In this document: positions 1-64,000 of the stretch, in pieces
How positions within the stretch are numbered: position 1 is the stretch's first letter
How the letters are laid out: every line of letters starts with the position of its first letter
Source of the DNA: Candidatus Coatesbacteria bacterium
Lineage (GTDB): Bacteria > RBG-13-66-14 > B26-G2 > JAUVZD01
Reading direction: 5' to 3'
Length of the DNA stretch: 64,000 nucleotides
NCBI GenBank assembly: GCA_030602715.1
Contig: JAUVZD010000008.1
Span: forward strand, 1 to 64,000
Made by a program: the position numbers and the translations under genes
The notes under the pieces: generated by a model
The model's database searches: none
What the model saw: the letters and a program-made list of their open reading frames with translations, nothing else
What the model was told of the DNA's origin: nothing

Positions 1-141
1 GAGGTTCAGCAGGCATCTACCTACACTGCGGTGTGGGATGGACTGGACAGCGAGGGTGAGGAGGCGGCGAGCGGGTTGTATATCTACCGGATGAGTGCTG
101 GGAATTTCCAGTCTGCCAAGAAGATGGTGCTGGTCCGATAA
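1..141 (+). CDS. C-terminal fragment of a secreted protein ending in a T9SS type-A (Por_Secre_tail / FlgD-Ig-like) sorting domain; the 5' end lies outside the window
   Basis: Frame 1 reads ...TAVWDGLDSEGEEAASGLYIYRMSAGNFQSAKKMVLVR*. The pattern 'sGvY.yRl.aG.f...KKmvLlk' is the canonical extreme C-terminus of T9SS cargo CTDs. The stop is at 139-141. Confidence 0.5.
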   Translation, partial: EVQQASTYTAVWDGLDSEGEEAASGLYIYRMSAGNFQSAKKMVLVR

Positions 142-163
142 AGGTTTGTAGAAGGAAAAGAAA

Positions 164-191
164 GGGGAGCGTTTTTACGCTCCCCTTTTTT
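164..191. terminator. Rho-independent terminator between convergent genes. It is probably bidirectional because an A-tract lies upstream and a T-tract downstream.
   Basis: GGGGAGCG (164-171) pairs with CGCTCCCC (178-185). The loop is TTTTTA and it is followed by TTTTTT (186-191). It is preceded by AAAGAAA. Confidence 0.7.
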
Positions 192-208
192 ATTGTCAAA
201 TACTGGAA

Positions 209-796
209 TTAAAAAGATATTACCTTGTCCGCCTCCATCAGGCTTTCGGTGATCTCAAAGAAGTTGCTCACTCTACCAACAGCCAGCTTATCCTTGATGC
301 CGAAAAAATCCAGGCAGGTGCCGCAGACCAGTATCTCTACTCCGCCCGCCTCTATCTCTTTGATTGCCTCCACCGTTGAAGCTCCTGCGACGGTCAGTTT
401 TACCCCGGTGTTCAAAAATATCACTTTTTGCGGGGTGGGGACATCAAGCAGGGTCTTTAGGAAGGCTTTGAGCAGGACCTCACCCAGCTTATCGTCTCCC
501 CGACCGATGACATTTGAGGGGACCAAGAATATCACCCTCTTGCCGGCTTCACGAGCGGAGTTTACCTTGGAGGTGGAGGCTTCTTTGTGGGTCAGGTGTA
601 TGCGGAACTCCGTCCCTTCGGCATCGGCTTCAACTTCTGCATGGAAGTGCATCTTCTCCGCCAGCCGTTTGATGTTCTCCACAGTTACTGTGGAGTCGGT
701 GATCACCAGTATCTCCGTCTCACCGTCCTCAATGGCTCGTTTGGTCAATATCACCGGCTGGGGGCACGCTAAACCGACTACATTCAACTCCTTCAA
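209..796 (-). CDS. yedF: YedF-type selenium-metabolism protein: N-terminal TusA/SirA-like domain with a CPxP motif fused to a DsrE-like domain
   Basis: N-terminus MKELNVVGLACPQPVILTKRAIE carries the TusA CPxP motif. At 195 aa with a C-terminal DsrE-like half, it matches the ~200-aa YedF architecture rather than 77-aa TusA. Confidence 0.55.
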   Translation of the reverse strand: MKELNVVGLACPQPVILTKRAIEDGETEILVITDSTVTVENIKRLAEKMHFHAEVEADAEGTEFRIHLTHKEASTSKVNSAREAGKRVIFLVPSNVIGRGDDKLGEVLLKAFLKTLLDVPTPQKVIFLNTGVKLTVAGASTVEAIKEIEAGGVEILVCGTCLDFFGIKDKLAVGRVSNFFEITESLMEADKVISF

Positions 797-829
797 GGTA
801 TGTTCTCCTCTCCTGGCAAAAGCTTCTCT

Positions 830-1414
830 TTATTTCTCCGAAAAGACTTTGTTTTCGGAATCGTAGGATACCTCCGTCACCTCAAGCATTTTGTCTCCCA
901 CCTCTATCTTCTCCACTACATTCATCCCCTCTAAAACCCGACCGAATACGGTATATCCCCCGTCCAGCTGGGTAAGATCGTCCAGGCAGAAGTAAAACTG
1001 GCTTCCGGCGGAGTTGGGCTCTGAGGTCTTAGCCATACCCAGGGAACCGTATTTGTGAAGCTTTCCGCTATCCTCGTCCTGGATGTTGTAGCCCGGCCCG
1101 CCCATGCCGGTGCCCAGAGGGTCGCCCCCTTGAACGACGAACCCCGGCTCCACTCGGTGGAAAATTATTCCATTGTAAAACCCCTCGTTCACTAACTTGA
1201 TGATGTTTCCGGCGGTTATGGGGGCGGAGTCCATATAAAGCTCAATGTAAATGATTCCTTTGTCGGTCTCCATGCGCACATATCTCATATTTTCATCTCC
1301 CCAAACTGTGGTCAAGGCGGTCAGAATGAGAATTACTGAGATTAAAGGAGGTAGATATTTTCTAAACATAGTTTCTCCTGGCCTTTCTGGGGTTGTTAAA
1401 AGGGGGGTCGTCAA
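830..1414 (-). CDS. Peptidyl-prolyl cis-trans isomerase, cyclophilin type, with an N-terminal signal/TM segment
   Basis: FHRVEPGFVVQGGDPLGTGMGGPGY cyclophilin signature. Hydrophobic N-terminus LPPLISVILILTALTTVWG. Confidence 0.85.
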   Translation of the reverse strand: MTTPLLTTPERPGETMFRKYLPPLISVILILTALTTVWGDENMRYVRMETDKGIIYIELYMDSAPITAGNIIKLVNEGFYNGIIFHRVEPGFVVQGGDPLGTGMGGPGYNIQDEDSGKLHKYGSLGMAKTSEPNSAGSQFYFCLDDLTQLDGGYTVFGRVLEGMNVVEKIEVGDKMLEVTEVSYDSENKVFSEK

Positions 1415-1445
1415 GACGGCGACCCCCCCTAGTTTTTCCTAACGA

Positions 1446-2855
1446 CTATTTTTTCTTCTTCGGTCTGGGTTTGGCTTTGGTGGTCTTTTTGGCTGTAGTT
1501 TTCTTTGCTGTGGGTTTCCTGGCTGTGGTTTTCTTCCTTTTCGGTTTCTCCTCCTCTTTCTCCTCCGGCTTAACCTCTTCCACTGGTGGAATTATCGGTT
1601 CCTGGGACTCCTCGTCAAAGAATTCCAGCAGGTTTTCATCGTCCTTCTTCTTGCGCAGGACGGTGTAAATGATGGTCTGCCCGACGCTGTTGACCGAGCA
1701 GGAGTAGGAGATGACAAAGAGCATAATTAGGGTAAAGGCGAGCCCCACGATGAAGCCGGAGATCCAGTATGCCCAGGACCAGTCAGCGGGAAGCTCTACC
1801 TGATAGAAGAAGTTGAGGTTGACATAGTCGGACTCCAAGCCCAGGATGAGGTTGGGAAGCCCCTTGAATATTCCCGTGCCGGTGGTGCACCAAGCCATGA
1901 TATCGCCCAGCCGGTCAAAAGTCAGGTTGAGCCAGGGGAAGAGGGCTTTGACCTTGGAAAGCCACAGGGCGGGTATGTTGGGCATGTAGCCGGCGGCGTA
2001 AGCGAAGATCTGCTCTGCCTTGTCGGTGGTGGAGATGAGCTTAGCCGACCAGTAGTAGGTGTTGAACATCACCCTAACACCTAGGATAGTAGCGAGGGCG
2101 AAGAGCCAGGTGGCAGCCACCCGTATGACCATCAGTATTATTTCGTAGACCGCCAGCCTCCAGGATTGGGAGGACAAGGTGGAGAAGAGCTCAAAGGATG
2201 TCTCAAAGGTATCGTTTTTGGTGCAGGAGACGATAGCCGGGGTGAGCAGGAAGGATGATAAGGTGACCACTACCAGAAAGACAAAGAATAGCGCCACCAC
2301 AAAGATCGGAATGGTCAGTAGGCTGGTGGTCAGCTCACCGACATAGGGGATACACTGCCAGGCACCGACGATCATCCCCCCGATGAAGAGGATAATCATG
2401 AGGACCACCAGGGCGATGGGGGTGAAGATGATGGAGCGCCAGTGCTTGCGGACGAAAGCCCATGCTTCCTTGCGGGAGAAGAAGTCGTTTCCCCTGAGCT
2501 GTTCAATGGTCACTTTGGCGACGGCGGCGGAAGCCAGGAACCAGAGGATGGCTATGACAGCGATTCCCACCCAATAGAGAATATCCGCATACCAGGTCCA
2601 GCTGAAGGCGTGGCTCTTGAAGGCTGAGCTTAAGGGGCAGGGGAAGAAGTGCATAACCCGCCACATGTCAAGAAATTTATTTCCGCTCAGGACACCGCCG
2701 AGATATACTAAGATATTGTAGATCAATAGACTGTAGAAAAAGGCGGTAAAATGAATCCATATCTTTTTTGCCGAGAAACCTAGTTTGGGTGCGCGAAACA
2801 CATCCTTGAAGTTGAAATGGAGTGGGACCATTAAAAACCTCCTTAATTTTAGCAA
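1446..2855 (-). CDS. Polytopic integral membrane protein of unknown function with a C-terminal histone-H1-like lysine-rich tail
   Basis: At least 8 hydrophobic helices. The C-terminal 70 aa are EE/KP-rich and end PKRKKTTARKPTAKKTTAKKTTKAKPRPKKKK. Confidence 0.6.
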   Translation of the reverse strand: MLKLRRFLMVPLHFNFKDVFRAPKLGFSAKKIWIHFTAFFYSLLIYNILVYLGGVLSGNKFLDMWRVMHFFPCPLSSAFKSHAFSWTWYADILYWVGIAVIAILWFLASAAVAKVTIEQLRGNDFFSRKEAWAFVRKHWRSIIFTPIALVVLMIILFIGGMIVGAWQCIPYVGELTTSLLTIPIFVVALFFVFLVVVTLSSFLLTPAIVSCTKNDTFETSFELFSTLSSQSWRLAVYEIILMVIRVAATWLFALATILGVRVMFNTYYWSAKLISTTDKAEQIFAYAAGYMPNIPALWLSKVKALFPWLNLTFDRLGDIMAWCTTGTGIFKGLPNLILGLESDYVNLNFFYQVELPADWSWAYWISGFIVGLAFTLIMLFVISYSCSVNSVGQTIIYTVLRKKKDDENLLEFFDEESQEPIIPPVEEVKPEEKEEEKPKRKKTTARKPTAKKTTAKKTTKAKPRPKKKK

Positions 2856-2941
2856 TTTATTGATAGAATTGCTTCTTTAAATTTGACGGATATTTTACAT
2901 CGCAGAGCATAACACCACCGCCAGTTTATGTCAAGGACAAT

Positions 2942-3592
2942 CTATTTCTTGGGTATCTTCTTATAATCCTCCTTGAACTTCTCAATACCGATATGCGTCA
3001 GGGGATGTTCAGTTAGTTGCTCAACCACCTTCGGGGGTATGGTGGCGATGTCTGCGCCCATCATAGCCGCCTCCAGAACATGGAGGGGATTGCGTATGCT
3101 TGCCACTATTACTTCGGTGTCTATGGCGTAGTTGTCAAATATGTTGACTATCTGCCCCACCAGCTCCATACCATAATGGCTGATGTCGTCCAGGCGACCG
3201 ACGAAGGGGCTGACATAGTTAGCCCCGGCTTTTGAGGCGAGCAGGGCTTGGGCTGGGGAGAAGGTCAGGGTGACATTTGTCTGTATGCCTTCAACTGCCA
3301 ATCTATTGACCACCACAAGTCCGTCTTTGCTCATGGGAACCTTCATCACGAAATTGTCCGCCAACTGGGCGTACTCCTTAGCCTCCTTGACCATATTATC
3401 AACACCTTCGGTGACCAGCTCAATGTTGACCGGGCGACCCTCTACTAACTTGGCGATTTCCAGCATGACCTCCATAAAGGGACGGTTCTCCCTGGAGACC
3501 AGGGTGGGATTGGTGGTTACTCCGTCAAGCACCCCCAGCTCCATCATATCTTTGATGGCGGCAGGATTGGCGGTATCTATAAACAACTTCAC
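2942..3592 (-). CDS. tal: Transaldolase / fructose-6-phosphate aldolase family (TalC/Fsa type, ~217 aa). The start was moved to a GTG behind a strong SD.
   Basis: KLFIDTANPAAIKDMMELGVLDGVTTNPTLV signature. On the minus strand AGGAGGAAAACT-GTG precedes VKLFIDTAN. The ORF-track ATG at 3670 would add 26 non-conserved residues. Confidence 0.8.
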   Translation of the reverse strand: MKLFIDTANPAAIKDMMELGVLDGVTTNPTLVSRENRPFMEVMLEIAKLVEGRPVNIELVTEGVDNMVKEAKEYAQLADNFVMKVPMSKDGLVVVNRLAVEGIQTNVTLTFSPAQALLASKAGANYVSPFVGRLDDISHYGMELVGQIVNIFDNYAIDTEVIVASIRNPLHVLEAAMMGADIATIPPKVVEQLTEHPLTHIGIEKFKEDYKKIPKK

Positions 3593-3666
3593 AGTTTTCC
3601 TCCTGGATTGGCGTATCCCGCATAAGATTTCAATTGGCGAGATTTTAGCATAAATCTTTTCCAAAA

Positions 3667-4488
3667 TCAAAGGCTAATCTTGGGGGGTAGTCCGTTACCC
3701 ACCTCTTTTCTTTGCCGGAGATAGAGTTTCTGCGGCTCTTGTGGGGGATAGAAGACCTTCATGAGGAAGAGTCCCTGGGGAGGTGCGGTGGGACCTGCCC
3801 GCTTTATATCCCCGGACTGTAATACCTCCTCTATCTCCTCTAAGGCGACGTTCCCCCGACCCGAGCCAAGCAGACTGCCCACAATCATTCGCACCATCTT
3901 ATGTATGAAGCTGGGGGCGAGGGCGTCTATCTCCAGCCCCTCATCGTGGAAGTTGAGGTCAAGCGCCCACAGAGTGCGCCTCCTGTCCCCCTGCTCCTCC
4001 ACTGTTGTGAAGGCGGTGAAGTCATGACTGCCGATGAGGTGCCCCGCCGCTTTCTCCATTGCATTTTGGTTCAGTTCCTGAGGCAGGTGCAGGCAGAACC
4101 TTCTTTCAAATACCGTGGGATTTCGGCGAACATAGTAGCGGTACCATCTTCCGTTGGCGTCCCGCCGGGGATTGAAGGAAGGTTGAACCTCCTCCACCTT
4201 GATTATGCGGATATCGGTCGGCAGGGCGCTTCCCAAAGCCCGAAGGAGTTCGTCGGCATCCATGCGGGTGCCAGCACTTACCGCGGCGACTTGTCCCAGG
4301 GCGTGAACCCCGGAGTCGGTCCTTCCGCTCCCCTCCAGTTTGATGGAGGTTTTGAATATCTCCTCCAGTGCTCTTTTTATGGTCCCTTGAACGCTTCGTC
4401 CCCGGGGTTGAATCTGCCAGCCAACGAAGCTACTTCCGTCATATTCAATGGTCAGCTTAAAACGATGGGATGAGGGTGGGTTATTCAT
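3667..4488 (-). CDS. truA: tRNA pseudouridine(38-40) synthase TruA
   Basis: RFKLTIEYDGSSFVGWQIQP ... RTDSGVHALGQV catalytic Asp motif. 273 aa. Confidence 0.85.
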   Translation of the reverse strand: MNNPPSSHRFKLTIEYDGSSFVGWQIQPRGRSVQGTIKRALEEIFKTSIKLEGSGRTDSGVHALGQVAAVSAGTRMDADELLRALGSALPTDIRIIKVEEVQPSFNPRRDANGRWYRYYVRRNPTVFERRFCLHLPQELNQNAMEKAAGHLIGSHDFTAFTTVEEQGDRRRTLWALDLNFHDEGLEIDALAPSFIHKMVRMIVGSLLGSGRGNVALEEIEEVLQSGDIKRAGPTAPPQGLFLMKVFYPPQEPQKLYLRQRKEVGNGLPPKISL

Positions 4489-6217
4489 CGCTGGAGGGGG
4501 TTTCCAGATACCAGTTGGGGTTGATTTGCCCCAGAAAGTCGCTTTCCTTGCTTAGATGTTCAATGAAGGCTCGGTCATGTTCCGCCAGTTTTCCTTTGTC
4601 CATCAGGTCGGCGGCGATTCGGCTCAAGCGACCGAAATCCTCATAGTGGTTGCTTACCCGCAGGGCGGCGTAATCGGAAGCCTCCAGGGTGGTGACCAGA
4701 TAGGGCCAGTCGGAGGCTTCCAGCAGCATCAGCTCCTGAGCGCAGAGACGGAGGATGTTGTCCAACTGCGGTGGGCTGTGCTTCCCACCTCTCTTTACCA
4801 GTTCGGTCATCTTACCCTCCGCCTGATAGATGAGTTTCCATATCCAGGTGGTTCGTTCGTTCATCCAGGTCCAGTCTCCGCCTCCTTCCCCCCAGGAGCC
4901 GGCTTTGAAGAAAAATCCCTTCCGGGCAGGGTGGCGGTCGCAGAACTCCCCCAGTCGGATGGTGGAGAGTTCCTCATCTTGATGAGCTAGACGCAGAACA
5001 TGAGAGAGCCAGTCCACCCCCTCACGCCACCAGTGTCCGAAGAGCTCGGTATCAAAGGGGGCTACGATGATTGCCGGGCGACCGCTTTGGCGATGATACC
5101 GTCCGGCGATCTCCCGACAGAGGGATATGAAGTGAACGGCGTGCTCCTCCGCCTTGCCCAGGGCGCGGTGGAGATTGTAGGGCTCTTTGTGCACCATATC
5201 CAGGTTGGTGTCCGTAATCCGCCAGTAGCGGTTACCGCCGGGGAAGTGTTTTTTGCTGAAATCCATATACCAGCCGTCCCGAGGATAGTTGAGGTCTCCG
5301 CTCCACACCTGCAGTCCGGTCAGCATATCCCGGATGAGAGCGGTTATCTGTGGCTTAGCTTCCCGTCCCGGGGTAAGCACCCAGTAGGGTTCCAGAGGCG
5401 AGTTGTGCTCCTCGGGCTCCTCTTCCAATGTAGCCGTCTGTTCCTGCTCTCCTCTTCCCATAATTCTCTTAAGCGTCTGGAATTTCTCCCGGAAGGTGCC
5501 TATTGCTTCCTTGCCGGTGAGCATATGGGTATCCAGGATGAAATACTCCAATCCCGCCTCAGCCACCAGCTCCTCTATGCCGGCTCTCTTCCGGCTTTCA
5601 CCGTTGGACAGCGGATTTGTCCACGTCCCCCGTGGGCGGTAGGCGCACTCCGGAAGCCACAGACCCCGGGGCCGGGAGCCAAAAAACTTCTCAAAGCAGG
5701 AGACCCCGGATTTGAGCTGGGCGCGGACGGCGCCGTCTGTGGAGAGTAAGGGGAGGTAGGCGTGGGTGGCGGGGGAGGTGAGTAGTTCCACCTGGCCGCT
5801 TTCATGTAGCTCCTTCAGCCATTTTAATAGCTCGTAGTGGAACCTTTTGCTGAAGGTGGAGAGGACTCCCTGATAGAAATCTCGCCACCATGTAGCTGTA
5901 TCGGCAAGAGCGGTCTGACCGGTGCTGGTGAAATAGCGTTCGTCACCGGTTGAGCCATCAATCTTGCGCTGGAGGTAGGACTGGAAATTGGTGGGAAAGG
6001 CGGGATGAGCCAACTGCTCAGCCAGGATGGGGGTTATGCTCAAATTCAGCTGGAAATCTATACCGCTTTCGCGCAGTGAGAACAGGGAGTCCAGCAGGGG
6101 GAGGTAGCATTCGGCGACGGCTTCATAGAGCCAGTCCTCGCCGTGCGGCCAGCTCCCCTGACCGATTACATAAGGTATATGGGTGTGGAGGACGAAGGCG
6201 ATGTAACCGGTCTTCAA
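4481..6217 (-). CDS. GH57 family alpha-glucan enzyme (branching enzyme / alpha-amylase type)
   Basis: GH57 conserved regions: HTHIPY, WLPECAY (nucleophile Glu), TELFGHWW. 578 aa. 4-nt overlap with truA. Confidence 0.8.
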   Translation of the reverse strand: MKTGYIAFVLHTHIPYVIGQGSWPHGEDWLYEAVAECYLPLLDSLFSLRESGIDFQLNLSITPILAEQLAHPAFPTNFQSYLQRKIDGSTGDERYFTSTGQTALADTATWWRDFYQGVLSTFSKRFHYELLKWLKELHESGQVELLTSPATHAYLPLLSTDGAVRAQLKSGVSCFEKFFGSRPRGLWLPECAYRPRGTWTNPLSNGESRKRAGIEELVAEAGLEYFILDTHMLTGKEAIGTFREKFQTLKRIMGRGEQEQTATLEEEPEEHNSPLEPYWVLTPGREAKPQITALIRDMLTGLQVWSGDLNYPRDGWYMDFSKKHFPGGNRYWRITDTNLDMVHKEPYNLHRALGKAEEHAVHFISLCREIAGRYHRQSGRPAIIVAPFDTELFGHWWREGVDWLSHVLRLAHQDEELSTIRLGEFCDRHPARKGFFFKAGSWGEGGGDWTWMNERTTWIWKLIYQAEGKMTELVKRGGKHSPPQLDNILRLCAQELMLLEASDWPYLVTTLEASDYAALRVSNHYEDFGRLSRIAADLMDKGKLAEHDRAFIEHLSKESDFLGQINPNWYLETPSSDE

Positions 6218-6221
6218 AATA

Positions 6222-6908
6222 TCATCCTCGGTGGTTTATTTCATCAATGATTGCCAGTAATTCCTTGATATCGTCCAGGGCGTAGTCGGCTTTACCGACC
6301 TGGTCTTTGAAGGGGTCTCCGTAGCGAGCGAATACGGTGTGCAGACCGACCTGCTTGGCTCCGACGATGTCCCGTGCAATCCAGTCGCCGACCATGATCG
6401 CTTCTCCGGGTTTGACCTTCAACTTCTCCAGTGCCAGCAGGAAGGGGGCGGGATGGGGTTTGTATTGGAGGGTATCCTCGTGGGTGACAACCACATCAAA
6501 AAAATGGTGTAATTGCAGATAGCAGAGCCTGAGCCATGCTTGAAGCCGGGGAGCGTCGCTGATCACGCCCAGCGCAAGCCCTCGTTTGGTCAACTCCACC
6601 AGGGTCTCCTTGATGTGGGGGTAGAGGACCAGACTGCCTTCCCGGGCGCGGCGGTAGCCGACTATGCCGGCGGCGAGGATTTTGTAGTCAATCTCCCCCA
6701 ACTCGTCAATGAGAAAGGAGTCAAAGACCTGCTGATATTCAATGCCCTCACGCTCGTAGATAGCCTTTATCCTCTCAATGGCCTTCTCCTCGGTGAGGTC
6801 CAGCCCGGCATCTATCATGGCTTGGGTGGCGGCTTCAATGGAGCGGTTTTTTACCCCCACAAAATCGGTCAGGGTGTTGTCCAGGTCAAAGATGACGGCG
6901 TGGATCAA
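6222..6908 (-). CDS. HAD-superfamily hydrolase (subfamily IA-like)
   Basis: N-terminal DxD motif AVIFDLDNTLTD and C-terminal GDWIARDIVGAKQVG motif. Confidence 0.7.
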   Translation of the reverse strand: MIHAVIFDLDNTLTDFVGVKNRSIEAATQAMIDAGLDLTEEKAIERIKAIYEREGIEYQQVFDSFLIDELGEIDYKILAAGIVGYRRAREGSLVLYPHIKETLVELTKRGLALGVISDAPRLQAWLRLCYLQLHHFFDVVVTHEDTLQYKPHPAPFLLALEKLKVKPGEAIMVGDWIARDIVGAKQVGLHTVFARYGDPFKDQVGKADYALDDIKELLAIIDEINHRG

Positions 6909-7717
6909 AGCCTCTCCCTTATTCTTGGAATGTAGGTATCCAGGAATTTCGCCAGTTGCGGGGCGATTTTTGCGGCAATCCGGGATACCTCCTCATCTTG
7001 AACCCCGGCTATGCCCACCAGGTTAGTGAGTAAGGAGATTGCCAGAACCTCCGCCCCTTCCTGGCGGGCGGCTTGAACATCCGGCACTGTTGACATGCCC
7101 ACAGCATCTACGCCCAACAAGCGCAGGAATTTTGTCTCCGTGGGGGTTTCAAAAGCAGGTCCAGCCACGGCGCAATAAACCCCCTCAAATGCCGGTATGG
7201 ACAGTTCATCAGCCACCTTCATCGCTTCCCGCCTGAGGTCGGCGTCGTAGGCGTCAACCATGGAGAGGAACCGCCGTTTACTGTCATGATATATTAATCC
7301 CCGCAGGGGGGATGTTCCCATGAGGTTGATGTGGTCGGCGAGGAACATAAATGAGCCCAGCTTTCCGGAGTTGGAGACCAGCCCGGCGGCGTTGGTGATG
7401 ATGACCGTCTTCGCCCCCAGGCGGACCATAGTGCGAACGGGGTGGGTGACCTCATGCATGGTGAAACCCTCGTAAAAATGCAGTCTGCCGTTGTAAACCA
7501 GAGTGGGAATACCGAAGGCGTTGACAAAGTAGAGATTGAGCTTTCGTCCGGGAATCTGTGAGGGCTGAAAGTGGGGGATCTCGTCAAAGGGAAAGCGTTG
7601 TTTTTCCTGGAAGCCCTCAATCCAATATTCCAGATTCTGGCGTAGAATGATGCCCAGCTTCGGTTTGGTGGGTAACTTATCCGCTATCCAGGTTACTGAT
7701 TCGTTTACCAGAGCCAT
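6905..7717 (-). CDS. Purine nucleoside phosphorylase / MTA phosphorylase family (PNP family 2)
   Basis: GIPTLVYNGRLHFYEGFTMHEVTHPVRTMVRLGAKTVIITNAAGLV. 4-nt overlap with the upstream HAD gene. Confidence 0.8.
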   Translation of the reverse strand: MALVNESVTWIADKLPTKPKLGIILRQNLEYWIEGFQEKQRFPFDEIPHFQPSQIPGRKLNLYFVNAFGIPTLVYNGRLHFYEGFTMHEVTHPVRTMVRLGAKTVIITNAAGLVSNSGKLGSFMFLADHINLMGTSPLRGLIYHDSKRRFLSMVDAYDADLRREAMKVADELSIPAFEGVYCAVAGPAFETPTETKFLRLLGVDAVGMSTVPDVQAARQEGAEVLAISLLTNLVGIAGVQDEEVSRIAAKIAPQLAKFLDTYIPRIRERL

Positions 7718-7825
7718 AGTTTTTTTTCGGGTTGATTTTTTGGTGAAAATTTGCTAATGTTTTGTATAATAAATATTGGATAAGGTAAAAACTATCAAAA
7801 ACCGTAAAGAGGTCGGGCGACAGGA

Positions 7826-8854
7826 GTGAGCGAGAACATAACCATTAGCGATAAGCTGAGAAGCGGTGATTCCGGAAAAGTAACCATCGTCGTCTGGGGT
7901 GATGTGTGTCTTGACGAGTATATTTATGGTCAAGTGCGCACCATCACCAAAGAAGCGCCGGTTCCTGCTCTTTTTGAGAGCTTTCGTGAGAAAGTCCCCG
8001 GACAGGCTGGCAATGTTGCCCGCAATTTGATCGCTCTGGGTTGTGGTGTGCGCCTGGTATCCTGCTGGGGAGAGGATGCCAGTGGGGAGAGGTTGAGGGA
8101 GCTCTTCGGTGCAACGGAGACTGATATTTCCGGAAGCATTATCTCGGAGAGCGTAACCACCACCCATAGAATCAAATTGGTGAACCATAGTCCCCAGAGA
8201 GGATATTATCATCTATATCACATATATCGTGAAGGCATCTGTCCGGATGAGCTGGCGGGCAAGCTCGTGGAGGATTTTATCCTTGACCGCAGTGATTGTC
8301 AAGCCTTTGTTATCTCCGATTACTCCTTGGGGGTTCTTTCCGAGAGACTGGTGGGGGAGGTCATTGGTCGGGCAAAGGAGATGGGCATCCCGACGGTTGC
8401 CAACACCCGCGGTTCTATCTTTATGTATCAGGGTGTCAGTGGAATCGTCTGCAACCTGGAGGAGGTCTCAATTGCGCTTGGGGGTGACCCCATTCTGGAG
8501 GAAAGAAAGACGGAGCAGGTGGTCGGGGGGGCGCATAGACTGCTTGCTGAGCAGGGCTGGGAGTGGATTTTGGTGACCGGGGGAGGAGAGGGGATGTTTT
8601 TAATTGATGGCAGTGGTTCCTCGGGGAAGGGGGAGGTTGTGCATCTCTCGCCTTGTGCTTGCAAAGTGGTGGACATTACCGGGGCGGGGGATACGGTGGT
8701 GGCGGCGATGGCTTTTGGGTTGGGGCTGGGCTGGGAACTTGAGGAGGCGATGCAGTTGGCAAATCTTGCCGCCGGAGTGGTGGTGGGCAAGCCGGGCACC
8801 TCCACAGCCACGCCCGAGGAGATAGAGAGCCTGGATAAAGATCGGAGTTTGTGA
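7826..8854 (+). CDS. hldE: D-glycero-beta-D-manno-heptose-7-phosphate kinase (RfaE/HldE domain I, PfkB family)
   Basis: VTIVVWGDVCLDEYIYGQVRTITKEAPVPAL matches the RfaE domain-I N-terminus. C-terminal DITGAGDTVVAAMAFGL is the PfkB anion-hole motif. Confidence 0.7.
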   Translation: MSENITISDKLRSGDSGKVTIVVWGDVCLDEYIYGQVRTITKEAPVPALFESFREKVPGQAGNVARNLIALGCGVRLVSCWGEDASGERLRELFGATETDISGSIISESVTTTHRIKLVNHSPQRGYYHLYHIYREGICPDELAGKLVEDFILDRSDCQAFVISDYSLGVLSERLVGEVIGRAKEMGIPTVANTRGSIFMYQGVSGIVCNLEEVSIALGGDPILEERKTEQVVGGAHRLLAEQGWEWILVTGGGEGMFLIDGSGSSGKGEVVHLSPCACKVVDITGAGDTVVAAMAFGLGLGWELEEAMQLANLAAGVVVGKPGTSTATPEEIESLDKDRSL

Positions 8855-8896
8855 GAGATAGATGAGATTGATGTTTTTCTCTAATTCCATTTTGGG

Positions 8897-9229
8897 GTGA
8901 TAGGAATGACCAGTAAGATTCAGGAGTTGCGTAAGAAGCATCATATGACCCAGGCGGAGCTGGCGGAGATGTTGAATATCTCCAAAGGTTATCTTAGCCA
9001 GTTAGAAATCAGTGTGCGCTCACCCTCCCTGAAACTGCTTAAACAGCTCTCCAAGATATTCTCCGTCCCTCTGGACTATCTGGTCTTTGACAGAGCCACC
9101 CTGGACGGGCAGGAGATTCCGGAATCTATCATTGTCTTCTTCCGCACCGAGAATCTCTCAGATAAGGACCTGGAGGAGCTGAAGAGCCTCTTTGAGTGGT
9201 GGAAGAAACAACGGGAGAAGAGGAAGTAG
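8897..9229 (+). CDS. XRE-family helix-turn-helix transcriptional regulator
   Basis: LRKKHHMTQAELAEMLNISKGYLSQLE is a classic Cro/C1 HTH. 110 aa. Confidence 0.8.
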   Translation: MIGMTSKIQELRKKHHMTQAELAEMLNISKGYLSQLEISVRSPSLKLLKQLSKIFSVPLDYLVFDRATLDGQEIPESIIVFFRTENLSDKDLEELKSLFEWWKKQREKRK

Positions 9230-9321
9230 GGGGGGGGTAACGGTTCGTTTCTGTTTTAACCGAATAACGGTAAAATTTGGGGTTTTCCTTTGGAGATATT
9301 TCCCAACGGTTGGTGATAATT

Positions 9322-9843
9322 ATGCGCCCTGAGGACTATGCCCGCAGTCTATTCCATCTGCTGGATATTACCTCAACGCCTGTAGATTTAGAGCCGATAT
9401 GTAAGTATTTCAACATCGCCGTCAAGAGGGTTGACTTAGCTCTGGTGCTGGGAGTGTTGATAAAGGACCGGATAATGCCGGTGATTGCGGTCAACAAGAA
9501 TATGACCCTGCCCCGCCAGCGTTTCACTCTGGCTCACGAGTTGGGACATTTCATCATGCCCCACAACAGCCCTATATTCGCCTGCAGGGATGCGCAGGTC
9601 AACCGCTGGGAGAGGGAGGCAAATCGCTTCGCCGGCGAGCTGTTGATGCCCCAGCCGTTGGTGGCGAGGTTGTGGAGGAAGTATGAGGACAATCCCGAAC
9701 ACCGAATGGATATCCTAGCCGCACGGCTTTCGGTATCGGGGCAGGCGCTTGCCATTCGTTTGCGGGGATTGGGTTTTGCCCTTGCAGAAGATGGTAGTGG
9801 GAACGAGAGAGCAACGAGAGATGGGGGGAAGCTGGCGATATGA
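9322..9843 (+). CDS. ImmA/IrrE-family (COG2856) zinc metallopeptidase, partner of the upstream XRE regulator
   Basis: HEXXH motif TLAHELGHFIMPH. The ORF-track start is TTG at 9277. ATG at 9322 (MRPEDYARSL) is preferred. The stop overlaps the next gene start (ATGA). Confidence 0.7.
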   Translation: MRPEDYARSLFHLLDITSTPVDLEPICKYFNIAVKRVDLALVLGVLIKDRIMPVIAVNKNMTLPRQRFTLAHELGHFIMPHNSPIFACRDAQVNRWEREANRFAGELLMPQPLVARLWRKYEDNPEHRMDILAARLSVSGQALAIRLRGLGFALAEDGSGNERATRDGGKLAI

Positions 9844-10967
9844 GGATTGCCATTGATTGCGAGCCCATTACCTGCAATATGGGGGGGATTCGGGTTTATA
9901 CAATGAATCTGGTTCGGGCTTTAGCTCGCATAGAAACGGATACCCAATTTCGCCTCTATTATAGCTTCTCCCGCAGATACCTACATACCCCGCTTACTGT
10001 CCCCAGGGAGAACTTTTCCAATATCTACAATCCCCTTCCCGCTGCAGTTATGGATTGGGCGACAGCGCACACCCCCCTCAGCCATTCATTTTTTCTGGGT
10101 TCGGTGGATGTGGTTCATTCCATCAACTTTAGATATTTTAAGTTGACCCGGGGCGAGAAGCTGGTGGTCACCATCCATGATGTCTGTTTTCTGCTCTTTC
10201 CACAATTTTTCGGTGAGGAGATGGCATCCAAGCTCAAAAGGTCGGTTGAACGGCTCCTACAAGATGCAGAATATGTCATCACCGTCTCGGAGAATACGCG
10301 GCGGGATTTCTTGGAACACTTCATCTGGCCCGAGGATAGAATTTCGGCGATTCTCGAGGGAGTGGATACTCGTATGGCGGCTGGCTTGACGCTTTCAAGA
10401 GGTGGGAGGCGAGGTATAGATGCGCCTTACATACTATCCGTGGGGACGCTGGAACCCCGAAAGAATTATTCCCGACTGTTTAGAGCCTTCTCTGAGCTGA
10501 AAAGGGAGCATAAGGAACCATTGAAATTGGTTGTGGTCGGTGGAAGAGGGTGGTTATACGGGGAGACCTTGAAGACTTGGGAGGATAGTCCGGTGAGGGA
10601 GGATATTGTCATTCTCGGTAGGGTGGAGTTTGAGCGGTTACAGGAGTTGTATAGGGGAGCGGAGTTTTTCGTCTATCCCTCGGTTTATGAGGGTTTCGGT
10701 CTGCCCATTCTGGAAGCCCAGCAGATGGGTTTGGCGGTGCTGGCGGGGGACAATTCCAGCATCCCTGAGGTGTGCGGGGATTCCGCTTTGTTGGTAAATA
10801 GCAGCAGTGAAAGGGAGATAGCCTGGGGTATGAAGAGGTTGCTTGCAGACCTTGATTTCAGGCGGATGCTGGTGGAGAGGGGGAGGGTGAATCTGGGAAG
10901 GTTCAGCTGGGATGACACCGCTCGCCGGGTTTTGGAGATCTATCGGCTTGTTGCCGGCGAGGGGTAG
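9840..10967 (+). CDS. Glycosyltransferase family 4 (GT1 superfamily)
   Basis: EGFGLPILEAQQMGLAVLAGDNSSIPEV retaining-GT4 signature. Confidence 0.8.
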   Translation: MRIAIDCEPITCNMGGIRVYTMNLVRALARIETDTQFRLYYSFSRRYLHTPLTVPRENFSNIYNPLPAAVMDWATAHTPLSHSFFLGSVDVVHSINFRYFKLTRGEKLVVTIHDVCFLLFPQFFGEEMASKLKRSVERLLQDAEYVITVSENTRRDFLEHFIWPEDRISAILEGVDTRMAAGLTLSRGGRRGIDAPYILSVGTLEPRKNYSRLFRAFSELKREHKEPLKLVVVGGRGWLYGETLKTWEDSPVREDIVILGRVEFERLQELYRGAEFFVYPSVYEGFGLPILEAQQMGLAVLAGDNSSIPEVCGDSALLVNSSSEREIAWGMKRLLADLDFRRMLVERGRVNLGRFSWDDTARRVLEIYRLVAGEG

Positions 10968-10968
10968 A

Positions 10969-12084
10969 ATGGATGTGAAATTGGAACAGGAGAGGGCGAA
11001 AGATGTCCTTGAGGGCTGGCAGTTGGTGCCCTTGGCTGTCGGTCTTATGCGCTCTATAACCGGCGGGGAGAAGTATAACCGGAGGGTGATAACGGCGTTG
11101 GAAGGACTGGGTGCAAGGCTTCGGGGCTTCGCCCCTCCAAGTTGTAACAGCCCTTTTCTGCGCCTCCTGTGGGAGATACTTTTTTGGCTCTCAAAGGTCG
11201 CGGACTTGAGCCATAGGACACTATTCTTTTTCGACTCCTCCTGCTATCTGAGTTTGTTTTTCGTTCTGCTTTATATAAGAATCTTCAAGCAAGCTAGGAT
11301 AATAACAACTGTCTATCATTTAACCAATATACTTCCAAAAAACCCAGTCAGGAGAATGGTATATCGGTTTTTTGAAGGGGGGGCTATAAGATTATCCCAT
11401 CTAATACTTACAATAAGCAACTCCACCAGGGAGGATATCCATAAGATCGCCGGTGCTTTTGTATCTCCGTTCATCGTCCCGCCGGGGATGGAGATCGTGT
11501 CTATGAAACGACGGCGTTCATATAGGACGAAATCGCCTTTCAGGATAGTCTCCCTGGGTTTTATCGCCCCCCAAAAGGGGGTTGAGACCTTGATCAAGGC
11601 GGTAGGTTTGCTGGGCGGTCTTGATGTGGAGGTGGACTGGGCGGGAGATTACTCCAGAGACCGCCGGGATTTTTACTTGAGATGCAAGGAACTTGTGGCA
11701 AAACTGGGCTTGCAGGATAGATTTCGTTTTCGGGGTTATCTCAGCCGGGAGGAGCTATCCACTCTTTTGGAGGAAGCGGACCTCTTCGTCTCTCCCTCCT
11801 CTTTGGAGGGTTACGGGATTGCCATAATTGAGGCGGCATCGTTCTCCCTCCCGCTATTGCTTTCGGATATTGCTCCATTCAGGGAATTTGCCGGCGGTGA
11901 TGCTTTGTATTTCAAACCTGGTAACTGCGAGGGATTGGCGGAGGTCATTGAGGGATTGCTGCAGAACCATAAGAAAAGGGAGCGGATGGGCAGGGCGGTC
12001 TATGAGCGTGTGGATTTTTCCTATGACTGGGACAGTATGCAGTCTATGGTCCAGGAGGTGGTAGGGGAATGGTGGAGGCGATAA
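10969..12084 (+). CDS. Glycosyltransferase family 4
   Basis: EGYGIAIIEAASFSLPLLLSDIAPFREF. Start set to ATG at 10969 (MDVKLEQ), 1 nt after the preceding stop. The ORF-track start at 10912 overlaps the upstream gene. Confidence 0.7.
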   Translation: MDVKLEQERAKDVLEGWQLVPLAVGLMRSITGGEKYNRRVITALEGLGARLRGFAPPSCNSPFLRLLWEILFWLSKVADLSHRTLFFFDSSCYLSLFFVLLYIRIFKQARIITTVYHLTNILPKNPVRRMVYRFFEGGAIRLSHLILTISNSTREDIHKIAGAFVSPFIVPPGMEIVSMKRRRSYRTKSPFRIVSLGFIAPQKGVETLIKAVGLLGGLDVEVDWAGDYSRDRRDFYLRCKELVAKLGLQDRFRFRGYLSREELSTLLEEADLFVSPSSLEGYGIAIIEAASFSLPLLLSDIAPFREFAGGDALYFKPGNCEGLAEVIEGLLQNHKKRERMGRAVYERVDFSYDWDSMQSMVQEVVGEWWRR

Positions 12085-12153
12085 TTTTACATTAGATAAT
12101 TGCGGAAGACATTAGCCGGATTTAGGTGGATTTTTTCCCCGAACGGAGTGGAT

Positions 12154-13293
12154 ATGGGAAGTGGCGAGACCAAAAAGATAAGGGTGATGCTCACTATCAC
12201 CGACCTCTCCATCGGGGGAATAGAGCTGGTCAATCTGAACCTTGCCAGGCACCTGGATAAGAGCCGGTTTGAGGTGACCCTGGTCTGCTGGCGGGGCGAG
12301 GGTCCGCTGATAAAGAGGCTGAGGGGACAGGATTTTGACCTGGTGGTCTTCGGACTTCCCCCCTGGAATTTCTTGGGCATACTGTGGCGATATTGTCGGG
12401 AGATTAGAGGAAGGCGGATTCACATATTGCACGCCAACCCCGGCTCCTTCGCAAGAATTTCCGCCGTAGCCCTCAAAGTGCCGGTGATAATCTCCTCATT
12501 TCATAGCCAGTGGCGGTTGGGATTTGTGAAATTACTACTGGACCGAACGCTCTCAAAATTCACCGACTATTTTATCGGGGTTTCTCAGGCGGTCGCCGAA
12601 CATATTAAGGCACAGCAGAAAGTAAGGGATGATAGGATAAAGGTTGTATATAATGGTGTTATTCCAGAGGAGTATGAACTCCACCCTCGGGATATTTCCC
12701 TTAAAAGCGAACTTGGGCTCGCCTATAATGCCCGTCTGGTGGGCTTTCTGGGTCGTCTCAGTTTTGAGAAAGGCGCAGACATCCTCATCCGAGCCGCCCC
12801 CGCCATACTGAGAAAACAGAGGACAGCCCATCTGGTCATCGTGGGAGACGGACCGGAGAGAGCCGACCTGGAGCGCATGGCGCAGGAGCTGGGAATTTTT
12901 AAGCGAGTCCACTTCTTGGGCTATCGCCAGGACATCCCTGAAATTCTCTCCGCACTGCATGTGGTGGCGGTTCCCTCCCGTCAAGCCGGCTTTGAACTGA
13001 TACTGGCTGAGGCTATGGCTTCCGGTGTGGTGGTGGTGGCTTCCAGAGTAGGACCCATCCCCGAGGTGATCGCCGACGGGGAGACCGGATTATTGGTGCC
13101 CCCACAGGACCACGAAGCCTTCGCAGATGCCATCATTAAACTACTGGGCCAACCCGACCGGCGAAAGAGGATGGGAGAGGCGGGCAGAGCGAGGGTCAGA
13201 GAGAGATTCTCCATCCAGAGGATGGTTTCTGAGACTGAAGCGCTCTACGAGAGACTGGTAGCGGAGAAGATGGGCGGGCGAAAGACCGCCTGA
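12154..13293 (+). CDS. Glycosyltransferase family 4
   Basis: VVAVPSRQAGFELILAEAMASGVVVVASRVGPIPEV. ATG at 12154 behind GGAG. The ORF-track start is TTG at 12100. Confidence 0.8.
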   Translation: MGSGETKKIRVMLTITDLSIGGIELVNLNLARHLDKSRFEVTLVCWRGEGPLIKRLRGQDFDLVVFGLPPWNFLGILWRYCREIRGRRIHILHANPGSFARISAVALKVPVIISSFHSQWRLGFVKLLLDRTLSKFTDYFIGVSQAVAEHIKAQQKVRDDRIKVVYNGVIPEEYELHPRDISLKSELGLAYNARLVGFLGRLSFEKGADILIRAAPAILRKQRTAHLVIVGDGPERADLERMAQELGIFKRVHFLGYRQDIPEILSALHVVAVPSRQAGFELILAEAMASGVVVVASRVGPIPEVIADGETGLLVPPQDHEAFADAIIKLLGQPDRRKRMGEAGRARVRERFSIQRMVSETEALYERLVAEKMGGRKTA

Positions 13294-13366
13294 TTTCACC
13301 TGGCAGAATGAGTAAAATTATCCAACAATATTATATCTTGAATATTCGTGGTATCAATACCACAGC

Positions 13367-14950
13367 CTATCCTAGGCTCCAGATTATTACCCGTGTCGCA
13401 TCCTGCCCCCGGGGTTGATAGAATTCGGAGCGGTAGAACTCCTGCTCTTTGCTCACGGTGATGTTGGCTCCGAAGCCGTCATAAACTCGGCTGGGGATGT
13501 AGAGGGAATATTGCTGGTAGTCGCCGGTGTTGACCGGATAGTCGTCGAACCAGAAGGCGTGTTGAACAAAGTAATCCACGTTGTTTTTTTGTATGTACTC
13601 CTCAAGTTGGCCGCTCCGCAGGTATTCCTGATACTCGAAGTCGTTGACAAGTCCGTCGAGATTTATGGTGGTACGTTGGGAGTAATATCCAAAGACGCCA
13701 CAGTCCTTCATGGCAAATATCGCCCCTTCAGGGGTGTTTTCGCGTGCATATATGGCGGTCTCGTATATTCTTATGGTCATTCCCATTTCGCGGCGGCTGA
13801 GGGAATAGGCTTGAGTGCCTAGTGTGGAGATAGCCGCAATAATGAACAACGCCTTCATAATAAGCATACAACCACGCTTTGATTTTAACTCTTTGAGCAA
13901 AATTAGCAATGGCATCCCGGTGCTTAATACTATAACCGGCAATAGGAAGGAGAAGGTATAGGCGAACACGCCCCATTTGACAAAGAGAAAGTTGAATGTG
14001 AGGAAGAGTAGGGAGGAGATGGCGAAAAGGGTTATGGGGATGAGGAAGCGGTCTCTTTGCTCCTGGTTGAAGTATCGTTTGCTTAAAAGAATGATAATTA
14101 TTGCGATAACGGCGAAGGCGAAGCCAGCAAAATATTCGGGGTAGGTGGTGACCATACGAAGCACTTGATTGGTGGTGCCGGAGAGGGTCCACTTCACCTT
14201 CATCTTGGAGCTGATGGTGGCGATGGTGCCGAAATTTGTGTAGTTCCAGTTCAGGAAGGGAAGTAGGCCCAGCACAACCACACTGCCGGCGAGCAGCGCT
14301 CCCAGTGAAGCGGTGGTCGGGGATTTGTGCTTACAAATGTCGATTATTAAAATGTAGGAAAGTATCACCGCGGGCAGAAAGAAGGTATCGAGCCGGGTAA
14401 GCACTAGAGCCGTCAGAAGCGCTCCCAGAAGAAGAGAATAAAGGTGCCATTTGCTAGAAAATATTTCGGAAAAAATTTTTGGCAGTAAAAATAAAATAAG
14501 CAATAACAAAAAAATAACCAATCCGCTTTCCATACCGCCGTGAAATATATGAAAGAAGCGAGGATACATAGGTATCATTAAGAGAGTTGCTATCAGGAGG
14601 GGAGGGAATACTTCCTTTGCGTTTTTCTTTATAAGGATTAGTGAGCCTAAGAAGAGCAGCGCCTGAAGAACCAAGACTATCCTGATAAGACTGACTTGTC
14701 CCAGGCCGGGTATGGCTGAAAGTAGGGTTAGAACTAGAAGCCAGAGAGGGTGGAAGCCGTTGGTCTTGTGTATGCCGTCGAAGGTGGCGCCCTTGCCAGC
14801 GGTGATATTTTGGGCAATTTTGAGATAGTAATAAGTGTCATCCTGCATTGAGGAGATCATCAGGTCGGTTGGGTGAAAGGTAAATTGCAGGGAGTAAATG
14901 AAGAGTAGGGCTATTATTCCCCAGAGAATTTTTTGCTCATACTTTTCCAA
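13367..14950 (-). CDS. Polytopic membrane glycosyltransferase, GT39/PMT_2 (ArnT/PMT-like) family. This is a tentative call.
   Basis: More than 10 TM helices. The first-loop motif DDTYYYLKIAQNITAGKG...TNGFHPLW resembles the PMT_2 DE...HPPL region. A ~150-aa soluble C-terminal domain follows. Confidence 0.45.
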   Translation of the reverse strand: MEKYEQKILWGIIALLFIYSLQFTFHPTDLMISSMQDDTYYYLKIAQNITAGKGATFDGIHKTNGFHPLWLLVLTLLSAIPGLGQVSLIRIVLVLQALLFLGSLILIKKNAKEVFPPLLIATLLMIPMYPRFFHIFHGGMESGLVIFLLLLILFLLPKIFSEIFSSKWHLYSLLLGALLTALVLTRLDTFFLPAVILSYILIIDICKHKSPTTASLGALLAGSVVVLGLLPFLNWNYTNFGTIATISSKMKVKWTLSGTTNQVLRMVTTYPEYFAGFAFAVIAIIIILLSKRYFNQEQRDRFLIPITLFAISSLLFLTFNFLFVKWGVFAYTFSFLLPVIVLSTGMPLLILLKELKSKRGCMLIMKALFIIAAISTLGTQAYSLSRREMGMTIRIYETAIYARENTPEGAIFAMKDCGVFGYYSQRTTINLDGLVNDFEYQEYLRSGQLEEYIQKNNVDYFVQHAFWFDDYPVNTGDYQQYSLYIPSRVYDGFGANITVSKEQEFYRSEFYQPRGQDATRVIIWSLG

Positions 14951-15050
14951 AAAGTCTCCTGATAATTTATAATTATATTTACTTGAGCAAATATTAGCAT
15001 ACCCGATTTAAAAACTAAAGTATTAAGTATCGGCAGAAGAATCTAGCTGA

Positions 15051-15083
15051 GGGGGCTAGTAAGTAGCCCCCGTTACTTTTTTC
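15051..15083 (+). terminator. Terminator-like hairpin plus U-tract in the divergent region ~100 nt upstream of uvrA. It may be a leader attenuator or an insulator.
   Basis: GGGGGCTA (15051-58) pairs with TAGCCCCC (15064-71). The loop is GTAAG. GTTACTTTTTTCT follows. Confidence 0.35.
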
Positions 15084-15185
15084 TGGAACATACGTTTGGT
15101 TTCTGCGGTTGGAAAGAAGATGCTGACCATATCCGCGGAGTTTTCTTCGGTTGAAAGCGTTTGGTGATAATCGTATAATTGCAAC

Positions 15186-18044
15186 TTGGGGACAATGCCA
15201 AAAGGCGACGACAGCATAATTATACGCGGGGCTAGGGTGCATAATCTAAAGAATATAGATGTGCGCATTCCCCGCAACCGACTGGTGGTCATCACCGGAA
15301 TATCCGGCTCGGGGAAATCCAGCCTGGCATTTGACACCCTCTACGCCGAGGGACAGCGCCGTTATGTGGAGTCCCTCTCCGCCTATGCCCGCCAGTTTCT
15401 GGGTCAGATGGACAAGCCGGACTGTGACTCCATAGAGGGGCTCTCCCCAGCCATCTCCATAGACCAGAAGTCTGCCAGCAAGAACCCCCGCTCCACCGTG
15501 GCTACCATCACCGAGATACACGATTATCTGCGCCTGCTCTACGCCCGGGTCGGAAAGCCCCACTGTTATCAGTGCGGAAAGCCCATTGAGGCACAGGCGG
15601 TGGATCAGATGGTGGATGAGGTGATGAACCTGCCGGAGGGAACCCGATTTTATGTCCTCTCTCCGTTGGTGAAAGGGCGCAAGGGTGAACACCGCTCCGT
15701 ATTTGAATCCGCCCAGAAGTCCGGTTTCACCAGGGTCATTGTTGATGAGCTTGAGTATCGTCTGGATGAGGAGATTCCTCTGGACAAGAACAAGAAGCAC
15801 ACCATTGAATTGGTCGTTGACCGCCTGGTGATGAAAGAGAACCTGCGCAGTCGTCTGCACGAAGCTCTGGAGACCGCGCTCTCAAAATCGGACGACGGAT
15901 TGGTCAAGGTGAAAATTGTGGATGAGGGCTCAAAGGACGGTGAAAAATTTCTCTTCAGCCGAAAACTCTCCTGCCCCAACTGCGGTATCAGCTACGAGGA
16001 GCTCTCTCCACGGATGTTCTCCTTCAACAGTCCCTATGGTCGCTGTCCCACCTGCGACGGTCTGGGCTTCATCAGCGAGGTGGACCCGGAGCTGGTCATC
16101 TCCCATCCTCAGCTTTCCATAAATGAGGGAGCCATCTCCCCCTGGCGAGATACCTCCTCGGAGTGGGTCTCCGCCATCCTGGGGGCATTATCCCGTAATT
16201 ATAAGATTGACCTGGATAAGCCCTATCAGGAACTCAGGGAGGAGCAGAAGCGGGTCATCCTTTATGGAACCGGAAGCGATGAACTCCTGGTGGAGTTCGG
16301 CGACGAGCGCTTTCGGCGCAGTAGGCGAATGCGCTTTCGGGGGGTGATACCACTCATTGAGCGGGGCTACCACGAGACCTCCTCGGATGACGCCAGAGAA
16401 TTCTACTATGGTCGCTTTATCGCCAAAAATCCCTGTCCCGACTGCGGGGGGATGCGCCTGAAGCCGGCATCTCTTGCGGTAACTGTGGGGGGGAGGAACC
16501 TGGGCGAGGTGACCGCTATGAGCGTTGAGTCTGCGCTTCAGTTCTTCTCCGGACTCAAATTTTCCGAACATGAGATGTTGATAGCCAGGGAGGTGCTGAA
16601 GGAGATATCCGGCCGCTTAAAATTCATGCAGGATGTGGGGCTCTCCTACCTCACCCTGGACCGGACGGCTCCCACACTGGCGGGCGGGGAGGTTCAGCGC
16701 ATCCGTCTGGCAACCCAGATAGGCTCCGGTCTGGTGGGAGTGTTGTATATCCTGGATGAGCCCACCATCGGGCTCCATCAGCGGGATAATAAAAGACTGT
16801 TGGCTACGCTCAAAAAACTGCGGGATTTGGGCAATACGGTGATAATAGTGGAGCACGACCGTGAGACCATCAACTCCGCCGACTGGGTCATTGACCTGGG
16901 ACCGGGGGCGGGAGTGCACGGTGGGGAGGTGGTTACTTTTGGTCCGCCGGAGAAGGTGGCAAGGAGCAGAAATTCGCTCACCGGCAGGTACCTCTGTGGA
17001 CGGGAGGCGATTCCCATCCCCAGGGAGCGTAAGTCGGGCGACGGGCGTTTCTTGGAGATATTCGGGGCAGGTGAACACAATCTGAAGAATATTGAGGTCC
17101 GCTTTCCCCTGGGAACTTTCATCTGCGTAACCGGCGTATCCGGCTCGGGGAAATCAACCCTGGTGGATGAGACCCTATATCGTATTCTTGCCAGGGCAAT
17201 CAACCGCTCCCCGGTCAAACCGGGGAGATATAAGGCGGTTGATGGTGTGGAAAATATAGACAAGGTCATAGAGGTGGACCAGAGCCCCATCGGGCGTTCC
17301 CCCCGCTCCAATCCAGCCACTTATACCGGCGTCTTCACCCACATCCGGCACCTGTTTGCAATGTTGCCGGAATCCAAGGTTCGGGGCTACAGAGATGGGC
17401 GCTTCTCCTTCAATGTGTCCGGGGGTCGCTGTGAGGCTTGCGACGGCGACGGGTTCATCAAGGTGGAGATGCACTTTCTTCCCGATGTGTATATTCCCTG
17501 TCAGGTCTGCAAGGGCAAGCGCTACAATCGGGAGACCCTTGAGGTACGCTATAAGGGGAAAAACATCGCCGATGTCCTCTCCATGACCATTGAGGAGGCT
17601 TACTCCTTCTTTCAGACCATTCCCTCCGTCAAGCGGATTTTGCAGACCTTGCTGGATGTGGGATTGGGCTATCTGGAGTTGGGTCAGCCGGCTACCACCC
17701 TCTCCGGGGGAGAGGCTCAACGCATCAAGCTGGCTCGGGAACTGAGAAAGCGGGCTACCGGTAAAACCCTCTATATCCTGGACGAGCCCACCACCGGACT
17801 GCACTTTGAGGACGTGCGCAAACTGCTTTCGGTGCTTACTCGCCTGCGGGAGGGGGGAAACACGGTGGTGGTAATAGAACACAATTTTGAGGTGATCAAA
17901 ACCGCCGATTACATCATAGACCTGGGTCCTGAGGGTGGAGATGAGGGGGGATATGTGGTGGCTTGCGGAACTCCGGAGGAGGTGGCAAAAGTAAAGGATT
18001 CGCATACCGGGAGGTTCCTGCGGGGGATTCTACGGCAGAAATAG
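15186..18044 (+). CDS. uvrA: Excinuclease ABC subunit A
   Basis: Two ABC modules with [34 protein letters not shown] and [14 protein letters not shown], plus zinc fingers. 952 aa. Confidence 0.95.
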
Positions 18045-18117
18045 GATAGATTTTTTATTGATTTTTCGCCAGGTGTGTGTTAAATTTTAAGCCTGATACG
18101 CAGGGGAGTTAGCGAAA

Positions 18118-18456
18118 ATGAATAGACCGATTTTGTTTGTCTCTGTCCTTTTATGCCTGATACTTCTGGTGCCGAATCTGGCGTTTGCTTCCAAGTTCGC
18201 CATAATCGGGAGAAAGCCGCCCAAGGAGGAGCCGATAGAAGAGGTTGAGCCCCCACCACCGCCGACTTATGGTGGGGAGCAGTTGGGCACCACTCATGTG
18301 GTGGTGAAAGGGGAGTGTCTCTTCTTCATTGCCGGATATAGGGAGTATTACGGCGACCCGTTCAAGTGGCGCCTGATCTATGAGGCTAATAGGGACAAGA
18401 TAGCTAACCCCCACTGGATCTACCCCGGGCAGGAGTTTTATATCCCTCCGGAGTAG
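18118..18456 (+). CDS. Secreted LysM-domain protein
   Basis: Signal peptide followed by a C-terminal LysM-like segment HVVVKGECLFFIAGYREYYGDPFKWRLIYEANRD. Confidence 0.55.
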   Translation: MNRPILFVSVLLCLILLVPNLAFASKFAIIGRKPPKEEPIEEVEPPPPPTYGGEQLGTTHVVVKGECLFFIAGYREYYGDPFKWRLIYEANRDKIANPHWIYPGQEFYIPPE

Positions 18457-18477
18457 TCTAAATTATTGCAAAATCAA

Positions 18478-18510
18478 CCCCACCTTGAACTTCAGGTGGG
18501 GCTTTTTATT
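18478..18510. terminator. Bidirectional rho-independent terminator between convergent genes
   Basis: CCCCACCT pairs with AGGTGGGG around an 8-nt loop. CTTTTTATT lies 3' on the plus strand. On the minus strand the same hairpin is followed by TTGATTTTG. Confidence 0.6.
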
Positions 18511-18537
18511 GGGAGAGAATATGTCTGTTGGGCTTTT

Positions 18538-19635
18538 TTATTCGCCGATAGCCTTTCCACACTCCGGGCAGAATTTGGCACCGGAGGGAATATCCTTTTC
18601 GCAGGAGGGGCATTTCTTGGTGGTGACCAGGGGATTTCCACATTCCGGGCAGAACTTCCCCAGGGGGACGGTTTTTTCGCAGGCGGGACATTGCACCGTT
18701 TGTTTTTTCACCTTGGGTTTTAACTCCCCCCCGCAGGCGGGGCAGAAGTGGGAGTTGGCGGGGATGGTGGCGTTGCATTTGGTGCAGGTGGTGGTCTGCA
18801 TGGTGTTCATCATCTGCATCTGCTGAGCCATACTCATTCCGGCGCCGATGCCCATACCCAAACCCATGCCTTCACCCATACCGCTCTCACTGCCGGCGGC
18901 TTCTTCTATGGCTTTGGCGGTCTTATACTGCATAAATTTGTTCATGTCTCCGACGGCGCCCATGCCAGCCCGCTCGTCGATGGCTTTTTCCACCTCCGGC
19001 GGAGGGGTGATGGCGTTGATGAAGAAATCCCTCACTTCCAAGCCGTATTTTGCCAGGTCGTCAACGACTCGGGACTTCATCGCTGTGCCCAGTTCGTCGT
19101 AGATTGAGGTTAGGTCAAAGACGGATTTCATATTCTCGCCGAGGATATCGGTGAATCGGCTGACGAATATCCCCTTTAAGAAGCCAATGATGTCGCCGGT
19201 GGTGAATAACCCCTGGGTGCCCACAATTTTGTTTACGAACAGTTGGGAGTCGTGAATAACGATGGAGTAAGTGCCGTATGAACGCAGGCGAACCATGCCC
19301 AGCTCGGCGTCCCGGAAGGGGACCGGGTCCGGGGTGCCCCACTTCAGATTGCGAAAGGTCTTCTTGTTGACGAAATAGACCTCCGCCTTGAAGGGGCTGT
19401 CCCCTCCGCTCAATAAGGCGGATAAGAATTTGGTGAGCAGGGGGATGTTGGCGGTGGTCAGGGTGTGTCGTCCGGGTCCGAAGACATCGTAGGCTTTACC
19501 GTCACGGAAGAAGACCGCCTTCTGGTTCTCCCGCACGGTCAGTTGGGCGCCGAGCTTTAGCTCATCGTTGGGAAAGCGGACCACCATCTCATCGCCCATC
19601 TCCTCCCGCCACTCTATAACATCTATTACTGCCAA
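18538..19635 (-). CDS. SPFH/band-7 (stomatin-prohibitin) domain protein with four C-terminal zinc-ribbon repeats (COG4260 / YdjI-like)
   Basis: N-terminus AVIDVIEW...VVRFPNDELKLGAQLTV is the SPFH core. The C-terminus is 4x CxxC...CxxC (CTKCNATI...CPACGG, CPACEK...CPECGN, CPSCEK...CPECGK). True start is TTG at 19635 behind GGAGGTG. The track ATG at 19698 is upstream of the SD. Confidence 0.75.
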   Translation of the reverse strand: MAVIDVIEWREEMGDEMVVRFPNDELKLGAQLTVRENQKAVFFRDGKAYDVFGPGRHTLTTANIPLLTKFLSALLSGGDSPFKAEVYFVNKKTFRNLKWGTPDPVPFRDAELGMVRLRSYGTYSIVIHDSQLFVNKIVGTQGLFTTGDIIGFLKGIFVSRFTDILGENMKSVFDLTSIYDELGTAMKSRVVDDLAKYGLEVRDFFINAITPPPEVEKAIDERAGMGAVGDMNKFMQYKTAKAIEEAAGSESGMGEGMGLGMGIGAGMSMAQQMQMMNTMQTTTCTKCNATIPANSHFCPACGGELKPKVKKQTVQCPACEKTVPLGKFCPECGNPLVTTKKCPSCEKDIPSGAKFCPECGKAIGE

Positions 19636-19654
19636 TGTGCACCTCCAATTGTTT

Positions 19655-20176
19655 TTAAGGTTGCAGAAGTATCTCTTCCCGTTTGGTGAATTCAGCATCC
19701 AAGCCCTCCACCTTCTCCGTCAATGCCTCCAGAGCTTTGCTGAGTTCGGAAGCTTCGCCTGCCGCCTTTTTAGCTTTGGTGACAAACTCCTCCGTCTCCA
19801 TAACCTGTTGTAGTATCTCTGCGTCGAAATCATAGAGTTTGTCCAGGTGGTGTTCATCCACCCGCACCGGATCAAAGAAGCCGGCGTAGCCGTAATCGGC
19901 GAAGCGGATGCGGTCCTCTACCTTCTCCATTTTGGCGGCGACTCTGTCCACAGGGGAGAGTTCCTCCAACCGCCCGTCGTTGGTCAGCTTCTCGGCTATC
20001 TTCATAAAATCCCGGCGATAGCCGCCCAGCTTGTCGGCGATGTGCACCCGAAGCATCTTGTCCGCCTCCCGACGGGTCTCCTTCTCGGTGTAGCCACCGT
20101 AGGCGGGAATGTGCTCCACACACCAATCGTGGAACTTTCTTCGGTCACTGCCGACCAGGTTTCTCAGGTCTTCCAA
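19655..20176 (-). CDS. Hypothetical protein with a coiled-coil C-terminus, co-transcribed upstream of the SPFH gene
   Basis: Start is TTG at 20176 behind AAAGGAGTG. No recognisable motifs. Confidence 0.45.
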   Translation of the reverse strand: MEDLRNLVGSDRRKFHDWCVEHIPAYGGYTEKETRREADKMLRVHIADKLGGYRRDFMKIAEKLTNDGRLEELSPVDRVAAKMEKVEDRIRFADYGYAGFFDPVRVDEHHLDKLYDFDAEILQQVMETEEFVTKAKKAAGEASELSKALEALTEKVEGLDAEFTKREEILLQP

Positions 20177-20440
20177 TTTATCACTCCTTTCAAGATAGCC
20201 AAAAGGGGAATTGATTATACATAAATATATTCGGATTTGCAATTAGAACTGACCTAATTTTATCATCCCAATAGGGGAAAATGAGATTAAAGTGTGCAGA
20301 ACGATTGTCCGTGGGCAGTAAAACTAATCTGCCAACTACTTAAATGTTTTATTATATATTATCATATCAGAGACTGGATTTAAACTATAATTTCGCAGGT
20401 GTCGGTTTAACGATATTCGGGATTTTAACGGGACTATTTC

Positions 20441-20466
20441 AAAAAGAGCAGGCCTTTCGGCCTGCT
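20441..20466 (-). terminator. Rho-independent terminator ending the long minus-strand envelope operon
   Basis: AGCAGGCC pairs with GGCCTGCT around a TTTC loop. On the minus strand CTTTTTG follows. Confidence 0.6.
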
Positions 20467-20489
20467 TGAGGTCGTTTCTGTGGGTAGCA

Positions 20490-20975
20490 TCACATGTATA
20501 TCAGCAGGAGGATGCCGGTAATTGCCCCACTGATGCCTGCAGATATTGCCAGGGCGGTGGCGCTTCCTTTCTCCTTCTGGGTGAACATATATATGGCAGC
20601 CGTACCGGTGGTGATGCATGTCGTTGAGCTTATCCACAGTATGGGTCGAGCCACGGGACCCATATACTTCTTCATCTTGACCCTCTTCTCAAACTCCTCT
20701 TTATCTATGGGGCGGAGGATGTCGTCCATGAAGGAGCGCTCAAAGGTGATCATCTCAAACTCGGGATTGGCACGGTTGATGATCAGACCGATGGGTTCAT
20801 CCAATCGCCCTTCAATGATTAACCCTTCAAGGAAGATTAGCTCACCCCTCTCTCCACGGGTTACTTCGGGGCTAGCCTCAGTGGTGGAGTATTCAATCTG
20901 GGCAAATCCCAGACCGATTGAGGAGAGAAAGACGAAGACGGTCAGGAAAGTTATTCTGGACAGATTTTGTCTCAT
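20490..20975 (-). CDS. Hypothetical secreted/membrane-anchored protein (N-terminal signal peptide, C-terminal TM helix)
   Basis: Signal peptide LTVFVFLSSIGLGFA. C-terminal helix AISAGISGAITGILLLIYM. Last gene of the TPR operon. Confidence 0.5.
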   Translation of the reverse strand: MRQNLSRITFLTVFVFLSSIGLGFAQIEYSTTEASPEVTRGERGELIFLEGLIIEGRLDEPIGLIINRANPEFEMITFERSFMDDILRPIDKEEFEKRVKMKKYMGPVARPILWISSTTCITTGTAAIYMFTQKEKGSATALAISAGISGAITGILLLIYM

Positions 20976-21146
20976 ATGGATACCACCTCCCTACCGGGCG
21001 GTTTAGTCTGAGCCTTTTACCTATTTTTATTATTCCATAAAACTTTGCTTAAGTCAAGGGTTGTTAGGGGAAAAATGAAGGGGTGGGGCTGTGCCTCACC
21101 CCTTTTTCAAACGATTATCCTTTATCACCGACTGAATTCTTGATTT

Positions 21147-23630
21147 CTACTCCGGTGGCGTCTCCGTCCCCTCCTCTGGAGGAGTTACCTCCTCTGTAGC
21201 AGTTTCTTCTTCACTGGAGGGAGCCTCCTCGGTGGTCTCTTCTTCCATGGGAGTTATCTCTTCGGAGGTAGTTTCCTCTTCAAAGGTGCTCGTCTCCTCA
21301 AAGCTCTCCTCCTCCGGTGGAGCGAATTCCTCCGGCGGTGGGGTGTAAGTCTCATAAGTGCTGACCATTGATTCGGGCAGGCGGATATCTATGACCGAGG
21401 GCTCATAGCACTCCATCTTCACCCAGTAGCTGTCCTTCTTTCCACTGCGCGCTTCAACAGCTATGGCGTTGTCGCCGATTCGCAGATAGGGGGTGATGTC
21501 GTAGGTATCTACCGATTTCCAGTCGTCGTCCGAGCCCACCATCTGACCGTTCACATATAGGGTGTATTCCTCACGGGCGGAGATGCGCACCATACGGGTC
21601 ATGGGACGGGTGTGCAGGGAGAATTTTATCACATAGTAGGTATATTCCGATAGATATGGCGACCACATGAAGATGGCTTCCTGGTCGTCGTTGAAGCCGA
21701 ATAGTTTGGACCGATCCTTCTCCGAAATCATACCTTCCCCGGGCTTGGACCAGGAGGATATGTTGGCGGTGTAGGTATTCCAGCCGGGTGTGGGTACGCT
21801 GGTGGAGACCTTCCAGCCGGCATCGGGATGGGAGGGGATGACCAACCCGGTCCAGTCTTCGCCACTGACATACAGTTCCGGATAGTAGTATATCAATCTG
21901 GTTTGGGCATATTCGGACCATTCATCGCTGACGCCGGTCAGTTGGCTTTGGTCGAAACACTCCATGAAGTAATCTCTGGCTTTGCTGTAATATGGTTTTG
22001 CCTGCTCCTCCAGTCCCTGCCTGTATTCTGCAACATATTCCGGGTTGTCAATGATCTCTTGGGGTATCTCCGAGAAGACGAAGGCGTCCCCGAAGTTCTC
22101 ATTTATCTGCCCCAAACGGCAGATGGAGACGGACTTAAATTCGGGGACATCATACTCAATGAGCAGTTTATAGAGGGTGTCGCAGGCTTGGTAGAGTTGA
22201 TTCTTCTTTTCAAAGTTGGCTTTGAGCACCTCAATGGGCATAGTCAACATGATGGGTTCAAACTGCTGATAGAAGCTCTCGGCAATTTGGAAGTTTGCCT
22301 TGGCTGGATAGATCACCGTTTCCGGTTCCAGGTCCTCACTGTAGGTGTAGTCGCTTCTAATCTCCTCAAATATCTTGACTGTAGCTAGATACTGCTGGTG
22401 GGCGTCATCCCAGTTACCGGCTAGCTCGTCAGCGTATCCCACTTTATACATAGCTTCCACCAGCCGATTGACATCCCTGGGTTTGGAGGAGAGGAACACC
22501 TGGTAGGTAGTTTTGACCCCCTTCCAGTCGCCCAATATCTCGTAATCCTGAGCGGTGTTATACATTGCCTCAAACTGGGCATCGTCAACATTCTTTGAGG
22601 GGTCGGTGCTGTAGACCAGTTGGTAGATGCTTATGGCATCACGCCATTTCTCCACCTTTTCATAGGCGTGAGCCGCTTTCATCAAGGTGGCGATGCGGTC
22701 GGGTGCGTTGGGAAAGAAGTCCAGGTATTCCATATAGACCTGGGCGGCCTTGTCCCAAGCGCCGATCTCCTCGTAGGCTGCAGCAGCACTATTCAAGCTG
22801 GTGAGAGCCAAATCCTTGTCCGGGATGTCAGCGTCAAAGTCCTTGGGTTGTCCTTTGAGGATTTTGCGGGCTACTTCCAGATACTGCTCCGCCTGATCGG
22901 TTTTGGCGGCAGAGACCGTGGGGTCAACGGTAACTTCGGGCATTTCCATACCCTCTTCAATCCCGGGTGCTTCCATATGGCTGATGCTGGGGATTACTCC
23001 TCCGGTGACCTCGGCTATCTGCATCTGCGCAGCAAGGGCTCTTCGGTTTGCCTCTCTGGAGTATTCCTCAAACTTAGACCTCTTGTCGTCGTCGGGGGCG
23101 TTGTAAGCCAGGTTGGCGTATGTGTCCGCAGTCTTGGCATACCATTCCATAGAAATGGTGAACATCTGTTCCGCTTCTTTGCTCCGCTTCTCGCTCATGA
23201 AAGCATATCCGCGCTGGAAGTATATCAGGGAGATGTTATCGCAGGCCAGCACATACTCTTCGGATTTTTGGAATTCATCGGTGATTTCACCATAGGCGAG
23301 CAATGCCCTGTCGTAGTATTCGTAGAACTGGTAGGCTTGAGCCTCACGCATCAACACCTTGGGCATCTTTTCGTGTGTGGGATACATTGTCTCAAAGTTG
23401 TCGCAGGAACGGATCAGGTCCTGGGCTGATTCATCAATGGATGGGAGCTCGTAGCCGTCGCTGTCCAGAACCTTGCCCTCCTTGGTGACTATCTCATCTT
23501 CTCGGGGTATGGTCAGGTCTATGGTCTCCAAAACCTTGCCCCCGTTACCGCAGGAGGTGAGCGCCAGGACAAAAACCCCCGCCCCTACCAGCGAGGATAC
23601 CACCAATAGAACATTAAATAGTTTTTTCAT
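21147..23630 (-). CDS. Lipoprotein with TPR-like repeats, a C-terminal GH2_N/galactose-binding-like beta-sandwich, and an acidic Pro/Glu/Thr-rich tail
   Basis: Lipobox LALTSCG. Multiple TPR-like helical repeats. YTLYVNGQMVGSDDDWKSVDTYDITPYLRIGDNAIAVEA resembles a jelly-roll sugar-binding domain. The last ~75 aa are PPEE/EETT low complexity. Confidence 0.6.
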   Translation of the reverse strand: MKKLFNVLLVVSSLVGAGVFVLALTSCGNGGKVLETIDLTIPREDEIVTKEGKVLDSDGYELPSIDESAQDLIRSCDNFETMYPTHEKMPKVLMREAQAYQFYEYYDRALLAYGEITDEFQKSEEYVLACDNISLIYFQRGYAFMSEKRSKEAEQMFTISMEWYAKTADTYANLAYNAPDDDKRSKFEEYSREANRRALAAQMQIAEVTGGVIPSISHMEAPGIEEGMEMPEVTVDPTVSAAKTDQAEQYLEVARKILKGQPKDFDADIPDKDLALTSLNSAAAAYEEIGAWDKAAQVYMEYLDFFPNAPDRIATLMKAAHAYEKVEKWRDAISIYQLVYSTDPSKNVDDAQFEAMYNTAQDYEILGDWKGVKTTYQVFLSSKPRDVNRLVEAMYKVGYADELAGNWDDAHQQYLATVKIFEEIRSDYTYSEDLEPETVIYPAKANFQIAESFYQQFEPIMLTMPIEVLKANFEKKNQLYQACDTLYKLLIEYDVPEFKSVSICRLGQINENFGDAFVFSEIPQEIIDNPEYVAEYRQGLEEQAKPYYSKARDYFMECFDQSQLTGVSDEWSEYAQTRLIYYYPELYVSGEDWTGLVIPSHPDAGWKVSTSVPTPGWNTYTANISSWSKPGEGMISEKDRSKLFGFNDDQEAIFMWSPYLSEYTYYVIKFSLHTRPMTRMVRISAREEYTLYVNGQMVGSDDDWKSVDTYDITPYLRIGDNAIAVEARSGKKDSYWVKMECYEPSVIDIRLPESMVSTYETYTPPPEEFAPPEEESFEETSTFEEETTSEEITPMEEETTEEAPSSEEETATEEVTPPEEGTETPPE

Positions 23631-23797
23631 CGGGTTTCACCTTGTTACCCAAAAGTTGGTTTTGTGATCACTGTCTAGAAGGGAATATTACCGTATGATT
23701 ATTTTTATTGCAATTCTATCGGGTCGTCGTCTCGCCCTTACCTTCGTCCTCTTCTGAGGAGGTTCCCCGGGGTCTCCTTATTCTTCACTCCCGCTCC

Positions 23798-25762
23798 TCA
23801 TTCCTCGCCCGGTTCGGCTATGGTGTCCAACGGTGGGGGTTGCTCATCGTCCGGTTCAAGGGGCTTGGTCTCCTCGGGTTTCTCTTCAGGGATATATCCG
23901 GTGCCGCCGGGCTCATACCCATCAGTGGATGGGTAGGTGATGAGTTTGCGCAGGGGCGTATTATCATCATCATAGGTCTCATCCTTGAAGCTCTCAAATA
24001 TCCTTGAGTAGCAGACCACCGCGTTGTAGGCGGCATCGGAGCGGGTGAACTTGATATCATCAGCGGTGATGGTATAGCGGTCTTCGGTATATTCCAAGGA
24101 GACCCGTTCAAACTCCACCGCTGCGCCCTTATTGTCCCCCAGTTCAAGGAGGACAGCGGCAAGGTTGAAGTTGTATTTATACGCCTTCTTGTTACCTGGA
24201 TATTCGTGGAGATACTGGCGGTAGCGGTAGGCGGCTTTCAGGAAATATTCCTTGGCAAGCTCCGAATCTCCCTCAGTTTTGGCTTTTAGAGCCATCTGGT
24301 GGTTATATTCGGCGACCTCGTGCAGATTCATCTCCCTCTGTTTGAGGGCGTTGGTCTTCAAGGTGGCGTCCTCCAGGTTCTTGAACCACTCGCTGTCCGG
24401 ACCGTATTCATCCAGGATGCGCTGGCGGGTGGAATCAGCATACTCCAGGTTCTCGTCCCGAGTGTAAGCCTCCACCACCGAGGTCAGCACCTCCGCCGCT
24501 TTCTCGTAATTAGGGTTGTCTGCCAGTAGGTTCTCATATACATCTATAGCTTTTTTTATCTTGTCCTGCTTGTAGAGATAGACATCCCCAATGCGATGGA
24601 TGATGTTTGCGGAGTAGGGCTTGTCGTGGACGGCGAAGTAATCGTCGGCAATTTCTGTAGCTGATGGGGGGGGGTTCTTGGCAAGTTCGGTGAAGCAGAT
24701 GGCGGAGAAGCGTTCAGCCTCATCTGAGAGCTCCACCTGCTGGGCGCTTATAACCCCTTCGCCCTCCTTCTTGAGCTGTTTGTAGAAATCGAGCAGGTTA
24801 CAGAAGGAATCGATTGAATTGTAATAATCCTCTAAGTTGTAGTCGTTTGCCAGGTTGTAGTAGCACCAACCGATTTTGTAGATTGCCTTGTCGTGGAGTT
24901 TCTCGTTTTCAGGGTTATTCTCCACTTTGGTGAAGTATTGTATAGCAGTATCAAACTCAAAGATATCAAAATAATAGTTTCCGATGCGCAGATAGGATTC
25001 TGCGGCGAATCTACTGTCGGGGAAATGGGTAACCAGAACCTTGTAGGTTTCGGCGGCTTCTTTGCGCTCATTCATGCTTTCCAGGCAGATGCCCAAGCCA
25101 TAATAAGCGGTATCTATGTATTCAAAATCTTTATAGAGGAGGACTATCTCCTGATAGGCTTTTATGGTCTTCTCAAACCTGTGTTTGGGTTCCTCACGGT
25201 CAAAGGTGATAGTTGGTGAGAAGGCTGGGGGAGTTTCTATGTTACGGTATTCCTCCTCGGTAATCCCCAGCGATTCCAGGAAAGCTTTGCGCTCCGCCCG
25301 CACTTTGGAGGCATACTCCTCGGTAGCCTTCAGGTATTCCAGATTCCTTTCTATCTGGTTCGCCTCCGATTGCTCGTAGTAAACCTCCCCCAGACGGATG
25401 AGGATATCGGGAGTGTAGGTGCTCTCCGGGTATTTGGTAAGGAATTTCTCGTAGCCCTCAATGGCGTCGGCACGCAGTTTATCCATCTCGGTGACAATGT
25501 TCTGGGCTTTTTTCTCCCGTTCTTCGTGAATCTCTATAATCTTCTCGTTTATCTCCTCAACCTTATCCCGGTATTTCTCCTCCACCGCTTTTTTGACCTC
25601 TTCAATGTCACGTACCTTGTCCAAGGAACCGTTGTTGTCACCACAACCGCTGTACAGCAACAGCCCGGCTACCAGCAGGGATGCCAATATCGGAGTGAGG
25701 TTACTGTTGCCTTTGACCATATTGATTATCTCCTCCACGGTATAATTTCTGTCTAGGAACAT
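23798..25762 (-). CDS. Secreted TPR-repeat protein with a Pro/Glu-rich C-terminal tail
   Basis: Signal peptide. TPR signatures (W/Y-L-G-Y, A-F-A-P-Y spacing) recur throughout. Tail PEEKPEETKPLEPDDEQPPPLD. Confidence 0.6.
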   Translation of the reverse strand: MFLDRNYTVEEIINMVKGNSNLTPILASLLVAGLLLYSGCGDNNGSLDKVRDIEEVKKAVEEKYRDKVEEINEKIIEIHEEREKKAQNIVTEMDKLRADAIEGYEKFLTKYPESTYTPDILIRLGEVYYEQSEANQIERNLEYLKATEEYASKVRAERKAFLESLGITEEEYRNIETPPAFSPTITFDREEPKHRFEKTIKAYQEIVLLYKDFEYIDTAYYGLGICLESMNERKEAAETYKVLVTHFPDSRFAAESYLRIGNYYFDIFEFDTAIQYFTKVENNPENEKLHDKAIYKIGWCYYNLANDYNLEDYYNSIDSFCNLLDFYKQLKKEGEGVISAQQVELSDEAERFSAICFTELAKNPPPSATEIADDYFAVHDKPYSANIIHRIGDVYLYKQDKIKKAIDVYENLLADNPNYEKAAEVLTSVVEAYTRDENLEYADSTRQRILDEYGPDSEWFKNLEDATLKTNALKQREMNLHEVAEYNHQMALKAKTEGDSELAKEYFLKAAYRYRQYLHEYPGNKKAYKYNFNLAAVLLELGDNKGAAVEFERVSLEYTEDRYTITADDIKFTRSDAAYNAVVCYSRIFESFKDETYDDDNTPLRKLITYPSTDGYEPGGTGYIPEEKPEETKPLEPDDEQPPPLDTIAEPGEE

Positions 25763-25856
25763 CTGGTTTACAGAAACTCAAATCGTTCTCAAAATCATCG
25801 TTGTGATATATTTGTACCCCAGTTAGGCTGTTACTACGTAATGAATACATAATAAG

Positions 25857-26222
25857 TTAGGAATTAGTTCGCAGTTCAACTCTATACCGCCAATTAATCA
25901 AGAACAAAATCCCCAACAAGAAAAGTGGTCCTGAGATCATCAAATAAGCCGACCAGTGGAACCTTCCCCAAGCTGTAACCAGATAAAATATCCCAATTGC
26001 CGTGAATAGAATTCCGCCAACCCATTCCCAGCGCCACGAGATGGCAAGTACGACAAGTATTATACCGGTTGGGATAAGATGTATCAGCATGGCTAATATC
26101 GTTTCCCAGAACCCATAACCTGCGCTAAACACGTCTAGTGCAAACAAACTTATAAAAACAGCGAATAGAATACATAAGATCCTTGGGCTCCAGAACAACA
26201 ATCGTTTCACGGATTTTTTCAT
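25857..26222 (-). CDS. Small integral membrane protein (3-4 TM helices)
   Basis: Start at MKKSVKR (26222). The longer track ORF overlaps the upstream TPR gene and has an Arg-rich non-native N-terminus. Confidence 0.45.
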   Translation of the reverse strand: MKKSVKRLLFWSPRILCILFAVFISLFALDVFSAGYGFWETILAMLIHLIPTGIILVVLAISWRWEWVGGILFTAIGIFYLVTAWGRFHWSAYLMISGPLFLLGILFLINWRYRVELRTNS

Positions 26223-26244
26223 ATTCTCACCAACTTTCGGGAGC

Positions 26245-28017
26245 CTACTGGGAACCCTCAGTACCTTCCGATGGTGGTGCTTCTTCCCCGCTCGTTGTTG
26301 CACCCTCAACGCTTTCTGGCTCCTCTGGGGGAGGCGCCTGGGTAGTTTCCTCTTCAACTATCGGAACGAGAACCCCTTCCCGCTTCTTGGAGGGGAAGTA
26401 TTTGCTGGGGGAATATGTAATATTACCGGAGACATCCTTGGTCAGCCCGAATTCCTCCGGGGGCGGAAGGGAGATTACCTCGCTTTCTCCTTCCACTTGT
26501 TCTTTGTATCCCAGGCGATACTGCTCCTCTATAGCCACCTCCCGGGAGACTTTCTCGGAGTAGGTTAGCTTTTCCTGTTCCAGCTCCTCAACTTCCAAAT
26601 TTATCTCTATGCTCAATTCCTCTATCTCTTTCTCCAGTAGTTGTTCCTTTTGGAAGGCGATGGTTGCCATGCCGAACTCGGCGCCGAGCATCAGGTTGCG
26701 ACCAGTGGTGGAACGACCGGAGAACCACATCTCCAAACCCGCCAGCTGGTCTTGCAGGCGGCGCACCTCTTGAATCTCCGATTGAATCTGTTGGTGTATG
26801 TCATCCAGTCCCCGGTCAATAGCTATCTCATCCAGCTCCAGGAAACCAAAATATATCTCCTCAATCTTGTCCATCTCCTCAAAGATGCCCTGATAGACCT
26901 CGCTTACCCGAGGGTCGCCAGCCAATTCTAGTTCCAGATTGTAGTTCTGTTTAATGTCCCGATATTGGTCCATCGCTTTCTCATATTTTCCCAGACCGAG
27001 ATTGCAATGAGCCAAAGACAGCTTGGCTTCGGCGATGAGGTCGCTTGAGCGACGCCGGCTGATAATCTTTTCAAGATAACCTGACGCTTTCTCGTATTTC
27101 TCCTGCTTGATATATACCCAGCCAATGCCCAGAAGGGCGTTGTCGTAGTTCTCAACATCGCTGGAGTCAACCCTTTCATACTCATCTACCGCATCCTCAT
27201 ACCTGCCCACTTCGTAGAACAGGCGCCCCAGGGTTACACGAGCCAAGTTCTTCAAAGCCTTGTCTATCCTCCCGGCAAAACTCATGGAGTCAATTGCCTT
27301 GAGCTGGTGTATTGCGCCTTCAATGTCATCTTGCTGGACCAGACAAAGAGCCATGGAGTACTGGGAGAAACCGTAAAAATCTGAAATCGGTCGCACTTCG
27401 TTGAGTATTCCATAGGCATCTTTGAATTCGCCGATGCTGTAACGGCAGATTCCGCCGATGTAGTTGGAGGCGTCAATGAAGCTCTCCACATCAAATTCCT
27501 TCATCGCTTCCGGGGGGATGGTCAGAGTGCCGGCATGGTAGCGGTTGAGGATTTCCTGATGGTAGAAGATGGCTTCGGTGTAGCGCTCCTGCTTGAACCC
27601 CAACTGCTCCATGCGGTACAACGAGATTGCATAGTAGATGGAATCGGGATAGTTTTTTATCACCCGGGTGAAGGCGTCACGGGAATCGGTGTAGTCGCCG
27701 GCTTTGAAGAAGGACTCGCCCATATAGTAGCTTGCTTCTACCGCTTTGGAGAAGCCGGGATAGAGGAAGACCAGTTCTTTGAACTTGACGCCCGCCTGGC
27801 TATATTTCTTTGACTTGTAGTCCCCATAGGCGTCCTGATAGGTTTTCATTGCCAGGGCTTCCAACTCCTCAAACTTGCGTTCCTGGCGCAGTTCATAGAT
27901 GTATTCTGTGGTCACCTCCAAGTCGCTGGGGAGGTCGTTTTGAGCATAGACCAGACCCATATCTCCTAGGAGTGATGCTACCAGCAGAAGAGAGGAGAAC
28001 CAGCTCATTTTAGACAT
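26245..28017 (-). CDS. Secreted TPR-repeat protein with a Pro/Glu-rich C-terminal tail
   Basis: Signal peptide MSKMSWFSSLLLVASLLG. TPR repeats. Tail EETTQAPPPEEPESVEGATTSGEEAPPSEGTEGSQ. Confidence 0.6.
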   Translation of the reverse strand: MSKMSWFSSLLLVASLLGDMGLVYAQNDLPSDLEVTTEYIYELRQERKFEELEALAMKTYQDAYGDYKSKKYSQAGVKFKELVFLYPGFSKAVEASYYMGESFFKAGDYTDSRDAFTRVIKNYPDSIYYAISLYRMEQLGFKQERYTEAIFYHQEILNRYHAGTLTIPPEAMKEFDVESFIDASNYIGGICRYSIGEFKDAYGILNEVRPISDFYGFSQYSMALCLVQQDDIEGAIHQLKAIDSMSFAGRIDKALKNLARVTLGRLFYEVGRYEDAVDEYERVDSSDVENYDNALLGIGWVYIKQEKYEKASGYLEKIISRRRSSDLIAEAKLSLAHCNLGLGKYEKAMDQYRDIKQNYNLELELAGDPRVSEVYQGIFEEMDKIEEIYFGFLELDEIAIDRGLDDIHQQIQSEIQEVRRLQDQLAGLEMWFSGRSTTGRNLMLGAEFGMATIAFQKEQLLEKEIEELSIEINLEVEELEQEKLTYSEKVSREVAIEEQYRLGYKEQVEGESEVISLPPPEEFGLTKDVSGNITYSPSKYFPSKKREGVLVPIVEEETTQAPPPEEPESVEGATTSGEEAPPSEGTEGSQ

Positions 28018-28067
28018 GTCCCTACCCCAGTCCGTTTTTGGATTTATTAGTTAGCTTGTTGAGCGAT

Positions 28068-29030
28068 TTACTTAATGAGGATATCCCGCAAGCGCTTCAG
28101 CTCTTGCTCTGAAGCCTCCCGTCGGTCACGAGCCTGCTTCAATCTCTCCATTGCCCGCTCAATGCGGTTCTTAAGACGCATCAACCGTTCCTGCTCCGCA
28201 CCAGTGAGTAGTGGACCCAAAAGATACTGCACCGAGATTGAGAATTTTGGTTGGTCGTATTCGTCATATACCGGCACACCGGGTTGGTCTGGGTCTGTGG
28301 CCATGGGTCCCCCCCACCAGAACTGTTCAATCTCCCCGACGCCGGCAGTGATAGTAAACTTGTATGGGAGGTTGAAGCGGACACCGGCGTTGAAATCCCG
28401 TCCATCCACCTCGGCGAGAATATCAATGTAGTTATTCACATCCCACTCAAAACCGGCGAAAATTCCCTGCCAGGGGTAGGAGTGCCTCCAAGCCCCAACA
28501 AAACGCCCGGAACCGACCCCCAGATGTAACTTGATGGGGGCTTTCAGAATCGGCTCCATATCCTTGGAGGCGACGATGAAGAAGGAGTAGTTGAGGTTGT
28601 GGTAGTAATTGCTGGCATTATCTCCCCAGGAGTTGATATTGGTGTTTGGGGAGATGTCCAGCATACCGATGGAGATGCAGGGAATGCGGGAAGTTTCGTT
28701 GAGTATTTTGGCTTTGGCATATCCGCCGAATGTCTTGGGCCCGTAGTAACGCAGACCTATCTCTATGCGGTCCAACAAGCCCAGGGTAATCCAGGCATCC
28801 ATCTCCCGGAAATTTTTTCCCGGTTTATCGACATTAATAGGTTGGGAGACGATGAGGTAAGAGGATATACCTATATCTATCTCCGTGTTTTCAATGGTGT
28901 AAGCTACGGGAATGTCCAGCAATCCGCCCTGGATTTGATATCCCCCGAAGACTGCATTGGGCGCCAGGAGAGCGGTAAAAAATACCACAGCATAAACCGT
29001 AAAGACTTCTGGCTGGTGAATTTTGTTCAA
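28068..29030 (-). CDS. Hypothetical envelope protein: beta-strand-rich Gly/Tyr/Trp-rich body (outer-membrane-like) with a C-terminal coiled coil. First gene of the TPR operon.
   Basis: Signal-like N-terminus. Alternating aromatic/Gly beta-strand pattern. C-terminus ERLMRLKNRIERAMERLKQARDRREASEQELKRLRDILIK. Confidence 0.45.
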   Translation of the reverse strand: MNKIHQPEVFTVYAVVFFTALLAPNAVFGGYQIQGGLLDIPVAYTIENTEIDIGISSYLIVSQPINVDKPGKNFREMDAWITLGLLDRIEIGLRYYGPKTFGGYAKAKILNETSRIPCISIGMLDISPNTNINSWGDNASNYYHNLNYSFFIVASKDMEPILKAPIKLHLGVGSGRFVGAWRHSYPWQGIFAGFEWDVNNYIDILAEVDGRDFNAGVRFNLPYKFTITAGVGEIEQFWWGGPMATDPDQPGVPVYDEYDQPKFSISVQYLLGPLLTGAEQERLMRLKNRIERAMERLKQARDRREASEQELKRLRDILIK

Positions 29031-29244
29031 AAGTGTTTCACCACCTTGTATTTTTGCTGGATATATCTTTTCTACTTTAATTTACCCCATAAAAGAAAGA
29101 AAGTCAAGGGTAAATTCATTGAAATATGAGGACATCTGGTATTTAGCAACAGCCTTTCCCCCCCTCCTGAAATTGTAATTATAACCGGTTATTAGCGGTA
29201 TTTCTTCACCTTCAGGATGTCAATATGATAGTATTTATATAGCT

Positions 29245-30156
29245 ATGCAGTATTTTTCGTTTATAGTGACCGAGGACGATGCCGGACAGCGTCTGGATGC
29301 TTATCTCGCCTCGCTTCTGCCCTTCTCCCGCAGTTCTATCAGCTCCGTCATTAAGAAAGGAAGAGCCTTGGTGGATGGGGTTGTGGTCAAGCCCTCCTAT
29401 CGCCTCGCAGAGGAAGAGTCGGTGGAGTTGTATGTTGAACCCCCGCCTGAGCCCCTGCTCAAGCCCTCATCCATACCATTAGACATCCTCTTTGAGGATG
29501 AGGTTTTAATTATAATCAACAAGCCGGCTGGCATCTCCGTCCATCCCGGGGCGGGACGGGAGGATGATACTCTAATTTCTGCCGTCATCGCCCACACGGA
29601 GATTCGTTGCCTAAGCGGCTGGCCCCTGCGCCCGGGCGTCGTCCATCGTCTGGATAAGGATACATCCGGGTTGATGGTGGTGGCAAAAAGTGAGATCGCT
29701 TATCAGTCGCTGGTGAGACAGTTCAGCAGGCGGCAGGTCTTCAAACAATACCAGGCGGTCTGTCATGGAATCCTTCCCGAGGATGAGGGGATAATTGAGG
29801 CTCCCATTGGGCGTCATCGGCGCCACCGCCAGATGATGGCTGTCCGCCCTTCCACCGGTAAGCCGGCGGCAACCGTTTATCGGGTGGAGCGTTTCTTTCC
29901 TCCCCAAGCCACCCTCTTTCTAGCCCTTCCCAGGACCGGTCGCACCCACCAAATCCGTGTCCATCTCGCCCATATCGGGCATCCCTTGATGGGGGATAGG
30001 GTTTATGGTGGACGGGTTGGGCTTATCGGGCGTCAGGCGCTCCACGCCCAACTCCTTTCCTTTGAACACCCGATTGAAGAGCGAAAGCTGGAGTTTTCCG
30101 CTCCTTTGCCCGAGGATATGCAGGAGTTAATTAACCACTTGTCGGGTGGACGATAG
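29245..30156 (+). CDS. rluD: 23S rRNA pseudouridine synthase, RluA/RluD family (S4 domain plus catalytic domain)
   Basis: HRLDKDTSGLMVVAKS catalytic motif. N-terminal S4-like segment. Confidence 0.85.
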   Translation: MQYFSFIVTEDDAGQRLDAYLASLLPFSRSSISSVIKKGRALVDGVVVKPSYRLAEEESVELYVEPPPEPLLKPSSIPLDILFEDEVLIIINKPAGISVHPGAGREDDTLISAVIAHTEIRCLSGWPLRPGVVHRLDKDTSGLMVVAKSEIAYQSLVRQFSRRQVFKQYQAVCHGILPEDEGIIEAPIGRHRRHRQMMAVRPSTGKPAATVYRVERFFPPQATLFLALPRTGRTHQIRVHLAHIGHPLMGDRVYGGRVGLIGRQALHAQLLSFEHPIEERKLEFSAPLPEDMQELINHLSGGR

Positions 30157-30198
30157 TATGCTATATTTTGTGAAAATTTCCATCGGGAGGTGCGGTAG

Positions 30199-30741
30199 AT
30201 GAAATATAGCTTCAGGAAGGTTATGGGTGCCGAGAAGATCAAGCGTAGTATGGAGCGCATCGCCGCGGAGATTCTGGAATGGAACCTGGGTGGTGAGGGG
30301 CTGGCGTTGGTGGGAATACGCACAGGAGGAGCACACCTGGCCCAGAGGTTGTTAAAACTGCTGGAGAGGGAAGAAGGGATTAAGATTCCGGTGGGGATTA
30401 TAGACATCACCCTCTATCGTGATGATATCAGCAGTATGGAGTCAATGCCCCAGGTGCGTTCCACCGATATTGACTTTGATGTTCAAGATCGGGTGATTAT
30501 CCTGGTTGATGATGTGCTCTACACCGGGCGGACGGTGCGGGCGGCTATAGACCAGATAATGGATTTTGGGAGGCCAAGAGCCATCAAACTTGCCGTGCTT
30601 ATTGATCGGGGTCACCGAGAACTTCCCATTCAGCCGGACTTTGTGGGTCATAGGCTCTCCTCCAAACCCGATGAGCGAGTGGAGGTGGAGTTGTCGGAGG
30701 AGAAGAAGACAGACCAGGTGGTTATCGGTGTGCCCGAATAG
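30199..30741 (+). CDS. pyrR: Bifunctional pyrimidine operon regulator / uracil phosphoribosyltransferase PyrR
   Basis: VILVDDVLYTGRTVRAAID PRPP-binding motif. 180 aa. Confidence 0.85.
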   Translation: MKYSFRKVMGAEKIKRSMERIAAEILEWNLGGEGLALVGIRTGGAHLAQRLLKLLEREEGIKIPVGIIDITLYRDDISSMESMPQVRSTDIDFDVQDRVIILVDDVLYTGRTVRAAIDQIMDFGRPRAIKLAVLIDRGHRELPIQPDFVGHRLSSKPDERVEVELSEEKKTDQVVIGVPE

Positions 30742-30765
30742 ACCAGGTTTTCGGATGGTGATGGA

Positions 30766-31284
30766 TTGAGCCGACGGATTATACACACAAACGTTGGGGT
30801 GGAGTTGGGCTCTGTTGAGGTCTATTATACACCTGCAGGTGAAGTGGTCTATATCGTCTTAGGGGAGGGTGGGGATTTCTTCGCTTGGAGCAGGCGCCAG
30901 GGCTTTGAGGTTGAACTGGAGAGTGGTGCGGAAGATGACCTGCCTGTCCGTGAGTTGAAGGAATATTTCTCCGGCAGGAGACGATACTTCCAGAGCCCGC
31001 TTCCTATGCGAGGCACCCCCTTCCAGCGCAGGGTCTGGCTGGAGGGCTTACACATACCATTCGGTGAGACCGTCTCTTACGGTGAGTTATCCAGGAGGGT
31101 ATTCTCTTCCTCCCCGGGTAGTCCTAGGGCTGTCGGTCAGGCTCTGGCGGCTAACCCGGTCCCCATAATCGTTCCCTGCCATAGGGTGCTGGCAAAGGAT
31201 GGCGGGCTTGGCGGTTTCGGCGGAGGGCTGAAGTGGAAAAGGTATCTTCTGGACCTGGAGGGGGCTTATTACAAGGAAGATTAG
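30766..31284 (+). CDS. ogt: Methylated-DNA--protein-cysteine methyltransferase (Ogt/MGMT)
   Basis: IPCHRVL active-site motif and the GETVSYGELS helix. Confidence 0.8.
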   Translation: MSRRIIHTNVGVELGSVEVYYTPAGEVVYIVLGEGGDFFAWSRRQGFEVELESGAEDDLPVRELKEYFSGRRRYFQSPLPMRGTPFQRRVWLEGLHIPFGETVSYGELSRRVFSSSPGSPRAVGQALAANPVPIIVPCHRVLAKDGGLGGFGGGLKWKRYLLDLEGAYYKED

Positions 31285-31407
31285 TTATGGGAGCGGGGAA
31301 GAATGGCGCCTGGCTGGAGTAACTTAAATATAGTTTTGATTTTTCGTTCTTGATGTGTTATCCTGCTGCAATAGACAACGATAAACAGATGGTGAAAAAA
31401 GGGGAAC

Positions 31408-31800
31408 ATGGGAACGGTCAGTATTCGCATAGGTGAGGAGATTTTTGATCTGGATTTAGATGCCATCCGTAAAGCGATTAACGAGGGGATGATTGAGGGG
31501 CACGACCTGGTTCGCTCTGCACAGCTTACCGATGACCAGTGGAAGATGGTGGGGGAGACGGAGCCACTCCGCTCTTGGCTGGTAGGTTCCTCGGACCAAT
31601 CCGTAGCTAACAAAGAACTTGGGTTGCCCACGCTCAAAAAAGCTCTCCTTGAAAAACAAGAACAACTCCTGGAGGAGTTGGCTTCAAAAGGGGTGGATTT
31701 GGTCTGCCCCAACTGCGGACCTGAGGGGAAAACCATACCCTCGGCGGTCTATCCGGAGAAATTCTACTGCAAGAGGTGTGAGCGCTACTACAAGATATAG
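31408..31800 (+). CDS. Hypothetical protein with a C-terminal zinc ribbon
   Basis: CPNCG...CKRCERYY. Native GC content. Confidence 0.4.
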   Translation: MGTVSIRIGEEIFDLDLDAIRKAINEGMIEGHDLVRSAQLTDDQWKMVGETEPLRSWLVGSSDQSVANKELGLPTLKKALLEKQEQLLEELASKGVDLVCPNCGPEGKTIPSAVYPEKFYCKRCERYYKI

Positions 31801-31894
31801 GATTAGGGGAATTATGCCCTTGACAAACCATAGCCGATATGTAAGCGGGAAGCGGTTGTCGTATAAAAAATTGACCGAGGCGAAGGAGGAATAA

Positions 31895-34552
31895 ATGGTA
31901 TCTTCAACCACTAGTAATAAGTATTGTAGTTCTACTGACCTCACTAATGAGGCGAGCGTCGAAGCGTTTTTTGTACTTCGGCTTTTATCCGATTTAGGAT
32001 ATGAAGACGCCGAAATCAAAACTAAGGAAGCTATAGGGACTCTTAGCGTACCGAGGGGCCGGGATAAGGAATTATATAAGCCGGACTTCCTGATGGTGTG
32101 CTACGAAAAGCCCCGTTGGTTAATCGACGCCAAGTCAACCAAAGAACGTATTGAAAACTATACCTATCAATGCGCCGGGTATTCTCTTGAAATTAATAAA
32201 AAATATGAAGACCGACCTCTTCGTTATTATATGCTTACGAACGGACTCTTAACCCGAGTTTATGTTTGGGACCAAGAAGAAGCAGTTTTATCTTTGCGAT
32301 TCAAGGATTTCGTTGATGGTAACTCAAAATATGAAGCGATAAAAAAACTCCTACTCGCCAATAACGCTCGTAATGGGTGGACAATTACGCCAAGTACCCG
32401 TATTAAGGTGATTGCTTTAAAACGTCCGGCAATGGATGTGGTCAAACGTGCTTTCCTGCGTTGTCATAGGATTATTTGGAAAGCAGAGAAAATGAGTCCG
32501 CAAGCGGCTTTTGAGGAATTCGCTAAAATTCTATTTGTAAAATTATGGGAAGACCGACGACTTCGGGATGATTCCGCGTTAATGGCTATGATTAGTAAAG
32601 GCGAACCTTTGCCTATCGATAAAGTAAGGTTTACTAAACATTGGATTAAGGAGCAGGAGGCGAATAATACGAACCCCTTAGATACGTTACTCTTTAAGCA
32701 ATTAGTAGATTCGTTAGAGCGCGAGATTAATTTAAAGAAGAGGAAAAGGATATTTGAGCCGAACGAAAAGCTAAACGTATCACCGGGAACCGTACGCCGC
32801 GTCGTTAAGGAATTAGAAGGTTATTACCTATTCGGTATCGACGAGGATTTAAACGGGAGGATGTTTGAGGCTTTTCTCACCGCGACTATGCGTGGCAAAG
32901 AATTAGGGCAATATTTCACCCCGCGAAGCATTGTAAAATTGATGACGAAACTGGCGAAGCTCAAAGCACAACCGGGGGCAAACAATATTGAGAATGTTAT
33001 CGATGCTTGTTGTGGAACGGGAGGGTTTTTAATAGAAGCACTAACCGAAATGCGGCGCCAATTGTGGGATAACCAGTCGCTCTCAAATACTCAAAGGGAA
33101 GAACTACTTGATGTAGTTTCCAATAAAGCTATACTTGGAATCGATGTGGGCCGTGGTCCAGTAATTGCGCGTATAGCGCGGTTAAATATGTATCTTCACG
33201 GTGATGGTGGTAACAAGGTATATATGACAGACGCGCTTAAAGACCCACCGGAACCATCCCCAGCCGATTCGATTGAAGTGAAGGGAGAGGTCGAAGAACT
33301 ACGCGGCCTTTTAGCTAACGGTTTAAGATTTGATGCGGCGTTAACGAATCCACCGTTTTCGATGGATTACTCTTCTGACGACCCAGAAGAAAAGGTAATT
33401 CTTGATACATATGATTTGACTACCTATGGGGGGAAACGCAAGAATTCCTTGAGGTCGTCCGTTCTTTTTATAGAACGCTATTACGATTTACTGCGTCCGG
33501 GTGGTCGTCTTCTTACTGTTATCGATGACAGTATCCTTGCCGGTAAACCCTTTCCGTTTGTTCGTGATTTTATTAGGGAACGATTTATTATAAAGGCAAT
33601 AATTAGCTTGCACGGGGATGCTTTTCGTCGTTCGGGATCGAGGGCGAAAACATCTATTCTTTATTTAATAAAGAAAAACGACCCTTCTGAAGTACAACCA
33701 AGTTGTTTCGTTTATGAAACCCAATATGTTGGCCGTGATGACGTTCCTACTAAAACGAGGATTAGCAATGCCGAGAAAGCGAGGAGTCTCGCTGGCAATG
33801 AAATAAACGAGATAACTACATCTTTTGATTCTTTTCTTCGGGGCGAAGCTGGGCCTTGGTTGGTTCCCGCCTCTTCTTTAACCGAAAGACTCGATGCTAA
33901 ACACCTTCGTCCCTGGTCTGTATCGGAACTCGAAAAGGATTGGGAAGCTCACGGTATACCTTCAGATATTATTGGGAATCTATTTGACCCAATTGAAGAA
34001 GAAGTATCACTCGAACCAGATACGAGATATACGTTTCTTCGTATTACTTATGAAGGACGACCCGAACGCGGTGATACAGCTTTAGGTAAAGAAGTGTCTT
34101 ACCAAAAGATGTATAGGGCGAGGGTTGGAGATATTGTTATCAGTACTATTAATGCTGTGCATAAGGCGATTTGCGTAATGCCAGAAGTATTGGATGACCT
34201 TTTAATTTCACCGGCATTTATCGTACTACGGCTAAAGGATTCTAAAGTCGGCGATATAGACCCAGCGTACGTATGGTCGGTTCTTCGTACCCCTGCAATC
34301 GTGGCAGAATGGTTGTCTCATACGACCGGATTCGGGCGACATTATGTTGATTGGAATATTATCCGTGACCAACGTATTCCGCTACTTCTTGCGGATAAAC
34401 AGCTGGCTATCGGGAATATGATTCGTGAATTATTCCGATACGAGCAAGAAATATCTGTGAAGAAAGACGCGGCGGAGGATATGTTAGCTGGTCTTGGTTT
34501 AAATGATAGTCGCGCCAAAGACCGCCTTGCCAAAGCTAAACCTCCGCAATAA
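31895..34552 (+). CDS. Single-polypeptide restriction-modification enzyme (Type IIG-like). It fuses an N-terminal HSDR_N-type PD-(D/E)xK nuclease, an HsdM-like gamma-class N6-adenine methyltransferase, and a C-terminal HsdS-like target-recognition domain.
   Basis: PD-(D/E)xK: KPDFLMV...WLIDAKSTKE...QCAGYS...YYMLTNG. MTase motif I: VIDACCGTGGFLIEA. Motif IV: FDAALTNPPFS. GQYFTPRSIV as in HsdM. C-terminal ~250 aa are TRD-like. Strong AAGGAGG SD. The gene is ~43% GC against ~58% in the flanks. Confidence 0.7.
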   Translation: MVSSTTSNKYCSSTDLTNEASVEAFFVLRLLSDLGYEDAEIKTKEAIGTLSVPRGRDKELYKPDFLMVCYEKPRWLIDAKSTKERIENYTYQCAGYSLEINKKYEDRPLRYYMLTNGLLTRVYVWDQEEAVLSLRFKDFVDGNSKYEAIKKLLLANNARNGWTITPSTRIKVIALKRPAMDVVKRAFLRCHRIIWKAEKMSPQAAFEEFAKILFVKLWEDRRLRDDSALMAMISKGEPLPIDKVRFTKHWIKEQEANNTNPLDTLLFKQLVDSLEREINLKKRKRIFEPNEKLNVSPGTVRRVVKELEGYYLFGIDEDLNGRMFEAFLTATMRGKELGQYFTPRSIVKLMTKLAKLKAQPGANNIENVIDACCGTGGFLIEALTEMRRQLWDNQSLSNTQREELLDVVSNKAILGIDVGRGPVIARIARLNMYLHGDGGNKVYMTDALKDPPEPSPADSIEVKGEVEELRGLLANGLRFDAALTNPPFSMDYSSDDPEEKVILDTYDLTTYGGKRKNSLRSSVLFIERYYDLLRPGGRLLTVIDDSILAGKPFPFVRDFIRERFIIKAIISLHGDAFRRSGSRAKTSILYLIKKNDPSEVQPSCFVYETQYVGRDDVPTKTRISNAEKARSLAGNEINEITTSFDSFLRGEAGPWLVPASSLTERLDAKHLRPWSVSELEKDWEAHGIPSDIIGNLFDPIEEEVSLEPDTRYTFLRITYEGRPERGDTALGKEVSYQKMYRARVGDIVISTINAVHKAICVMPEVLDDLLISPAFIVLRLKDSKVGDIDPAYVWSVLRTPAIVAEWLSHTTGFGRHYVDWNIIRDQRIPLLLADKQLAIGNMIRELFRYEQEISVKKDAAEDMLAGLGLNDSRAKDRLAKAKPPQ

Positions 34553-34839
34553 ACCAAAGCCTAAAATAAATAAGAAAGCTAAGAAACCCCATCCCCGCAA
34601 ATACGAAAAACCCATCTCGCTTTATTCCTTACCGTTGTACGAGGTGTTAAAGGCCGCACTCGCGGGGAAACGCAAAGGCGCGAAACCGTCCCGTGGTTTG
34701 CGAAAGGCATAGTTCCCTAGGGTTATACTTTACTATCTCCTATGGGAACTTTAATCCCCAGGGAGCCTTTGGCTCTCATTTCTTATTGCTGTTGACCTCT
34801 GATGATGATATACTCGCCCCGTTCAGAAAGGAGACAACG

Positions 34840-35394
34840 ATGGCTGAAAGAAGGGGCTATTTTTACTCAATAGCAATAATCATCAGCCTTTTATTCACAG
34901 TTCAGGCTTGGGCGCAGATGAACGCTGTTGAGAGTGAGGGGTTTCGTATTCCCCTTGATGTAGAGGCTGGGGCAACGGGTGATCTCGGTTTCTCCCCGCT
35001 GACCGCAGAGGAGATAACCAGAGTGTTTGATGATAATGAAATGGTCTATACCCAGGTCTCGTCCAACGCCTGGGTTCTACCCTACACCAGCAGTAATATG
35101 GAGAACCTGGAGGTTGCCCTCATCCTCAATCCGGACTGGGTGGTGTTCTCCACGACCATCCTTACCCTGCCGGAAAAGGTCAAAGAGAAGGACGTCTATC
35201 GTGACCTATTGGAGTATAACTTCCAGGTCAATCAGGGGAAGTTCGCCATAGACGAGGGCAAAATCTATTTTCTCATAGAGGTCCCCATCCGCCTCTGCGA
35301 TGTGCAGGAACTGTTGGACAATCTCAGCGCCAGCGCCCAGGTAGCCGACGGTATGTATCCGGTGCTTTTGGAAAGTCTGGACCTGGAGGATTGA
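34840..35394 (+). CDS. Secreted YbjN-like domain protein
   Basis: Start is ATG at 34840 behind AAGGAG. Signal peptide IAIIISLLFTVQAWAQ. LLEYNFQVNQGKFAIDEGKIYFLIEVPI resembles the YbjN fold signature. Confidence 0.4.
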   Translation: MAERRGYFYSIAIIISLLFTVQAWAQMNAVESEGFRIPLDVEAGATGDLGFSPLTAEEITRVFDDNEMVYTQVSSNAWVLPYTSSNMENLEVALILNPDWVVFSTTILTLPEKVKEKDVYRDLLEYNFQVNQGKFAIDEGKIYFLIEVPIRLCDVQELLDNLSASAQVADGMYPVLLESLDLED

Positions 35395-35423
35395 TATAAC
35401 CTGAAAAAACCCTGATTTATATG

Positions 35424-35458
35424 TTTTACAGCGGGGTTGCAAAAACCCCGCTGTAAAA
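35424..35458. repeat. Perfect 15-bp inverted repeat with a 5-nt loop
   Basis: TTTTACAGCGGGGTT gcaaa AACCCCGCTGTAAAA. No flanking U-tract on either strand. Confidence 0.8.
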
Positions 35459-35494
35459 ATGCATATCCATTTTACTTACATCAAACAAAGAAAA

Positions 35495-35521
35495 GCCGAG
35501 GGTTCTCCCCCGGCTTTCCTC
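35495..35521 (+). terminator. Candidate intrinsic terminator after the YbjN-like gene
   Basis: GCCG(A)GGG pairs with CCCCGGC around loop TTCTC. TTTCCTC follows. Confidence 0.4.
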
Positions 35522-35658
35522 AAAGCTCTTTCCTGAAGGGAGAGGTGATAGTTTTGGTCTACAGGGGATTCCACCGATTGGAGAGTATTGGGTTGCCTTG
35601 GGGGGGATTTTTGTTATATAATGGCTTTAAGATGATGAGTGGATTTGGAGGGTAAATT

Positions 35659-36387
35659 ATGCCAGGTTACCGTTGGATTATCGGTCTTTTTGCGGTGGTT
35701 TTATCGCTTGTCCTTTTTGCGGAAGGGGCTTTCGCCAAACGTAAGGAGGAGGAACCCCCGAAGGACTCCAGAGTAATTGCCCACATACAATTTGGGGTAA
35801 ACTATGGACTTTCGTCGCCGGATATGGTGGATACTATTAATGACACCGCAATAAATACGCTGAACTCTGAGGACCGCTTGGGCGATTTCGGCTTGGGGTT
35901 TAGCTTCGGCTTGGATATCCTATTCAACGCGAAGGGACCGTTATGGCTCGGTGGGGGGCTGGGAATCAATACCGCCAAAACCCACCAGAAATTCAAGTAT
36001 TATGACGCTATTGGTAACTTCTACAATGAGTATTATGGGATAAGCCTTACCGTTGGGTCGCTTGACGGCTTGGCTATGTTTCGTTTCAACACCAGGGGGA
36101 GTTTCTCGCCATATCTTTTCGCAGGTGGCGGTATCTCCCTTACAGTGATGAATTTTGATAACTATATGGTAAATATCTATGGGGGTGAGCACTTCCATCG
36201 GGGTCAAGCCACTAAATACTCCCCTGTCCTGCGGGCTGGTGGAGGTTTTGGTGTTCCCTTCTTCAACCTGGGTCAGTTCTTCACCCAGGTGAGCTACACC
36301 TATCCCGTTGGGGAGTTTGAGGTTTTAGGTTGGGGAGTGAAGCAAGACGCCTGGGCGGTATCTTTCGGATTGGATAGAGCCTTCTGA
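35659..36387 (+). CDS. Outer-membrane beta-barrel protein (OmpA-like 8-strand / OMP_b-brl family)
   Basis: Signal peptide ending AFA. Alternating hydrophobic/aromatic strands with Gly-rich turns. C-terminal ...AWAVSFGLDRAF. Confidence 0.55.
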   Translation: MPGYRWIIGLFAVVLSLVLFAEGAFAKRKEEEPPKDSRVIAHIQFGVNYGLSSPDMVDTINDTAINTLNSEDRLGDFGLGFSFGLDILFNAKGPLWLGGGLGINTAKTHQKFKYYDAIGNFYNEYYGISLTVGSLDGLAMFRFNTRGSFSPYLFAGGGISLTVMNFDNYMVNIYGGEHFHRGQATKYSPVLRAGGGFGVPFFNLGQFFTQVSYTYPVGEFEVLGWGVKQDAWAVSFGLDRAF

Positions 36388-36518
36388 AGGGGACCGTGGA
36401 TGAAGGTTCAGGAATTAACTATGAGCCGAAGTTTAAGAACCATGGCTTTATCCTTGACGGGGTTGGGTTTCTGTGCTACTTTCTGTGGAAATAATTCGCT
36501 GGGGGAAAGGAGTCTTAA

Positions 36519-37811
36519 TTGAGAAGGATTGTAATCCTCGCTTGGGTAGCATTCGCCTTGCTACTTGCTTCGTGTTCCAGTAACGACGATTCTCCCATAG
36601 GATTTGACTGGGTGGGTTGGGACTCCCCGGTATATACCGTAATTCTATACCCCGATGCATCCTGGCAGGATACTTACTTTGACTGTTATGTCAACACCGG
36701 ACGTTCTCTGCGCCTGCTGGTGGGTCGCTTTGACCACTATCTATATCGCTCGTTGATTATGTTCCGTCCCCAGGATTTGGAATTCGGTTCCGCCAACGAC
36801 ATCACCTGCGCCAAGATCAGCTTCGCCATGGAGAGAGAGGTGGGGTTGCTCAACGATGCGGTTTATAACCAGGGGAGTCTGGAGATAGAGGTCGCCCCGC
36901 TCTATGTGGATTGGCTGGAGGACGCCGCCAGTTGGTATCACGCCGACCATTACACCCCCTGGGATGGGGGGATATTCGGTCCGCCGCAGGGAATCGCTCT
37001 TGCCGGCGAAGCCACCGAGGAGATTACCTATGTAGATATTGAGATTACCGACATGTGCCGGGATTGGGTTGCCGACCCTAACTCCAATCATGGGGTCATC
37101 GTCATGGCTCGGGATGAGAGCCGGGAGGTGGTCAAGGAATTTTATTCCCTGGATATCCTCACCCGTGAGGGAGTTCCCAAGTTGATAATAGAGTATCAGG
37201 AGGATGGGGAGAAGAAGAAGGTCAGTATTCCCCCGGCAATAGATTGTTTCATCACCACCTCGGATGAGCGCTTTTTTGACGACGATATACCCGGATACAA
37301 CGAGGAAATTATGGTCGGTGGTTTCAACGGTTATTCCTACCGGGCGATGATGTATTTTGATTTGAGCCAGGAAACCACTTTCATCCCCAGGGACGCCACC
37401 ATCGTCCTGGCGGAGCTCAAGCTCTATTATAAACCCGGCTCCAAAGCGGATGAGTCACTCATCCGAGCCTATGTGCTGGATCAGGCCTTTGATGAGTCTA
37501 TGAACCGGGGGACTTTGGCTTCTCTGCAATTCAATACCTCAACCTCCTACGGAGAGATGGATATTGAAGGCGCTCCTGAGGGATTTCTGGGCATCTTCAT
37601 AAATCAGATGGTTCAGGGCTGGATAAGCGGTTCCTTAAATAACTACGGGCTGCTGTTGATGGCGGATGGGGAATATCTGGATTCCACCTGTCACATTGAA
37701 TTCTCAAGCACCGACAATTCCAACCCATCTTACTGGCCTTATCTGTTGGTCAAGTTCACCCTGCCCCCCGGTTATCCCCCCGATTGGATGATGGCTAATG
37801 ACTCTCTCTAG
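36519..37811 (+). CDS. Secreted lipoprotein with two tandem beta-sandwich (carbohydrate-binding/DNRLRE-like) modules
   Basis: Lipobox LLLASC. The repeated pattern NHGVIVMARDESRE / NNYGLLLMADGEYLDS ... YLLVKF occurs twice. Confidence 0.5.
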   Translation: MRRIVILAWVAFALLLASCSSNDDSPIGFDWVGWDSPVYTVILYPDASWQDTYFDCYVNTGRSLRLLVGRFDHYLYRSLIMFRPQDLEFGSANDITCAKISFAMEREVGLLNDAVYNQGSLEIEVAPLYVDWLEDAASWYHADHYTPWDGGIFGPPQGIALAGEATEEITYVDIEITDMCRDWVADPNSNHGVIVMARDESREVVKEFYSLDILTREGVPKLIIEYQEDGEKKKVSIPPAIDCFITTSDERFFDDDIPGYNEEIMVGGFNGYSYRAMMYFDLSQETTFIPRDATIVLAELKLYYKPGSKADESLIRAYVLDQAFDESMNRGTLASLQFNTSTSYGEMDIEGAPEGFLGIFINQMVQGWISGSLNNYGLLLMADGEYLDSTCHIEFSSTDNSNPSYWPYLLVKFTLPPGYPPDWMMANDSL

Positions 37812-39027
37812 GGCGATTGCTCTGAAGCTTGTGGGATTAGCCCTGGTAGCAATTTTAGCTCTGTCGCTCTCCACCGCATCTGCCAACACCTTGCTCAACA
37901 TAGACCAGATGGGTGAGCCTTTTCTCGCCTATGAAGCCCGAGCCATAGCAATGGGCAACGCTTGCATCGCCTTATATGACGGTGCCAATACCTCCTTGCT
38001 CAACCCGGCATGCAGTGCTCAGCTATCCACCACTATGTTCAACGCCACCTATCTCCGTTATCAGACCAGATACTCCCTCTATGGACAGGAGAGCGCAGTG
38101 GTGGAACATAATCTGCCCAATATCTCCTTCACCGCCTTCATTCCTAAAATAGAGTTACCGGTAACCGTGGGACACCGCACCTATTATGATTGGGGCATAA
38201 AGGTGGCCCAGCCCCTGATAGTGGAGGGGGAGGAGGTGGGGGAGGAGTGGTATATCGGTAAGGGCAGTCTTAACTGCTTCTCGGTCGCCAGTGCGCGCAG
38301 TCTTTTGCCCTGGATGAGCCTGGGCTTGCGTCTGGACTACTATTTCGGCGCTCCGAAGGAGGCTTGGATCAAGGATTTTTCAAGTGATTATTATACCGAT
38401 GTGAGGGATGTTCTTGAACACCGGATGCACGGGGCAAGCTTCACCGTCGGCGCGGTGGGCAGTATGGGTATGGGGCTGGATGTGGGCTTCTTCTATCAGC
38501 ACAAAGCCAAGCTGGATGTGGAGGATACCGTAACCAGCAACTTCGGGGTGGTAGCCGAAGATTCTTATACCCTTACCTATCCAGCGAGGATGGGGTTCGG
38601 CATTGCTTATCATTCCTTCCCCTGGCTCACCGCCGCCATAGATGTAATCCACACCCGCTGGAGTGGTTTTGAGAGTGGGAACCAGGAGTTTGATTTTCAG
38701 AGCACCACCGAATTCCACGGGGGGGTGGAGATAGTTCCCAGCCAGAACCCCAAGTCGTTCAAGCTACTGCGACTGCCCTATCGGGCGGGGTTTTATTATA
38801 TTCCCTGGTATGGTGCTGACCCCGGCGGGGGTCGGTATAGCGAGGTCGGTTTTACCTTCGGAATGGGCTATCTTTTTGGGCAGAATGAGAACTCACGGGT
38901 GGATGTAGCCTTTGAGTTCGGTCGGCGAGGCGGAGGTGACCTGGACCTGCAAGAGGATATATTCAGGCTTTACTTCTCGGTCAGTGCCCTGGAGAAGTGG
39001 CTGGGTAAGTTCACCAAGGAAGATTGA
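37798..39027 (+). CDS. Outer-membrane beta-barrel of the PorV/FadL-like superfamily
   Basis: Signal peptide. N-terminal conserved segment EARAIAMGNACIALYDGANTSLLNPA resembles the GARAxGMGxAxxAxxDDxSAxxWNPAGL motif of PorV/FadL-type barrels. C-terminal aromatic residue. 14-nt overlap with the upstream lipoprotein gene. Confidence 0.5.
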   Translation: MTLSRAIALKLVGLALVAILALSLSTASANTLLNIDQMGEPFLAYEARAIAMGNACIALYDGANTSLLNPACSAQLSTTMFNATYLRYQTRYSLYGQESAVVEHNLPNISFTAFIPKIELPVTVGHRTYYDWGIKVAQPLIVEGEEVGEEWYIGKGSLNCFSVASARSLLPWMSLGLRLDYYFGAPKEAWIKDFSSDYYTDVRDVLEHRMHGASFTVGAVGSMGMGLDVGFFYQHKAKLDVEDTVTSNFGVVAEDSYTLTYPARMGFGIAYHSFPWLTAAIDVIHTRWSGFESGNQEFDFQSTTEFHGGVEIVPSQNPKSFKLLRLPYRAGFYYIPWYGADPGGGRYSEVGFTFGMGYLFGQNENSRVDVAFEFGRRGGGDLDLQEDIFRLYFSVSALEKWLGKFTKED

Positions 39028-39060
39028 GGGTAATATCTCTGGTTTTAGAGGAAAAAATGC

Positions 39061-39088
39061 TTGATTTTGTGAATTTTTTTGCTATAAT
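39061..39088 (+). promoter_or_regulatory. Near-consensus sigma70-type promoter upstream of the ferredoxin gene
   Basis: TTGATT (39061-66), 16-nt spacer, TATAAT (39083-88). Confidence 0.45.
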
Positions 39089-39160
39089 TCAGCCTAATTT
39101 TGAGCGCAAGTTCTGATTTTTTTTCTTATAAACATTCATGGATTTTTTGGAGGTGTATGA

Positions 39161-39352
39161 ATGGCAGCGAAACCCAAGATTGACCCCGATCTTTGCACCG
39201 GCTGTGTCATCTGTGTGGATACCTGTTCCACCGGTTCATTGGAGATGAATGAGGATGAGACATTAGCGGTTCTTGCCCATCCTGACGATTGCGACTCGTG
39301 CGGCGACTGCGAGGAAGCCTGTCCGGCGGAAGCAATTGAGATGGTTGAGTAG
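39161..39352 (+). CDS. 2x[4Fe-4S] ferredoxin
   Basis: CTGCVICVDTC and CDSCGDCEEACP cluster motifs. 63 aa. Confidence 0.8.
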   Translation: MAAKPKIDPDLCTGCVICVDTCSTGSLEMNEDETLAVLAHPDDCDSCGDCEEACPAEAIEMVE

Positions 39353-39371
39353 GAAACAGGAGATATTAGCT

Positions 39372-39408
39372 CCCCCAGAAAATTTCTGGGGGATTTTCCT
39401 TTTTAAAA
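39372..39408 (+). terminator. Strong rho-independent terminator after the ferredoxin gene
   Basis: CCCCCAGAA aat TTCTGGGGG: 9-bp stem, 3-nt loop. ATTTTCCTTTTT follows. Confidence 0.75.
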
Positions 39409-39605
39409 GCATGTGGAATATTTATGTATAGCGATATTCCTTCCAGCGGTGAGTGGTGGTGAGCTATTATGGCTCAAAATTACCCTTTGGAAGGGCTCAA
39501 AGGAGGGATTTTTTCCTTCTTTGCGATAGGAAAAAGGGTGGACAAAATCTGAGTTATGTGCTATATTCGGTTGTGGAAAATTTGGCGAAAACAAGGGGTT
39601 AGAAA

Positions 39606-40184
39606 ATGAGATTGTTAAGTTTTCCCCTCATTATAGTTATTGCATTTGTCGCTTCGCCCGCCTTTGGTGATGTGGTGGAGCTTTACTGGGATGACGGCAT
39701 CCCCTATGTGCCCCACTTTCATAATCAGGAGGGGGACGGCTGGGGAGTGCGCTTTGAGCCCACCGGTCCGGGTCTGATTTTGCAGGCTAAGATATATGTT
39801 GGCAATCCCCCACCCGAAGATCCGCCCGTCTTTCAGGGTTGTAATATTTCTCTCTACTACGATGACGGGGGCTTCCCCACCGATGAGCCTTTCTGGGGGC
39901 CGGTCTTTTTTGAGACCGAGGCGGGATGGAACTACTTCACCATAAGCACCTATTGTAACGGGAATAATTTCTATGTAGCCTGGATCCAGGTGGGGTATGG
40001 TCCCGACTGCGACGCGGTCTATGCCGATACCTATGACGACAACCACCGCAGTCTCAGGTATCTCAACGGAATATGGGACTACTATGACTTCGGCGGTGAC
40101 CTGTTGATCCGCTGTTTCTACGATTATCCACCCCCTGCGGTTCAGCCCATATCCCTGGGCAAGGTTAAAGCCCTCTTTAACTGA
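39606..40184 (+). CDS. Secreted Gly/Tyr/Trp/Asp-rich protein of unknown function ending in the tail ...YDYPPPAVQPISLGKVKALFN
   Basis: Signal peptide LIIVIAFVASPAFG. Candidate promoter TGGACA-17-TATATT at 39539-39567. Confidence 0.55.
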   Translation: MRLLSFPLIIVIAFVASPAFGDVVELYWDDGIPYVPHFHNQEGDGWGVRFEPTGPGLILQAKIYVGNPPPEDPPVFQGCNISLYYDDGGFPTDEPFWGPVFFETEAGWNYFTISTYCNGNNFYVAWIQVGYGPDCDAVYADTYDDNHRSLRYLNGIWDYYDFGGDLLIRCFYDYPPPAVQPISLGKVKALFN

Positions 40185-40327
40185 TATACATTCATTAAAA
40201 AAGTAGAAGGCAGGGGCGGAAACCCCTGCCCTTTCAGTATTTAAGTGTTACCTGCATTGATGTCTCTGATGGGAACTGAGAGGATGGACAGTGCATTTCC
40301 GGCTTCCCTGATTGATACATTTATATG

Positions 40328-40356
40328 CAATATACCTTGACATCCTGGGCTTGTTA
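40328..40356 (+). promoter_or_regulatory. Candidate sigma70 promoter for dprA-topA
   Basis: TTGACA (40328-33), 17-nt spacer, TAAAGT (40351-56). Confidence 0.4.
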
Positions 40357-40401
40357 TGGTAAAGTTTACGATTAAAAGATAACCTTCTTACATGTCTTTC
40401 T

Positions 40402-41499
40402 ATGCCCATTGATTCCACCACAGAATATTGGTTGCGCTTGAATGCGGTTCCCGGCGTGGGTCCGGTGCGTTTCTTCTCCCTGAAGGAGCACTTCGGGGTA
40501 GTGGAGAAGGTTTTTTCCGGCACCGTCTCCCAGCTCGTCCACATCAACGGCATGGACCGGAAGCTGGCTTCTTCCATCCACTCCCAGTTGGATTATCTGG
40601 ACCTGGAAAAGGAGATAGCCCTGATGGAGGAGCACAGCGTGCGGGCGGTAACCTACGATGATGACGAATATCCGGCGATGCTCAAGGAGATTCCCTATCC
40701 ACCTCCTCTGCTTTATGTGCGTGGGACACTCAAGGCGGATGAGGTATGTATCTCCGTGGTGGGAACCAGGCGGGCTTGCGGCTACGGTCGCCATGTTGCT
40801 GAGAGCGTCGGCAGGGGATTGGCTCAAGCGGGGGTGACTGTAGTGAGCGGTCTGGCTCGGGGTATAGACGGCTATGCCCAGCGGTCGGCTCTGGATGCCG
40901 GCGGACGCACCATCGGGGTGATGGGTTGCGGAATGGCTATGGTCTATCCCTCGGAGCACCGTAAGCTGGCGGATATGGTGGTCAACAGTGGAGCGTTGAT
41001 AAGCGAATTTCCCATGACCACTCCGCCCCATGCCGGTAATTTCCCCCGCAGGAACCGTATCATCGCCGGGCTCTCTCGGGGAACGGTAGTGGTAGAGGCG
41101 GGGGAGAAGAGCGGAGCCCTGCTCTCCGCCGACCACACCCTCAACCAGGGCAAGGAGGTCTATGCCGTCCCGGGACCGATAAACATTGAGAGCTTCCGGG
41201 GCTGTCATTCTCTCATTCGCGATGGGGCAAGGCTCCTGCAGGATGTGGAGGATATACTGAAGGACTTGGGCTTTTTTGCAGATACCGGTGCTGCGGAGGA
41301 GGAGTGGACGCCCAAGGACCTGACCCCGGAGCAGGAGAGGATATTCTCCGCCCTAACAGCTGTCAAGCCGGTGCATATGGACGACCTGATTAGGGAGAGC
41401 GGTTTGCCGACAGCTACGGTCAATGTAGCATTGATAGACCTGGAGCTCGCCGGCTATATCCGGCAGATGCCGGGGAAGCTGTTTTACAGGTCAAGATAG
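40402..41499 (+). CDS. dprA: DNA processing protein A (Smf)
   Basis: Rossmann-fold core GLARGIDGYAQRSALDAGGRTIGVMGCGMAMVYPSEHRKL plus a C-terminal winged-helix domain. Confidence 0.85.
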   Translation: MPIDSTTEYWLRLNAVPGVGPVRFFSLKEHFGVVEKVFSGTVSQLVHINGMDRKLASSIHSQLDYLDLEKEIALMEEHSVRAVTYDDDEYPAMLKEIPYPPPLLYVRGTLKADEVCISVVGTRRACGYGRHVAESVGRGLAQAGVTVVSGLARGIDGYAQRSALDAGGRTIGVMGCGMAMVYPSEHRKLADMVVNSGALISEFPMTTPPHAGNFPRRNRIIAGLSRGTVVVEAGEKSGALLSADHTLNQGKEVYAVPGPINIESFRGCHSLIRDGARLLQDVEDILKDLGFFADTGAAEEEWTPKDLTPEQERIFSALTAVKPVHMDDLIRESGLPTATVNVALIDLELAGYIRQMPGKLFYRSR

Positions 41500-41551
41500 G
41501 GATTTAGAGAAAGAAAGGTTTTTAATTTAAGGCGATAAATCAAGGAGAACA

Positions 41552-43867
41552 ATGGCAAAGAAGACCACGAAAAGCAAACCCCTGTTAATTGTGGAATCCA
41601 ACGCCAAAGTGCGTACCATCTCCCGCTATCTGGGCGGGAAATACCAAGTCGTCTCTTGCAGGGGGCACGTCAGGGACCTGCCCAAATCCAAGCTGGGCGT
41701 GGAGGTGGAGAACGGCTTTCTTCCCACCTACGAGGTTACGCCCGGTCAGGAGGAATTGTTAGATGAGATGGGCAAGGATTGGAAGAAGGCGGAGCGAATC
41801 CTCCTCGCCTGCGACCCGGACCGGGAAGGCGAAGCCATCTGCTGGCATTTGGTGGAGGCTTTGGGCAAACGCCCGGGCATTGAGCGCATAACCTTTAACG
41901 AGATAACCGAGCCTGCGGTAAAGGCTGCAGTGCAGGCACCCCGCAAGATAAACATGGAGCTGGTCTATGCTCAGCAGGCTCGCCGTATCTTGGACCGTCT
42001 GGTGGGCTATAAAGTATCGCCCTTGCTCTGGCCCATCGTGCGCGCCGGTCTCTCCGCCGGGCGGGTGCAGACCGTTGCCCTGCGCCTTATCGTGGAGCGG
42101 GAGAGGGAGGTTCGTTCCTTCGTGCCCCAAGAATATTGGAGCATCGGGGCGACGATGCAGGCAAAGCCGGCCAAGGGCAAGAAAAAGGGCGTTGAGTTCC
42201 CTGCCACCTTGTTCAGCATAGACGAAAAAAGGGTAGTCTCCCCGCTGGATAAGCGCAGGGGAAAGACTATGGTCATCGGCTCCAAAGATGAAGCCGAGGG
42301 GATAGTCGCCCGCTTCTCCGGCAAGAAGTTTGTGGTCAAGGAGGTGAAGAAGCGGGACGCCAAACGTTCTCCCTCCCCGCCGTTCATTACCAGCACCCTA
42401 CAGCAGTCTGCCAGCGGGATGCTCGGCTTCTCGCCCAAAAAGACCATGCTGATGGCTCAACGGCTCTATGAGGGCAAGGACCTGGGGAGCGGGGAGCGCA
42501 CCGGTCTTATCACCTATATGCGCACCGATTCGGTGCGGGTGGCGCAAGGGGCTATGCAAGCCAATCGGGCGATGATTGAGAAGAAATATGGGGAAAAGTA
42601 TCTTCCGGAAAAGCCCCGCTTTTACAAGAACCCCCGAGCCTCTCAGGATGCCCACGAAGCAATTCGCCCCACAGATGTCAACCGCACTCCGGAGGTGTTG
42701 AAGAAGTTTCTGGAGAAGGACGAGTATCGCCTTTATAGCATTATATGGAAGCGTTTTGTCGCCAGCCAGATGGCTAATGCGATAACCAAGCAGACCACGG
42801 TAAACATTGAGGCTGATGGTGGGCTATTCAGAGCAAACGGTCACGAGCTGGTCTTCCCCGGCTTCTACAAGGTCTGGACGCAGAGCGGTGAGGGCGATGT
42901 GCTACTGCCCCCACTTGAGGAGGGCGATGAGCTGACCTGCAAGAAGATTTCGCCCAAACAGCACTTCACCGAGCCGCCCCCTCGCTTCACCGACGCCTCT
43001 TTGGTGCGTGGTCTGGAGGAGAGCGGTGTGGGCAGACCCAGCACCTACGCTCCCATTATCTCCACCATCCTGGACCGGGGCTATGTGGAGCGAGTAGTTG
43101 GCGGTCGAGCGCTTAAGCCCACAGAGATAGGTGAGTTGACCGCAGATTTGCTGGTGCGCACCTTCAAGGATATTTTTGATGTCGGCTTCACCGCCGGGAT
43201 GGAGGGCAAGCTGGATGAGATTGAGGAGGGGGAGAAGGACTGGGTGGCGGTGCTCAAGGAGTTCTACAATGCCTTTGAACGGCAGTTGGAGGGCGCTGAT
43301 GAGCGCATGTATAAAGCTAAGAAAGAACAGGAAGAGGACACCGACCTGAAATGTGAGCTGTGCGGAAAAACCATGCGTTTGCAGTTTGGTCGCTCCGGTA
43401 GGTTCCTGGGTTGTAGTGGTTATCCGGAGTGTAAGAACACCAAGCCGGTGACCTTTGATGAGGACGGCAAACCCAAGCCGGTGGAGCTGGAGGAGAAGGT
43501 GGTCTGCGATAAATGTGGGCGGGATATGGTGATAAAGAGCGGTAGATACGGACTCTTTCTTGCCTGCAGTGGTTATCCGGAATGTAAGAACACCAAGAAT
43601 TATGGTGATGATCTGGGCGTCACCTGCCCCAAGGGGGGCTGTGGCGGAAAGGTGATACAGATAAAAACCCGAAAAGGACGCATCTTCTTCGGTTGTAGCA
43701 ACTATCCCAAATGCGACTTCGCCACCTGGTATAGACCGGTGGAGAAGCCTTGTCCTCAGTGTAAAGCGACCTTCCTGGTGGAGAAAGGAAGGGGGAAGAA
43801 GAGACGCTTGGTTTGCATAGCCGAGGGCTGTAACTATGAGGAGAACTCCGAGGGAGAGGGCGAATAG
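41552..43867 (+). CDS. topA: DNA topoisomerase I with C-terminal C4 zinc ribbons
   Basis: TOPRIM N-terminus LLIVESNAKVRTI. Active-site region GLITYMRTDS. Three CxxC...CxxC ribbons. Confidence 0.95.
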   Translation: MAKKTTKSKPLLIVESNAKVRTISRYLGGKYQVVSCRGHVRDLPKSKLGVEVENGFLPTYEVTPGQEELLDEMGKDWKKAERILLACDPDREGEAICWHLVEALGKRPGIERITFNEITEPAVKAAVQAPRKINMELVYAQQARRILDRLVGYKVSPLLWPIVRAGLSAGRVQTVALRLIVEREREVRSFVPQEYWSIGATMQAKPAKGKKKGVEFPATLFSIDEKRVVSPLDKRRGKTMVIGSKDEAEGIVARFSGKKFVVKEVKKRDAKRSPSPPFITSTLQQSASGMLGFSPKKTMLMAQRLYEGKDLGSGERTGLITYMRTDSVRVAQGAMQANRAMIEKKYGEKYLPEKPRFYKNPRASQDAHEAIRPTDVNRTPEVLKKFLEKDEYRLYSIIWKRFVASQMANAITKQTTVNIEADGGLFRANGHELVFPGFYKVWTQSGEGDVLLPPLEEGDELTCKKISPKQHFTEPPPRFTDASLVRGLEESGVGRPSTYAPIISTILDRGYVERVVGGRALKPTEIGELTADLLVRTFKDIFDVGFTAGMEGKLDEIEEGEKDWVAVLKEFYNAFERQLEGADERMYKAKKEQEEDTDLKCELCGKTMRLQFGRSGRFLGCSGYPECKNTKPVTFDEDGKPKPVELEEKVVCDKCGRDMVIKSGRYGLFLACSGYPECKNTKNYGDDLGVTCPKGGCGGKVIQIKTRKGRIFFGCSNYPKCDFATWYRPVEKPCPQCKATFLVEKGRGKKRRLVCIAEGCNYEENSEGEGE

Positions 43868-45439
43868 ATGGCGGCTGGGAAGAGAGCGATAGTGATAGGC
43901 GGGGGGTTGGCTGGCAGTGAATCCGCCTGGCAGTTGGCACAACGGGGCGTGGAGGTGGAGCTTTATGAGATGCGCCCGGAACTGACCACACCAGCCCATG
44001 TCGGCGGTGAGCTGGCTGAGCTGGTCTGTTCCAACTCCCTCCGCTCCCGGGATGTTACCATAGCAGCCGGGCTCCTGAAGGAGGAGTTGATGCAGCTGGG
44101 CTCGCTTCTCATCTCCTCCGCCTACAAGTTCGCTCTGCCGGCAGGTGGGGCACTGGCGGTGGACCGCAAGCGCTTCTCTCGGCATATTACCAGGACCCTT
44201 GAGAAACACCCTCGCATCAAGATAGTCCGTCAGGAAATGATTGAGCTTCCAGAGTCCACTCCCACCATCATCGCCACCGGGCCGTTGACCAGTGATAGAC
44301 TGGCGGCAGTGATTAAGGAGCTTTTGGGGGAGCGTTATCTCTATTTTTACGACGCCATCTCCCCGACGGTTACCACCAAATCGGTGAATATGGAGCGGGC
44401 CTTCATTGCCTCCCGCTACGGCAAGGGCGATTCCGCCTACATCAACTGTCCGCTGAATGAGAAGGAATACGATACCTTCTATTCCGCTCTCATCCGGGCT
44501 GAGCCTTATCCCCGCCGTCAGTTTGAGCTGGACAAGTTCTTTGAGGGGTGTCTGCCCATTGAGGAGCTTGCCCGTCGGGAGAAGGACGCCATACGCTTCG
44601 GGCCGCTCAAACCGGTGGGTCTGGTGGACCCCCAGACCGACAAGAGACCCTATGCGGTGGTTCAGCTCCGGCCGGAGGACAAAGGGGCGACATTATATAA
44701 CATGGTCGGCTTCCAGACCCGCCTGCGCCACAACGACCAGCGGGAGATATTCTCGCTCATCCCCGCCCTGGAGGAAGCCGAGTTCGTCCGTCTGGGCTCC
44801 TCCCACCGCAACACCTATATCAACTCCCCCCACCATCTGGAAAAAACTCTGCAGTTGAAGGGGAGCGATAATCTGTGGTTTGCCGGTCAGATGGTCGGCG
44901 TGGAGGGTTACTGTGAGTCCATCGCAATGGGTCTGGTCTGCGGACTGAATCTATTTTTGGCAATAAGCAAAAAGAAGCCGATCAGCTTTCCGGCCACGAC
45001 TATGGTGGGGGCTCTGCTCAAATACATCACCACCGTCTCCGAGGATGTCTTTCAGCCGATGAATGTCAGCTTCGGTCTCCTTCCCCCGCTTGCCGAGCGC
45101 ATGGAGAGCAAGAAAGCGAAGAGGGAGGCGATGAGCAAGCGAGCCCTTGCCGACCTGGCGAAGCTGGTGTCGGCTTTGGGGATAACTTCCTATTCCACGC
45201 CTAAGCCCTCTCGGGTTACGAAGCACCCCCGGGTGGCAACCAAAACTCCGGAGAAGGCTCCTCGCAGGAGAGCAGGCAGGGTGGGCAAAGGCAGCGAGCA
45301 GGGGAGCATAGAGCGGAGGGGCAGAAGGCGGCGTTCACCGGAAAGAAAGAACCGTTCAGGGAAGCATACCACCGGTCAGGTTGAAGATAAGGGAAGCAAA
45401 GATAAGGGTGGAAAGGAAAACCTAAAAAAGAAATCCTAG
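43868..45439 (+). CDS. trmFO: Methylenetetrahydrofolate--tRNA-(uracil54-C5)-methyltransferase TrmFO (Gid), with an ~85-aa Arg/Lys-rich C-terminal extension
   Basis: FAD-binding IVIGGGLAGSESAWQLAQRG. Conserved core to ~435 aa, then the tail ...PRRRAGRVGKGSEQGSIERRGRRRRSPERKNRSGK...KKKS. The ATG is immediately after the topA stop. Confidence 0.9.
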   Translation: MAAGKRAIVIGGGLAGSESAWQLAQRGVEVELYEMRPELTTPAHVGGELAELVCSNSLRSRDVTIAAGLLKEELMQLGSLLISSAYKFALPAGGALAVDRKRFSRHITRTLEKHPRIKIVRQEMIELPESTPTIIATGPLTSDRLAAVIKELLGERYLYFYDAISPTVTTKSVNMERAFIASRYGKGDSAYINCPLNEKEYDTFYSALIRAEPYPRRQFELDKFFEGCLPIEELARREKDAIRFGPLKPVGLVDPQTDKRPYAVVQLRPEDKGATLYNMVGFQTRLRHNDQREIFSLIPALEEAEFVRLGSSHRNTYINSPHHLEKTLQLKGSDNLWFAGQMVGVEGYCESIAMGLVCGLNLFLAISKKKPISFPATTMVGALLKYITTVSEDVFQPMNVSFGLLPPLAERMESKKAKREAMSKRALADLAKLVSALGITSYSTPKPSRVTKHPRVATKTPEKAPRRRAGRVGKGSEQGSIERRGRRRRSPERKNRSGKHTTGQVEDKGSKDKGGKENLKKKS

Positions 45440-45473
45440 AACATTGAGCTGGTGATGAAGGGTTTTATCCTGA

Positions 45474-46496
45474 GTGAAAGTTGGTCAGGTTATGTCTGAG
45501 GTGGTAAAGGAGGGTGAAAGTAGCGCAGAAGGGGCAGGCGTTGACGATATCTGGGGATGGGTGATAGGCGAGTTCCTGGATTATATGGGGGAGGTGCGCA
45601 GGGTCTCGCCGGCGACCGTAAAAGCCTACAGGTGCGACCTGACCCAATTTGCCGATTTCATCTCCGAATATCAGCCGGGGATTACTTTACAGGAGATAGA
45701 CCACATCGCCCTGCGTCACTTCCTAGCCTACCGGCGCGAAAAGGGGGTAGGCGCTCGCTCAATCTCTCGCCAGCTGTCCGCCCTGCGCAGGTTCTTTCGC
45801 TTCCTGCGCCTCCAGGGGCTGATAGATGTTGACCCCACCAAGAGATTGGACTCGGTGCGCTATCAACGAAAACTCCCCCAGACGGTGCAGACCCCACAGG
45901 AGATGGAAGCCTTCATCTCCGCCGTGCGAAAGATGCCCAGGAGGGAGCATGAGTTGAAGGAGGCGCTGATTGTCCGGGATATAGCCATTCTGCAATTTCT
46001 ATACGGAATGGGTCTGCGCAGTGCCGAGCTGGTGGCGTTGGATGTTGGGGATGTGGGAGAGGATTTCGTGCGGGTTAAGGGAAAGGGCGATAAGGAGCGG
46101 ACGGTGCCCATAGGGAAGAGGAGCAGGAGGGCTTTTGAGGAATACATCGCTCTGCGGGAGAAGCTCACCGGGGAGGCGGGTGGTCCTCTCTTCGTCTCCG
46201 TGAGGGGTAAACGACTTAACACACGCTTTATCCGTAAGTTATTTACACGGTTAGTGCGCTTTCTGGGGAAGGAGAGGATAACTCCCCACACCCTGCGCCA
46301 CACCTTTGCCACTCATCTTTATGAGCATGACGCCGACCTGCGAGATATTCAGGAACTGCTGGGTCATGAGAGTATAGACACCACCGATGTTTATACCCAT
46401 GCCAGCGTAGCCAAGCTGAAGGAGAAGTATGATAAAGCCCATCCCCACGGGGGGAAGGGTGGGAAATCGGAGGGGGAAAGCGAGGAAGAGGGCTGA
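45474..46496 (+). CDS. xerC: Tyrosine site-specific recombinase XerC/XerD family (CodV-like)
   Basis: [27 protein letters not shown]...Y catalytic box. Chromosomal context is topA-trmFO-xerC-hslVU. Confidence 0.85.
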
Positions 46497-46506
46497 GAGG
46501 GGAGAT

Positions 46507-47055
46507 GTGAACTTGAACGCAAGCAAGAAAATCCGCGCCACCACCGTCCTTGCGGTGCATAAGGATGGGAAGGTGGCAATGGCTGGCGACGGTCAGATAA
46601 CCGTCGGGGAGACGGTGCTGAAGGCAAGTGCGGTCAAACTGCGCCGTATGGCGGAGGACAGAGTCCTGGCTGGCTTCGCCGGTGGGCTGGCTGACGCCCT
46701 GACCCTCTTTGAGAAGTTTGAGGGTAAGATGAAAGATTTTCCGGACAATCTGGTGCGGGCGGCGGTGGAATTGGCTAAGGACTGGCGCAGTGATAAGATA
46801 CTACGCAGACTGGAGGCGCTATTGATCGTCGCCGATGCCAAGAGCCTTCTGGTCATCTCCGGTATGGGAGATGTGGTGGAGCCGGATGATGGGATAGCGG
46901 CAATCGGCAGTGGGGCTGAGTATGCGCTGGCGGCAGCCCGGGCACTGGTCGCACATACCAAACTCTCCCCCCGGCAGATTGTAGAGGAGGCGATGAAGAT
47001 TGCCGCCGCCATCTGCGTCTATACCAATGAGAACATAACCATTGAGGAGCTTTAG
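46507..47055 (+). CDS. hslV: ATP-dependent protease subunit HslV (ClpQ)
   Basis: [25 protein letters not shown]-terminal Thr-protease motif. Probable GTG start at 46507, giving a short N-terminal extension. The track ORF start overlaps the xerC tail. Confidence 0.85.
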
Positions 47056-47102
47056 GCGTGAATTTCTCGCGGAAAAGTGTTTTGTTAGGAGGGAATCGTT
47101 AG

Positions 47103-48560
47103 GTGGAAGACTTGACCCCTAAAAAGATAGTTTCTGAGCTGGATAAATATATCGTCGGGCAGGATGATGCCAAACGGAGTGTAGCCATCGCTATACGTAA
47201 TCGCTGGCGCAGAAGGCAGTTGCCTGAGGAGTTGGCTGACGAGGTGGCTCCTAAAAACATCATCATGATAGGACCTACCGGGGTGGGCAAGACGGAGATC
47301 TCCCGCCGTTTGGCTAGACTGACCAATGCGCCGTTTATGAAGGTGGAGGCTTCAAAATTCACCGAGGTGGGTTATGTGGGTCGGGATGTGGAGTCAATGA
47401 TTCGGGACCTGGTGGAGATTGCCGTCTCCAGTGAGAAGGAGAAGATGATGGAGGAGGTGGAAGAGAAAGCCGAGCAGTTGGCTGAGGAGCTGATACTGGA
47501 CATTCTACTTCCTCCCATCAAGAAGAAACCGACCCCTGAAAAGGCGACGCCGGGAGGGGAGGGAATCTCCGCAGTTCACATGGGTCCGCCTTTTTCCCCG
47601 GTCTCTCCTCCGACGGAACCATCGCCTGCGCCGGTGGGAGCGGAGGTTACCACCTTACCCGCTGAAGAGGAGGAGAAGATTGCCCGCACAAGGGAGAAGT
47701 TGCGCAGGAAGTTGAGGGCGGGGGAGTTGGATGACAAGATTGTGGAGATTGAGGTGAGCGCTAAGGTAACCCCTATGATTGAAATTTTTTCCGGCACCGG
47801 TTTTGAGGAGATGGACCTGAATCTGGGGGAGATTTTCGGGTCGGCTTTTCCGGGGAAGACCAAACGGCGGAAGGTGACCGTCCGTGAGGCATTGGATATC
47901 CTGTCCAGTGAGGAAGCCTCCAAGTTGGTGGATATGGATAAAGTGGTCACTTTGGCTTTGGAAAAGGTGGAGGAGTTGGGGATGATATTCCTGGATGAGC
48001 TTGATAAGATCGCCGGTCGGGAGAGTGGACATGGACCGGATGTATCCCGGGAGGGGGTTCAGCGAGACCTGCTGCCGATTATAGAAGGGACCACGGTGGT
48101 AACCAAGTATGGCATGATCCGCACCGACCACATCCTGTTCATCGCCGCCGGAGCTTTCCATATCACCAAACCCTCAGACCTCATCCCGGAGATGCAGGGG
48201 CGTTTTCCCATCCGGGTGGAACTGCACAGCCTGAACAAGGAACATTTCATTCGCATACTGGAGGAGCCCAGAAACGCCCTGATAAAGCAGTATATAGCTC
48301 TCCTGGCTACCGAGGGTGTTGAGCTGGAGTTCACCGAGGACGCCATTGATGCTATCGCTGAGCTCGCCCAGCGAGCCAACGAGCAGATGCAGAACATCGG
48401 CGCCAGAAGGCTACACACTGTAATGGAGTCCTTGCTGGAGGAGATATCCTTTGAGGCTCCTGAGAGAGGCGAGGGTAAGTTGGTGATAGATGCTAATTAT
48501 GTGCAGGAGAAGATACTGCCCATAATCAAGGATGACGATGCGGCAAAATATATACTCTAA
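47103..48560 (+). CDS. hslU: ATP-dependent protease ATPase subunit HslU (ClpY), with a Pro-rich low-complexity insertion in the I-domain
   Basis: [19 protein letters not shown] Walker A. Insertion [43 protein letters not shown]. Confidence 0.9.
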
Positions 48561-48583
48561 AACCGGGGCATAAGGAGGATGCA

Positions 48584-49111
48584 ATGGCAGAGCACAAAGA
48601 CCCTCTTGTGGATTTAGCCTATAAGGCGGTTGAGAGCTGGGTGAGGAAGGGAGGGCGGATAGAAGCCCCTTCTCCCCTTCCGGGGGAGATGAGTGCACAG
48701 GCGGGAGTTTTCGTCTCCATCCATAAAAAGGGAGGAAGCCTGCGGGGCTGTATAGGCACCTTCAGCCCCACCAAACCCAACATCGCCGAGGAGATAATTG
48801 AGAATGCCATATCCTCCTCCAGTCGGGACCCTCGCTTCCCGCCCATATCCATCGCCGAACTTGATGATCTGGATATCTCCGTGGATGTCCTCTCCGAATC
48901 GGAGGAGGTGTCCGGGAAAAAGGAGTTGAACTCCAAAAAATATGGTCTGATATTGGAGGCGAAGGATGGTTTTCGGCGGGGACTGTTACTGCCGGATCTG
49001 GAGGGTGTGGACACGGTGGAGGAGCAGGTAAAGATCGTGCGTATGAAGGCGGGGATAGGTCCCAACGAGCCGGTGAAGTTTTACCGCTTTAAGGTGGTGC
49101 GCCATAGCTAG
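48584..49111 (+). CDS. AMMECR1-domain protein
   Basis: [20 protein letters not shown] carries the conserved LRGCIG motif. Confidence 0.8.
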
Positions 49112-49122
49112 GGGATGATGTT

Positions 49123-50112
49123 TTGGTTGTAGAGGCAAGATATTACCAGCAGTTGGATGGGGGGAAGGTGAAGTGCGCCCTTTGCCCCCATGAGTGCGTC
49201 ATCGCCGAGGGAAAGCGGGGGTTGTGTATGCTGCGTCTCTGCCATGACGGCAAACTGTGGGCTGACGGCTACGGTAAGACCATCTCAGTCTCCTCCGACC
49301 CCATGGAGAAGAAGCCCATCTATCATCTATTCCCCGGCTCTCAGATTATCTCGGTGGGGGGAAACGGCTGTAATCTCTCCTGCGATTTCTGCCAGAACTG
49401 GAACAGCTCTCAGACGCCCTGTGCCACCGGGATGGTGACTCCCCAGCAGTTGGTGGAGCTTGCCGAACAGGGGGGAAGCGTGGGCGTCTCCTATACCTAC
49501 ACCGAGCCACTCGTGTGGTTTGAGTTTGTGAGGGATACCGCCGAACTGGTGCGGGAAGCGGGAATGGTCAATGTGCTGGTCTCCAACGGCTTCGTCAATC
49601 CGGAACCGCTTGCTGAGCTTCTCCCCCTAATTGATGCCATAAACATTGACCTGAAGTCCATGGACGAGAAGTTTTACCAGAAGCGCTGTAGCGGGCGTCT
49701 TGAGCCGGTGCTTGCCACCATAAGGACTTGCGTTGAGGCGCCGAAATGCCTGGTGGAGATAACCAATCTGCTCATCCCCGGTGCAAACGACAGCGAGGAG
49801 GCGGTCCGCAAGCTGGTTGACTTCGTCGCCGATGAGCTGGGAGAGGATATCCCACTGCACATCTCCCGCTACTATCCAGCATACAAAGCCAAGGAACCTC
49901 CCACACCGCCTGAGACCCTGGAGCGAGCCGGAGAGATTGCCCAGGAGAAGCTCAAATATGTCTATCTGGGCAATGTTGCCACCCCAGCCCACACCTACTG
50001 TCCCAACTGCGGACAGCCGGTGGTGGAGCGTTGGGGTTATACGGTGCGCACCACCGGACTGAAGGACGGACAGTGTGCCAACTGCGGCTACTCCACCGGG
50101 ATCAGGAGATGA
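49123..50112 (+). CDS. AmmeMemoRadiSam-system radical SAM enzyme (PFL-activase-like)
   Basis: GGNGCNLSCDFCQNW CxxxCxxC radical-SAM cluster motif. N-terminal CALCPHEC and C-terminal CPNCG...CANCG auxiliary cysteines. Adjacent to AMMECR1. Confidence 0.75.
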   Translation: MVVEARYYQQLDGGKVKCALCPHECVIAEGKRGLCMLRLCHDGKLWADGYGKTISVSSDPMEKKPIYHLFPGSQIISVGGNGCNLSCDFCQNWNSSQTPCATGMVTPQQLVELAEQGGSVGVSYTYTEPLVWFEFVRDTAELVREAGMVNVLVSNGFVNPEPLAELLPLIDAINIDLKSMDEKFYQKRCSGRLEPVLATIRTCVEAPKCLVEITNLLIPGANDSEEAVRKLVDFVADELGEDIPLHISRYYPAYKAKEPPTPPETLERAGEIAQEKLKYVYLGNVATPAHTYCPNCGQPVVERWGYTVRTTGLKDGQCANCGYSTGIRR

Positions 50113-50183
50113 ACAAATTTTTTCCGGGGATGCCGGTTTTTGCGGTATTATAATACTGAGTTTGGAAGAAAAGGAGAGGCGAT

Positions 50184-50462
50184 ATGTTGGGTAGCATCGG
50201 GATACAGGAGATACTGATAATTCTGGTAATCGCCCTGCTCCTCTTTGGGGCAAAGCGGTTGCCGGAGATAGGTAGAACCCTGGGCAGGGGGATTTCTGAG
50301 TTTCGCAAGGCGCAGAAGGGGCTCACCGACGCCATTGAGCGGGAGGTGGAGAAGGCGGAGAAGGAGGGGGAGGAGAAGAGGGCGGATAAAGGGGATGGGG
50401 GGAAGATAGATGTTAAGGGAGATGAGAAGTCGGATGAGGGAAGGAAGAAGTTGAGTATATGA
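50184..50462 (+). CDS. tatA: Twin-arginine translocase subunit TatA/E with a charged Lys/Glu-rich tail
   Basis: GIQEILIILVIALLLFGAKRLPEIGRTLGRGISEFRKA. Confidence 0.8.
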   Translation: MLGSIGIQEILIILVIALLLFGAKRLPEIGRTLGRGISEFRKAQKGLTDAIEREVEKAEKEGEEKRADKGDGGKIDVKGDEKSDEGRKKLSI

Positions 50463-50508
50463 GTTTAAATATCATATTATTAGGAAAGGAAGCAGCACAT
50501 TTTTATAT

Positions 50509-50535
50509 GCCCCCAAAATGGGGGTTTGCTTTTTG
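50509..50535 (+). terminator. Rho-independent terminator after tatA, nested in a longer imperfect inverted repeat (50488-50547)
   Basis: GCCCCC aaaat GGGGGT followed by TTGCTTTTTGG. Outer arms GGAAGCAGCA and TGTTGCTTCC. Confidence 0.55.
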
Positions 50536-50580
50536 GCTGTTGCTTCCTTCTACCTATTCATATTCATATAACTTACCGCC

Positions 50581-50609
50581 TTGACCCTCCCCCCACCATA
50601 AGTTATACT
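50581..50609 (+). promoter_or_regulatory. Candidate sigma70 promoter for gatB
   Basis: TTGACC, 17-nt spacer, TATACT. Confidence 0.4.
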
Positions 50610-50659
50610 CAATCACACCAACCCTAGAAGACCATTGATCTATTTTCCGGGAGGTATCC

Positions 50660-52111
50660 TTGCCTGCCAAACTTGAGGGCTACTCCATCACCGTTGGCAT
50701 AGAGGTGCATCTACAGCTCGCCACCACAACCAAAGCCTTCTGCGCATGCCCCACCACCTACGGCGCCCCGCCCAACACCCAGACCTGCCCCATCTGTCTG
50801 GGGCATCCCGGCACCCTGCCCGCACCAAACAGACGGATGTGGGAATATACGGTAATCGCTGCCTTGGCTCTGAACTGCAAGCTCCATCAGACCACCCGTT
50901 ATGACCGCAAGAACTACTTCTATCCCGATCTGCCCAAGGGCTTCCAGATATCCCAGCGGGACATACCGGTGGGCTACGACGGCTTTCTTGAGTTTTACGC
51001 CGACGAGGAGGGAGAGAAGCTGGTGCGTTGGGAGATAGAGCGGGTGCATCTGGAGGAGGACACCGCCAAGATAACCCACGAGGAGGGAGCATCCCTGCTG
51101 GACTTCAACCGAGCAGGAGTGCCGTTGATGGAGGTGGTCTCCAAGCCGATGAAGGCATCTCCCCAGGAGGCATATTATTATCTTCGTGCGCTTCGTGCCA
51201 CCCTGCTCGCCCTGGGCGTCTCCGACTGTTCCATGGAGGAGGGCAGTTTCCGCTGTGACACCAATATCTCCGTCGCTCCAAGGGGCGCGGAAATGGGCAC
51301 CAAGGTGGAGATAAAGAACCTCAACTCCCTGCGGGCTGTGCGCCGCTCCCTGGAGTACGAATTTCAGCGGCAGGTGGCGCTTTTAGAAGGGGGAGGGAAG
51401 GTGGAGCAGGAGACCCGCCACTGGGACGAGGGGGCTGACAAAACCCGCCTCGGACGGAGCAAGGAGGAGTCCGCCGACTACCGCTACTTCCCGGAGCCGG
51501 ACATTCCCCCTGTTTATGTAAGCGACCAGTGGGTTGAGGAACTCAAGGCGAAGGCCGGCGAGATGCCCCTTGAGCGTATCAAACGCTATCGGGGGCTGGG
51601 GCTGAATCACTTTGAGGCGGTTACTATGGCGGAGAGACCGCCTTTGGCGGATTACTTTGACCGTTGTATGAGTCTTCTTGATGCACCCAAGCTGGTCGCC
51701 ACCTGGGTGGTGGGTGACCTCTCCGCCCTGGGGGCTACCGCAGGGCTTTCGCCGGCGCAGTTTCCCGTTGAGCCTCAAGAGCTAACCGATCTGCTCCGGA
51801 TGGTTGATGCCGGGGAGGTGAGCGGTCCGGTGGCAAAGGAGGTGCTCGCCAGAGCCTGGGAGAGCGGTGAGGCGCCTAAAACTATAATTGAGAGGGAGGG
51901 GCTTACCCAGATCTCCGATGAGGAGGGGCTGGTGGAGATAGTCTCCTCGGTCATAGAAAACAACCCCGAGGTGGTAAAGAGCATCCTGGCAGGGAAGGAC
52001 AAGGCAGTCGGTCGTCTGGTCGGAGAGGTGATGAAGGCTACTAAAGGGCGAGCAAATCCCGAGTTGGTCAACAAGCTGTTGGCAGAGGAGCTCTCCAAGC
52101 TCAAGGAGTGA
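50660..52111 (+). CDS. gatB: Aspartyl/glutamyl-tRNA(Asn/Gln) amidotransferase subunit B
   Basis: Highly conserved GatB N-terminus TVGIEVHLQLATTTKAFC...NTQTCPICLGHPGTLP and a C-terminal YqeY-like domain. Confidence 0.95.
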   Translation: MPAKLEGYSITVGIEVHLQLATTTKAFCACPTTYGAPPNTQTCPICLGHPGTLPAPNRRMWEYTVIAALALNCKLHQTTRYDRKNYFYPDLPKGFQISQRDIPVGYDGFLEFYADEEGEKLVRWEIERVHLEEDTAKITHEEGASLLDFNRAGVPLMEVVSKPMKASPQEAYYYLRALRATLLALGVSDCSMEEGSFRCDTNISVAPRGAEMGTKVEIKNLNSLRAVRRSLEYEFQRQVALLEGGGKVEQETRHWDEGADKTRLGRSKEESADYRYFPEPDIPPVYVSDQWVEELKAKAGEMPLERIKRYRGLGLNHFEAVTMAERPPLADYFDRCMSLLDAPKLVATWVVGDLSALGATAGLSPAQFPVEPQELTDLLRMVDAGEVSGPVAKEVLARAWESGEAPKTIIEREGLTQISDEEGLVEIVSSVIENNPEVVKSILAGKDKAVGRLVGEVMKATKGRANPELVNKLLAEELSKLKE

Positions 52112-52141
52112 CCTTCGGTAATTCTGTGTGAGGAGGGAAGT

Positions 52142-54625
52142 TTGGCTGATAAGGATAAAGGGAAGCCCGGCAGAGAGGAGAGGGAAGAGGACGCCCTACA
52201 GATTGCCGGGGAGGAGGGCACGGAAAAGAAACGGAGACCGTGGTTCACTAGAAGGAGATGGGTGGTCATCTCCGCCTGCGCCCTCGGTGGTATCCTCCTT
52301 CTGCTTATCCTGGGAATGGCAATTCTACTTCTGGTCAACACGCCGGAGAAGCTCAAGTCCCGTCTGCTCCCCAAGCTGGAGGAGATGGTGGACGGGGAGG
52401 TCACCTTTGAGGACATCCACATGTCGCTTTTTCCCCGCCAGGAGGTGGTTATGGAGGGCTTTGCTTTGACCCCGGCTGACGGTAGCGCCCCTGCGGTAGC
52501 CGAAGAGTTGCAGTTGGGCTTGCATCTCCTCCCCCTCATTGTAGGCGACCTCTCCATCTCCCGCATAACCCTTCTCTCCGCCGACCTGCCCCTCTACCGG
52601 GAGGGGGGTTCCCTCTCCCTGGCTCACTGCTTCCCCAAAGAGGGGAGCCTGACCCGGATGAGCTACAAAGGGAGAATAGAGCTTGATGGGAGTCGGATAA
52701 GGCTTCTGGACCAGAGCGGGTGGTCCTTCACCTGGGAGGGGAGCGATTTTTTCTGCGACCTCAACCTCAACCCCAACGGTGACTCCGTATTTAAGGTGAA
52801 GCTCTCCTGGGAACGGTTGGTAATCTCCGATACCAAGACCAAAGAACCCTCTCCCTTCGCCGGCTTTTCCGGCAGTATTAAACTGGTCGGTAAACATAAG
52901 CGCAAAGAGGGACATATGGAGTTTACTCAGGTTGACCTGAACCTAGCCGGAGCCGAGCTTTCGGCAAGAGGTGAGGTGCGGGACCTGGGCACCGATCTGG
53001 TAACCTTGGATTTTGAGGTGAGCGGAAGCGATGTAGATGCCGGTTCCCTCTTCGCCCTCTTCAATCCCCGGCGGTATGAAGTGTTGGGGCGGGTGGAACT
53101 TGTCGGCAGGGCTGATGTGGATTTGCGGGTTAGCGCCGAGCTTCCCTCGGGGGAGGGCTTTGAAAACATAAATCTGGCGGGGGTGGTTAAATTGTACGAC
53201 GCCCAAATCACCTCACGGTCGGATTCCGGCGGTCGGGGTTCGGCGGAGGACCTTGAGGCTAAGCTGGTCTTTGAGGAGGGGAAGGTGTCGGTAAAGGAGC
53301 TCTACTGCCGGATGGCAGGTGAAGAGTGCGTGGGCTATCTGGAGCTCTCTTGGGGTGGCGAGCCCAGAGTGGTGGGAAAATTCTGGGGGGAGTTTGACGC
53401 CGGCTTGCTATCCTCACTTGCCGGTGGGAAACCCGGCTGGCAGGTCAGCGGCAAAGCCTGCGGGGAGATATACCTGGATGGAGGCGTGGAGGGAGCAGGC
53501 GATATTTCCTACACCGGACATCTGGCGGAAATGTCCGGTCAGTTTTATCTTTCGCCCTTCTCTGCGCCCATAGTGGTCAAAGGAGGTCGTCTGGAGATGG
53601 CTGGATATGAGATGCGCCTCATGGATTGTTCCCTCACTTTGGGCGAATCTCCCATCACCCTGAACGGCACCCTGAAGGGCTTTGAGTTCCCCCGCATAAG
53701 CTACGCCCTCTATTCCCCCAGCCTGGACCTGGATGCGGTGCTCAAGGAAGATCTCTCCCCGCCGTCTGGCGATGTTGAGGCTCTGGAGGAGGGCAGGGTG
53801 ACCCTGGAGGGTGAATATACAATTGACAAACTTCTTTTGTGGAATATCCCGGTGGAGGGCTTCAAGGCAACCACCACATACAATGGCGGGATACTGCAAT
53901 TAAATAGTATGGAGTTCATCGCCTACGGCGGTCCGGTGCGGGGCAAGGCAACCATCCAGATACGGGAGCGGGCATATACCTTCCAGCTGGAGGGGGATTA
54001 TGTGGGCATCAGCAATTGGCTGGATGAGTTTACCGAGAACTACAAAGAGGTGCTTGCGGGAGGCAGGCTTTCTGTGGACATGTTCTTCTCCGCCCGAGGC
54101 ACCTCCGCCGACCCGGTCAAGGAGAGCATCACCGGCCAGGGTGTTTTGATATTTGAACGGGGGACGGTGACCAATCTGTCCATACTGGACCAGCTGGCAG
54201 AGTGGAGTGGGGTGGGGATATTGAACGGCTTCTTCATAGACCGCCTGAAGGGCAGATTCCGTCTGGGAGAGGGGGGTATAACCATCCGGGAGGGCGCACT
54301 TTCCGGTCCGGAAATATATGAGGCGATGATTGACGGATATCTGGGCTTTGACGGGGAGGTTGCCTTCTCCGTCATCCTGCGCCTCTCTCCACAGATGACC
54401 CGGAAGTATTATTCCACTGCGGTTTCGCTTGCCCTGGACAGCAAAGGAAGAGGTGGGATGGCATTCCTGGTGAGCGGAACTTTGGACGAGCCCCGCTTCA
54501 AGCTGGATGCAGAGGCTACCGCAAGGCTGGCTACGGAGTCGGTGGGAGAGGTGGGCGCAGAGGGGCTTTCCCGCTTTGAGAAGGACGAGGAGCTGATGGG
54601 CTTGGATAGCGAGAGTATTTTTTGA
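52142..54625 (+). CDS. AsmA-family protein (AsmA/TamB-like envelope protein) with an N-terminal TM anchor
   Basis: TTG start behind GAGGAGGG. TM anchor WVVISACALGGILLLLILGMAILLLV. Long beta-rich periplasmic region ending with an AsmA-like C-terminus. Confidence 0.65.
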   Translation: MADKDKGKPGREEREEDALQIAGEEGTEKKRRPWFTRRRWVVISACALGGILLLLILGMAILLLVNTPEKLKSRLLPKLEEMVDGEVTFEDIHMSLFPRQEVVMEGFALTPADGSAPAVAEELQLGLHLLPLIVGDLSISRITLLSADLPLYREGGSLSLAHCFPKEGSLTRMSYKGRIELDGSRIRLLDQSGWSFTWEGSDFFCDLNLNPNGDSVFKVKLSWERLVISDTKTKEPSPFAGFSGSIKLVGKHKRKEGHMEFTQVDLNLAGAELSARGEVRDLGTDLVTLDFEVSGSDVDAGSLFALFNPRRYEVLGRVELVGRADVDLRVSAELPSGEGFENINLAGVVKLYDAQITSRSDSGGRGSAEDLEAKLVFEEGKVSVKELYCRMAGEECVGYLELSWGGEPRVVGKFWGEFDAGLLSSLAGGKPGWQVSGKACGEIYLDGGVEGAGDISYTGHLAEMSGQFYLSPFSAPIVVKGGRLEMAGYEMRLMDCSLTLGESPITLNGTLKGFEFPRISYALYSPSLDLDAVLKEDLSPPSGDVEALEEGRVTLEGEYTIDKLLLWNIPVEGFKATTTYNGGILQLNSMEFIAYGGPVRGKATIQIRERAYTFQLEGDYVGISNWLDEFTENYKEVLAGGRLSVDMFFSARGTSADPVKESITGQGVLIFERGTVTNLSILDQLAEWSGVGILNGFFIDRLKGRFRLGEGGITIREGALSGPEIYEAMIDGYLGFDGEVAFSVILRLSPQMTRKYYSTAVSLALDSKGRGGMAFLVSGTLDEPRFKLDAEATARLATESVGEVGAEGLSRFEKDEELMGLDSESIF

Positions 54626-54768
54626 TTCTGATGTTAGATTTTTGGTCAGTGTTCGGCGGGATTGGCAATGGAATGGTATTATTTTTTTGTTGAAATAGTC
54701 GGGTTTTTTTACTATTATTATCTGGGGTTTTTAGAAGAATCAGTTGATTTTTGAAGAAAGGGGGAACG

Positions 54769-55536
54769 ATGAAAGCAGTAATTGCATTTCTGGTTGTGTC
54801 TGTGTCTACTATGGGAGTGTGTTGGGCGGAGGATTTACTGATATTGACCGATGATAGTGGGACTTACAGTTATCCCGACGATATCGGCGACCTGGTCGAT
54901 TCCATGTCTCCAACTCCCAGCTATTTGGTGCAGACCAACAACGGTGACAGTGGAGTATATTCTTCGGATGAGGATTTTTTATCGGATTTTGGTGCGGTCT
55001 TTTGGTATGCCTCCGGGGCTGGCGGCTATGGTCGAACTACCTCCACAGCTGAGTTGAACGCCTGTCAGTCTTATATTGACTCTGGAGGGCATATGCTCGT
55101 CACCGGATATGACCTCATAGGAAGCCCCGATGACCCCAATATGGCTCAAATCATCAACTCCGCCACCTACGGCGACGGTCCCTTCACCACCGGAATGGAA
55201 ATAGTTGAAGAGGGTCATTTCATAGTGGATGGACCCTATGGGACCTTTACGGGGTCATTCTATGTATCTCAAACCGACCACGATCAACTAACGCCGGGAA
55301 CCGATGCGGTGGAGGTCATCACCATTACTGGCTCCGCTAACTCCAAGTGCATCTGCACCGATTATTCTGAGTCTTACGGTGGTACGGTAGTCGGTTGGGT
55401 GGGGAACCGTGGTGACGATGACTTCATAAGCTTCTCCGATTTAGGGGATATGTTCAAGAACTGGCTTTCCTATTTGACCTATCCCACCTCTGTCCAGCCC
55501 ACCAGCTTGGGGCAGATAAAAGCCCTCTACCAGTAA
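54769..55536 (+). CDS. Secreted protein of unknown function ending in the tail ...LTYPTSVQPTSLGQIKALYQ
   Basis: ATG at 54769 behind AAGGGGG. Signal peptide AVIAFLVVSVSTMGVCWA. The body is unrelated to the 39606 protein but the C-terminal 20 aa are shared. Confidence 0.55.
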   Translation: MKAVIAFLVVSVSTMGVCWAEDLLILTDDSGTYSYPDDIGDLVDSMSPTPSYLVQTNNGDSGVYSSDEDFLSDFGAVFWYASGAGGYGRTTSTAELNACQSYIDSGGHMLVTGYDLIGSPDDPNMAQIINSATYGDGPFTTGMEIVEEGHFIVDGPYGTFTGSFYVSQTDHDQLTPGTDAVEVITITGSANSKCICTDYSESYGGTVVGWVGNRGDDDFISFSDLGDMFKNWLSYLTYPTSVQPTSLGQIKALYQ

Positions 55537-55566
55537 GCGCATCTCAGCCGAGTAATATACGGCAAA

Positions 55567-55596
55567 GCGCCCAGCCATTGGGGCTGGGTGCTTTTT
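55567..55596. terminator. Rho-independent terminator (plus-strand oriented, partly bidirectional)
   Basis: GCGCCCAGCC attgg GGCTGGGTGC followed by TTTTTATATATTT. Confidence 0.55.
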
Positions 55597-55634
55597 ATAT
55601 ATTTACTTGGGCTAGGGGTTCTGCAGAGGCTTTA

Positions 55635-56069
55635 TTATCCGTTCTCCTCCTCTGTCAACTCCTCGTCAAGGAAGTCCCTGTCTATGAAGTCCTGCCTCTC
55701 AAAGTCCAGCTCCTGGTTTTCTATCTCTGCAAGCAGTTCATCCTGGGCGAACTCCTCAACCTCTTTAAGTTCTTCCTCCTCATCCTCAACAAGTTCTTTA
55801 GCCCCTTCGCCCTTCGGGGAATCGTCAGCGGTTATGAGCCCGATATCTTCGTCAATTTTATCAATCAAGGCATTCTCATCGTCTTCCCGGTCATTCAGCT
55901 CCTCCCCGCAGCGGGGACAGAACTCCGTCTGTTTCCCCAGAAAATAGCCGACGTAGTTGCACTGTGGGCATTCAAACTTTTCCGCCCGAGAACCACATTT
56001 GGGGCATTGTTGAGGACATTCCGGGTCGGCGCCGGTGAAACCACAAGATGGACAGAACCAGGTTTCCAT
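55635..56069 (-). CDS. Triple zinc-ribbon protein with a long Asp/Glu-rich C-terminal tail
   Basis: METWFCPSCG...CPKCG...CPQCN...CPRCG followed by ~85 aa of D/E-rich sequence. Sits downstream of hutU on the same strand. Confidence 0.5.
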   Translation of the reverse strand: METWFCPSCGFTGADPECPQQCPKCGSRAEKFECPQCNYVGYFLGKQTEFCPRCGEELNDREDDENALIDKIDEDIGLITADDSPKGEGAKELVEDEEEELKEVEEFAQDELLAEIENQELDFERQDFIDRDFLDEELTEEENG

Positions 56070-56140
56070 TGTTACTCTCCGAAAACTGCAACGGGCGAGG
56101 AAATTATATTCATTAGGTTTTGTGGTTTCAAGTAAAAAAA

Positions 56141-57799
<1,659 letters not shown>

Positions 57800-57953
57800 G
57801 GAAAGCACCTTCTCTTTATAGTTGAGTGTTTTGCGAGTCTTACAAAGTGCATATAATACATACATTATTAGCCTGAAATTTGCAAGAAAATTTGGGGCTA
57901 AAGGTTAGGGATCGGGTCTGACTTGTAGAGTATTGTATAATAAAATTTCCAGC

Positions 57954-57982
57954 TTGACAGTGATGGGTGCGGAGGTTATATT
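57954..57982 (+). promoter_or_regulatory. Candidate sigma70 promoter for the nucleotide-sugar cluster
   Basis: TTGACA, 17-nt spacer, TATATT. Confidence 0.4.
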
Positions 57983-58031
57983 TTCAATAATCGTAACTGA
58001 TTTCACTTTTTTATCTATCAACGGATAAAGG

Positions 58032-59357
58032 ATGGATAAAATCTACAAGGAGCTAACCGCAAAGATTGAAGCCAGAGACGCCCTTGTGGGTGTCATCGGC
58101 TTGGGCTATGTGGGTCTGCCCCTGGCTATGGAGTTCGGCAGAGCCGGGTTCACCGTCTTGGGCTTTGATACCAACCCCCAACTGGTTGAGCGTTTCAACG
58201 CCTCCGACTGTTACATCGGTCAGGTTGATGAGGGGTTGTTCACCCGGCTGATAGGTGACGGTCATATGTCGGCTACAGGCGACATGGCTCGTCTGGGGGA
58301 GCAGAATGTATTGTGTATATGTGTTCCCACGCCACTGGATAAGCATCGGGAGCCGGATATGACCTTTATCGTCAACACCTGCAAGACTTTGGCTGAGCAC
58401 CTGCGTTCCGGTCAGTTGGTGATTCTTGAATCCACCACCTACCCCGGAACCACCCGGGAGTTGATTAAGCCCCTGCTGGAGGGTAGCGGTCAATCAGTGG
58501 GCGAGGATTTCTTTCTTGCCTATTCCCCGGAACGGATTGACCCCGGCAACAAGGATGTGAAACTGCGCCAGATTCCCAAGGTAGTGGGGGGGATGACAGA
58601 ACGCTGCACTAATCTGGCAAGAGTCCTTTACTCTGCGGTCTTTGATGAGGTCTATGAGGTCTCCTCCCCTGAGGTGGCGGAGATGTCCAAGCTGTTGGAG
58701 AATATATTTCGTTCGGTCAATATCGCCCTGGTCAACGAGATGAAGATGCTCGCCGACCGAATGGGGTTGGACATATGGGAGATAATCCTGGCGGCGGCGA
58801 CCAAACCCTTCGGGTTCCAGCCCTTCTATCCCGGACCGGGGCTGGGAGGGCATTGCATACCCATAGACCCCTTCTATCTCACCTGGAAGGCGAGGCAGTA
58901 TGACTTTCCCACCCGCTTCATTGAGCTTGCCGGACAGATAAATACCAGTATGCCCGATTATGTGGTCAGCCGAACGATGGATGCGTTGAATGAGCGCCGT
59001 ATCTGCTTGAACGGCAGCCGTATTCTGGTGCTGGGGGTGGCTTATAAGCCGAATATTGACGATATGCGGGAGAGTCCGGCGGTGCGCATTATGGAGATAC
59101 TGCAGGAACATGGGGCGGTGGTGGATTATAACGACCCCTATATTCCCAGGATAGCCGACCAGCGTCAGACCGACTTGCGCAAGGAGTCCATTCGGCTCTC
59201 GGAGAAGACATTGGGGGAATACTCGGCGGTTATTATAGTAACCGACCACAGCGATTATGACTTCCAGTGGATAGTTGAGAATTCCCGACTGGTGATTGAT
59301 ACCCGCAATGCCACCCGGGAAGTGGAGGGTTACGAGGACAAGATAGTCCGTGCCTGA
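58032..59357 (+). CDS. Nucleotide-sugar dehydrogenase (UDP-GlcNAc/UDP-ManNAc 6-dehydrogenase family)
   Basis: VIGLGYVGLPLAMEFGRAGFTVLGFD NAD-binding motif. Catalytic GGHCIPID. Confidence 0.8.
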   Translation: MDKIYKELTAKIEARDALVGVIGLGYVGLPLAMEFGRAGFTVLGFDTNPQLVERFNASDCYIGQVDEGLFTRLIGDGHMSATGDMARLGEQNVLCICVPTPLDKHREPDMTFIVNTCKTLAEHLRSGQLVILESTTYPGTTRELIKPLLEGSGQSVGEDFFLAYSPERIDPGNKDVKLRQIPKVVGGMTERCTNLARVLYSAVFDEVYEVSSPEVAEMSKLLENIFRSVNIALVNEMKMLADRMGLDIWEIILAAATKPFGFQPFYPGPGLGGHCIPIDPFYLTWKARQYDFPTRFIELAGQINTSMPDYVVSRTMDALNERRICLNGSRILVLGVAYKPNIDDMRESPAVRIMEILQEHGAVVDYNDPYIPRIADQRQTDLRKESIRLSEKTLGEYSAVIIVTDHSDYDFQWIVENSRLVIDTRNATREVEGYEDKIVRA

Positions 59358-59377
59358 TTTTTTGAGAGGGGAGACGG

Positions 59378-59800
59378 TTGAACAACGCCAAGGCTTTGTT
59401 TGAGCAGGGCTTCAATTGAGCGGAGTCCATACTCCTGGGAGTTGCCCGGGACATAGGAACGGAATCGCCACATTTTCCCCACCTTGCCACCCCTTTCGGC
59501 GGGGGTATGGGGCGCAATCAGATGATGTGCGGGGCTTTGACCGGTGGGGTTATGGTCATAGGACTGCTTTTTGGCAGAAATTCAGGCGGTGGGGAGAAGG
59601 ATAAAGCTTACAGCAGTGTGGACGCCCTCTTCAATGCCTTTAGGGAGAAATTCGGCAATCTGGGTTGTCGGGAGTTGATTGAGGTGGACCTGCGAAGCGA
59701 GGAGGGGCAAAGACTCTATCACGAACGCAATCTTCACTCGGAGAAGTGCTCCCAGTATGTCGCTTTTGTCGCCGACTGGTTGTTGAGCCTAAAGAGATGA
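59378..59800 (+). CDS. C_GCAxxG_C_C-family redox protein with an in-frame TGA (59417-59419) at the first conserved Cys position. This is a candidate selenocysteine protein.
   Basis: TTG start behind GGGGAG. Translation: LNNAKALFEQGFN-[TGA]-AESILLGVARDIGTESPHFPHLATPFGGGMGRNQMMCGALTGGVMVIGLLFG...LGCRE...EKCSQYV. Family motifs GFNC, FGGGMG, CGAxxG, C and C are all present except that the first C is TGA. The ORF track calls only the 3' 97 codons (59507-59800). Confidence 0.5.
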
Positions 59801-59810
59801 GCAGATACTT

Positions 59811-60776
59811 ATGGGTATGGCGAAGCAAAGAGTTATTTTAGTGACCGGGGGTGGTGGTTTCATCGGCAGATGGGTGGTCAGAAGACTTCTCGCCGAGGAA
59901 CGCAAGGTGGTGGTGGTGGACAACTTCTCCAACGCAAGCCCCAGCAACCTTGCTGGGTTTGAGGGGGATGAGAACCTTCTTGCGATACACAGGGAGGATA
60001 TCCGCTGGCGGGAGTTTATGACCGCTCTTTTTGATGAGTATAGGTTCTCCCTCTGTATCCACCTGGCCGCATCCATCAGTGTGCAGGACTCCATTGACCA
60101 CCCCTTGAGCACCTTTGATAACGACACCGTTGCAACCCTCCATCTCCTTGAGCTCTGCAGGCAGCACGAAACCCCCTTCGTCTTCACCTCCACCTGTCTG
60201 GTTTACGATACTTTTGACGGCACAGATGCCATTAGTGAGGAACATCCCGTAAAACCTCATTCACCTTACTCGGCGAGCAAGCTCTCCGCTGAGGCTTTAG
60301 CCCTCTCCTATCACCAGACCTACGACCTTCCGGTCACTGTCCTTCGCCCCTTCAATACCTACGGACCCTTCCAGCGTTCCACGGGAGAGGGGGGCGTGGT
60401 GGCGACCTTTCTTCATAGGGCGCTCGCCGGTGAATCGCTATTGGTCTATGGCGACGGCGAGCAGAGCCGGGACTTGCTCTATGTGGAGGACTGTGCAGAC
60501 TTTATCGTCTCCTCCGCCTTCCAGGAGAGGGCGGTGGGACGGATAATTAATGCAGCCAGCGGCAGAGAGACCAAGATCAACGAGCTGGCGGAGATGATAG
60601 CCGAGGGAAAGGTTGCCATAGAGCATGTGCCTCACATCCATCCCCGAAGCGAGGTGGGGCGTCTGAAGGGGAGCTATGTTCTTGCAGAGGAGCTTCTGGG
60701 ATGGAAGCCGGTGGTGGATTTGGAGGAAGGCATCGCCCGCACCCGGGATTATATCGCCGGGGAGCTGGAGGGGTGA
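59811..60776 (+). CDS. NAD-dependent epimerase/dehydratase (SDR family, UDP-sugar epimerase-like)
   Basis: VTGGGGFIGRWVV Rossmann motif. YSASK catalytic motif. Confidence 0.8.
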   Translation: MGMAKQRVILVTGGGGFIGRWVVRRLLAEERKVVVVDNFSNASPSNLAGFEGDENLLAIHREDIRWREFMTALFDEYRFSLCIHLAASISVQDSIDHPLSTFDNDTVATLHLLELCRQHETPFVFTSTCLVYDTFDGTDAISEEHPVKPHSPYSASKLSAEALALSYHQTYDLPVTVLRPFNTYGPFQRSTGEGGVVATFLHRALAGESLLVYGDGEQSRDLLYVEDCADFIVSSAFQERAVGRIINAASGRETKINELAEMIAEGKVAIEHVPHIHPRSEVGRLKGSYVLAEELLGWKPVVDLEEGIARTRDYIAGELEG

Positions 60777-61981
60777 TGAGGTCCGCAAAGCTTCCAGCGA
60801 TTGAAGGCGGTGCGCCGATCAGGGAGGAATACCTCCCCTATGGAAAACATTGGATAAGCCCCGAGGAGGTGGAGTCGGTCTGCGAGGTGCTCCGGGGGGA
60901 TTGGCTGACCACGGGACCGGAGGTGGGTTTGTTGGAGGGGGAACTGGCGGATTATCTCGGTGCACGCTGGGTGCGGGCGGTAAACTCCGGCACCGCCGCC
61001 CTCATCTGCGCTGTGGGGGGGTTGGGGTTGGGTGAGGGGGATGAGGTCATCACCAGCCCGCTCTCCTTTGCCGCTTCAACCAACTGCGTCCTCTTTCACG
61101 GTGCAAAGCCGGTCTTTGCCGATATCTCCCTGGAGAACGGTTACTGCCTGGACCCGGAGTCGGTAGCTGGGGCTGTCACCAAAAGGACCCGGGCAATACT
61201 TGTGGTCCATTACGGCGGTTTTGTTGCCGATATGGTGGCTATCGGCGAAATAGCTGAGGAGAATGGACTTTTAGTAATAGAGGATACAGCTCATGCATTA
61301 GGGGCGGTTCAGGAGGGGCGGATGGCGGGAACCTTCGGTGATGCCGGCTGTCTATCCTTTCATCCGGTCAAACACATCGCCGCCGGTGAGGGGGGCGCGG
61401 TAGTGTCTTCCTCAGAGGAGCTTGCCCGCTTCACCGAGCTTTACCGCAACCAGGGGTTATCCACCACCACTTATCAGCGGCAGGTGGAGCGGAAGATTCA
61501 TCATTACGATGTGATTATGTTGGGCTATAACTTCCGCATCTCAGACATCCACGCACGGTTGGCTCGGGAACAGCTGAAGCGCCAGCCCGGGTTTGTCGCT
61601 CGCCGAAGGGAGCTTGCCCAAAGTTACGACGAAGCCTTTGCGGACCACGAGGGCATCATTCCTCCTCCGCCGGCAAGCGAGCACGGGGGCAGTTATCATC
61701 TCTATCCTGTGCGGATTATCCCGGAGAGATGGCGGATTGAGCGGGACCATCTACTCCAGGCTCTACGCACTGAGGGTATAGGTGCTACCCTGCATTATCC
61801 CCCCATCCACCTTCTGCAATATCATCGTCAGTTGTTGGGCTATAAGTCGGGTGATTTTCCCAATGCGGAAGCCGCTGCAGCGACGCTTCTAACTATACCC
61901 CTCTTTCCTAGGATGAGCGACGAGGACCGGGATGATGTCATCTCGGCGCTGGAGAAGCTGTGGGAATATTATAAGAGATGA
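60776..61981 (+). CDS. DegT/DnrJ/EryC1/StrS-family PLP-dependent sugar aminotransferase
   Basis: The ATG overlaps the preceding TGA (ATGA). DWLTTGPEV...AVNSGTAAL...SFHPVKHIAAGEGG with the PLP lysine region. Confidence 0.85.
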   Translation: MRSAKLPAIEGGAPIREEYLPYGKHWISPEEVESVCEVLRGDWLTTGPEVGLLEGELADYLGARWVRAVNSGTAALICAVGGLGLGEGDEVITSPLSFAASTNCVLFHGAKPVFADISLENGYCLDPESVAGAVTKRTRAILVVHYGGFVADMVAIGEIAEENGLLVIEDTAHALGAVQEGRMAGTFGDAGCLSFHPVKHIAAGEGGAVVSSSEELARFTELYRNQGLSTTTYQRQVERKIHHYDVIMLGYNFRISDIHARLAREQLKRQPGFVARRRELAQSYDEAFADHEGIIPPPPASEHGGSYHLYPVRIIPERWRIERDHLLQALRTEGIGATLHYPPIHLLQYHRQLLGYKSGDFPNAEAAAATLLTIPLFPRMSDEDRDDVISALEKLWEYYKR

Positions 61982-62076
61982 GATTGGCAGAAGGAAGATT
62001 GAAGGCTTGAATCGTCGCTGGATTGAGAAAGAGGTTATCGGTAAATCATCGTGCAAACCCCCACCTGGATGGGGGC

Positions 62077-62106
62077 TTGAATTTTGCGGTGATTTTATTG
62101 TATAAT
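62077..62106 (+). promoter_or_regulatory. Candidate sigma70 promoter upstream of the pseG-like gene. A perfect 8-bp stem hairpin sits at 62130-62152.
   Basis: TTGAAT, 18-nt spacer, TATAAT. Downstream GAGCTAAG ttctgag CTTAGCTC. Confidence 0.35.
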
Positions 62107-62177
62107 ATAATTGTTGGCGAATTTATTATTGAGCTAAGTTCTGAGCTTAGCTCTGTTGTTTGGAGAGCGGATAGATT

Positions 62178-63218
62178 ATGACAATATTTTCCGGCTATAG
62201 GGTAGCATTTCGTGTGGATGGCGGGGAGGAGATTGGCTGGAGTTCCTTCAATCGTTGCTGTGCTCTGGCTTACGAGCTGGAGAACTATTTTGGGTGCAAG
62301 GTGGGTTTCTTCTCTTCAATTGAGGGTGAGCCGCCCTGGGGAGAACCACGATGGTCGCTGGTGACTCCACCTGAGGATATGAGTGTCTGGCAGGAGGGTC
62401 GGTGGCTTTCCTGGGAGACCGAGGTGGGAGGATACGACGGGATTGTCGTTGATGTCCGCAGGGATTTGGACTCGCTGTGTAAGCCTTTGATAAAGAGCGG
62501 ATTTGTGGTGGTGGTTATTGATGAGGATTACCGGGGCATAGTCCCCTCACATCTGGTGGTAAATGCTTCCATAGTTGAGGATCCTCAAGGCTATCATCCA
62601 TTCAATAGAGAACAGTTGTTCCTACTCGGTCATCGCTACATCATTTTGCGCCCCAAGTTCGGTGGGGAGAGGGACAGAATTGTCAAAGAAAGAGCGGAAC
62701 ATCTAGTGGTCTCGCCCGGTAGGGGTTATCCTCCTGCGGTCTGGGGGAGGGCTATACGCCAGGCGGTGGAGAAGGGCGGTATGAAGCGCATCTCTATATT
62801 TACTGAGCGGTCTCATTCCCTGGAGGATTTTGAGGTAGCAGAATTTTCATCGGATATTGATTTTCACTCCGGGCTGGAGGACCCCTCAAGGGTCATGGCT
62901 GGCGGTGATATCGCTCTGTGCGGGGGTGGGACTACTTTGTTTGAGTATATCTCCCTGGGGGTTCCCGCGGTGGCGATAACCGCCATACCTGGCGAGATTA
63001 AGGAAGCGGAGGCTTTAGCCTCTCAGGGAGCATGTGTTGCCCTTACCTATTCATTTGCGCCGGAGCGGGTGGGGATAGCGGTAAAGACGCTCGCCGACCG
63101 AATTGATGTTCGTCGGTTGATGAGTGCGTATGGTGCGGCGCTGATTGACGGGGGTGGGCGGGAGAGGGTGGCGCTGACTGTAGTAGAAATTTTGAGGAGG
63201 GAAAAGGGCTCTGGTTAG
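62178..63218 (+). CDS. PseG/SpsG-like UDP-sugar hydrolase/transferase (GT28 C-terminal-like fold)
   Basis: N-terminus VAFRVDGGEEIGWSSFNRCCALAYEL and C-terminus GDIALCGGGTTLFEYISLGVPAVAI resemble PseG / spore-coat SpsG family patterns. Confidence 0.45.
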   Translation: MTIFSGYRVAFRVDGGEEIGWSSFNRCCALAYELENYFGCKVGFFSSIEGEPPWGEPRWSLVTPPEDMSVWQEGRWLSWETEVGGYDGIVVDVRRDLDSLCKPLIKSGFVVVVIDEDYRGIVPSHLVVNASIVEDPQGYHPFNREQLFLLGHRYIILRPKFGGERDRIVKERAEHLVVSPGRGYPPAVWGRAIRQAVEKGGMKRISIFTERSHSLEDFEVAEFSSDIDFHSGLEDPSRVMAGGDIALCGGGTTLFEYISLGVPAVAITAIPGEIKEAEALASQGACVALTYSFAPERVGIAVKTLADRIDVRRLMSAYGAALIDGGGRERVALTVVEILRREKGSG

Positions 63219-63234
63219 GTAGAGGGAGGACAGT

Positions 63235-63885
63235 GTGGGAGAGAAGGAGAGATGGGATAGGCATCACTCTGACCGCATGTTGCGCTATCCCAGCGAGGAT
63301 GTGGTTCGTTTCATCGTCCGCAACTGGGAGACATCCCAATCCAGAAATGGATTGAGGGCGTTGGACTTGGGATGTGGTTCCGGTCGGCATACCGTGTATC
63401 TGGCAAAAGAGGGATTTCGGGCATATGGGACGGATATCTCCGCCATCGGTCTGGCTAATGCGGAGCAATTTCTTAGGCAGGAGGGGGCATCGGCGGAATT
63501 AAAATGGTCGGCTCTGGATAATATTCCCTATCAGGATGATTTTTTTGATCTGGTTTTAGCCTGGGAATCTATTCATTATGGAGATTATTCCTTCGGTCGT
63601 CGTGTGGGGGGGGAGATATTCCGTGTGCTCAAATCCGGGGGGAGGCTGTTCATATCCTTTCGCAGTCGGGATGACAACCATCCCGGGGAGGAGACCGCCG
63701 AAAGATTTACATTTGAGGGGAGAGAGGGTGAGGAGGGCTTGCTCTTTCATCTTTATGACCGCAAGGAAGCCCTATCGGTGCTTGAGGGCTTTGAGATAGT
63801 GTATGTGGATAGATTTTTTTGGACTAGATATAACCAAAGCCAATTGAACACATCTTTTATGATAGAAGCGAGAAAGGCTTTATAG
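63235..63885 (+). CDS. Class I SAM-dependent methyltransferase
   Basis: ALDLGCGSGRHTVYLAKEGFRAYGTDIS motif I. Confidence 0.7.
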   Translation: MGEKERWDRHHSDRMLRYPSEDVVRFIVRNWETSQSRNGLRALDLGCGSGRHTVYLAKEGFRAYGTDISAIGLANAEQFLRQEGASAELKWSALDNIPYQDDFFDLVLAWESIHYGDYSFGRRVGGEIFRVLKSGGRLFISFRSRDDNHPGEETAERFTFEGREGEEGLLFHLYDRKEALSVLEGFEIVYVDRFFWTRYNQSQLNTSFMIEARKAL

Positions 63886-63935
63886 AGAATGCTTATCGGG
63901 AAAACTTTTTGAAATTTACATATAGATAAATAAAG

Positions 63936-64000
63936 ATGAGGAAAAAACATCTCAAGTATTTGGTCTGTCCGGCTTGCCAGGTACAACTTCTACTGTCAGA
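63936..64000 (+). CDS. 5' fragment of a gene encoding a Trm112-like zinc-ribbon N-terminus (MRKKHLKYLVCPACQ...). It runs off the window.
   Basis: ATG at 63936. LxCPxC motif. Only 21 codons are visible. Confidence 0.25.
   Translation, partial: MRKKHLKYLVCPACQVQLLLS

What the first reader, a model, noticed from the sequence alone, without database searches (positions are those of the whole stretch)
8897..14950. XRE/ImmA(IrrE) regulator pair heads a glycosyltransferase cluster 5 kb from uvrA; AACGGTT-type repeats between the two regulator genes
XRE repressor plus COG2856 metalloprotease pairs normally gate mobile-element or DNA-damage regulons (ImmR/ImmA, DdrO/IrrE). Here the pair is translationally coupled (ATGA) to three GT4 genes, follows a heptose kinase, and precedes a convergent GT39-like membrane transferase. 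No integrase or phage genes are present. The 92-nt xre-immA spacer holds three copies of AACGGT(T): 9239-9245, 9266-9271, and the 11-nt palindrome CCAACGGTTGG at 9303-9313, which lies 9 nt from the ImmA start. This is candidate operator architecture. It suggests surface glycosylation switched by proteolytic removal of a repressor. uvrA lying 5 kb downstream on the same strand is reminiscent of IrrE-controlled repair regulons but may be coincidental.
Basis: partly seen in the sequence, partly recalled or inferred. Interest (0 to 1): 0.5.

Follow-up and report, generated by a model that had tools for sequence, protein, structure and literature searches.

The report
Repressor-protease switch heading a glycosyltransferase operon
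A small DNA-binding repressor and the zinc protease that probably cuts it sit, stably inherited, in front of a variable set of sugar-transferase genes in an uncultivated bacterium, but the repeated AACGGTT motif proposed as its binding site is not conserved and the nearby DNA-repair gene uvrA is a separate unit.

Summary
The gene-level observation is correct. The order is PfkB sugar kinase, XRE repressor (8906-9229), M78/ImmA peptidase (9322-9843), three GT4 genes, an orphan membrane gene on the minus strand, then uvrA. The three AACGGT(T) copies exist, but they are not an operator. Copy 1 is already mutated in relatives that are 96-98% identical. None of the copies exists in three more distant syntenic lineages whose XRE recognition helix is identical. 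All other AACGGTT sites in the window lie in coding sequence.

The xre-immA-GT4 unit is kept in five lineages. XRE is the most conserved protein of the locus (86%/73% identity against 81%/66% for UvrA), while the GT4 genes turn over (26-48%). XRE is CapH-like: 107 aa, with an invariant FFR motif where CapP cuts CapH. ImmA has HExxH plus Glu and a clade-specific Cys that aligns with the CapP cysteine switch, but it lacks the GAF sensor domain. uvrA has its own promoter behind a terminator.

Best reading (confidence about 0.5): a domesticated ImmR/ImmA- or CapH/CapP-type proteolytic derepression switch that controls a glycan operon. The operator and the trigger are unknown. This is a new variant of a known kind and is of modest interest.

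The parts
7729..7798 (.). Conserved block in the divergent pnp/pfkB intergenic region. It holds a candidate pfkB-operon promoter (TTGATT 7732-7737, 17 nt, TAATGT 7755-7760) and the TSS-proximal core TATAATAAATATTG (7765-7778). It also holds a possible minus-strand promoter: TTGATA (7798-7793), 17 nt, TATTTA (7775-7770).
   Evidence: About 78% identical across window, L002 and L009, while the flanking intergenic DNA is scrambled (A6; A2). TAAATATT is the only exact 8-mer shared with the xre promoter region of L178. The promoter assignments are my own reading. The scan tool found only GTGAAA-16-TATAAT at 7743-7770, and that TATAAT is not conserved.
7826..8854 (+). PfkB-family sugar kinase, rfaE-domain-I-like; first gene of the presumed operon
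   Evidence: PF00294 at E 5e-28. TIGR02198 at 226.6 bits, below the cut-off of 345. A PfkB homologue (36% identity) also precedes a 38%-identical XRE in L182.
8906..9229 (+). xre: 107-aa CapH/SinR-like repressor. N-terminal HTH_3 domain plus a C-terminal helical domain with invariant P72, F79, R80, D88, E91, L92 and W99.
   Evidence: HTH_3 at E 2e-16. PADLOC capH matched over its full length, E 9e-13. SinR aligned over its full length. Conservation data.
9230..9321 (+). xre-immA spacer. It holds AACGGTT (9239-9245), AACGGT (9266-9271) and the palindrome CCAACGGTTGG (9303-9313), which overlaps the GGTGAT ribosome-binding site. A G9 run lies at 9229-9237.
   Evidence: Sequence. Sequence not conserved in orthologues, and spacer length varies from 89-92 nt to 30 nt in L178. 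No RNA structure signal (z = 0.72). No Rfam hit.
9322..9843 (+). immA: single-domain M78 zinc peptidase of 173 aa. H72-E73-xx-H76, Cys88 on a strand over the active site, and E97 as third ligand. No GAF domain.
   Evidence: PF06114 at E 5e-21. PADLOC capP at E 8e-28, covering profile positions 4-151 of 242. Alignment to CapP 7t5t. AF2 pLDDT 90, best fold hit 7t5t with TMq 0.67. Cys distribution.
9840..10967 (+). GT4a glycosyltransferase; its start overlaps the immA stop (ATGA)
   Evidence: Glycos_transf_1 at E 9e-30. 47-48% and 36% identical in orthologous loci.
10969..12084 (+). GT4b glycosyltransferase. The likely start is ATG 10969; the ORF opens at 10912.
   Evidence: The start is inferred from the 371-aa call in L176. 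Only 26-30% identical in L002, L009 and L178.
12154..13293 (+). GT4c glycosyltransferase. The likely start is ATG 12154; the ORF opens at 12100.
   Evidence: Glycos_transf_1 at E 1e-43. 26-34% identical in L002 and L178.
13367..14950 (-). Orphan 527-aa polytopic membrane protein. Strain-specific insertion into the end of the cluster; not part of the conserved module.
   Evidence: No Pfam, NCBIfam or PDB match. GC about 0.45. Absent from L175, L176 and L002.
15051..15071 (+). Intrinsic-terminator hairpin GGGGGCTAGTAAGTAGCCCCC followed by a T-run. It ends the GT operon in relatives and insulates uvrA.
   Evidence: Conserved directly after GT4c in L175.
15151..15179 (+). uvrA's own promoter, TTGAAA-17-TATAAT
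   Evidence: Conserved in L175 and L002 (TTGCAA-17-TATAAT).
15195..18044 (+). uvrA (949 aa from ATG 15195): a separate transcription unit
   Evidence: A 949-aa protein listed at 100% identity (P0125).

Best explanation
This is a chromosomal, vertically inherited repressor/anti-repressor switch of the XRE/COG2856 kind (ImmR/ImmA, CapH/CapP, DdrO/IrrE). It has been recruited to control a glycan-synthesis operon.

**Proposed mechanism**
- The 107-aa XRE protein binds DNA as an oligomer held together by its C-terminal helical domain. It represses the promoter that drives (pfkB-)xre-immA-GT4.
- On a stress signal the co-encoded single-domain M78 zinc peptidase cuts XRE at or next to F79-R80, in the first part of that C-terminal domain. 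Oligomerisation and DNA binding are lost, and the kinase and glycosyltransferase genes are derepressed.
- The peptidase has no GAF/ssDNA-sensing domain, but it keeps a cysteine aligned with the CapP cysteine switch. The trigger is therefore more likely something that releases that thiol from the zinc (redox, electrophile or zinc status, or a partner protein) than direct ssDNA binding.

**Shown**
- Gene content, catalytic residues, conservation and synteny.
- The operon-like packing of the genes.
- The insulation of uvrA.
- The non-conservation of the AACGGTT repeats.

**Inferred**
- That XRE represses, that this operon is its target, the cleavage and its site, and the trigger.
- The operator. 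The candidate is TATAWTAAATATT at the transcription start region, window 7765-7778.
For: **Family assignment.** HTH_3 and Peptidase_M78. PADLOC capH matched over its full length and capP at E 8e-28. The closest solved sequence and fold is CapP 7t5t, followed by IrrE/PprI.

**Intact active site.** H72, E73, H76 and E97 are invariant in 66 homologues. They align with H96/E97/H100/E129 of CapP.

**Cysteine switch.** Cys88 aligns with the CapP switch residue C113. It sits on predicted strand 85-88. It is present only in this clade: the loop holds a Cys in 5 of 66 homologues, and it aligns with Cys88 in 4 of them.

**Cleavage motif.**
- XRE has the same length as E. coli CapH (107 aa).
- F79-R80 is invariant down to 37% identity (A12).
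- CapH has F81 and is cut between F82 and R83.

**Conserved module.**
- xre-immA-GT4 is kept in five lineages.
- Stop and start overlap or lie 17-22 nt apart.
- No terminator is predicted before the end of the GT genes.
- In L178 the unit has its own TTGACG-17-TATACT promoter, followed by a perfect 14-bp palindrome.

**Purifying selection.** XRE is 86% and 73% identical in the orthologues, against 81% and 66% for UvrA, 66% and 42% for ImmA, and 26-48% for the GT4 genes.

**Sugar link.** PfkB also precedes a 38%-identical XRE in L182.

**Not mobile.** The flanks are housekeeping genes. The best phage ImmA hit is at most 34% identical, and XRE has no phage hit.
Against: - No operator has been demonstrated. 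The one shared motif is AT-rich and could be chance (my estimate, p about 0.01-0.1). In the window clade it could instead be a promoter element for pnp.
- Adjacency and co-orientation do not prove regulation.
- In the window clade xre has no recognisable promoter of its own, so autoregulation would have to act about 1.1 kb upstream, at the pfkB promoter.
- The XRE structure prediction failed (pLDDT 49), so the position of F79-R80 within a dimerisation helix is not shown.
- A 45%-identical ImmA relative that has the Cys has no XRE gene called upstream: the two upstream ORFs have no Pfam hit. Peptidases of this clade may therefore have other substrates.
- COG2856 partners can also act without cleavage, as in Rir/Crh (PMC6868357).
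Confidence: 0.5

Rival explanations
1. The pair is a lineage-wide global stress regulator in the manner of DdrO/IrrE. Its regulon lies elsewhere and may include DNA-repair genes. Its position in front of the GT4 genes is historical, not functional.
For: XRE is more conserved than UvrA, as expected of a regulator constrained by many sites and partners. DdrO is essential in Deinococcus (PMC6868357). uvrA lies downstream in all five lineages that have the pair. ogt and dprA are also in the window.
Against: uvrA is insulated by a terminator and has its own promoter, which shares no motif with the xre region. A relative with 65% UvrA identity has uvrA without the cluster. The tight xre-immA-GT4 packing persists even where flanking genes differ, as in L178. 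A regulon cannot be assessed from 64 kb.
Confidence: 0.2
2. ImmA antagonises XRE without cutting it, by blocking oligomerisation as Rir does with Crh. Alternatively, its real substrate is another protein, and XRE regulates independently.
For: Non-proteolytic COG2856 action is documented (PMC6868357). The 45% ImmA relatives L005-L008 have no XRE gene called upstream; the two upstream ORFs have no Pfam hit, and I read them as membrane or zinc-ribbon proteins.
Against: All catalytic residues are invariant. A zinc-capping Cys makes sense only for a regulated active protease. The invariant F79-R80 matches the known CapH scissile site.
Confidence: 0.15
3. The pair is a selfish Xre-COG2856 toxin-antitoxin-like module, or a relic of an integrated element, and lies next to the GT genes by chance.
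For: Xre-COG2856 pairs are predicted toxin-antitoxin or mobile stress modules (PMC2701414, listed; PMC6868357). In 76 loci of distant homologues, at least 42 have an XRE gene upstream. Their downstream genes include PIN, Bro-N, a methylase and nucleases.
Against: The synteny is fixed in five lineages. XRE evolves more slowly than UvrA. There is no GC anomaly at 8-13 kb, no tRNA, no integrase nearby and no close phage homologue. The whole XRE family collapses into one 50%-identity cluster among 1.84 billion representatives.
Confidence: 0.07
4. One reading: the three AACGGT(T) copies in the spacer are the XRE operator.
For: Three copies lie within 92 nt. One is a palindrome over the immA ribosome-binding site.
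Against: Copy 1 reads AGCGGTT or AGCGGTC in L012 and L175-177. No copy exists in L002, L009 or L178, although the DNA-reading residues are identical. In those orthologous loci the 7-mer occurs only in coding DNA or not at all.
Confidence: 0.03

Closest known systems
ImmR/ImmA of Bacillus subtilis ICEBs1 (and phage phi105)
   Same: [quoted passage not shown] The two genes are co-directional and lie at the head of the genes they control. The repressor is cut after a Phe in its C-terminal part: ImmR at F95|M96, and the candidate here at F79|R80 (PMC6868357).
   Different: The pair here is not on a mobile element: no integrase, excisionase or transfer genes, and housekeeping synteny in five lineages. 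The cargo is glycosyltransferases. The peptidase has a CapP-type Cys over the active site. By sequence it is closest to CapP among solved structures; no solved ImmA structure was matched.
CapH/CapP regulators of CBASS and other defence operons (Lau et al. 2022, bioRxiv 10.1101/2022.04.27.489752; Calloji et al. 2026)
   Same: This is the best profile, sequence and fold match for both proteins. The repressor is 107 aa with an HTH and a C-terminal oligomerisation domain. The FFR motif sits where CapP cuts (F82|R83). The cysteine-switch residue aligns.
   Different: The linker-plus-GAF module that forms the ssDNA groove is missing, so the ssDNA trigger is not expected to work in the same way. The genes are co-directional with the cargo, not divergent from it. 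The cargo gives no PADLOC hit. The locus is core and syntenic, not a defence island.
DdrO/IrrE (PprI) radiation-desiccation response of Deinococcus
   Same: A chromosomal, lineage-wide, highly conserved XRE/COG2856 pair. The fold is similar (3dti and 8sln, TMq 0.60-0.62). Cleavage occurs before an Arg.
   Different: There is no GAF domain. The repressor has a shorter C-terminal domain of a different type. No RDRM-like motif was found at the uvrA promoter. The genes are adjacent and apparently in one operon with sugar enzymes.
SinR, repressor of the Bacillus eps operon
   Same: Full-length alignment of XRE to SinR: HTH plus a helical oligomerisation domain, E 8.5e-7. SinR represses an exopolysaccharide/glycosyltransferase operon and is relieved by an antagonist protein; this last point is from my own knowledge.
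   Different: The antagonist here is a zinc peptidase, not the SinI/SlrR helical-hook proteins. The similarity is only about 30% and no orthology is claimed.

Membership tests
XRE/COG2856 (ImmR/ImmA-type) repressor-metallopeptidase pair | Adjacent, co-oriented genes for an HTH_3 (XRE) protein and a Peptidase_M78/COG2856 protein | tested here: met
   The same order holds in at least 42 of 76 distant homologue loci.
XRE/COG2856 (ImmR/ImmA-type) repressor-metallopeptidase pair | Intact HExxH motif plus a downstream Glu zinc ligand in the peptidase | tested here: met
   H72, E73, H76 and E97 are invariant in A4 and A9 and align with the CapP active site.
XRE/COG2856 (ImmR/ImmA-type) repressor-metallopeptidase pair | Repressor with a C-terminal oligomerisation domain that carries the scissile bond | tested here: inconclusive
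   The C-terminal domain is conserved and F79-R80 is invariant. CapH and SinR match over their full length. The AF2 model was unusable (pLDDT 49).
XRE/COG2856 (ImmR/ImmA-type) repressor-metallopeptidase pair | The peptidase cleaves the repressor and so derepresses the target genes | not testable with these tools
   This needs biochemistry or genetics.
ImmR/ImmA sensu stricto (mobile-element immunity module) | Resides on and controls an ICE or prophage (integrase, excision or transfer genes adjacent) | tested here: not met
   Synteny. Phage searches.
CapH/CapP | CapP architecture: peptidase, HTH-like linker and C-terminal GAF domain forming an ssDNA-binding groove | tested here: not met
   The protein is 173 aa. 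The capP profile is covered only at positions 4-151 of 242. The model is structured to about residue 150. TMt to 7t5t is 0.43.
CapH/CapP | Internal cysteine-switch loop (present in about a third of CapP proteins) | tested here: met
   C88 aligns with C113 of Thauera CapP. It lies on predicted strand 85-88. It is clade-specific. Zinc contact itself is not shown.
CapH/CapP | Regulators divergent from, and sharing a promoter with, an anti-phage defence operon | tested here: not met
   The genes are co-directional. The cargo proteins give no PADLOC hit. The GT4-conflict Pfam hits (35-41 bits) are far below the generic GT4 scores (91-149 bits).
DdrO/IrrE regulon | A shared palindromic operator at promoters of DNA-repair genes such as uvrA | tested here: not met
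   There is no AACGGTT site or other shared motif at the uvrA promoter in the window, L175, L002 or L178. Only 64 kb of the genome could be searched.
Type II toxin-antitoxin-like Xre-COG2856 module | Mobile, patchy distribution with rapid turnover | tested here: not met
   Fixed position in five lineages. XRE evolves more slowly than UvrA. It forms a single 50%-identity cluster.
ADP-heptose pathway kinase (HldE domain I / RfaE) | Score above the equivalog cut-off of TIGR02198 | tested here: not met
   226.6 bits against a cut-off of 345. This is the best-matching family but not an assignable orthologue. No gmhA, gmhB or adenylyltransferase gene was seen nearby.

The most novel reading that the evidence does not exclude
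A deep-branching uncultivated diderm lineage may have domesticated a minimal, GAF-less, cysteine-switch M78 peptidase and a CapH-like repressor into an indispensable core-genome stress switch. Under this reading the thiol capping the zinc is itself the sensor (oxidants, electrophiles or zinc status). The output is remodelling of a rapidly diversifying surface glycan (PfkB plus variable GT4 genes). This would link envelope glycosylation to a proteolytic derepression circuit known so far only from mobile elements, DNA-repair regulons and anti-phage operons.
Probability: 0.15. Interest if true: 0.6.

Novelty: new variant of a known kind. Interest (0 to 1): 0.35.

Why it matters
XRE/COG2856 pairs are very common, but only a handful have been studied: ICEBs1 and phage induction, the Deinococcus repair regulon, and CBASS and other defence operons. 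A pair that is fixed in the core genome, evolves more slowly than UvrA and heads a fast-changing glycosyltransferase cluster would extend the known outputs of this switch to cell-envelope glycans. It would also offer a minimal peptidase (no GAF domain, but a cysteine cap) in which to study how such proteases are triggered. On the practical side, the result corrects the specific operator and uvrA-regulon proposals.

Tried and rejected
- **AACGGT(T) as operator:** rejected on conservation.
- **uvrA co-regulation:** rejected because of the terminator, the separate promoter and its absence in L179.
- **Long-range RNA pairing** between the xre coding sequence (8975-8988) and the spacer (9287-9300). 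This is a perfect 14-nt inverted repeat. The fold is no better than shuffles, and the duplex is not supported in L009 or L178.
- **Structured RNA or riboswitch in the spacer or leader:** none found.
- **Phase variation at poly-G tracts.** The G7 tract in GT4a codons 14-16 is invariant among four close relatives. The short GT4a call in L175 is a gene-calling artefact, because its DNA over the gene is identical to L176.
- **Taxon identification.** A UvrA scan of species genomes gave only 58-64% hits in mixed phyla. The nearest named hits are '[bacterium]', Bipolaricaulota and Bacillota at 63-66%. The taxon remains unresolved.
- **Metagenome scan with the ImmA alignment.** It was swamped by homologues of 29-54% identity and returned no orthologues. 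I reused those loci as a background set.
- **AF2 model of XRE** from five sequences: failed.
- **'GT39-like' label** for the 527-aa protein: no support.
- **GT4-conflict (PF20706) hits as a sign of a defence system:** judged non-specific, and there are no PADLOC hits.
- **Exact-sequence look-ups** of the window's own ImmA and UvrA: not on record.

Full report
**1. The observation**

- a PfkB kinase at 7826-8854;
- an HTH_3/XRE protein at 8906-9229 (the ORF opens at GTG 8897);
- a Peptidase_M78 protein from ATG 9322 to 9843;
- three GT4 glycosyltransferases (9840-10967; 10912/10969-12084; 12100/12154-13293);
- a 527-aa ORF on the minus strand (13367-14950);
- UvrA (15186/15195-18044).

The immA stop and the GT4a start overlap as ATGA at 9840-9843. 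The 92-nt spacer holds AACGGTT (9239-9245), AACGGT (9266-9271) and CCAACGGTTGG (9303-9313), which ends 8 nt before the ATG.

Two labels are not supported. The kinase matches rfaE domain I best, but at 226.6 bits against a cut-off of 345. The 527-aa protein has no Pfam hit even at E<=10, no NCBIfam hit and no PDB sequence match.

**2. The repeats are not more than chance, and they are not conserved**

AACGGTT occurs 10 times in the window against 5.2 expected; 5 of 100 shuffles reach 10. The other eight sites lie inside ORFs. A hexamer occurring three or more times within 92 nt is found in 59 of 1390 half-overlapping windows, about half of them simple runs or short-period repeats.

The decisive test is conservation. 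I recovered syntenic orthologous loci from metagenomes:
- L012 (ImmA 98% identical);
- L175-177 (XRE 96%);
- L001-004 and L009-011 (XRE 86%, ImmA 66%);
- L178 (XRE 73%, ImmA 42%).

In the 96-98% relatives, copy 1 reads AGCGGTT or AGCGGTC. In L002 and L009 none of the three copies exists. In L178 the spacer is only 30 nt. Yet the DNA-reading residues of XRE (L23 N24 I25 S26 K27 G28 Y29 S31 Q32 E34 I35) are identical in all five lineages. An operator would be expected to be kept. In these loci the 7-mer occurs only in coding DNA, at the one palindrome site of the close relatives, or not at all.

**3. What is conserved instead**

The clade containing the window, L175, L002 and L009 shares this arrangement: GH57 branching enzyme, HAD and PNP on one strand, facing PfkB, XRE, ImmA, the GT4 genes and then UvrA. 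L178 keeps xre-immA-GT4(x4) and then a downstream uvrA, behind a different upstream gene.

Protein identities to the window, for L002 and then L178:

| Protein | L002 | L178 |
|---|---|---|
| XRE | 86% | 73% |
| UvrA | 81% | 66% |
| HAD | 79% | – |
| PNP | 68% | – |
| GH57 | 67% | – |
| ImmA | 66% | 42% |
| PfkB | 55% | – |
| GT4a | 48% | 36% |
| GT4b | 30% | 26% |
| GT4c | 26% | 34% |

The small repressor is thus the slowest-evolving protein of the locus, while the transferases turn over. An exhaustive HMMER search of 1.84 billion representatives finds only one full-length relative above about 40% identity (P0124, which is the L178 protein). The family is therefore a single 50%-identity cluster.

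The nearest more distant full-length relatives (37-40% identity) keep the C-terminal signature P72, F79, R80, D88, E91, L92 and W99. One of them (P0287, in L182) is again preceded by a PfkB homologue of 36% identity. By contrast, 76 loci of distant ImmA homologues mostly have an XRE gene upstream (at least 42). None has a GT4 gene detectable near ImmA, by phmmer within 3 kb or by Pfam on the downstream ORFs. Their downstream genes are a mixed bag: exonuclease, DprA, methylase, PIN and Bro-N.

**4. The proteins**

*XRE.* It matches the PADLOC capH profile over its full length (E 9e-13). It aligns end to end with SinR. E. coli CapH is also 107 aa, has F81 in its dimer core and is cut by CapP between F82 and R83 (10.1101/2022.04.27.489752). 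Here F78-F79-R80 is invariant.

*ImmA.* It matches capP (E 8e-28), but only over profile positions 4-151 of 242. Its only solved sequence relative is Thauera CapP, 7t5t. The AF2 model has pLDDT 90, and its best fold matches are 7t5t (TMq 0.67) and then IrrE/PprI.

- H72/E73/H76/E97 align with the CapP residues H96/E97/H100/E129.
- Cys88 aligns with the CapP cysteine-switch residue C113. It sits on predicted strand 85-88.
- Among 66 homologues, only the window clade and its 45% relative P0004 have the short 20-residue loop with this Cys. L178 has it too.
- The GAF domain is absent. In CapP and IrrE that domain forms the ssDNA groove together with the peptidase domain (10.64898/2026.05.16.725639). 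In architecture the protein is therefore ImmA-like (PMC6868357).

**5. Transcription units**

No terminator-like site lies in an intergenic gap between pfkB and the end of GT4c; the weak matches there all fall inside coding sequence. In L175 a strong hairpin (GGGGGCTAGCAAGTAGCCCCC followed by a T-run) follows GT4c directly. After it comes TTGAAA-17-TATAAT and then the uvrA ATG. The same elements are at window 15051-15071 and 15151-15179, and the promoter is kept in L002. uvrA is therefore a separate unit.

In the window, the 527-aa membrane gene (GC about 0.45) is inserted between GT4c and that terminator. It is missing from the 95-99% identical L175 and L176. A relative with 65% UvrA identity has cyclophilin, TusA, a 233-aa gene and uvrA, with no xre/immA/GT genes.

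**6. Where the operator may be**

The pnp/pfkB intergenic region holds a block of about 60 nt (7729-7789) that is about 78% identical across lineages whose other intergenic DNA is scrambled. I read it as follows:
- TTGATT-17-TAATGT (7732-7760), facing pfkB;
- possibly TTGATA-17-TATTTA on the other strand, facing pnp. This is weak, because the -10 lacks the final T.

L178 has its own xre promoter, TTGACG-17-TATACT, followed by the perfect palindrome TTTAATATATTAAA. L182 has TTGACA-17-TAGAAT with a GC-rich dyad in the spacer.

In an unbiased k-mer comparison, the only exact 8-mer shared between the L178 xre promoter region and the noncoding DNA of the window, L002 and L009 is TAAATATT. The match extends to 12 of 14 positions: window 7765-7778 TATAATAAATATTG against L178 TATATTAAATATTC. 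In both it starts 4-6 nt after the candidate -10. This is a candidate only, because it is AT-rich. The strict 10-mer is unique in the window, and its one-mismatch variants are at chance level.

**7. Interpretation**

The best-supported reading is a domesticated proteolytic derepression switch of the ImmR/ImmA-CapH/CapP-DdrO/IrrE kind that governs the (pfkB-)xre-immA-GT4 operon. The candidate scissile bond is F79|R80. The trigger is not GAF/ssDNA-based and may act through the Cys88 cap. Confidence is about 0.5.

The rivals are:
- a global regulon with an incidental location (0.2);
- non-proteolytic antagonism, or another substrate (0.15);
- a toxin-antitoxin-like module or a mobile-element relic (0.07);
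- the AACGGTT operator (0.03).

**8. Novelty**

The kind of switch is known. The variant features are:
- core-genome fixation with extreme repressor conservation;
- a glycosyltransferase cargo. Text searches found no described case. The cargoes named in the papers read are mobile elements, DNA-repair genes and known or putative defence operons;
- a GAF-less peptidase that keeps the CapP cysteine.

The organism is an uncultivated, probably diderm lineage: an AsmA-family protein is present, and the UvrA hits are uninformative. The operator proposal that motivated the finding is refuted, and no mechanism step is demonstrated. Interest is modest.

Noticed in passing
window 8975-8988 and 9287-9300: A perfect 14-nt inverted repeat (AATATCTCCAAAGG / CCTTTGGAGATATT). 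It joins the xre codons for N-I-S-K-G to the xre-immA spacer, 298 nt apart. I expect about 0.005 such pairs in this 1.6-kb stretch. The duplex beats all but 3% of shuffles in the window, but it is not supported in L009 or L178 and gives no fold-energy signal.
   Followed up: partly
window 9229-9237: A G9 homopolymer directly after the xre stop codon. Close relatives have 7 G (L012) or 6 G (L175-177). G or C runs of 7 or more occur 15 times in the window, so this may be a genome-wide habit. The G7 run in GT4a codons 14-16 (9881-9887) does not vary among four relatives.
   Followed up: partly
window 13305-15040 (gene 13367-14950, minus strand): A 527-aa polytopic membrane protein with no detectable family. 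It carries a QDDTYYY motif in its N-terminal region. GC is about 0.45. It is inserted between GT4c and the operon terminator and is absent from relatives that are 95-99% identical. It is a recent gain or loss in the glycan cluster.
   Followed up: partly
L005-L008 (ImmA at L005:1893-2354): The 45%-identical ImmA relative keeps the cysteine, but no XRE gene is called upstream. It follows a 145-aa ORF with CxxC...CxxC pairs that I read as a membrane zinc-ribbon protein, and an 88-aa hydrophobic ORF. It precedes an EPSP_synthase-family (MurA-like) gene, IspH and, further on, CapC-type capsule genes. This may be a different substrate in another envelope context.
   Followed up: no
L182:304-1716: A 38%-identical XRE with the same FFRS...EL..FW C-terminal signature also follows a PfkB kinase (36% identical). 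It has its own TTGACA-17-TAGAAT promoter, with a GC-rich dyad (ACGCGCC-CGC-GGCGTGT) between the hexamers. The contig ends at xre, so the presence of immA and GT4 genes is unknown.
   Followed up: partly
window 31895-36400: A low-GC island (0.43-0.47). It holds an 885-aa N6-adenine methylase of the Eco57I type (a type IIG-like restriction-modification enzyme), followed by two ORFs with no family match.
   Followed up: no
window 58032-63885: A second sugar-modification cluster: UDP-glucose/GDP-mannose dehydrogenase (58032-59357), a DegT/DnrJ aminotransferase (60701-61981) and a SAM methyltransferase (63235-63885).
   Followed up: no
window 45474-48560: A tyrosine recombinase (Phage_integrase family) lies just upstream of an hslU-like AAA_2 ATPase, separated by a 139-aa minus-strand ORF, and next to topA, trmFO/gidA and dprA. 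I read it as housekeeping XerC, not a mobile-element integrase.
   Followed up: partly
window 18118-20242 and L001/L175 equivalents: Downstream of uvrA the synteny continues. There are small proteins (faint LysM hits in the relatives), an SPFH/Band-7 protein with several zinc ribbons (18538-19698, minus strand) and a conserved 170-195-aa ORF with no family match.
   Followed up: no

Follow-up and report, generated by a model that had tools for sequence, protein, structure and literature searches.

A short C-terminal tag shared by unrelated secreted proteins of sediment bacteria

[quoted passage not shown] The PEP-CTERM signal recognized by exosortases (TIGR02595; Haft et al. 2006, PMC1569441) is a short tag, present many times per genome on diverse proteins with N-terminal signal peptides in sediment organisms, which consists of a near-invariant Pro-Glu-Pro motif, a hydrophobic transmembrane (TM) helix of about 14 residues and a basic cluster of about 5 residues. 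LPXTG, GlyGly-CTERM, PGF-CTERM and other sortase-type tags likewise place a signature motif before a TM helix and basic residues. The T9SS export signal (type A, TIGR04183/FlgD_ig-like, and type B) is instead a folded ß-sandwich domain (PMC4804311). Such domains span roughly 70–100 residues and are found on Sec-exported, otherwise unrelated proteins, including propeller and CBM-type surface proteins, of FCB-affiliated bacteria. Outer membrane proteins (OMPs) carry a C-terminal ß-signal recognized by BamA/BamD, with alternating hydrophobic residues, a conserved upstream Gly and an aromatic residue, usually Phe, at the very end, whereas periplasmic enzymes such as E. coli PBP5 and PBP6 use longer C-terminal amphipathic helices, poorly conserved in sequence, to tether a soluble protein to a membrane surface. 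More distant analogies are provided by dockerins, which are ~70-residue calcium-binding domains read by cohesins, and by the eukaryotic PTS1 tripeptide read by the TPR receptor PEX5, in which one common C-terminal element on many unrelated proteins is recognized by a single scaffold or receptor; neither has a sequence relationship to the tag described here.

The element described here was first noticed in a 64,000-nucleotide stretch of a Candidatus Coatesbacteria bacterium (contig JAUVZD010000008.1, positions 1 to 64,000, assembly GCA_030602715.1; hereafter, the window), where an initial annotation made from sequence alone reported that two otherwise unrelated secreted proteins share a C-terminal tail. 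This observation is confirmed. ORF A (39606–40184, forward strand, 192 amino acids) ends in FYDYPPPAVQPISLGKVKALFN and ORF B (54769–55536, forward strand, 255 amino acids) ends in LTYPTSVQPTSLGQIKALYQ; the start given originally for the first tail (40114) is 2 nt out of frame with the peptide, which begins at 40116, but this is immaterial. Both proteins start with Sec-type signal peptides, MRLLSFPLIIVIAFVASPAFG|DV in ORF A (39606–39668, forward strand) and MKAVIAFLVVSVSTMGVCWA|ED in ORF B (54769–54828, forward strand), with the cleavage sites inferred by eye. The conserved tag itself, numbered from −15 to −1, corresponds to AVQPISLGKVKALFN in ORF A (40137–40181, forward strand, followed by a stop codon at 40182–40184) and to SVQPTSLGQIKALYQ in ORF B (55489–55533, forward strand, followed by a stop codon at 55534–55536).

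The similarity between the two tails is beyond chance. A BLASTP comparison of ORF A against ORF B found only the C-terminus (residues 176–192 against 239–255, 10/17 identical, E=8e-5), and a degenerate DNA pattern for the tail plus stop codon hit the window exactly twice, while none of 100 shuffles gave even one match. A six-frame regular-expression search revealed no third copy in the window. The two 45-nt tails share only 30/45 bases and use different codon families (e.g., Ser TCC against AGC), indicating that they are not a recent DNA duplication. The remainder of each protein is less informative: neither had a Pfam or NCBIfam hit, and both AF2 models, built from alignments of 2–3 sequences, were poor (pLDDT 33 and 47), with the N-terminal half of ORF B modelled as α/ß at moderate confidence only and the last 8 residues of both proteins drawn as a helix. 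A Foldseek search of the ORF B model against the PDB gave nothing at E≤1e-3, only generic flavodoxin-like or ThuA-like folds. The tail is nevertheless retained in homologues of both proteins. For ORF A, these are the orthologues P0002 (47% identical, in the syntenic locus L001) and P0010, together with distant tagged homologues in four of the other fetched loci (L060, L143, L058 and L129). For ORF B, they are P0004 and P0005 (50–54% identical, in tandem in locus L002).

We next asked how widely the tail is distributed, since the initial annotation had named confinement to these two proteins as an outcome that would refute it. Protein-level searches were of limited use: a 49-column tail alignment returned nothing, and a tail profile searched against 1.84e9 representative sequences gave only 8 hits at E≤1e-3, 3 of them low-complexity repeats, as HMMER has little power for a 15-residue motif. 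In contrast, degenerate DNA scans of 596 Gb of species-representative genomes found the tail 29 times against about 1 expected (2^-40 per position, by our calculation). All 29 are true ORF ends and lie, several per genome, in MAGs titled Zixiibacteriota, Coatesbacteria or simply 'bacterium'. A stop-free version of the pattern matched 129 times in metagenomes, and all 129 matches are followed by exactly one codon and then a stop, which we calculate a random in-frame match would do about 4.5% of the time. In 932 kb of DNA fetched around such matches, 269 of 957 ORFs end in [AG]-V-x-P-[ATS]-S-[LF]-G-[RK]-[VI]-K-A-L-[FY]-[RK]. This corresponds to 28% of the ORFs, although these loci were picked because they contain the tag.

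The tagged ORFs fall into 22 sequence-similarity clusters, whose bodies include NHL (E=4.6e-39), PD40 (1.2e-19), DUF6923 and BNR-like propellers, cupredoxin (6.9e-11), CBM96, CBM_4_9, ß-helix and Omp28-like families. Of the 231 tagged ORFs that are complete at the 5' end, 194 (84%) have an SPI-type signal peptide and essentially none has a lipobox. In the window itself, the DNRLRE/CBM96 protein (36519–37811) is an untagged lipoprotein, while its homologue P0011 is a tagged non-lipoprotein. The tag behaves as a module: conservation starts abruptly at −15, linkers vary in length, and untagged NHL paralogues end right after the last blade, just before the point where the tag would begin. Selection acts on the peptide rather than on the DNA, as all synonymous codons are used at the conserved positions, including both Ser codon families, and all three stop codons occur.

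Alignment of the tails also corrected the consensus proposed originally, since the upstream Y-P is not part of the conserved unit and the Q at −13 is a flavour of this lineage, being E, A or V elsewhere. V-Q-P occurs on three unrelated bodies of the window lineage (ORF A, ORF B and P0011), whereas Q is rare elsewhere (10 of 209 tails). Other lineage flavours are V-E-N and V-E-S, and W/F variants of the tag are seen in loci L016 and L020. The aromatic residue is at −2 in 207 of 209 unique tails, and the last residue is R or K in 74% of tails and otherwise polar. In the 95 tails that were not selected by a search pattern, conservation has period 2, with even positions carrying 3.58 bits and odd positions 2.59 bits (p=0.013). 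Tails of unrelated proteins from the same genome are more alike at variable positions than tails from different genomes (0.535 against 0.488, reached by 2 of 300 permutations), suggesting a common reader, although the effect is small and part of the sample was ascertained with patterns that fix several positions.

The tag does not match any described family among the resources searched. NCBIfam scans of 9 tagged proteins and a synthetic linker plus tail at E≤10, and of ORF A and ORF B at E≤1, listed no match to the tail; no Pfam model covers it; and a PDB sequence search with the tail profile found only a chance partial match at an internal position (9nsd_A, E=0.23). No searched paper holds the strings, and every carrier whose public name was checked is annotated 'hypothetical'. 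To look for a cognate reader we performed all-vs-all clustering of the 957 ORFs and a Pfam scan of 147 non-redundant neighbours of tagged genes, which showed no family in more than 3 of these neighbours or in more than 3 loci. TPR proteins recur, but they are heterogeneous, and a FadL/BamG-like barrel is specific to the ORF A locus. No exosortase (EpsH/Xrt) gene appears among the neighbours.

Taken together, we favour the idea, to which we assign a probability of roughly 0.55, that the tail is a modular C-terminal targeting or anchoring signal of about 15 residues, [AG]-V-x-P-[ATS]-S-[LF]-G-[RK]-[VI]-K-A-L-[FY]-[RK/polar]-COOH, that lacks a TM helix and would be read by a shared factor of the cell envelope. 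The first step of this model, export to the periplasm by Sec and signal peptidase I, is shown from the sequences, whereas the later ones are inferred. The exposed peptide would be bound by one shared envelope component encoded elsewhere in the genome, probably in a largely extended form with one face (V, P, S, G, V/I, A, F/Y) buried against the partner, as the period-2 conservation suggests. By analogy with other sorting tags, binding would then either hold the protein at the outer membrane or cell surface, or hand it to an outer-membrane translocation or attachment step. The destination (outer membrane, surface or periplasmic retention) and the fate of the tag, cleaved or retained, rest purely on inference, and a cupredoxin carrier (loci L011 and L124) would be at home in the periplasm, so the data do not require secretion across the outer membrane. 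In this view the tag would do for non-lipoproteins what a lipobox does for their lipoprotein homologues, and ORF A and ORF B would be two ordinary clients.

A bolder and more tentative version, which the evidence allows but which we consider somewhat less likely than not, is that Zixibacteria, Coatesbacteria and related uncultured lineages possess a previously unrecognized sorting system, in which a dedicated outer-membrane or periplasmic machine reads this peptide (V-x-P-x-S-L-G-R-V-K-A-L-F-K) on Sec-exported non-lipoproteins and places dozens of propeller, CBM and redox proteins per genome on the cell surface. This would be a new class of sorting signal alongside LPXTG, PEP-CTERM and the T9SS CTD. 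A TM-less signal of 15 residues would also be mechanistically distinct from all sortase-type tags; we found no TM segment in the tail and no NCBIfam hit to any of them.

The interpretation offered by the initial annotation is thus partly supported. Its first candidate, a short sorting or anchoring tag, is what the evidence favours, the confinement to two proteins that it had named as refuting does not hold, given the 269 tagged ORFs in 22 clusters, and it was right that the tail has no TM helix or basic cluster and is unlike the T9SS CTD at 1–141. Its second candidate, the ß-signal of a small OMP family, is rejected because carriers match soluble domain families, even though the folds of ORF A and ORF B themselves are unresolved, and because the aromatic residue is penultimate in 129/129 pattern matches whereas the one clear OMP next door ends in a terminal F (GLDRAF). 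The conserved V-x-P-x-S-x-G extension is additionally absent from ß-signals. The third, a cargo tag for the nearby PorV-like barrel, is unsupported: the best match of that barrel is BamG, a BAM subunit (E=2.7e-37, against only 5.7e-5 for PorV), and among the 148 other loci it recurs only in L001.

Among the alternatives, the one that survives best, although unlikely, is a self-sufficient membrane anchor, in which the last 9–10 residues (S-L-G-R-V-K-A-L-F-K) form a short cationic amphipathic helix that sticks directly to an anionic leaflet or to LPS, as do the C-terminal helices of PBP5/PBP6, without a dedicated reader. The low-confidence AF2 helices, the hydrophobic residues at −9, −6, −3 and −2, the basic residues at −7, −5 and −1, and the absence of a reader gene near the tagged genes are consistent with this possibility. 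However, the near-invariant V(−14), P(−12), S(−10), G(−8) and A(−4) have no obvious role in lipid binding, a 9-residue helix with about four hydrophobic side chains would be a weak anchor, and generic membrane-binding helices are usually not conserved at this level across phylum-level lineages. The helices of PBP5/PBP6 are also not a multi-family, multi-copy tag. The hydrophobic moment at 100 degrees was 0.386 against a mean of 0.37 in column shuffles, and at 170 degrees 0.576 against 0.363 (p about 0.13), values that do not separate helix from strand.

Comparably improbable is a BAM-directed signal that mimics an OMP ß-signal and docks by ß-augmentation on BamA or an FCB-type BAM subunit, so that soluble passengers would be delivered to or tethered at the BAM complex. 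The alternating V-K-A-L-F pattern with an aromatic residue near the end and the period-2 conservation fit this reading, ORF A lies two genes downstream of a BamG-like barrel and a lipoprotein, syntenic in L001, and BamG and BamH are conserved in FCB phyla (PMC12611786). The soluble nature of the carriers, the polar or basic residue that follows the aromatic one, and the failure of the barrel to recur next to tagged genes elsewhere argue against it.

A miniature T9SS signal, that is, a drastically shortened CTD, is doubtful. T9SS-type CTD proteins exist in the same genomes, as the fragment at 1–141 of the window hits FlgD_ig (E=4e-5) and CHU_C and loci L016 and L020 carry similar proteins; both kinds of C-terminus end in hydrophobic residues plus a basic residue (KKMVLVR against KALF[KR]), and Zixiibacteriota sit in the FCB group in NCBI taxonomy. 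Yet the tag is far too short for a T9SS CTD, no T9SS model hits the tail of any of about 20 tagged proteins (the one PorE-family hit is to a PD40 propeller body), and the two signals coexist in one genome as clearly distinct classes.

A C-terminal degron or PDZ ligand for a periplasmic protease of the Prc/CtpA/DegP class is still less probable. The motif is strictly C-terminal, exposed and present on exported proteins, but PDZ and tail-specific proteases typically read a hydrophobic last residue, fifteen conserved residues are far more than such ligands need, and it is hard to see why dozens of structural and binding proteins per genome would carry a constitutive degron. A degenerate PEP-CTERM signal that has lost its TM helix was considered seriously and rejected. 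V-E-P-x-S-L resembles the start of PEP-CTERM, both tags are strictly C-terminal, occur in multiple copies per genome on signal-peptide proteins (features shared with all sorting tags), have a conserved x-P motif at the start and have dispersed client genes, and the best NCBIfam body match of the NHL carriers is the PEP-CTERM protein ScyF. However, the first Pro is replaced by V (92%), and position −13 is E in 60% of all tails but A>E>V in the 95 tails not selected by a pattern, so that 'VEP' is partly an ascertainment artefact. Only 10 residues follow the Pro, and they include R/K at −7, −5 and −1, with no 14-residue hydrophobic stretch and no basic cluster after it. TIGR02595 was not among the NCBIfam matches, no PEP-CTERM-like tail occurs in 930 kb of loci, and without a TM anchor the membrane-embedded exosortase mechanism would have no substrate geometry. 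Chance similarity or a recent 3' duplication or gene conversion, suggested only by the presence of just two copies in the window, is refuted by the shuffles, the divergent codons, the orthologues that keep the tail and the hundreds of further carriers.

Covalent attachment through the conserved Lys at −5 or a terminal Lys, as in Lpp, was also rejected, because K at −5 is replaced by R in about 5% of tails (about 10% in the unbiased subset) and the last residue is K in only about a quarter. The tag marks a large share of the exported proteins near every locus examined, in widespread but uncultured sediment phyla. A profile for it would immediately annotate hundreds of proteins, and phylogenetic profiling with it would turn the search for the cognate machinery into a direct computational experiment. 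It would also define a client list that includes redox proteins, among them the cupredoxins, and tagged proteins embedded in a multihaem-cytochrome gene cluster.

ORF A (39606-40184, 192 aa) and ORF B (54769-55536, 255 aa) end in ...YPPPAVQPISLGKVKALFN and ...YPTSVQPTSLGQIKALYQ, respectively, each followed directly by a stop codon, and both begin with typical Sec signal peptides. The initial annotation, which had described a shared C-terminal tail on these two proteins, was therefore correct in its observation. A BLASTP comparison of the two proteins detected a single significant segment, the last 17 residues (10/17 identical, E=8e-5), and a degenerate DNA pattern for the tail plus a stop codon matched the window twice and none of 100 shuffles, while no third copy exists in the window in any frame. 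The two 45-nt tails share 30/45 bases and differ in codon family (for example, Ser TCC against AGC), indicating that this is not a recent 3' duplication. Neither protein hits any Pfam or NCBIfam model. A G+C-rich hairpin (GGCAGGGG-CGGAAA-CCCCTGCC) that looks like a terminator lies about 20 nt after the ORF A stop codon (approx. 40205-40230, plus strand).

We next examined whether the tail is retained in related proteins (retrieved proteins and fetched loci are designated P and L, respectively). Orthologues of ORF A keep the tail: P0002, which is 47% identical and syntenic in locus L001, ends in AVQPTSLGWLKSLLK, and P0010 ends in GVELNSLGQVKALFN. Likewise, two homologues of ORF B (P0004 and P0005, 50-54% identical and arranged in tandem in locus L002) end in SVESASLGEIKAAFK and GIESASLGEIKAAFK. 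A profile of the tails searched against 1.84 billion representatives, an approach that has little power here, returned two more carriers, with the match at the exact C-terminus in both cases: P0011, a signal-peptide CBM96 protein with an unrelated body that ends in SVQPTSLGNIKAMFK, and P0012, a fragment.

To determine how widespread the tail is, we scanned species-representative genomes (596 Gb, a collection that does not include the window's own genome) with a DNA pattern for V-[EQ]-x-x-S-L-G-x-[IVL]-K-A-x-[FY]-x-stop, which has about 40 bits of information and for which we calculate about 1 chance match on both strands. The scan gave 29 matches in 27 loci, all of which are ends of ORFs and lie in MAGs titled Candidatus Zixiibacteriota (3 MAGs), Candidatus Coatesbacteria (2, including the 2.35-Mb chromosome CP070633.1) or simply 'bacterium' (taxon labels are those of the record titles), with several genomes carrying more than one. 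A second, stop-free pattern (V-E-P-x-S-L-G-x-[VI]-K-A-L-[FY]) gave 129 matches in 117 stretches of metagenome contigs, and all 129 are followed by exactly one more codon and then a stop, which by our calculation a random in-frame match would do about 4.5% of the time. The motif is therefore obligatorily C-terminal, with the aromatic residue always penultimate. A looser regular expression applied to all fetched DNA (932 kb) identified 269 tagged ORFs out of 957, often in tandem paralogue arrays; one 908-kb contig has at least 9, and two 8-kb pieces of CP070633.1 have 8.

Alignment of 209 unique tails shows that conservation rises abruptly at position -15, which is A or G, and is followed by V at -14 (92%), a variable residue at -13, P at -12 (91%), A, T or S at -11, S at -10 (95%), L at -9 (78%, also F, V and W), G at -8 (100%), R at -7 (64%, also K), V or I at -6, K at -5 (95%, also R), A at -4 (95%), L at -3 (88%), F (61%) or Y (38%) at -2, and R or K at -1 (74%, also E, N, Q and H). 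The sequence upstream is family-specific, with linkers that range from a few residues to long Ser/Gly/Pro-rich stretches. The same picture holds in the 95 tails that match neither search pattern, and are thus not biased by them, except at -13, which is A>E>V in this subset (the PEP-like 'VEP' appearance is in part an artefact of our own ascertainment). In these 95 tails conservation alternates with period 2, even positions carrying 3.58 bits and odd positions 2.59 bits (one-sided Mann-Whitney p=0.013), which fits an extended peptide with one face against a partner. AF2, in contrast, draws a short terminal helix, although at very low confidence in poor predictions, and the hydrophobic moment does not discriminate between the two conformations. 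At the DNA level every conserved residue uses all its synonymous codons, including both Ser families, and all three stops occur, showing that selection is on the peptide.

Divergent versions of the tag, with W or F in place of L and T in place of S (...TEPVTWGAIKSLYR, ...TEPTTFGSIKALFR and ...VENLTFGSIKAIFQ), occur in loci L020 (4070-5212, 7376-7999 and 2-940) and L016 (1794-2324), in MAGs that also encode T9SS-CTD proteins. One of these carriers (L020:7376-7999) appears to be a lipoprotein. Such F/W variants, for example TWGAIKSLYR in L020, hint that the family is broader than the search patterns could capture.

The tagged ORFs fall into 22 BLAST clusters. Pfam and NCBIfam identify their bodies as NHL propellers (E=4.6e-39), PD40/TolB-like propellers (1.2e-19), DUF6923 and BNR-like repeats, cupredoxin/amicyanin-like proteins (6.9e-11), CBM96 and CBM_4_9, NTTRR-F1, parallel beta-helix and an Omp28-like family, in addition to several families that, like ORF A and ORF B, have no hit. 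Of 231 5'-complete carriers, whose median length is 270 aa, 194 have an SPI-type signal peptide and practically none has a lipobox. NHL paralogues without the tag stop immediately after the last blade (...RVQYFKKRD and stop), so the tag is a detachable module. The DNRLRE/CBM96 protein of the window (36519-37811) is an untagged lipoprotein (LLAS|C), whereas its homologue P0011 is a tagged non-lipoprotein, the 'choice of anchor' pattern typical of sorting signals. Some clients may work in an envelope redox module, as suggested by a gene cluster conserved in Zixibacteria-type contigs (loci L013, L017, L025, L054, L055, L065 and L150; for example L013:357-7896), in which the gene order is TPR protein, FMN-binding/4Fe-4S membrane protein, tagged NHL propeller, multihaem c-type cytochrome (at least 6 CxxCH), ferredoxin-like membrane protein, 2Fe-2S/4Fe-4S protein, tagged 290-aa protein, DedA and PseG-like. 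A PseG-like gene also lies 7 kb from ORF B in the window (62178-63218).

We then looked for signs of a common reader. Among protein pairs with unrelated bodies, tails from the same genome are more alike at variable positions than tails from different genomes (0.535 against 0.488, with 2 of 300 label permutations reaching this value), although the effect is modest and part of the sample was selected by pattern. The window lineage has V-Q-P and a non-Arg residue at -7 on three unrelated bodies (ORF A, ORF B and P0011), with Q being rare elsewhere (10/209), while Coatesbacteria B26_G2 has V-E-N and the L002 organism has V-E-S-A. Concerted, lineage-specific change across unrelated proteins is what co-evolution with one recognition partner predicts.

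Overall, the analysis establishes that the carriers bear Sec-type signal peptides (and so are presumably exported) and are, with practically no exception among those scored, non-lipoproteins, and that the tag is modular, strictly terminal, under peptide-level selection, present in multiple copies, lineage-restricted and endowed with lineage-specific flavours across unrelated proteins. What follows is inferred from sequence alone: after export, the free C-terminal peptide would be bound, probably in a largely extended form, by one shared envelope factor, which would either retain the protein at the outer membrane or cell surface or pass it to a translocation or attachment step. We assign a probability of roughly 0.55 to this general mechanism, in which the reader, the final compartment and any cleavage of the tag remain hypothetical. 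No machinery gene is enriched next to tagged genes, as is also usual for PEP-CTERM and T9SS clients. Three consecutive large TPR proteins in the window (21147-28017, minus strand; 827, 654 and 590 aa) with YbgF/BamD/PorW/PrsT-like TPR hits are speculative candidates for a tag reader, as TPR domains often bind C-terminal peptides.

The interpretation offered by the initial annotation was thus partly supported, since a short sorting or anchoring tag is the reading that we favor, whereas, of its two other candidates, a beta-signal of a small OMP family is rejected and a cargo tag for the nearby PorV-like barrel is unsupported. Among the alternatives, a self-sufficient cationic amphipathic anchor survives best but appears unlikely. 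A BAM-directed mimic of the OMP beta-signal is slightly less probable still: the carriers are soluble domains and the aromatic residue is never terminal, whereas the adjacent 242-aa OMP ends in ...GLDRAF. A cargo tag for the neighboring barrel is not supported either, as this FadL-family protein (37798-39027) matches BamG over its full length (E=2.7e-37, 129 bits, below the 250-bit family cutoff, covering 23-393 of 397 profile positions) far better than PorV (5.7e-5), and recurs only in the orthologous locus L001. BamG is a BAM subunit in Flavobacterium; in F. johnsoniae it anchors the carbohydrate-binding-fold surface lipoprotein BamH to the BAM complex, and both are conserved in FCB phyla (PMC12611786). 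The overlapping gene pair formed by the DNRLRE/CBM96-type lipoprotein and the barrel (36519-39027, plus strand, with 35659-36387 and 39161-39352) may be the equivalent BAM 'canopy' module, and the block OMP, lipoprotein, barrel, ferredoxin and ORF A is syntenic in L001.

A miniature T9SS signal is very unlikely, given that the T9SS CTD is a folded beta-sandwich domain (PMC4804311) and that the 15-residue tag hits no CTD model. Bona fide CTD proteins moreover coexist with the tag in L016 and L020 and in the window itself, where the 3' end of a gene at 1-141 (plus strand), whose product ends in ...GLYIYRMSAGNFQSAKKMVLVR, matches the FlgD_ig (E=4e-5) and CHU_C T9SS signal domains. A degron or PDZ ligand is improbable, and a degenerate PEP-CTERM signal even more so: the TM helix and basic cluster that define PEP-CTERM, LPXTG and similar sortase-type tags (PMC1569441) are absent, no PEP-CTERM domain model hits, and no such tails occur in the loci. 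Chance or duplication can essentially be dismissed.

C-terminal sorting tags on exported proteins are well known as a general kind. This particular tag, however, fails the defining features of every described family tested, and is absent from Pfam, NCBIfam 20.0, the PDB and the searchable literature, in which no paper contains the tail strings; GenBank and IMG call the proteins 'hypothetical'. A substantial possibility, which we hold only tentatively, remains that it marks a distinct, undescribed sorting system.

With regard to the remaining genes of the window, an AsmA-family protein (52142-54625, plus strand, 827 aa) lies immediately upstream of, and co-directional with, ORF B (143-nt gap), an arrangement also seen in L004 and L152, which are the same organism. 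Finally, an 885-aa protein (31895-34552, plus strand) matches the MADS defence-system DNA methyltransferase MAD2 (E=8e-53, below cutoff).

Follow-up and report, generated by a model that had tools for sequence, protein, structure and literature searches.

An in-frame UGA at an invariant cysteine position of a C_GCAxxG_C_C family gene: a likely selenocysteine codon with a downstream SECIS-type hairpin

The window analysed here is a 64-kb stretch of DNA from a metagenome-assembled NCBI contig of 136,896 bp. On its plus strand, positions 58032-61981 hold a UDP-glucose/GDP-mannose dehydrogenase gene, the candidate selenoprotein gene that is the subject of this report, an NAD-dependent epimerase gene and a DegT-type aminotransferase gene, and the same order is found in the closely related locus L001. 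The candidate gene is tightly packed between its neighbours. Its TTG start lies 20 nt beyond the stop of the dehydrogenase gene (58032-59357), and its end lies 10 nt before the epimerase gene (59811-60776). The features of the locus, together with a selenium-related gene elsewhere in the window, are:

59367-59373 (+): Shine-Dalgarno-like AGGGGAG, 4 nt before the TTG; identical in loci L001 and L002
59378-59800 (+): predicted coding sequence of a C_GCAxxG_C_C family selenoprotein of 140 residues, with selenocysteine (Sec) as residue 14; from the translation, PF09719, TIGR01909 and the fit between neighbours
59417-59419 (+): in-frame TGA, probably read as Sec, at the first of four invariant cysteines; aligned with C14, and the same codon in L001, L002 and at least 89 family genes elsewhere
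59433-59451 (+): predicted SECIS upper stem-loop; -11.6 kcal/mol, in the minimum free energy (MFE) fold, agreeing with four model criteria, same geometry in 29 TGA-form clusters
59426-59458 (+): possible extended SECIS with a 3-bp lower stem and a 4x4 internal loop; MFE and centroid folds, -14.4 kcal/mol
59507-59800 (+): truncated 97-codon ORF of the public gene calls (JGI, Logan and NCBI records)
209-796 (-): YedF, a sulfurtransferase-like selenium metabolism protein (TIGR03527)

Direct reading of the sequence placed the start codon TTG at 59378-59380 and the terminal TGA stop at 59798-59800. The frame is closed upstream by an in-frame TGA (59363-59365), and the TTG is the first start codon after it. 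A preliminary description, made from the DNA letters, had proposed this start with a Shine-Dalgarno sequence, and both the purine run and the translation were found as it had described. On the plus strand, 59378-59800 reads LNNAKALFEQGFN-TGA-AESILLGVARDIGTES...FGGGMGRNQMMCGALTGG...LGCRE...EKCSQYV...LKR-stop; with other segments of the product written out, it is LNNAKALFEQGFN-TGA-AESILLGVARDIGTESPHFPHLATPFGGGMGRNQMMCGALTGG...LGCRE...EKCSQYVAFVADWLLSLKR-stop. The mechanical ORF list and all public calls (JGI, Logan and NCBI) contain only the 97-codon ORF from ATG 59507. We attribute the 97-residue fragment in public records to gene callers that treat the UGA as a terminator and take the following ATG, 59507, as the start.

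Family membership was assessed with curated profiles, with U translated as C. The product matched PF09719 (Pfam) at 99.8 bits (cut-off 27) over model positions 1-115 of 118 and TIGR01909 (NCBIfam) at 71 bits (cut-off 47.4) over positions 1-117 of 120. On its own, the 97-residue ORF (59507-59800) scored 68.1 bits against PF09719 and matched from model position 33 onward, so the standard call does discard the conserved N-terminal 43 codons, as the preliminary description had stated. Alignment with 25 Cys-containing homologues (33-44% identity) revealed invariant N13, C14, A15, G41-43, C51, G52, A53, C97 and C124, with C51-G52-A53..G56 forming the CGAxxG motif. In the window product, Cys stands at C51, C97 and C124, and TGA stands at position 14. 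That every family hallmark is present apart from the first cysteine, and that TGA takes the place of this residue, had both been claimed beforehand; the two profiles and the alignment agree on each point. The domain is matched in full above the curated cut-offs, and the four cysteine positions, FGGG and CGAxxG are all in place, with the TGA aligned to the invariant C14. The in-frame UGA is thereby paired with the Cys of the homologues, which are 33-47% identical to the product and, in all Cys forms examined, carry TGC or TGT at the aligned codon. These data indicate that 59378-59800 is very probably one intact 140-codon gene that public annotation has cut to 97 codons.

Selenium-containing forms of this family are known. 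TIGR01909 carries the NCBI name 'C-GCAxxG-C-C family (seleno)protein', and the family is listed among selenoprotein families in reviews from 2022 and 2026 (PMC9312934 table; PMC13188914). The latter lists its selenoproteins as 'form 1' and 'form 2', with MGD8741185.1 (form 1) and WP_012158890.1 (form 2) as catalogued example proteins. The window product shares with the family the same full-length domain, the four Cys positions and the CGAxxG motif, as well as a single Sec per protein and Sec/Cys pairs among homologues; structurally, nothing distinguishes it. The window copy stands apart in its uncultured lineage and in its setting within a cluster of nucleotide-sugar genes, and it scores only modestly even against the best-matching TGA forms of the family. 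The gene is an ordinary, previously uncatalogued member of a family with known selenium-containing forms, and the finding leaves selenocysteine biology unchanged.

Two other families with a homologous domain gave partial matches. The HUGP/GUXX-star fusion selenoprotein (NF045501), which has a C_GCAxxG_C_C-type domain, matched at 62.2 bits, far below its cut-off of 325, and only over profile positions 13-153 of 236. The DVU_1555 family C-GCAxxG-C-C protein (NF045669) matched at 52.1 bits against a cut-off of 103. With both scores below the curated cut-offs, the product was assigned to neither NF045501 nor NF045669. The product consists of one domain, 140 residues long, and lacks both a fusion partner and a C-terminal GUxx motif.

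The TGA could in principle be an error of sequencing or assembly in place of a true TGC or TGT codon, from which it differs by one base, and the source is a metagenome-assembled contig. Positions 59358-59520 were identical in a Logan assembly (SRR14872667), although this assembly and the source contig may have been built from the same reads. The TGA is also retained in an independent JGI contig, which comes from a different sample (3300029813) and shares 98% identity over the gene. This contig differs elsewhere: it has five substitutions in the stretch from the TGA to the ATG, and three of them are synonymous in the frame. The 90%-identity cluster of the 97-residue fragment has 11 members, drawn from JGI, ENA, Logan and NCBI. 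Their called lengths are 97 or 92 aa, so none of the 11 starts before the internal ATG. An error would have to recur in relatives from many samples, all truncated at the same place, and we consider its probability negligible.

To look beyond close relatives, we scanned GTDB species representatives with a DNA pattern, TGA-GCN-SAR, gap, FGGG, gap, CGA, which required only motifs downstream of the TGA. This TGA-anchored pattern had one match in the window and none in 100 shuffles. At least 120 loci (L003-L122) matched, of which at least 89 are family genes (phmmer E <= 1e-3) with TGA at the first-Cys codon. TGA-containing orthologs, whose presence had been suggested as a check on the selenoprotein proposal, were thus recovered from at least 89 genomes in addition to the JGI contig. 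Residues upstream of the TGA, a region outside the search pattern, were conserved among the 89 listed family matches (G in 77, F/Y in 72 and N in 76). In 88 of these 89, the upstream frame stayed open over 15 codons or more, and the exception starts at a locus edge. Neither the conserved upstream residues nor the open frame was seen in the 31 non-family matches among those listed. Labels of the TGA-form metagenome-assembled genomes (MAGs) included Syntrophaceae, Thermodesulfobacteriota, Dehalococcoidia, Anaerolineae, Nitrospirota, Clostridia, Syntrophomonadaceae, Coatesbacteria and Armatimonadota, among others. Most such taxa are anaerobic, and the use of Sec is common among them. Given this recurrence, together with the conserved upstream residues and open frames, we conclude that TGA at the first-Cys codon is a widespread, selected state of the family.

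A separate scan of metagenomes supplied control loci; among the matches listed, relatives were at most 47% identical and almost all were Cys forms, a proportion that gives no unbiased Sec/Cys frequency because one of the two search patterns contained Cys. One metagenome relative (L143:354-767) has an in-frame stop in a different motif, RRQH-stop-SEAVLL, so that H-U-S-E replaces F-N-U-A-E, and may represent a further variant of the Sec form.

The same data bear on whether the 97-residue ORF is the real product, with the preceding 43 codons serving as a leader. In a variant of this explanation both proteins would be made, with the short form prevailing under low selenium. Position 59507 does hold an ATG, which is the start adopted by all public gene calls. 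Decoding of UGA by SelB is inefficient, so some termination at codon 14 is to be expected. Against this, a short product would lack Pfam model positions 1-32, and with them an invariant Cys as well as the near-invariant FGGG motif. The supposed 'leader' of 129 nt keeps the reading frame, fits the family and varies in L001 mostly at synonymous sites. A Shine-Dalgarno-like purine run precedes 59378, while none precedes 59507, and the upstream residues are conserved across at least 89 genomes. We therefore judge a 97-residue product very unlikely and favour the full 140-codon gene.

Reassignment or general read-through of TGA (e.g. as Trp or Gly, as in genetic codes 4 or 25) deserved consideration because the host lineage is poorly known and some uncultured lineages recode TGA. 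However, TGA terminates 21 of 60 selected window ORFs at lengths typical of their families, among them the candidate gene itself, the dehydrogenase upstream of it and GatB. No further window gene requires read-through of a TGA to reach full length, and Trp or Gly at the invariant Cys would be unprecedented in the alignment. With TGA serving as an ordinary stop in 21 of the 60 ORFs, we regard reassignment as ruled out for practical purposes.

A Sec codon in bacteria is expected to be followed by a SECIS element. In the published model (PMC13188914 Fig. 2A), an apical loop of 3-9 nt sits on a stem of 4-16 bp, the loop has a G within its first two positions, usually followed by G or U, the UGA-to-loop distance is 16-37 nt and the MFE is -7.5 kcal/mol or lower. 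The window contains such a hairpin at 59433-59451, UCCUGGG [AGUUG] CCCGGGA, with 7 bp including one G-U pair and a 5-nt loop. The loop begins 20 nt after the UGA and has G at its second position, followed by U. The hairpin has a free energy of -11.6 kcal/mol with pair probabilities of 0.95-1.0, is also present in the MFE fold, and agrees with the model on all four criteria. A lower stem of 3 bp (59426-59428 with 59456-59458), separated by a 4x4 internal loop, brings the total to -14.4 kcal/mol in both MFE and centroid folds. The element resembles the bacterial SECIS consensus (Zhang and Gladyshev, bSECISearch; PMC13188914 Fig. 2A) in being a coding-region stem-loop just 3' of the UGA. Its sequence is dissimilar to those of the E. 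coli elements, of which fdhF is the best-studied case, as is usual for bacterial SECIS elements.

The preliminary description had pointed to a different hairpin, GGAGU-CCAU-ACUCC. This structure can form at 59422-59435, but at -5.8 kcal/mol it has an ensemble pairing probability of 0, and we abandoned it as the SECIS. It lies too near the UGA, its loop does not start with G, and it shares bases with the stronger hairpin at 59433-59451. Folding of 59417-59480, which had been put forward as a check, produced the model-conforming hairpin at 59433-59451 but no extra stability for the 64 nt after the UGA relative to dinucleotide shuffles (z = -0.03). Against synonymous shuffles, the z of the window gene was only -1.1. 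Rfam searches returned no match on the whole window at the gathering threshold or on 59390-59500 at E <= 10. As the window fold taken alone is statistically unremarkable, the case for the hairpin rests on its geometry and on comparative data.

For this comparison, we used 88 TGA-form genes and 63 Cys-form genes from metagenome loci. The region from +4 to +51 nt had an MFE of -14.8 kcal/mol in the TGA forms versus -11.5 kcal/mol in the Cys forms, at a GC content of 0.54 in both. Relative to synonymous-codon shuffles that kept the protein and codon usage, TGA forms had a z of -1.23 and Cys forms one of 0.00 (Mann-Whitney p = 1.2e-10). The best simple hairpin averaged -8.75 kcal/mol in TGA forms and -3.57 kcal/mol in Cys forms. 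Its loop started at a median of +24 (quartiles 23-28) in TGA forms, whereas loop starts in Cys forms were scattered, and G occupied one of the first two loop positions in 97% of the former and 52% of the latter. The pattern persisted when one gene was taken per cluster (29 clusters, 55% identity): these representatives averaged -9.19 kcal/mol, with 90% of loops at +20 to +31 and 97% with G, and differed from the Cys forms at p = 1.5e-10. They include many different stem sequences with the same geometry. Both the RNA sequence and the peptide that it encodes vary, yet the hairpin structure persists.

Other offsets in the same TGA-form genes served as a further control. Three of the four gave about -3 kcal/mol, and offset +90 gave -6.0 kcal/mol. 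The region from +90 to +155 nt after the UGA, which codes for FGGGMG...CGA, is thus more structured (-6.0 versus about -3 kcal/mol at the three later offsets), which probably reflects GC-rich glycine codons. RNAalifold predicted no pairs on an ungapped alignment of 89 sequences. The hairpin centre varies by lineage, at about +24, +26 or +28, and because the register differs in this way we relied on per-sequence hairpin statistics with Cys-form and offset controls. The UGA and the hairpin were conserved together in other genomes, and the hairpin was absent from the Cys forms. The SECIS hairpin cleanly tracks the UGA in the paired TGA and Cys forms, a set that might be used to benchmark the prediction of bacterial SECIS elements.

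These comparisons also address the possibility that the TGA is a nonsense mutation that inactivated a former Cys gene, leaving an N-terminal part that yields nothing functional. An in-frame stop 13 codons into a gene does resemble such a mutation, and Sec machinery was not seen within the 64-kb window. Nevertheless, the TGA is kept in the independent 98%-identical contig, and in the fragment cluster all 11 calls start at the internal ATG or further on. It occurs at exactly the same codon in at least 89 other genomes (29 clusters) with conserved upstream residues and open frames, and a hairpin at a specific position is found with TGA and not with TGY. Nonsense mutations arising independently would not repeatedly strike one codon, nor would they be accompanied by an RNA structure, and a pseudogene is highly improbable.

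Taken together, the invariant-Cys position, the recurrence in at least 89 genomes, the SECIS-type hairpin and the contrast between TGA and Cys forms uphold the original proposal of a candidate selenoprotein, and each of the alternatives named with it (sequencing error, nonsense pseudogene and codon reassignment) is contradicted by the evidence above. On sequence evidence, we estimate a probability of roughly 0.9 that the TGA at 59417-59419 is a real Sec codon. The arrangement of a UGA at the invariant Cys with a SECIS-type hairpin downstream recurs across many genomes. In the mechanism we propose, codon 14 of the mRNA (UGA, 59417-59419) would be decoded as Sec. The stem-loop at 59433-59451 would form in the mRNA, with its apical loop starting 20 nt past the UGA and containing G-U. 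By its likeness to bacterial SECIS elements, this hairpin would be expected to bind SelB, which would bring Sec to the UGA while competing with release factor 2. Sec substitutes for a functional Cys in nearly all selenoproteins. Here it would replace the first of the four invariant cysteines and probably contribute to a redox or metal-binding centre with C51, C97 and C124.

The practical value of this reading lies in annotation, since restoring the Sec codon would give the correct protein and the corrected annotation would add a selenoprotein to an uncultured lineage. In every source, the cluster of the window gene is represented by a truncated fragment; for this reason, many of the at least 89 TGA-form genes, which are mostly in MAGs, are probably mis-annotated in the same way.

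Evidence for selenium use in the window came from the gene at 209-796 (-), which the preliminary description had singled out as YedF-type. TIGR03527 identified it as a full-length equivalog at 200.5 bits (cut-off 110) over profile positions 2-193 of 194, which settles the assignment. NCBI names TIGR03527 a selenium metabolism protein. The gene is not physically linked to 59378-59800 and is a general marker of selenium use, not one specific to Sec decoding. Across genomes, the presence of YedF tracks that of selD. ARAGORN found no tRNA gene, and hence no tRNA-Sec, in the 64-kb window. Neither the 50 window ORFs (Pfam/NCBIfam) nor the Pfam annotation of the right-hand part, taken from a Logan contig that falls inside the window, included selA, selB or selD. 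No other convincing in-frame-TGA or selenoprotein gene was detected in the window.

When GatB was compared with 5.8 billion proteins, clusters were found at 96%, 72% and 71% identity, followed by others at 57% or less. From these identities, the host appears to be an uncultured, deep-branching bacterium. A rubrerythrin-like gene in the window and the taxa in which TGA forms occur would both fit an anaerobe.

For the family itself, annotation goes no further than a putative redox-active protein. A PDB sequence search with the product gave no match. An AF2 model of the Cys homologue P0006 was all-helical with a pLDDT of 94, and a fold search of this model against the PDB gave no match (best E = 1.1). 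The tight packing of the gene among sugar genes, with gaps of 20 and 10 nt, raises the prospect of a redox role in nucleotide-sugar or cell-envelope synthesis. If the lineage is unrecorded as Sec-decoding, the gene would also extend the known range of Sec use. We offer both suggestions tentatively and consider them rather unlikely. Across the lineages with TGA forms, no neighbouring gene was shared, and this includes the context seen in the window. In 20 mutually related Syntrophaceae/Thermodesulfobacteriota loci (e.g. L061:6052-7048), the same strand carries, about 0.7 kb further downstream, an ORF of about 330 residues that presumably encodes a tryptophanyl-tRNA synthetase. This synteny looks lineage-specific and not like a functional link.

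Several other genes in the window were recorded. Five ORFs of 320-527 codons had no Pfam match at E <= 1e-6: 1446-2855 (-), 13367-14950 (-), 28068-29030 (-), 37798-39027 (+) and 62178-63218 (+). The first of these, 1446-2855 (-), had no NCBIfam match either. An uninterrupted 172-codon ORF at 30766-31284 (+) belongs to a family with selenoprotein forms listed in PMC13188914. At 8897-9843 (+), an HTH_3 (XRE-type) regulator is followed by an IrrE/ImmA-like M78 peptidase, and directly downstream of this pair are three consecutive family-4 glycosyltransferases (9840-13293). An N6-adenine DNA methylase-domain protein of 885 aa is encoded at 31895-34552 (+). Finally, a XerC/D-type tyrosine recombinase at 45474-46496 (+) adjoins DprA, a putative topoisomerase I ORF and a GidA-family gene. 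The ORF beside the recombinase is presumed to be topoisomerase I, and in view of these three neighbours the recombinase is probably a housekeeping enzyme.
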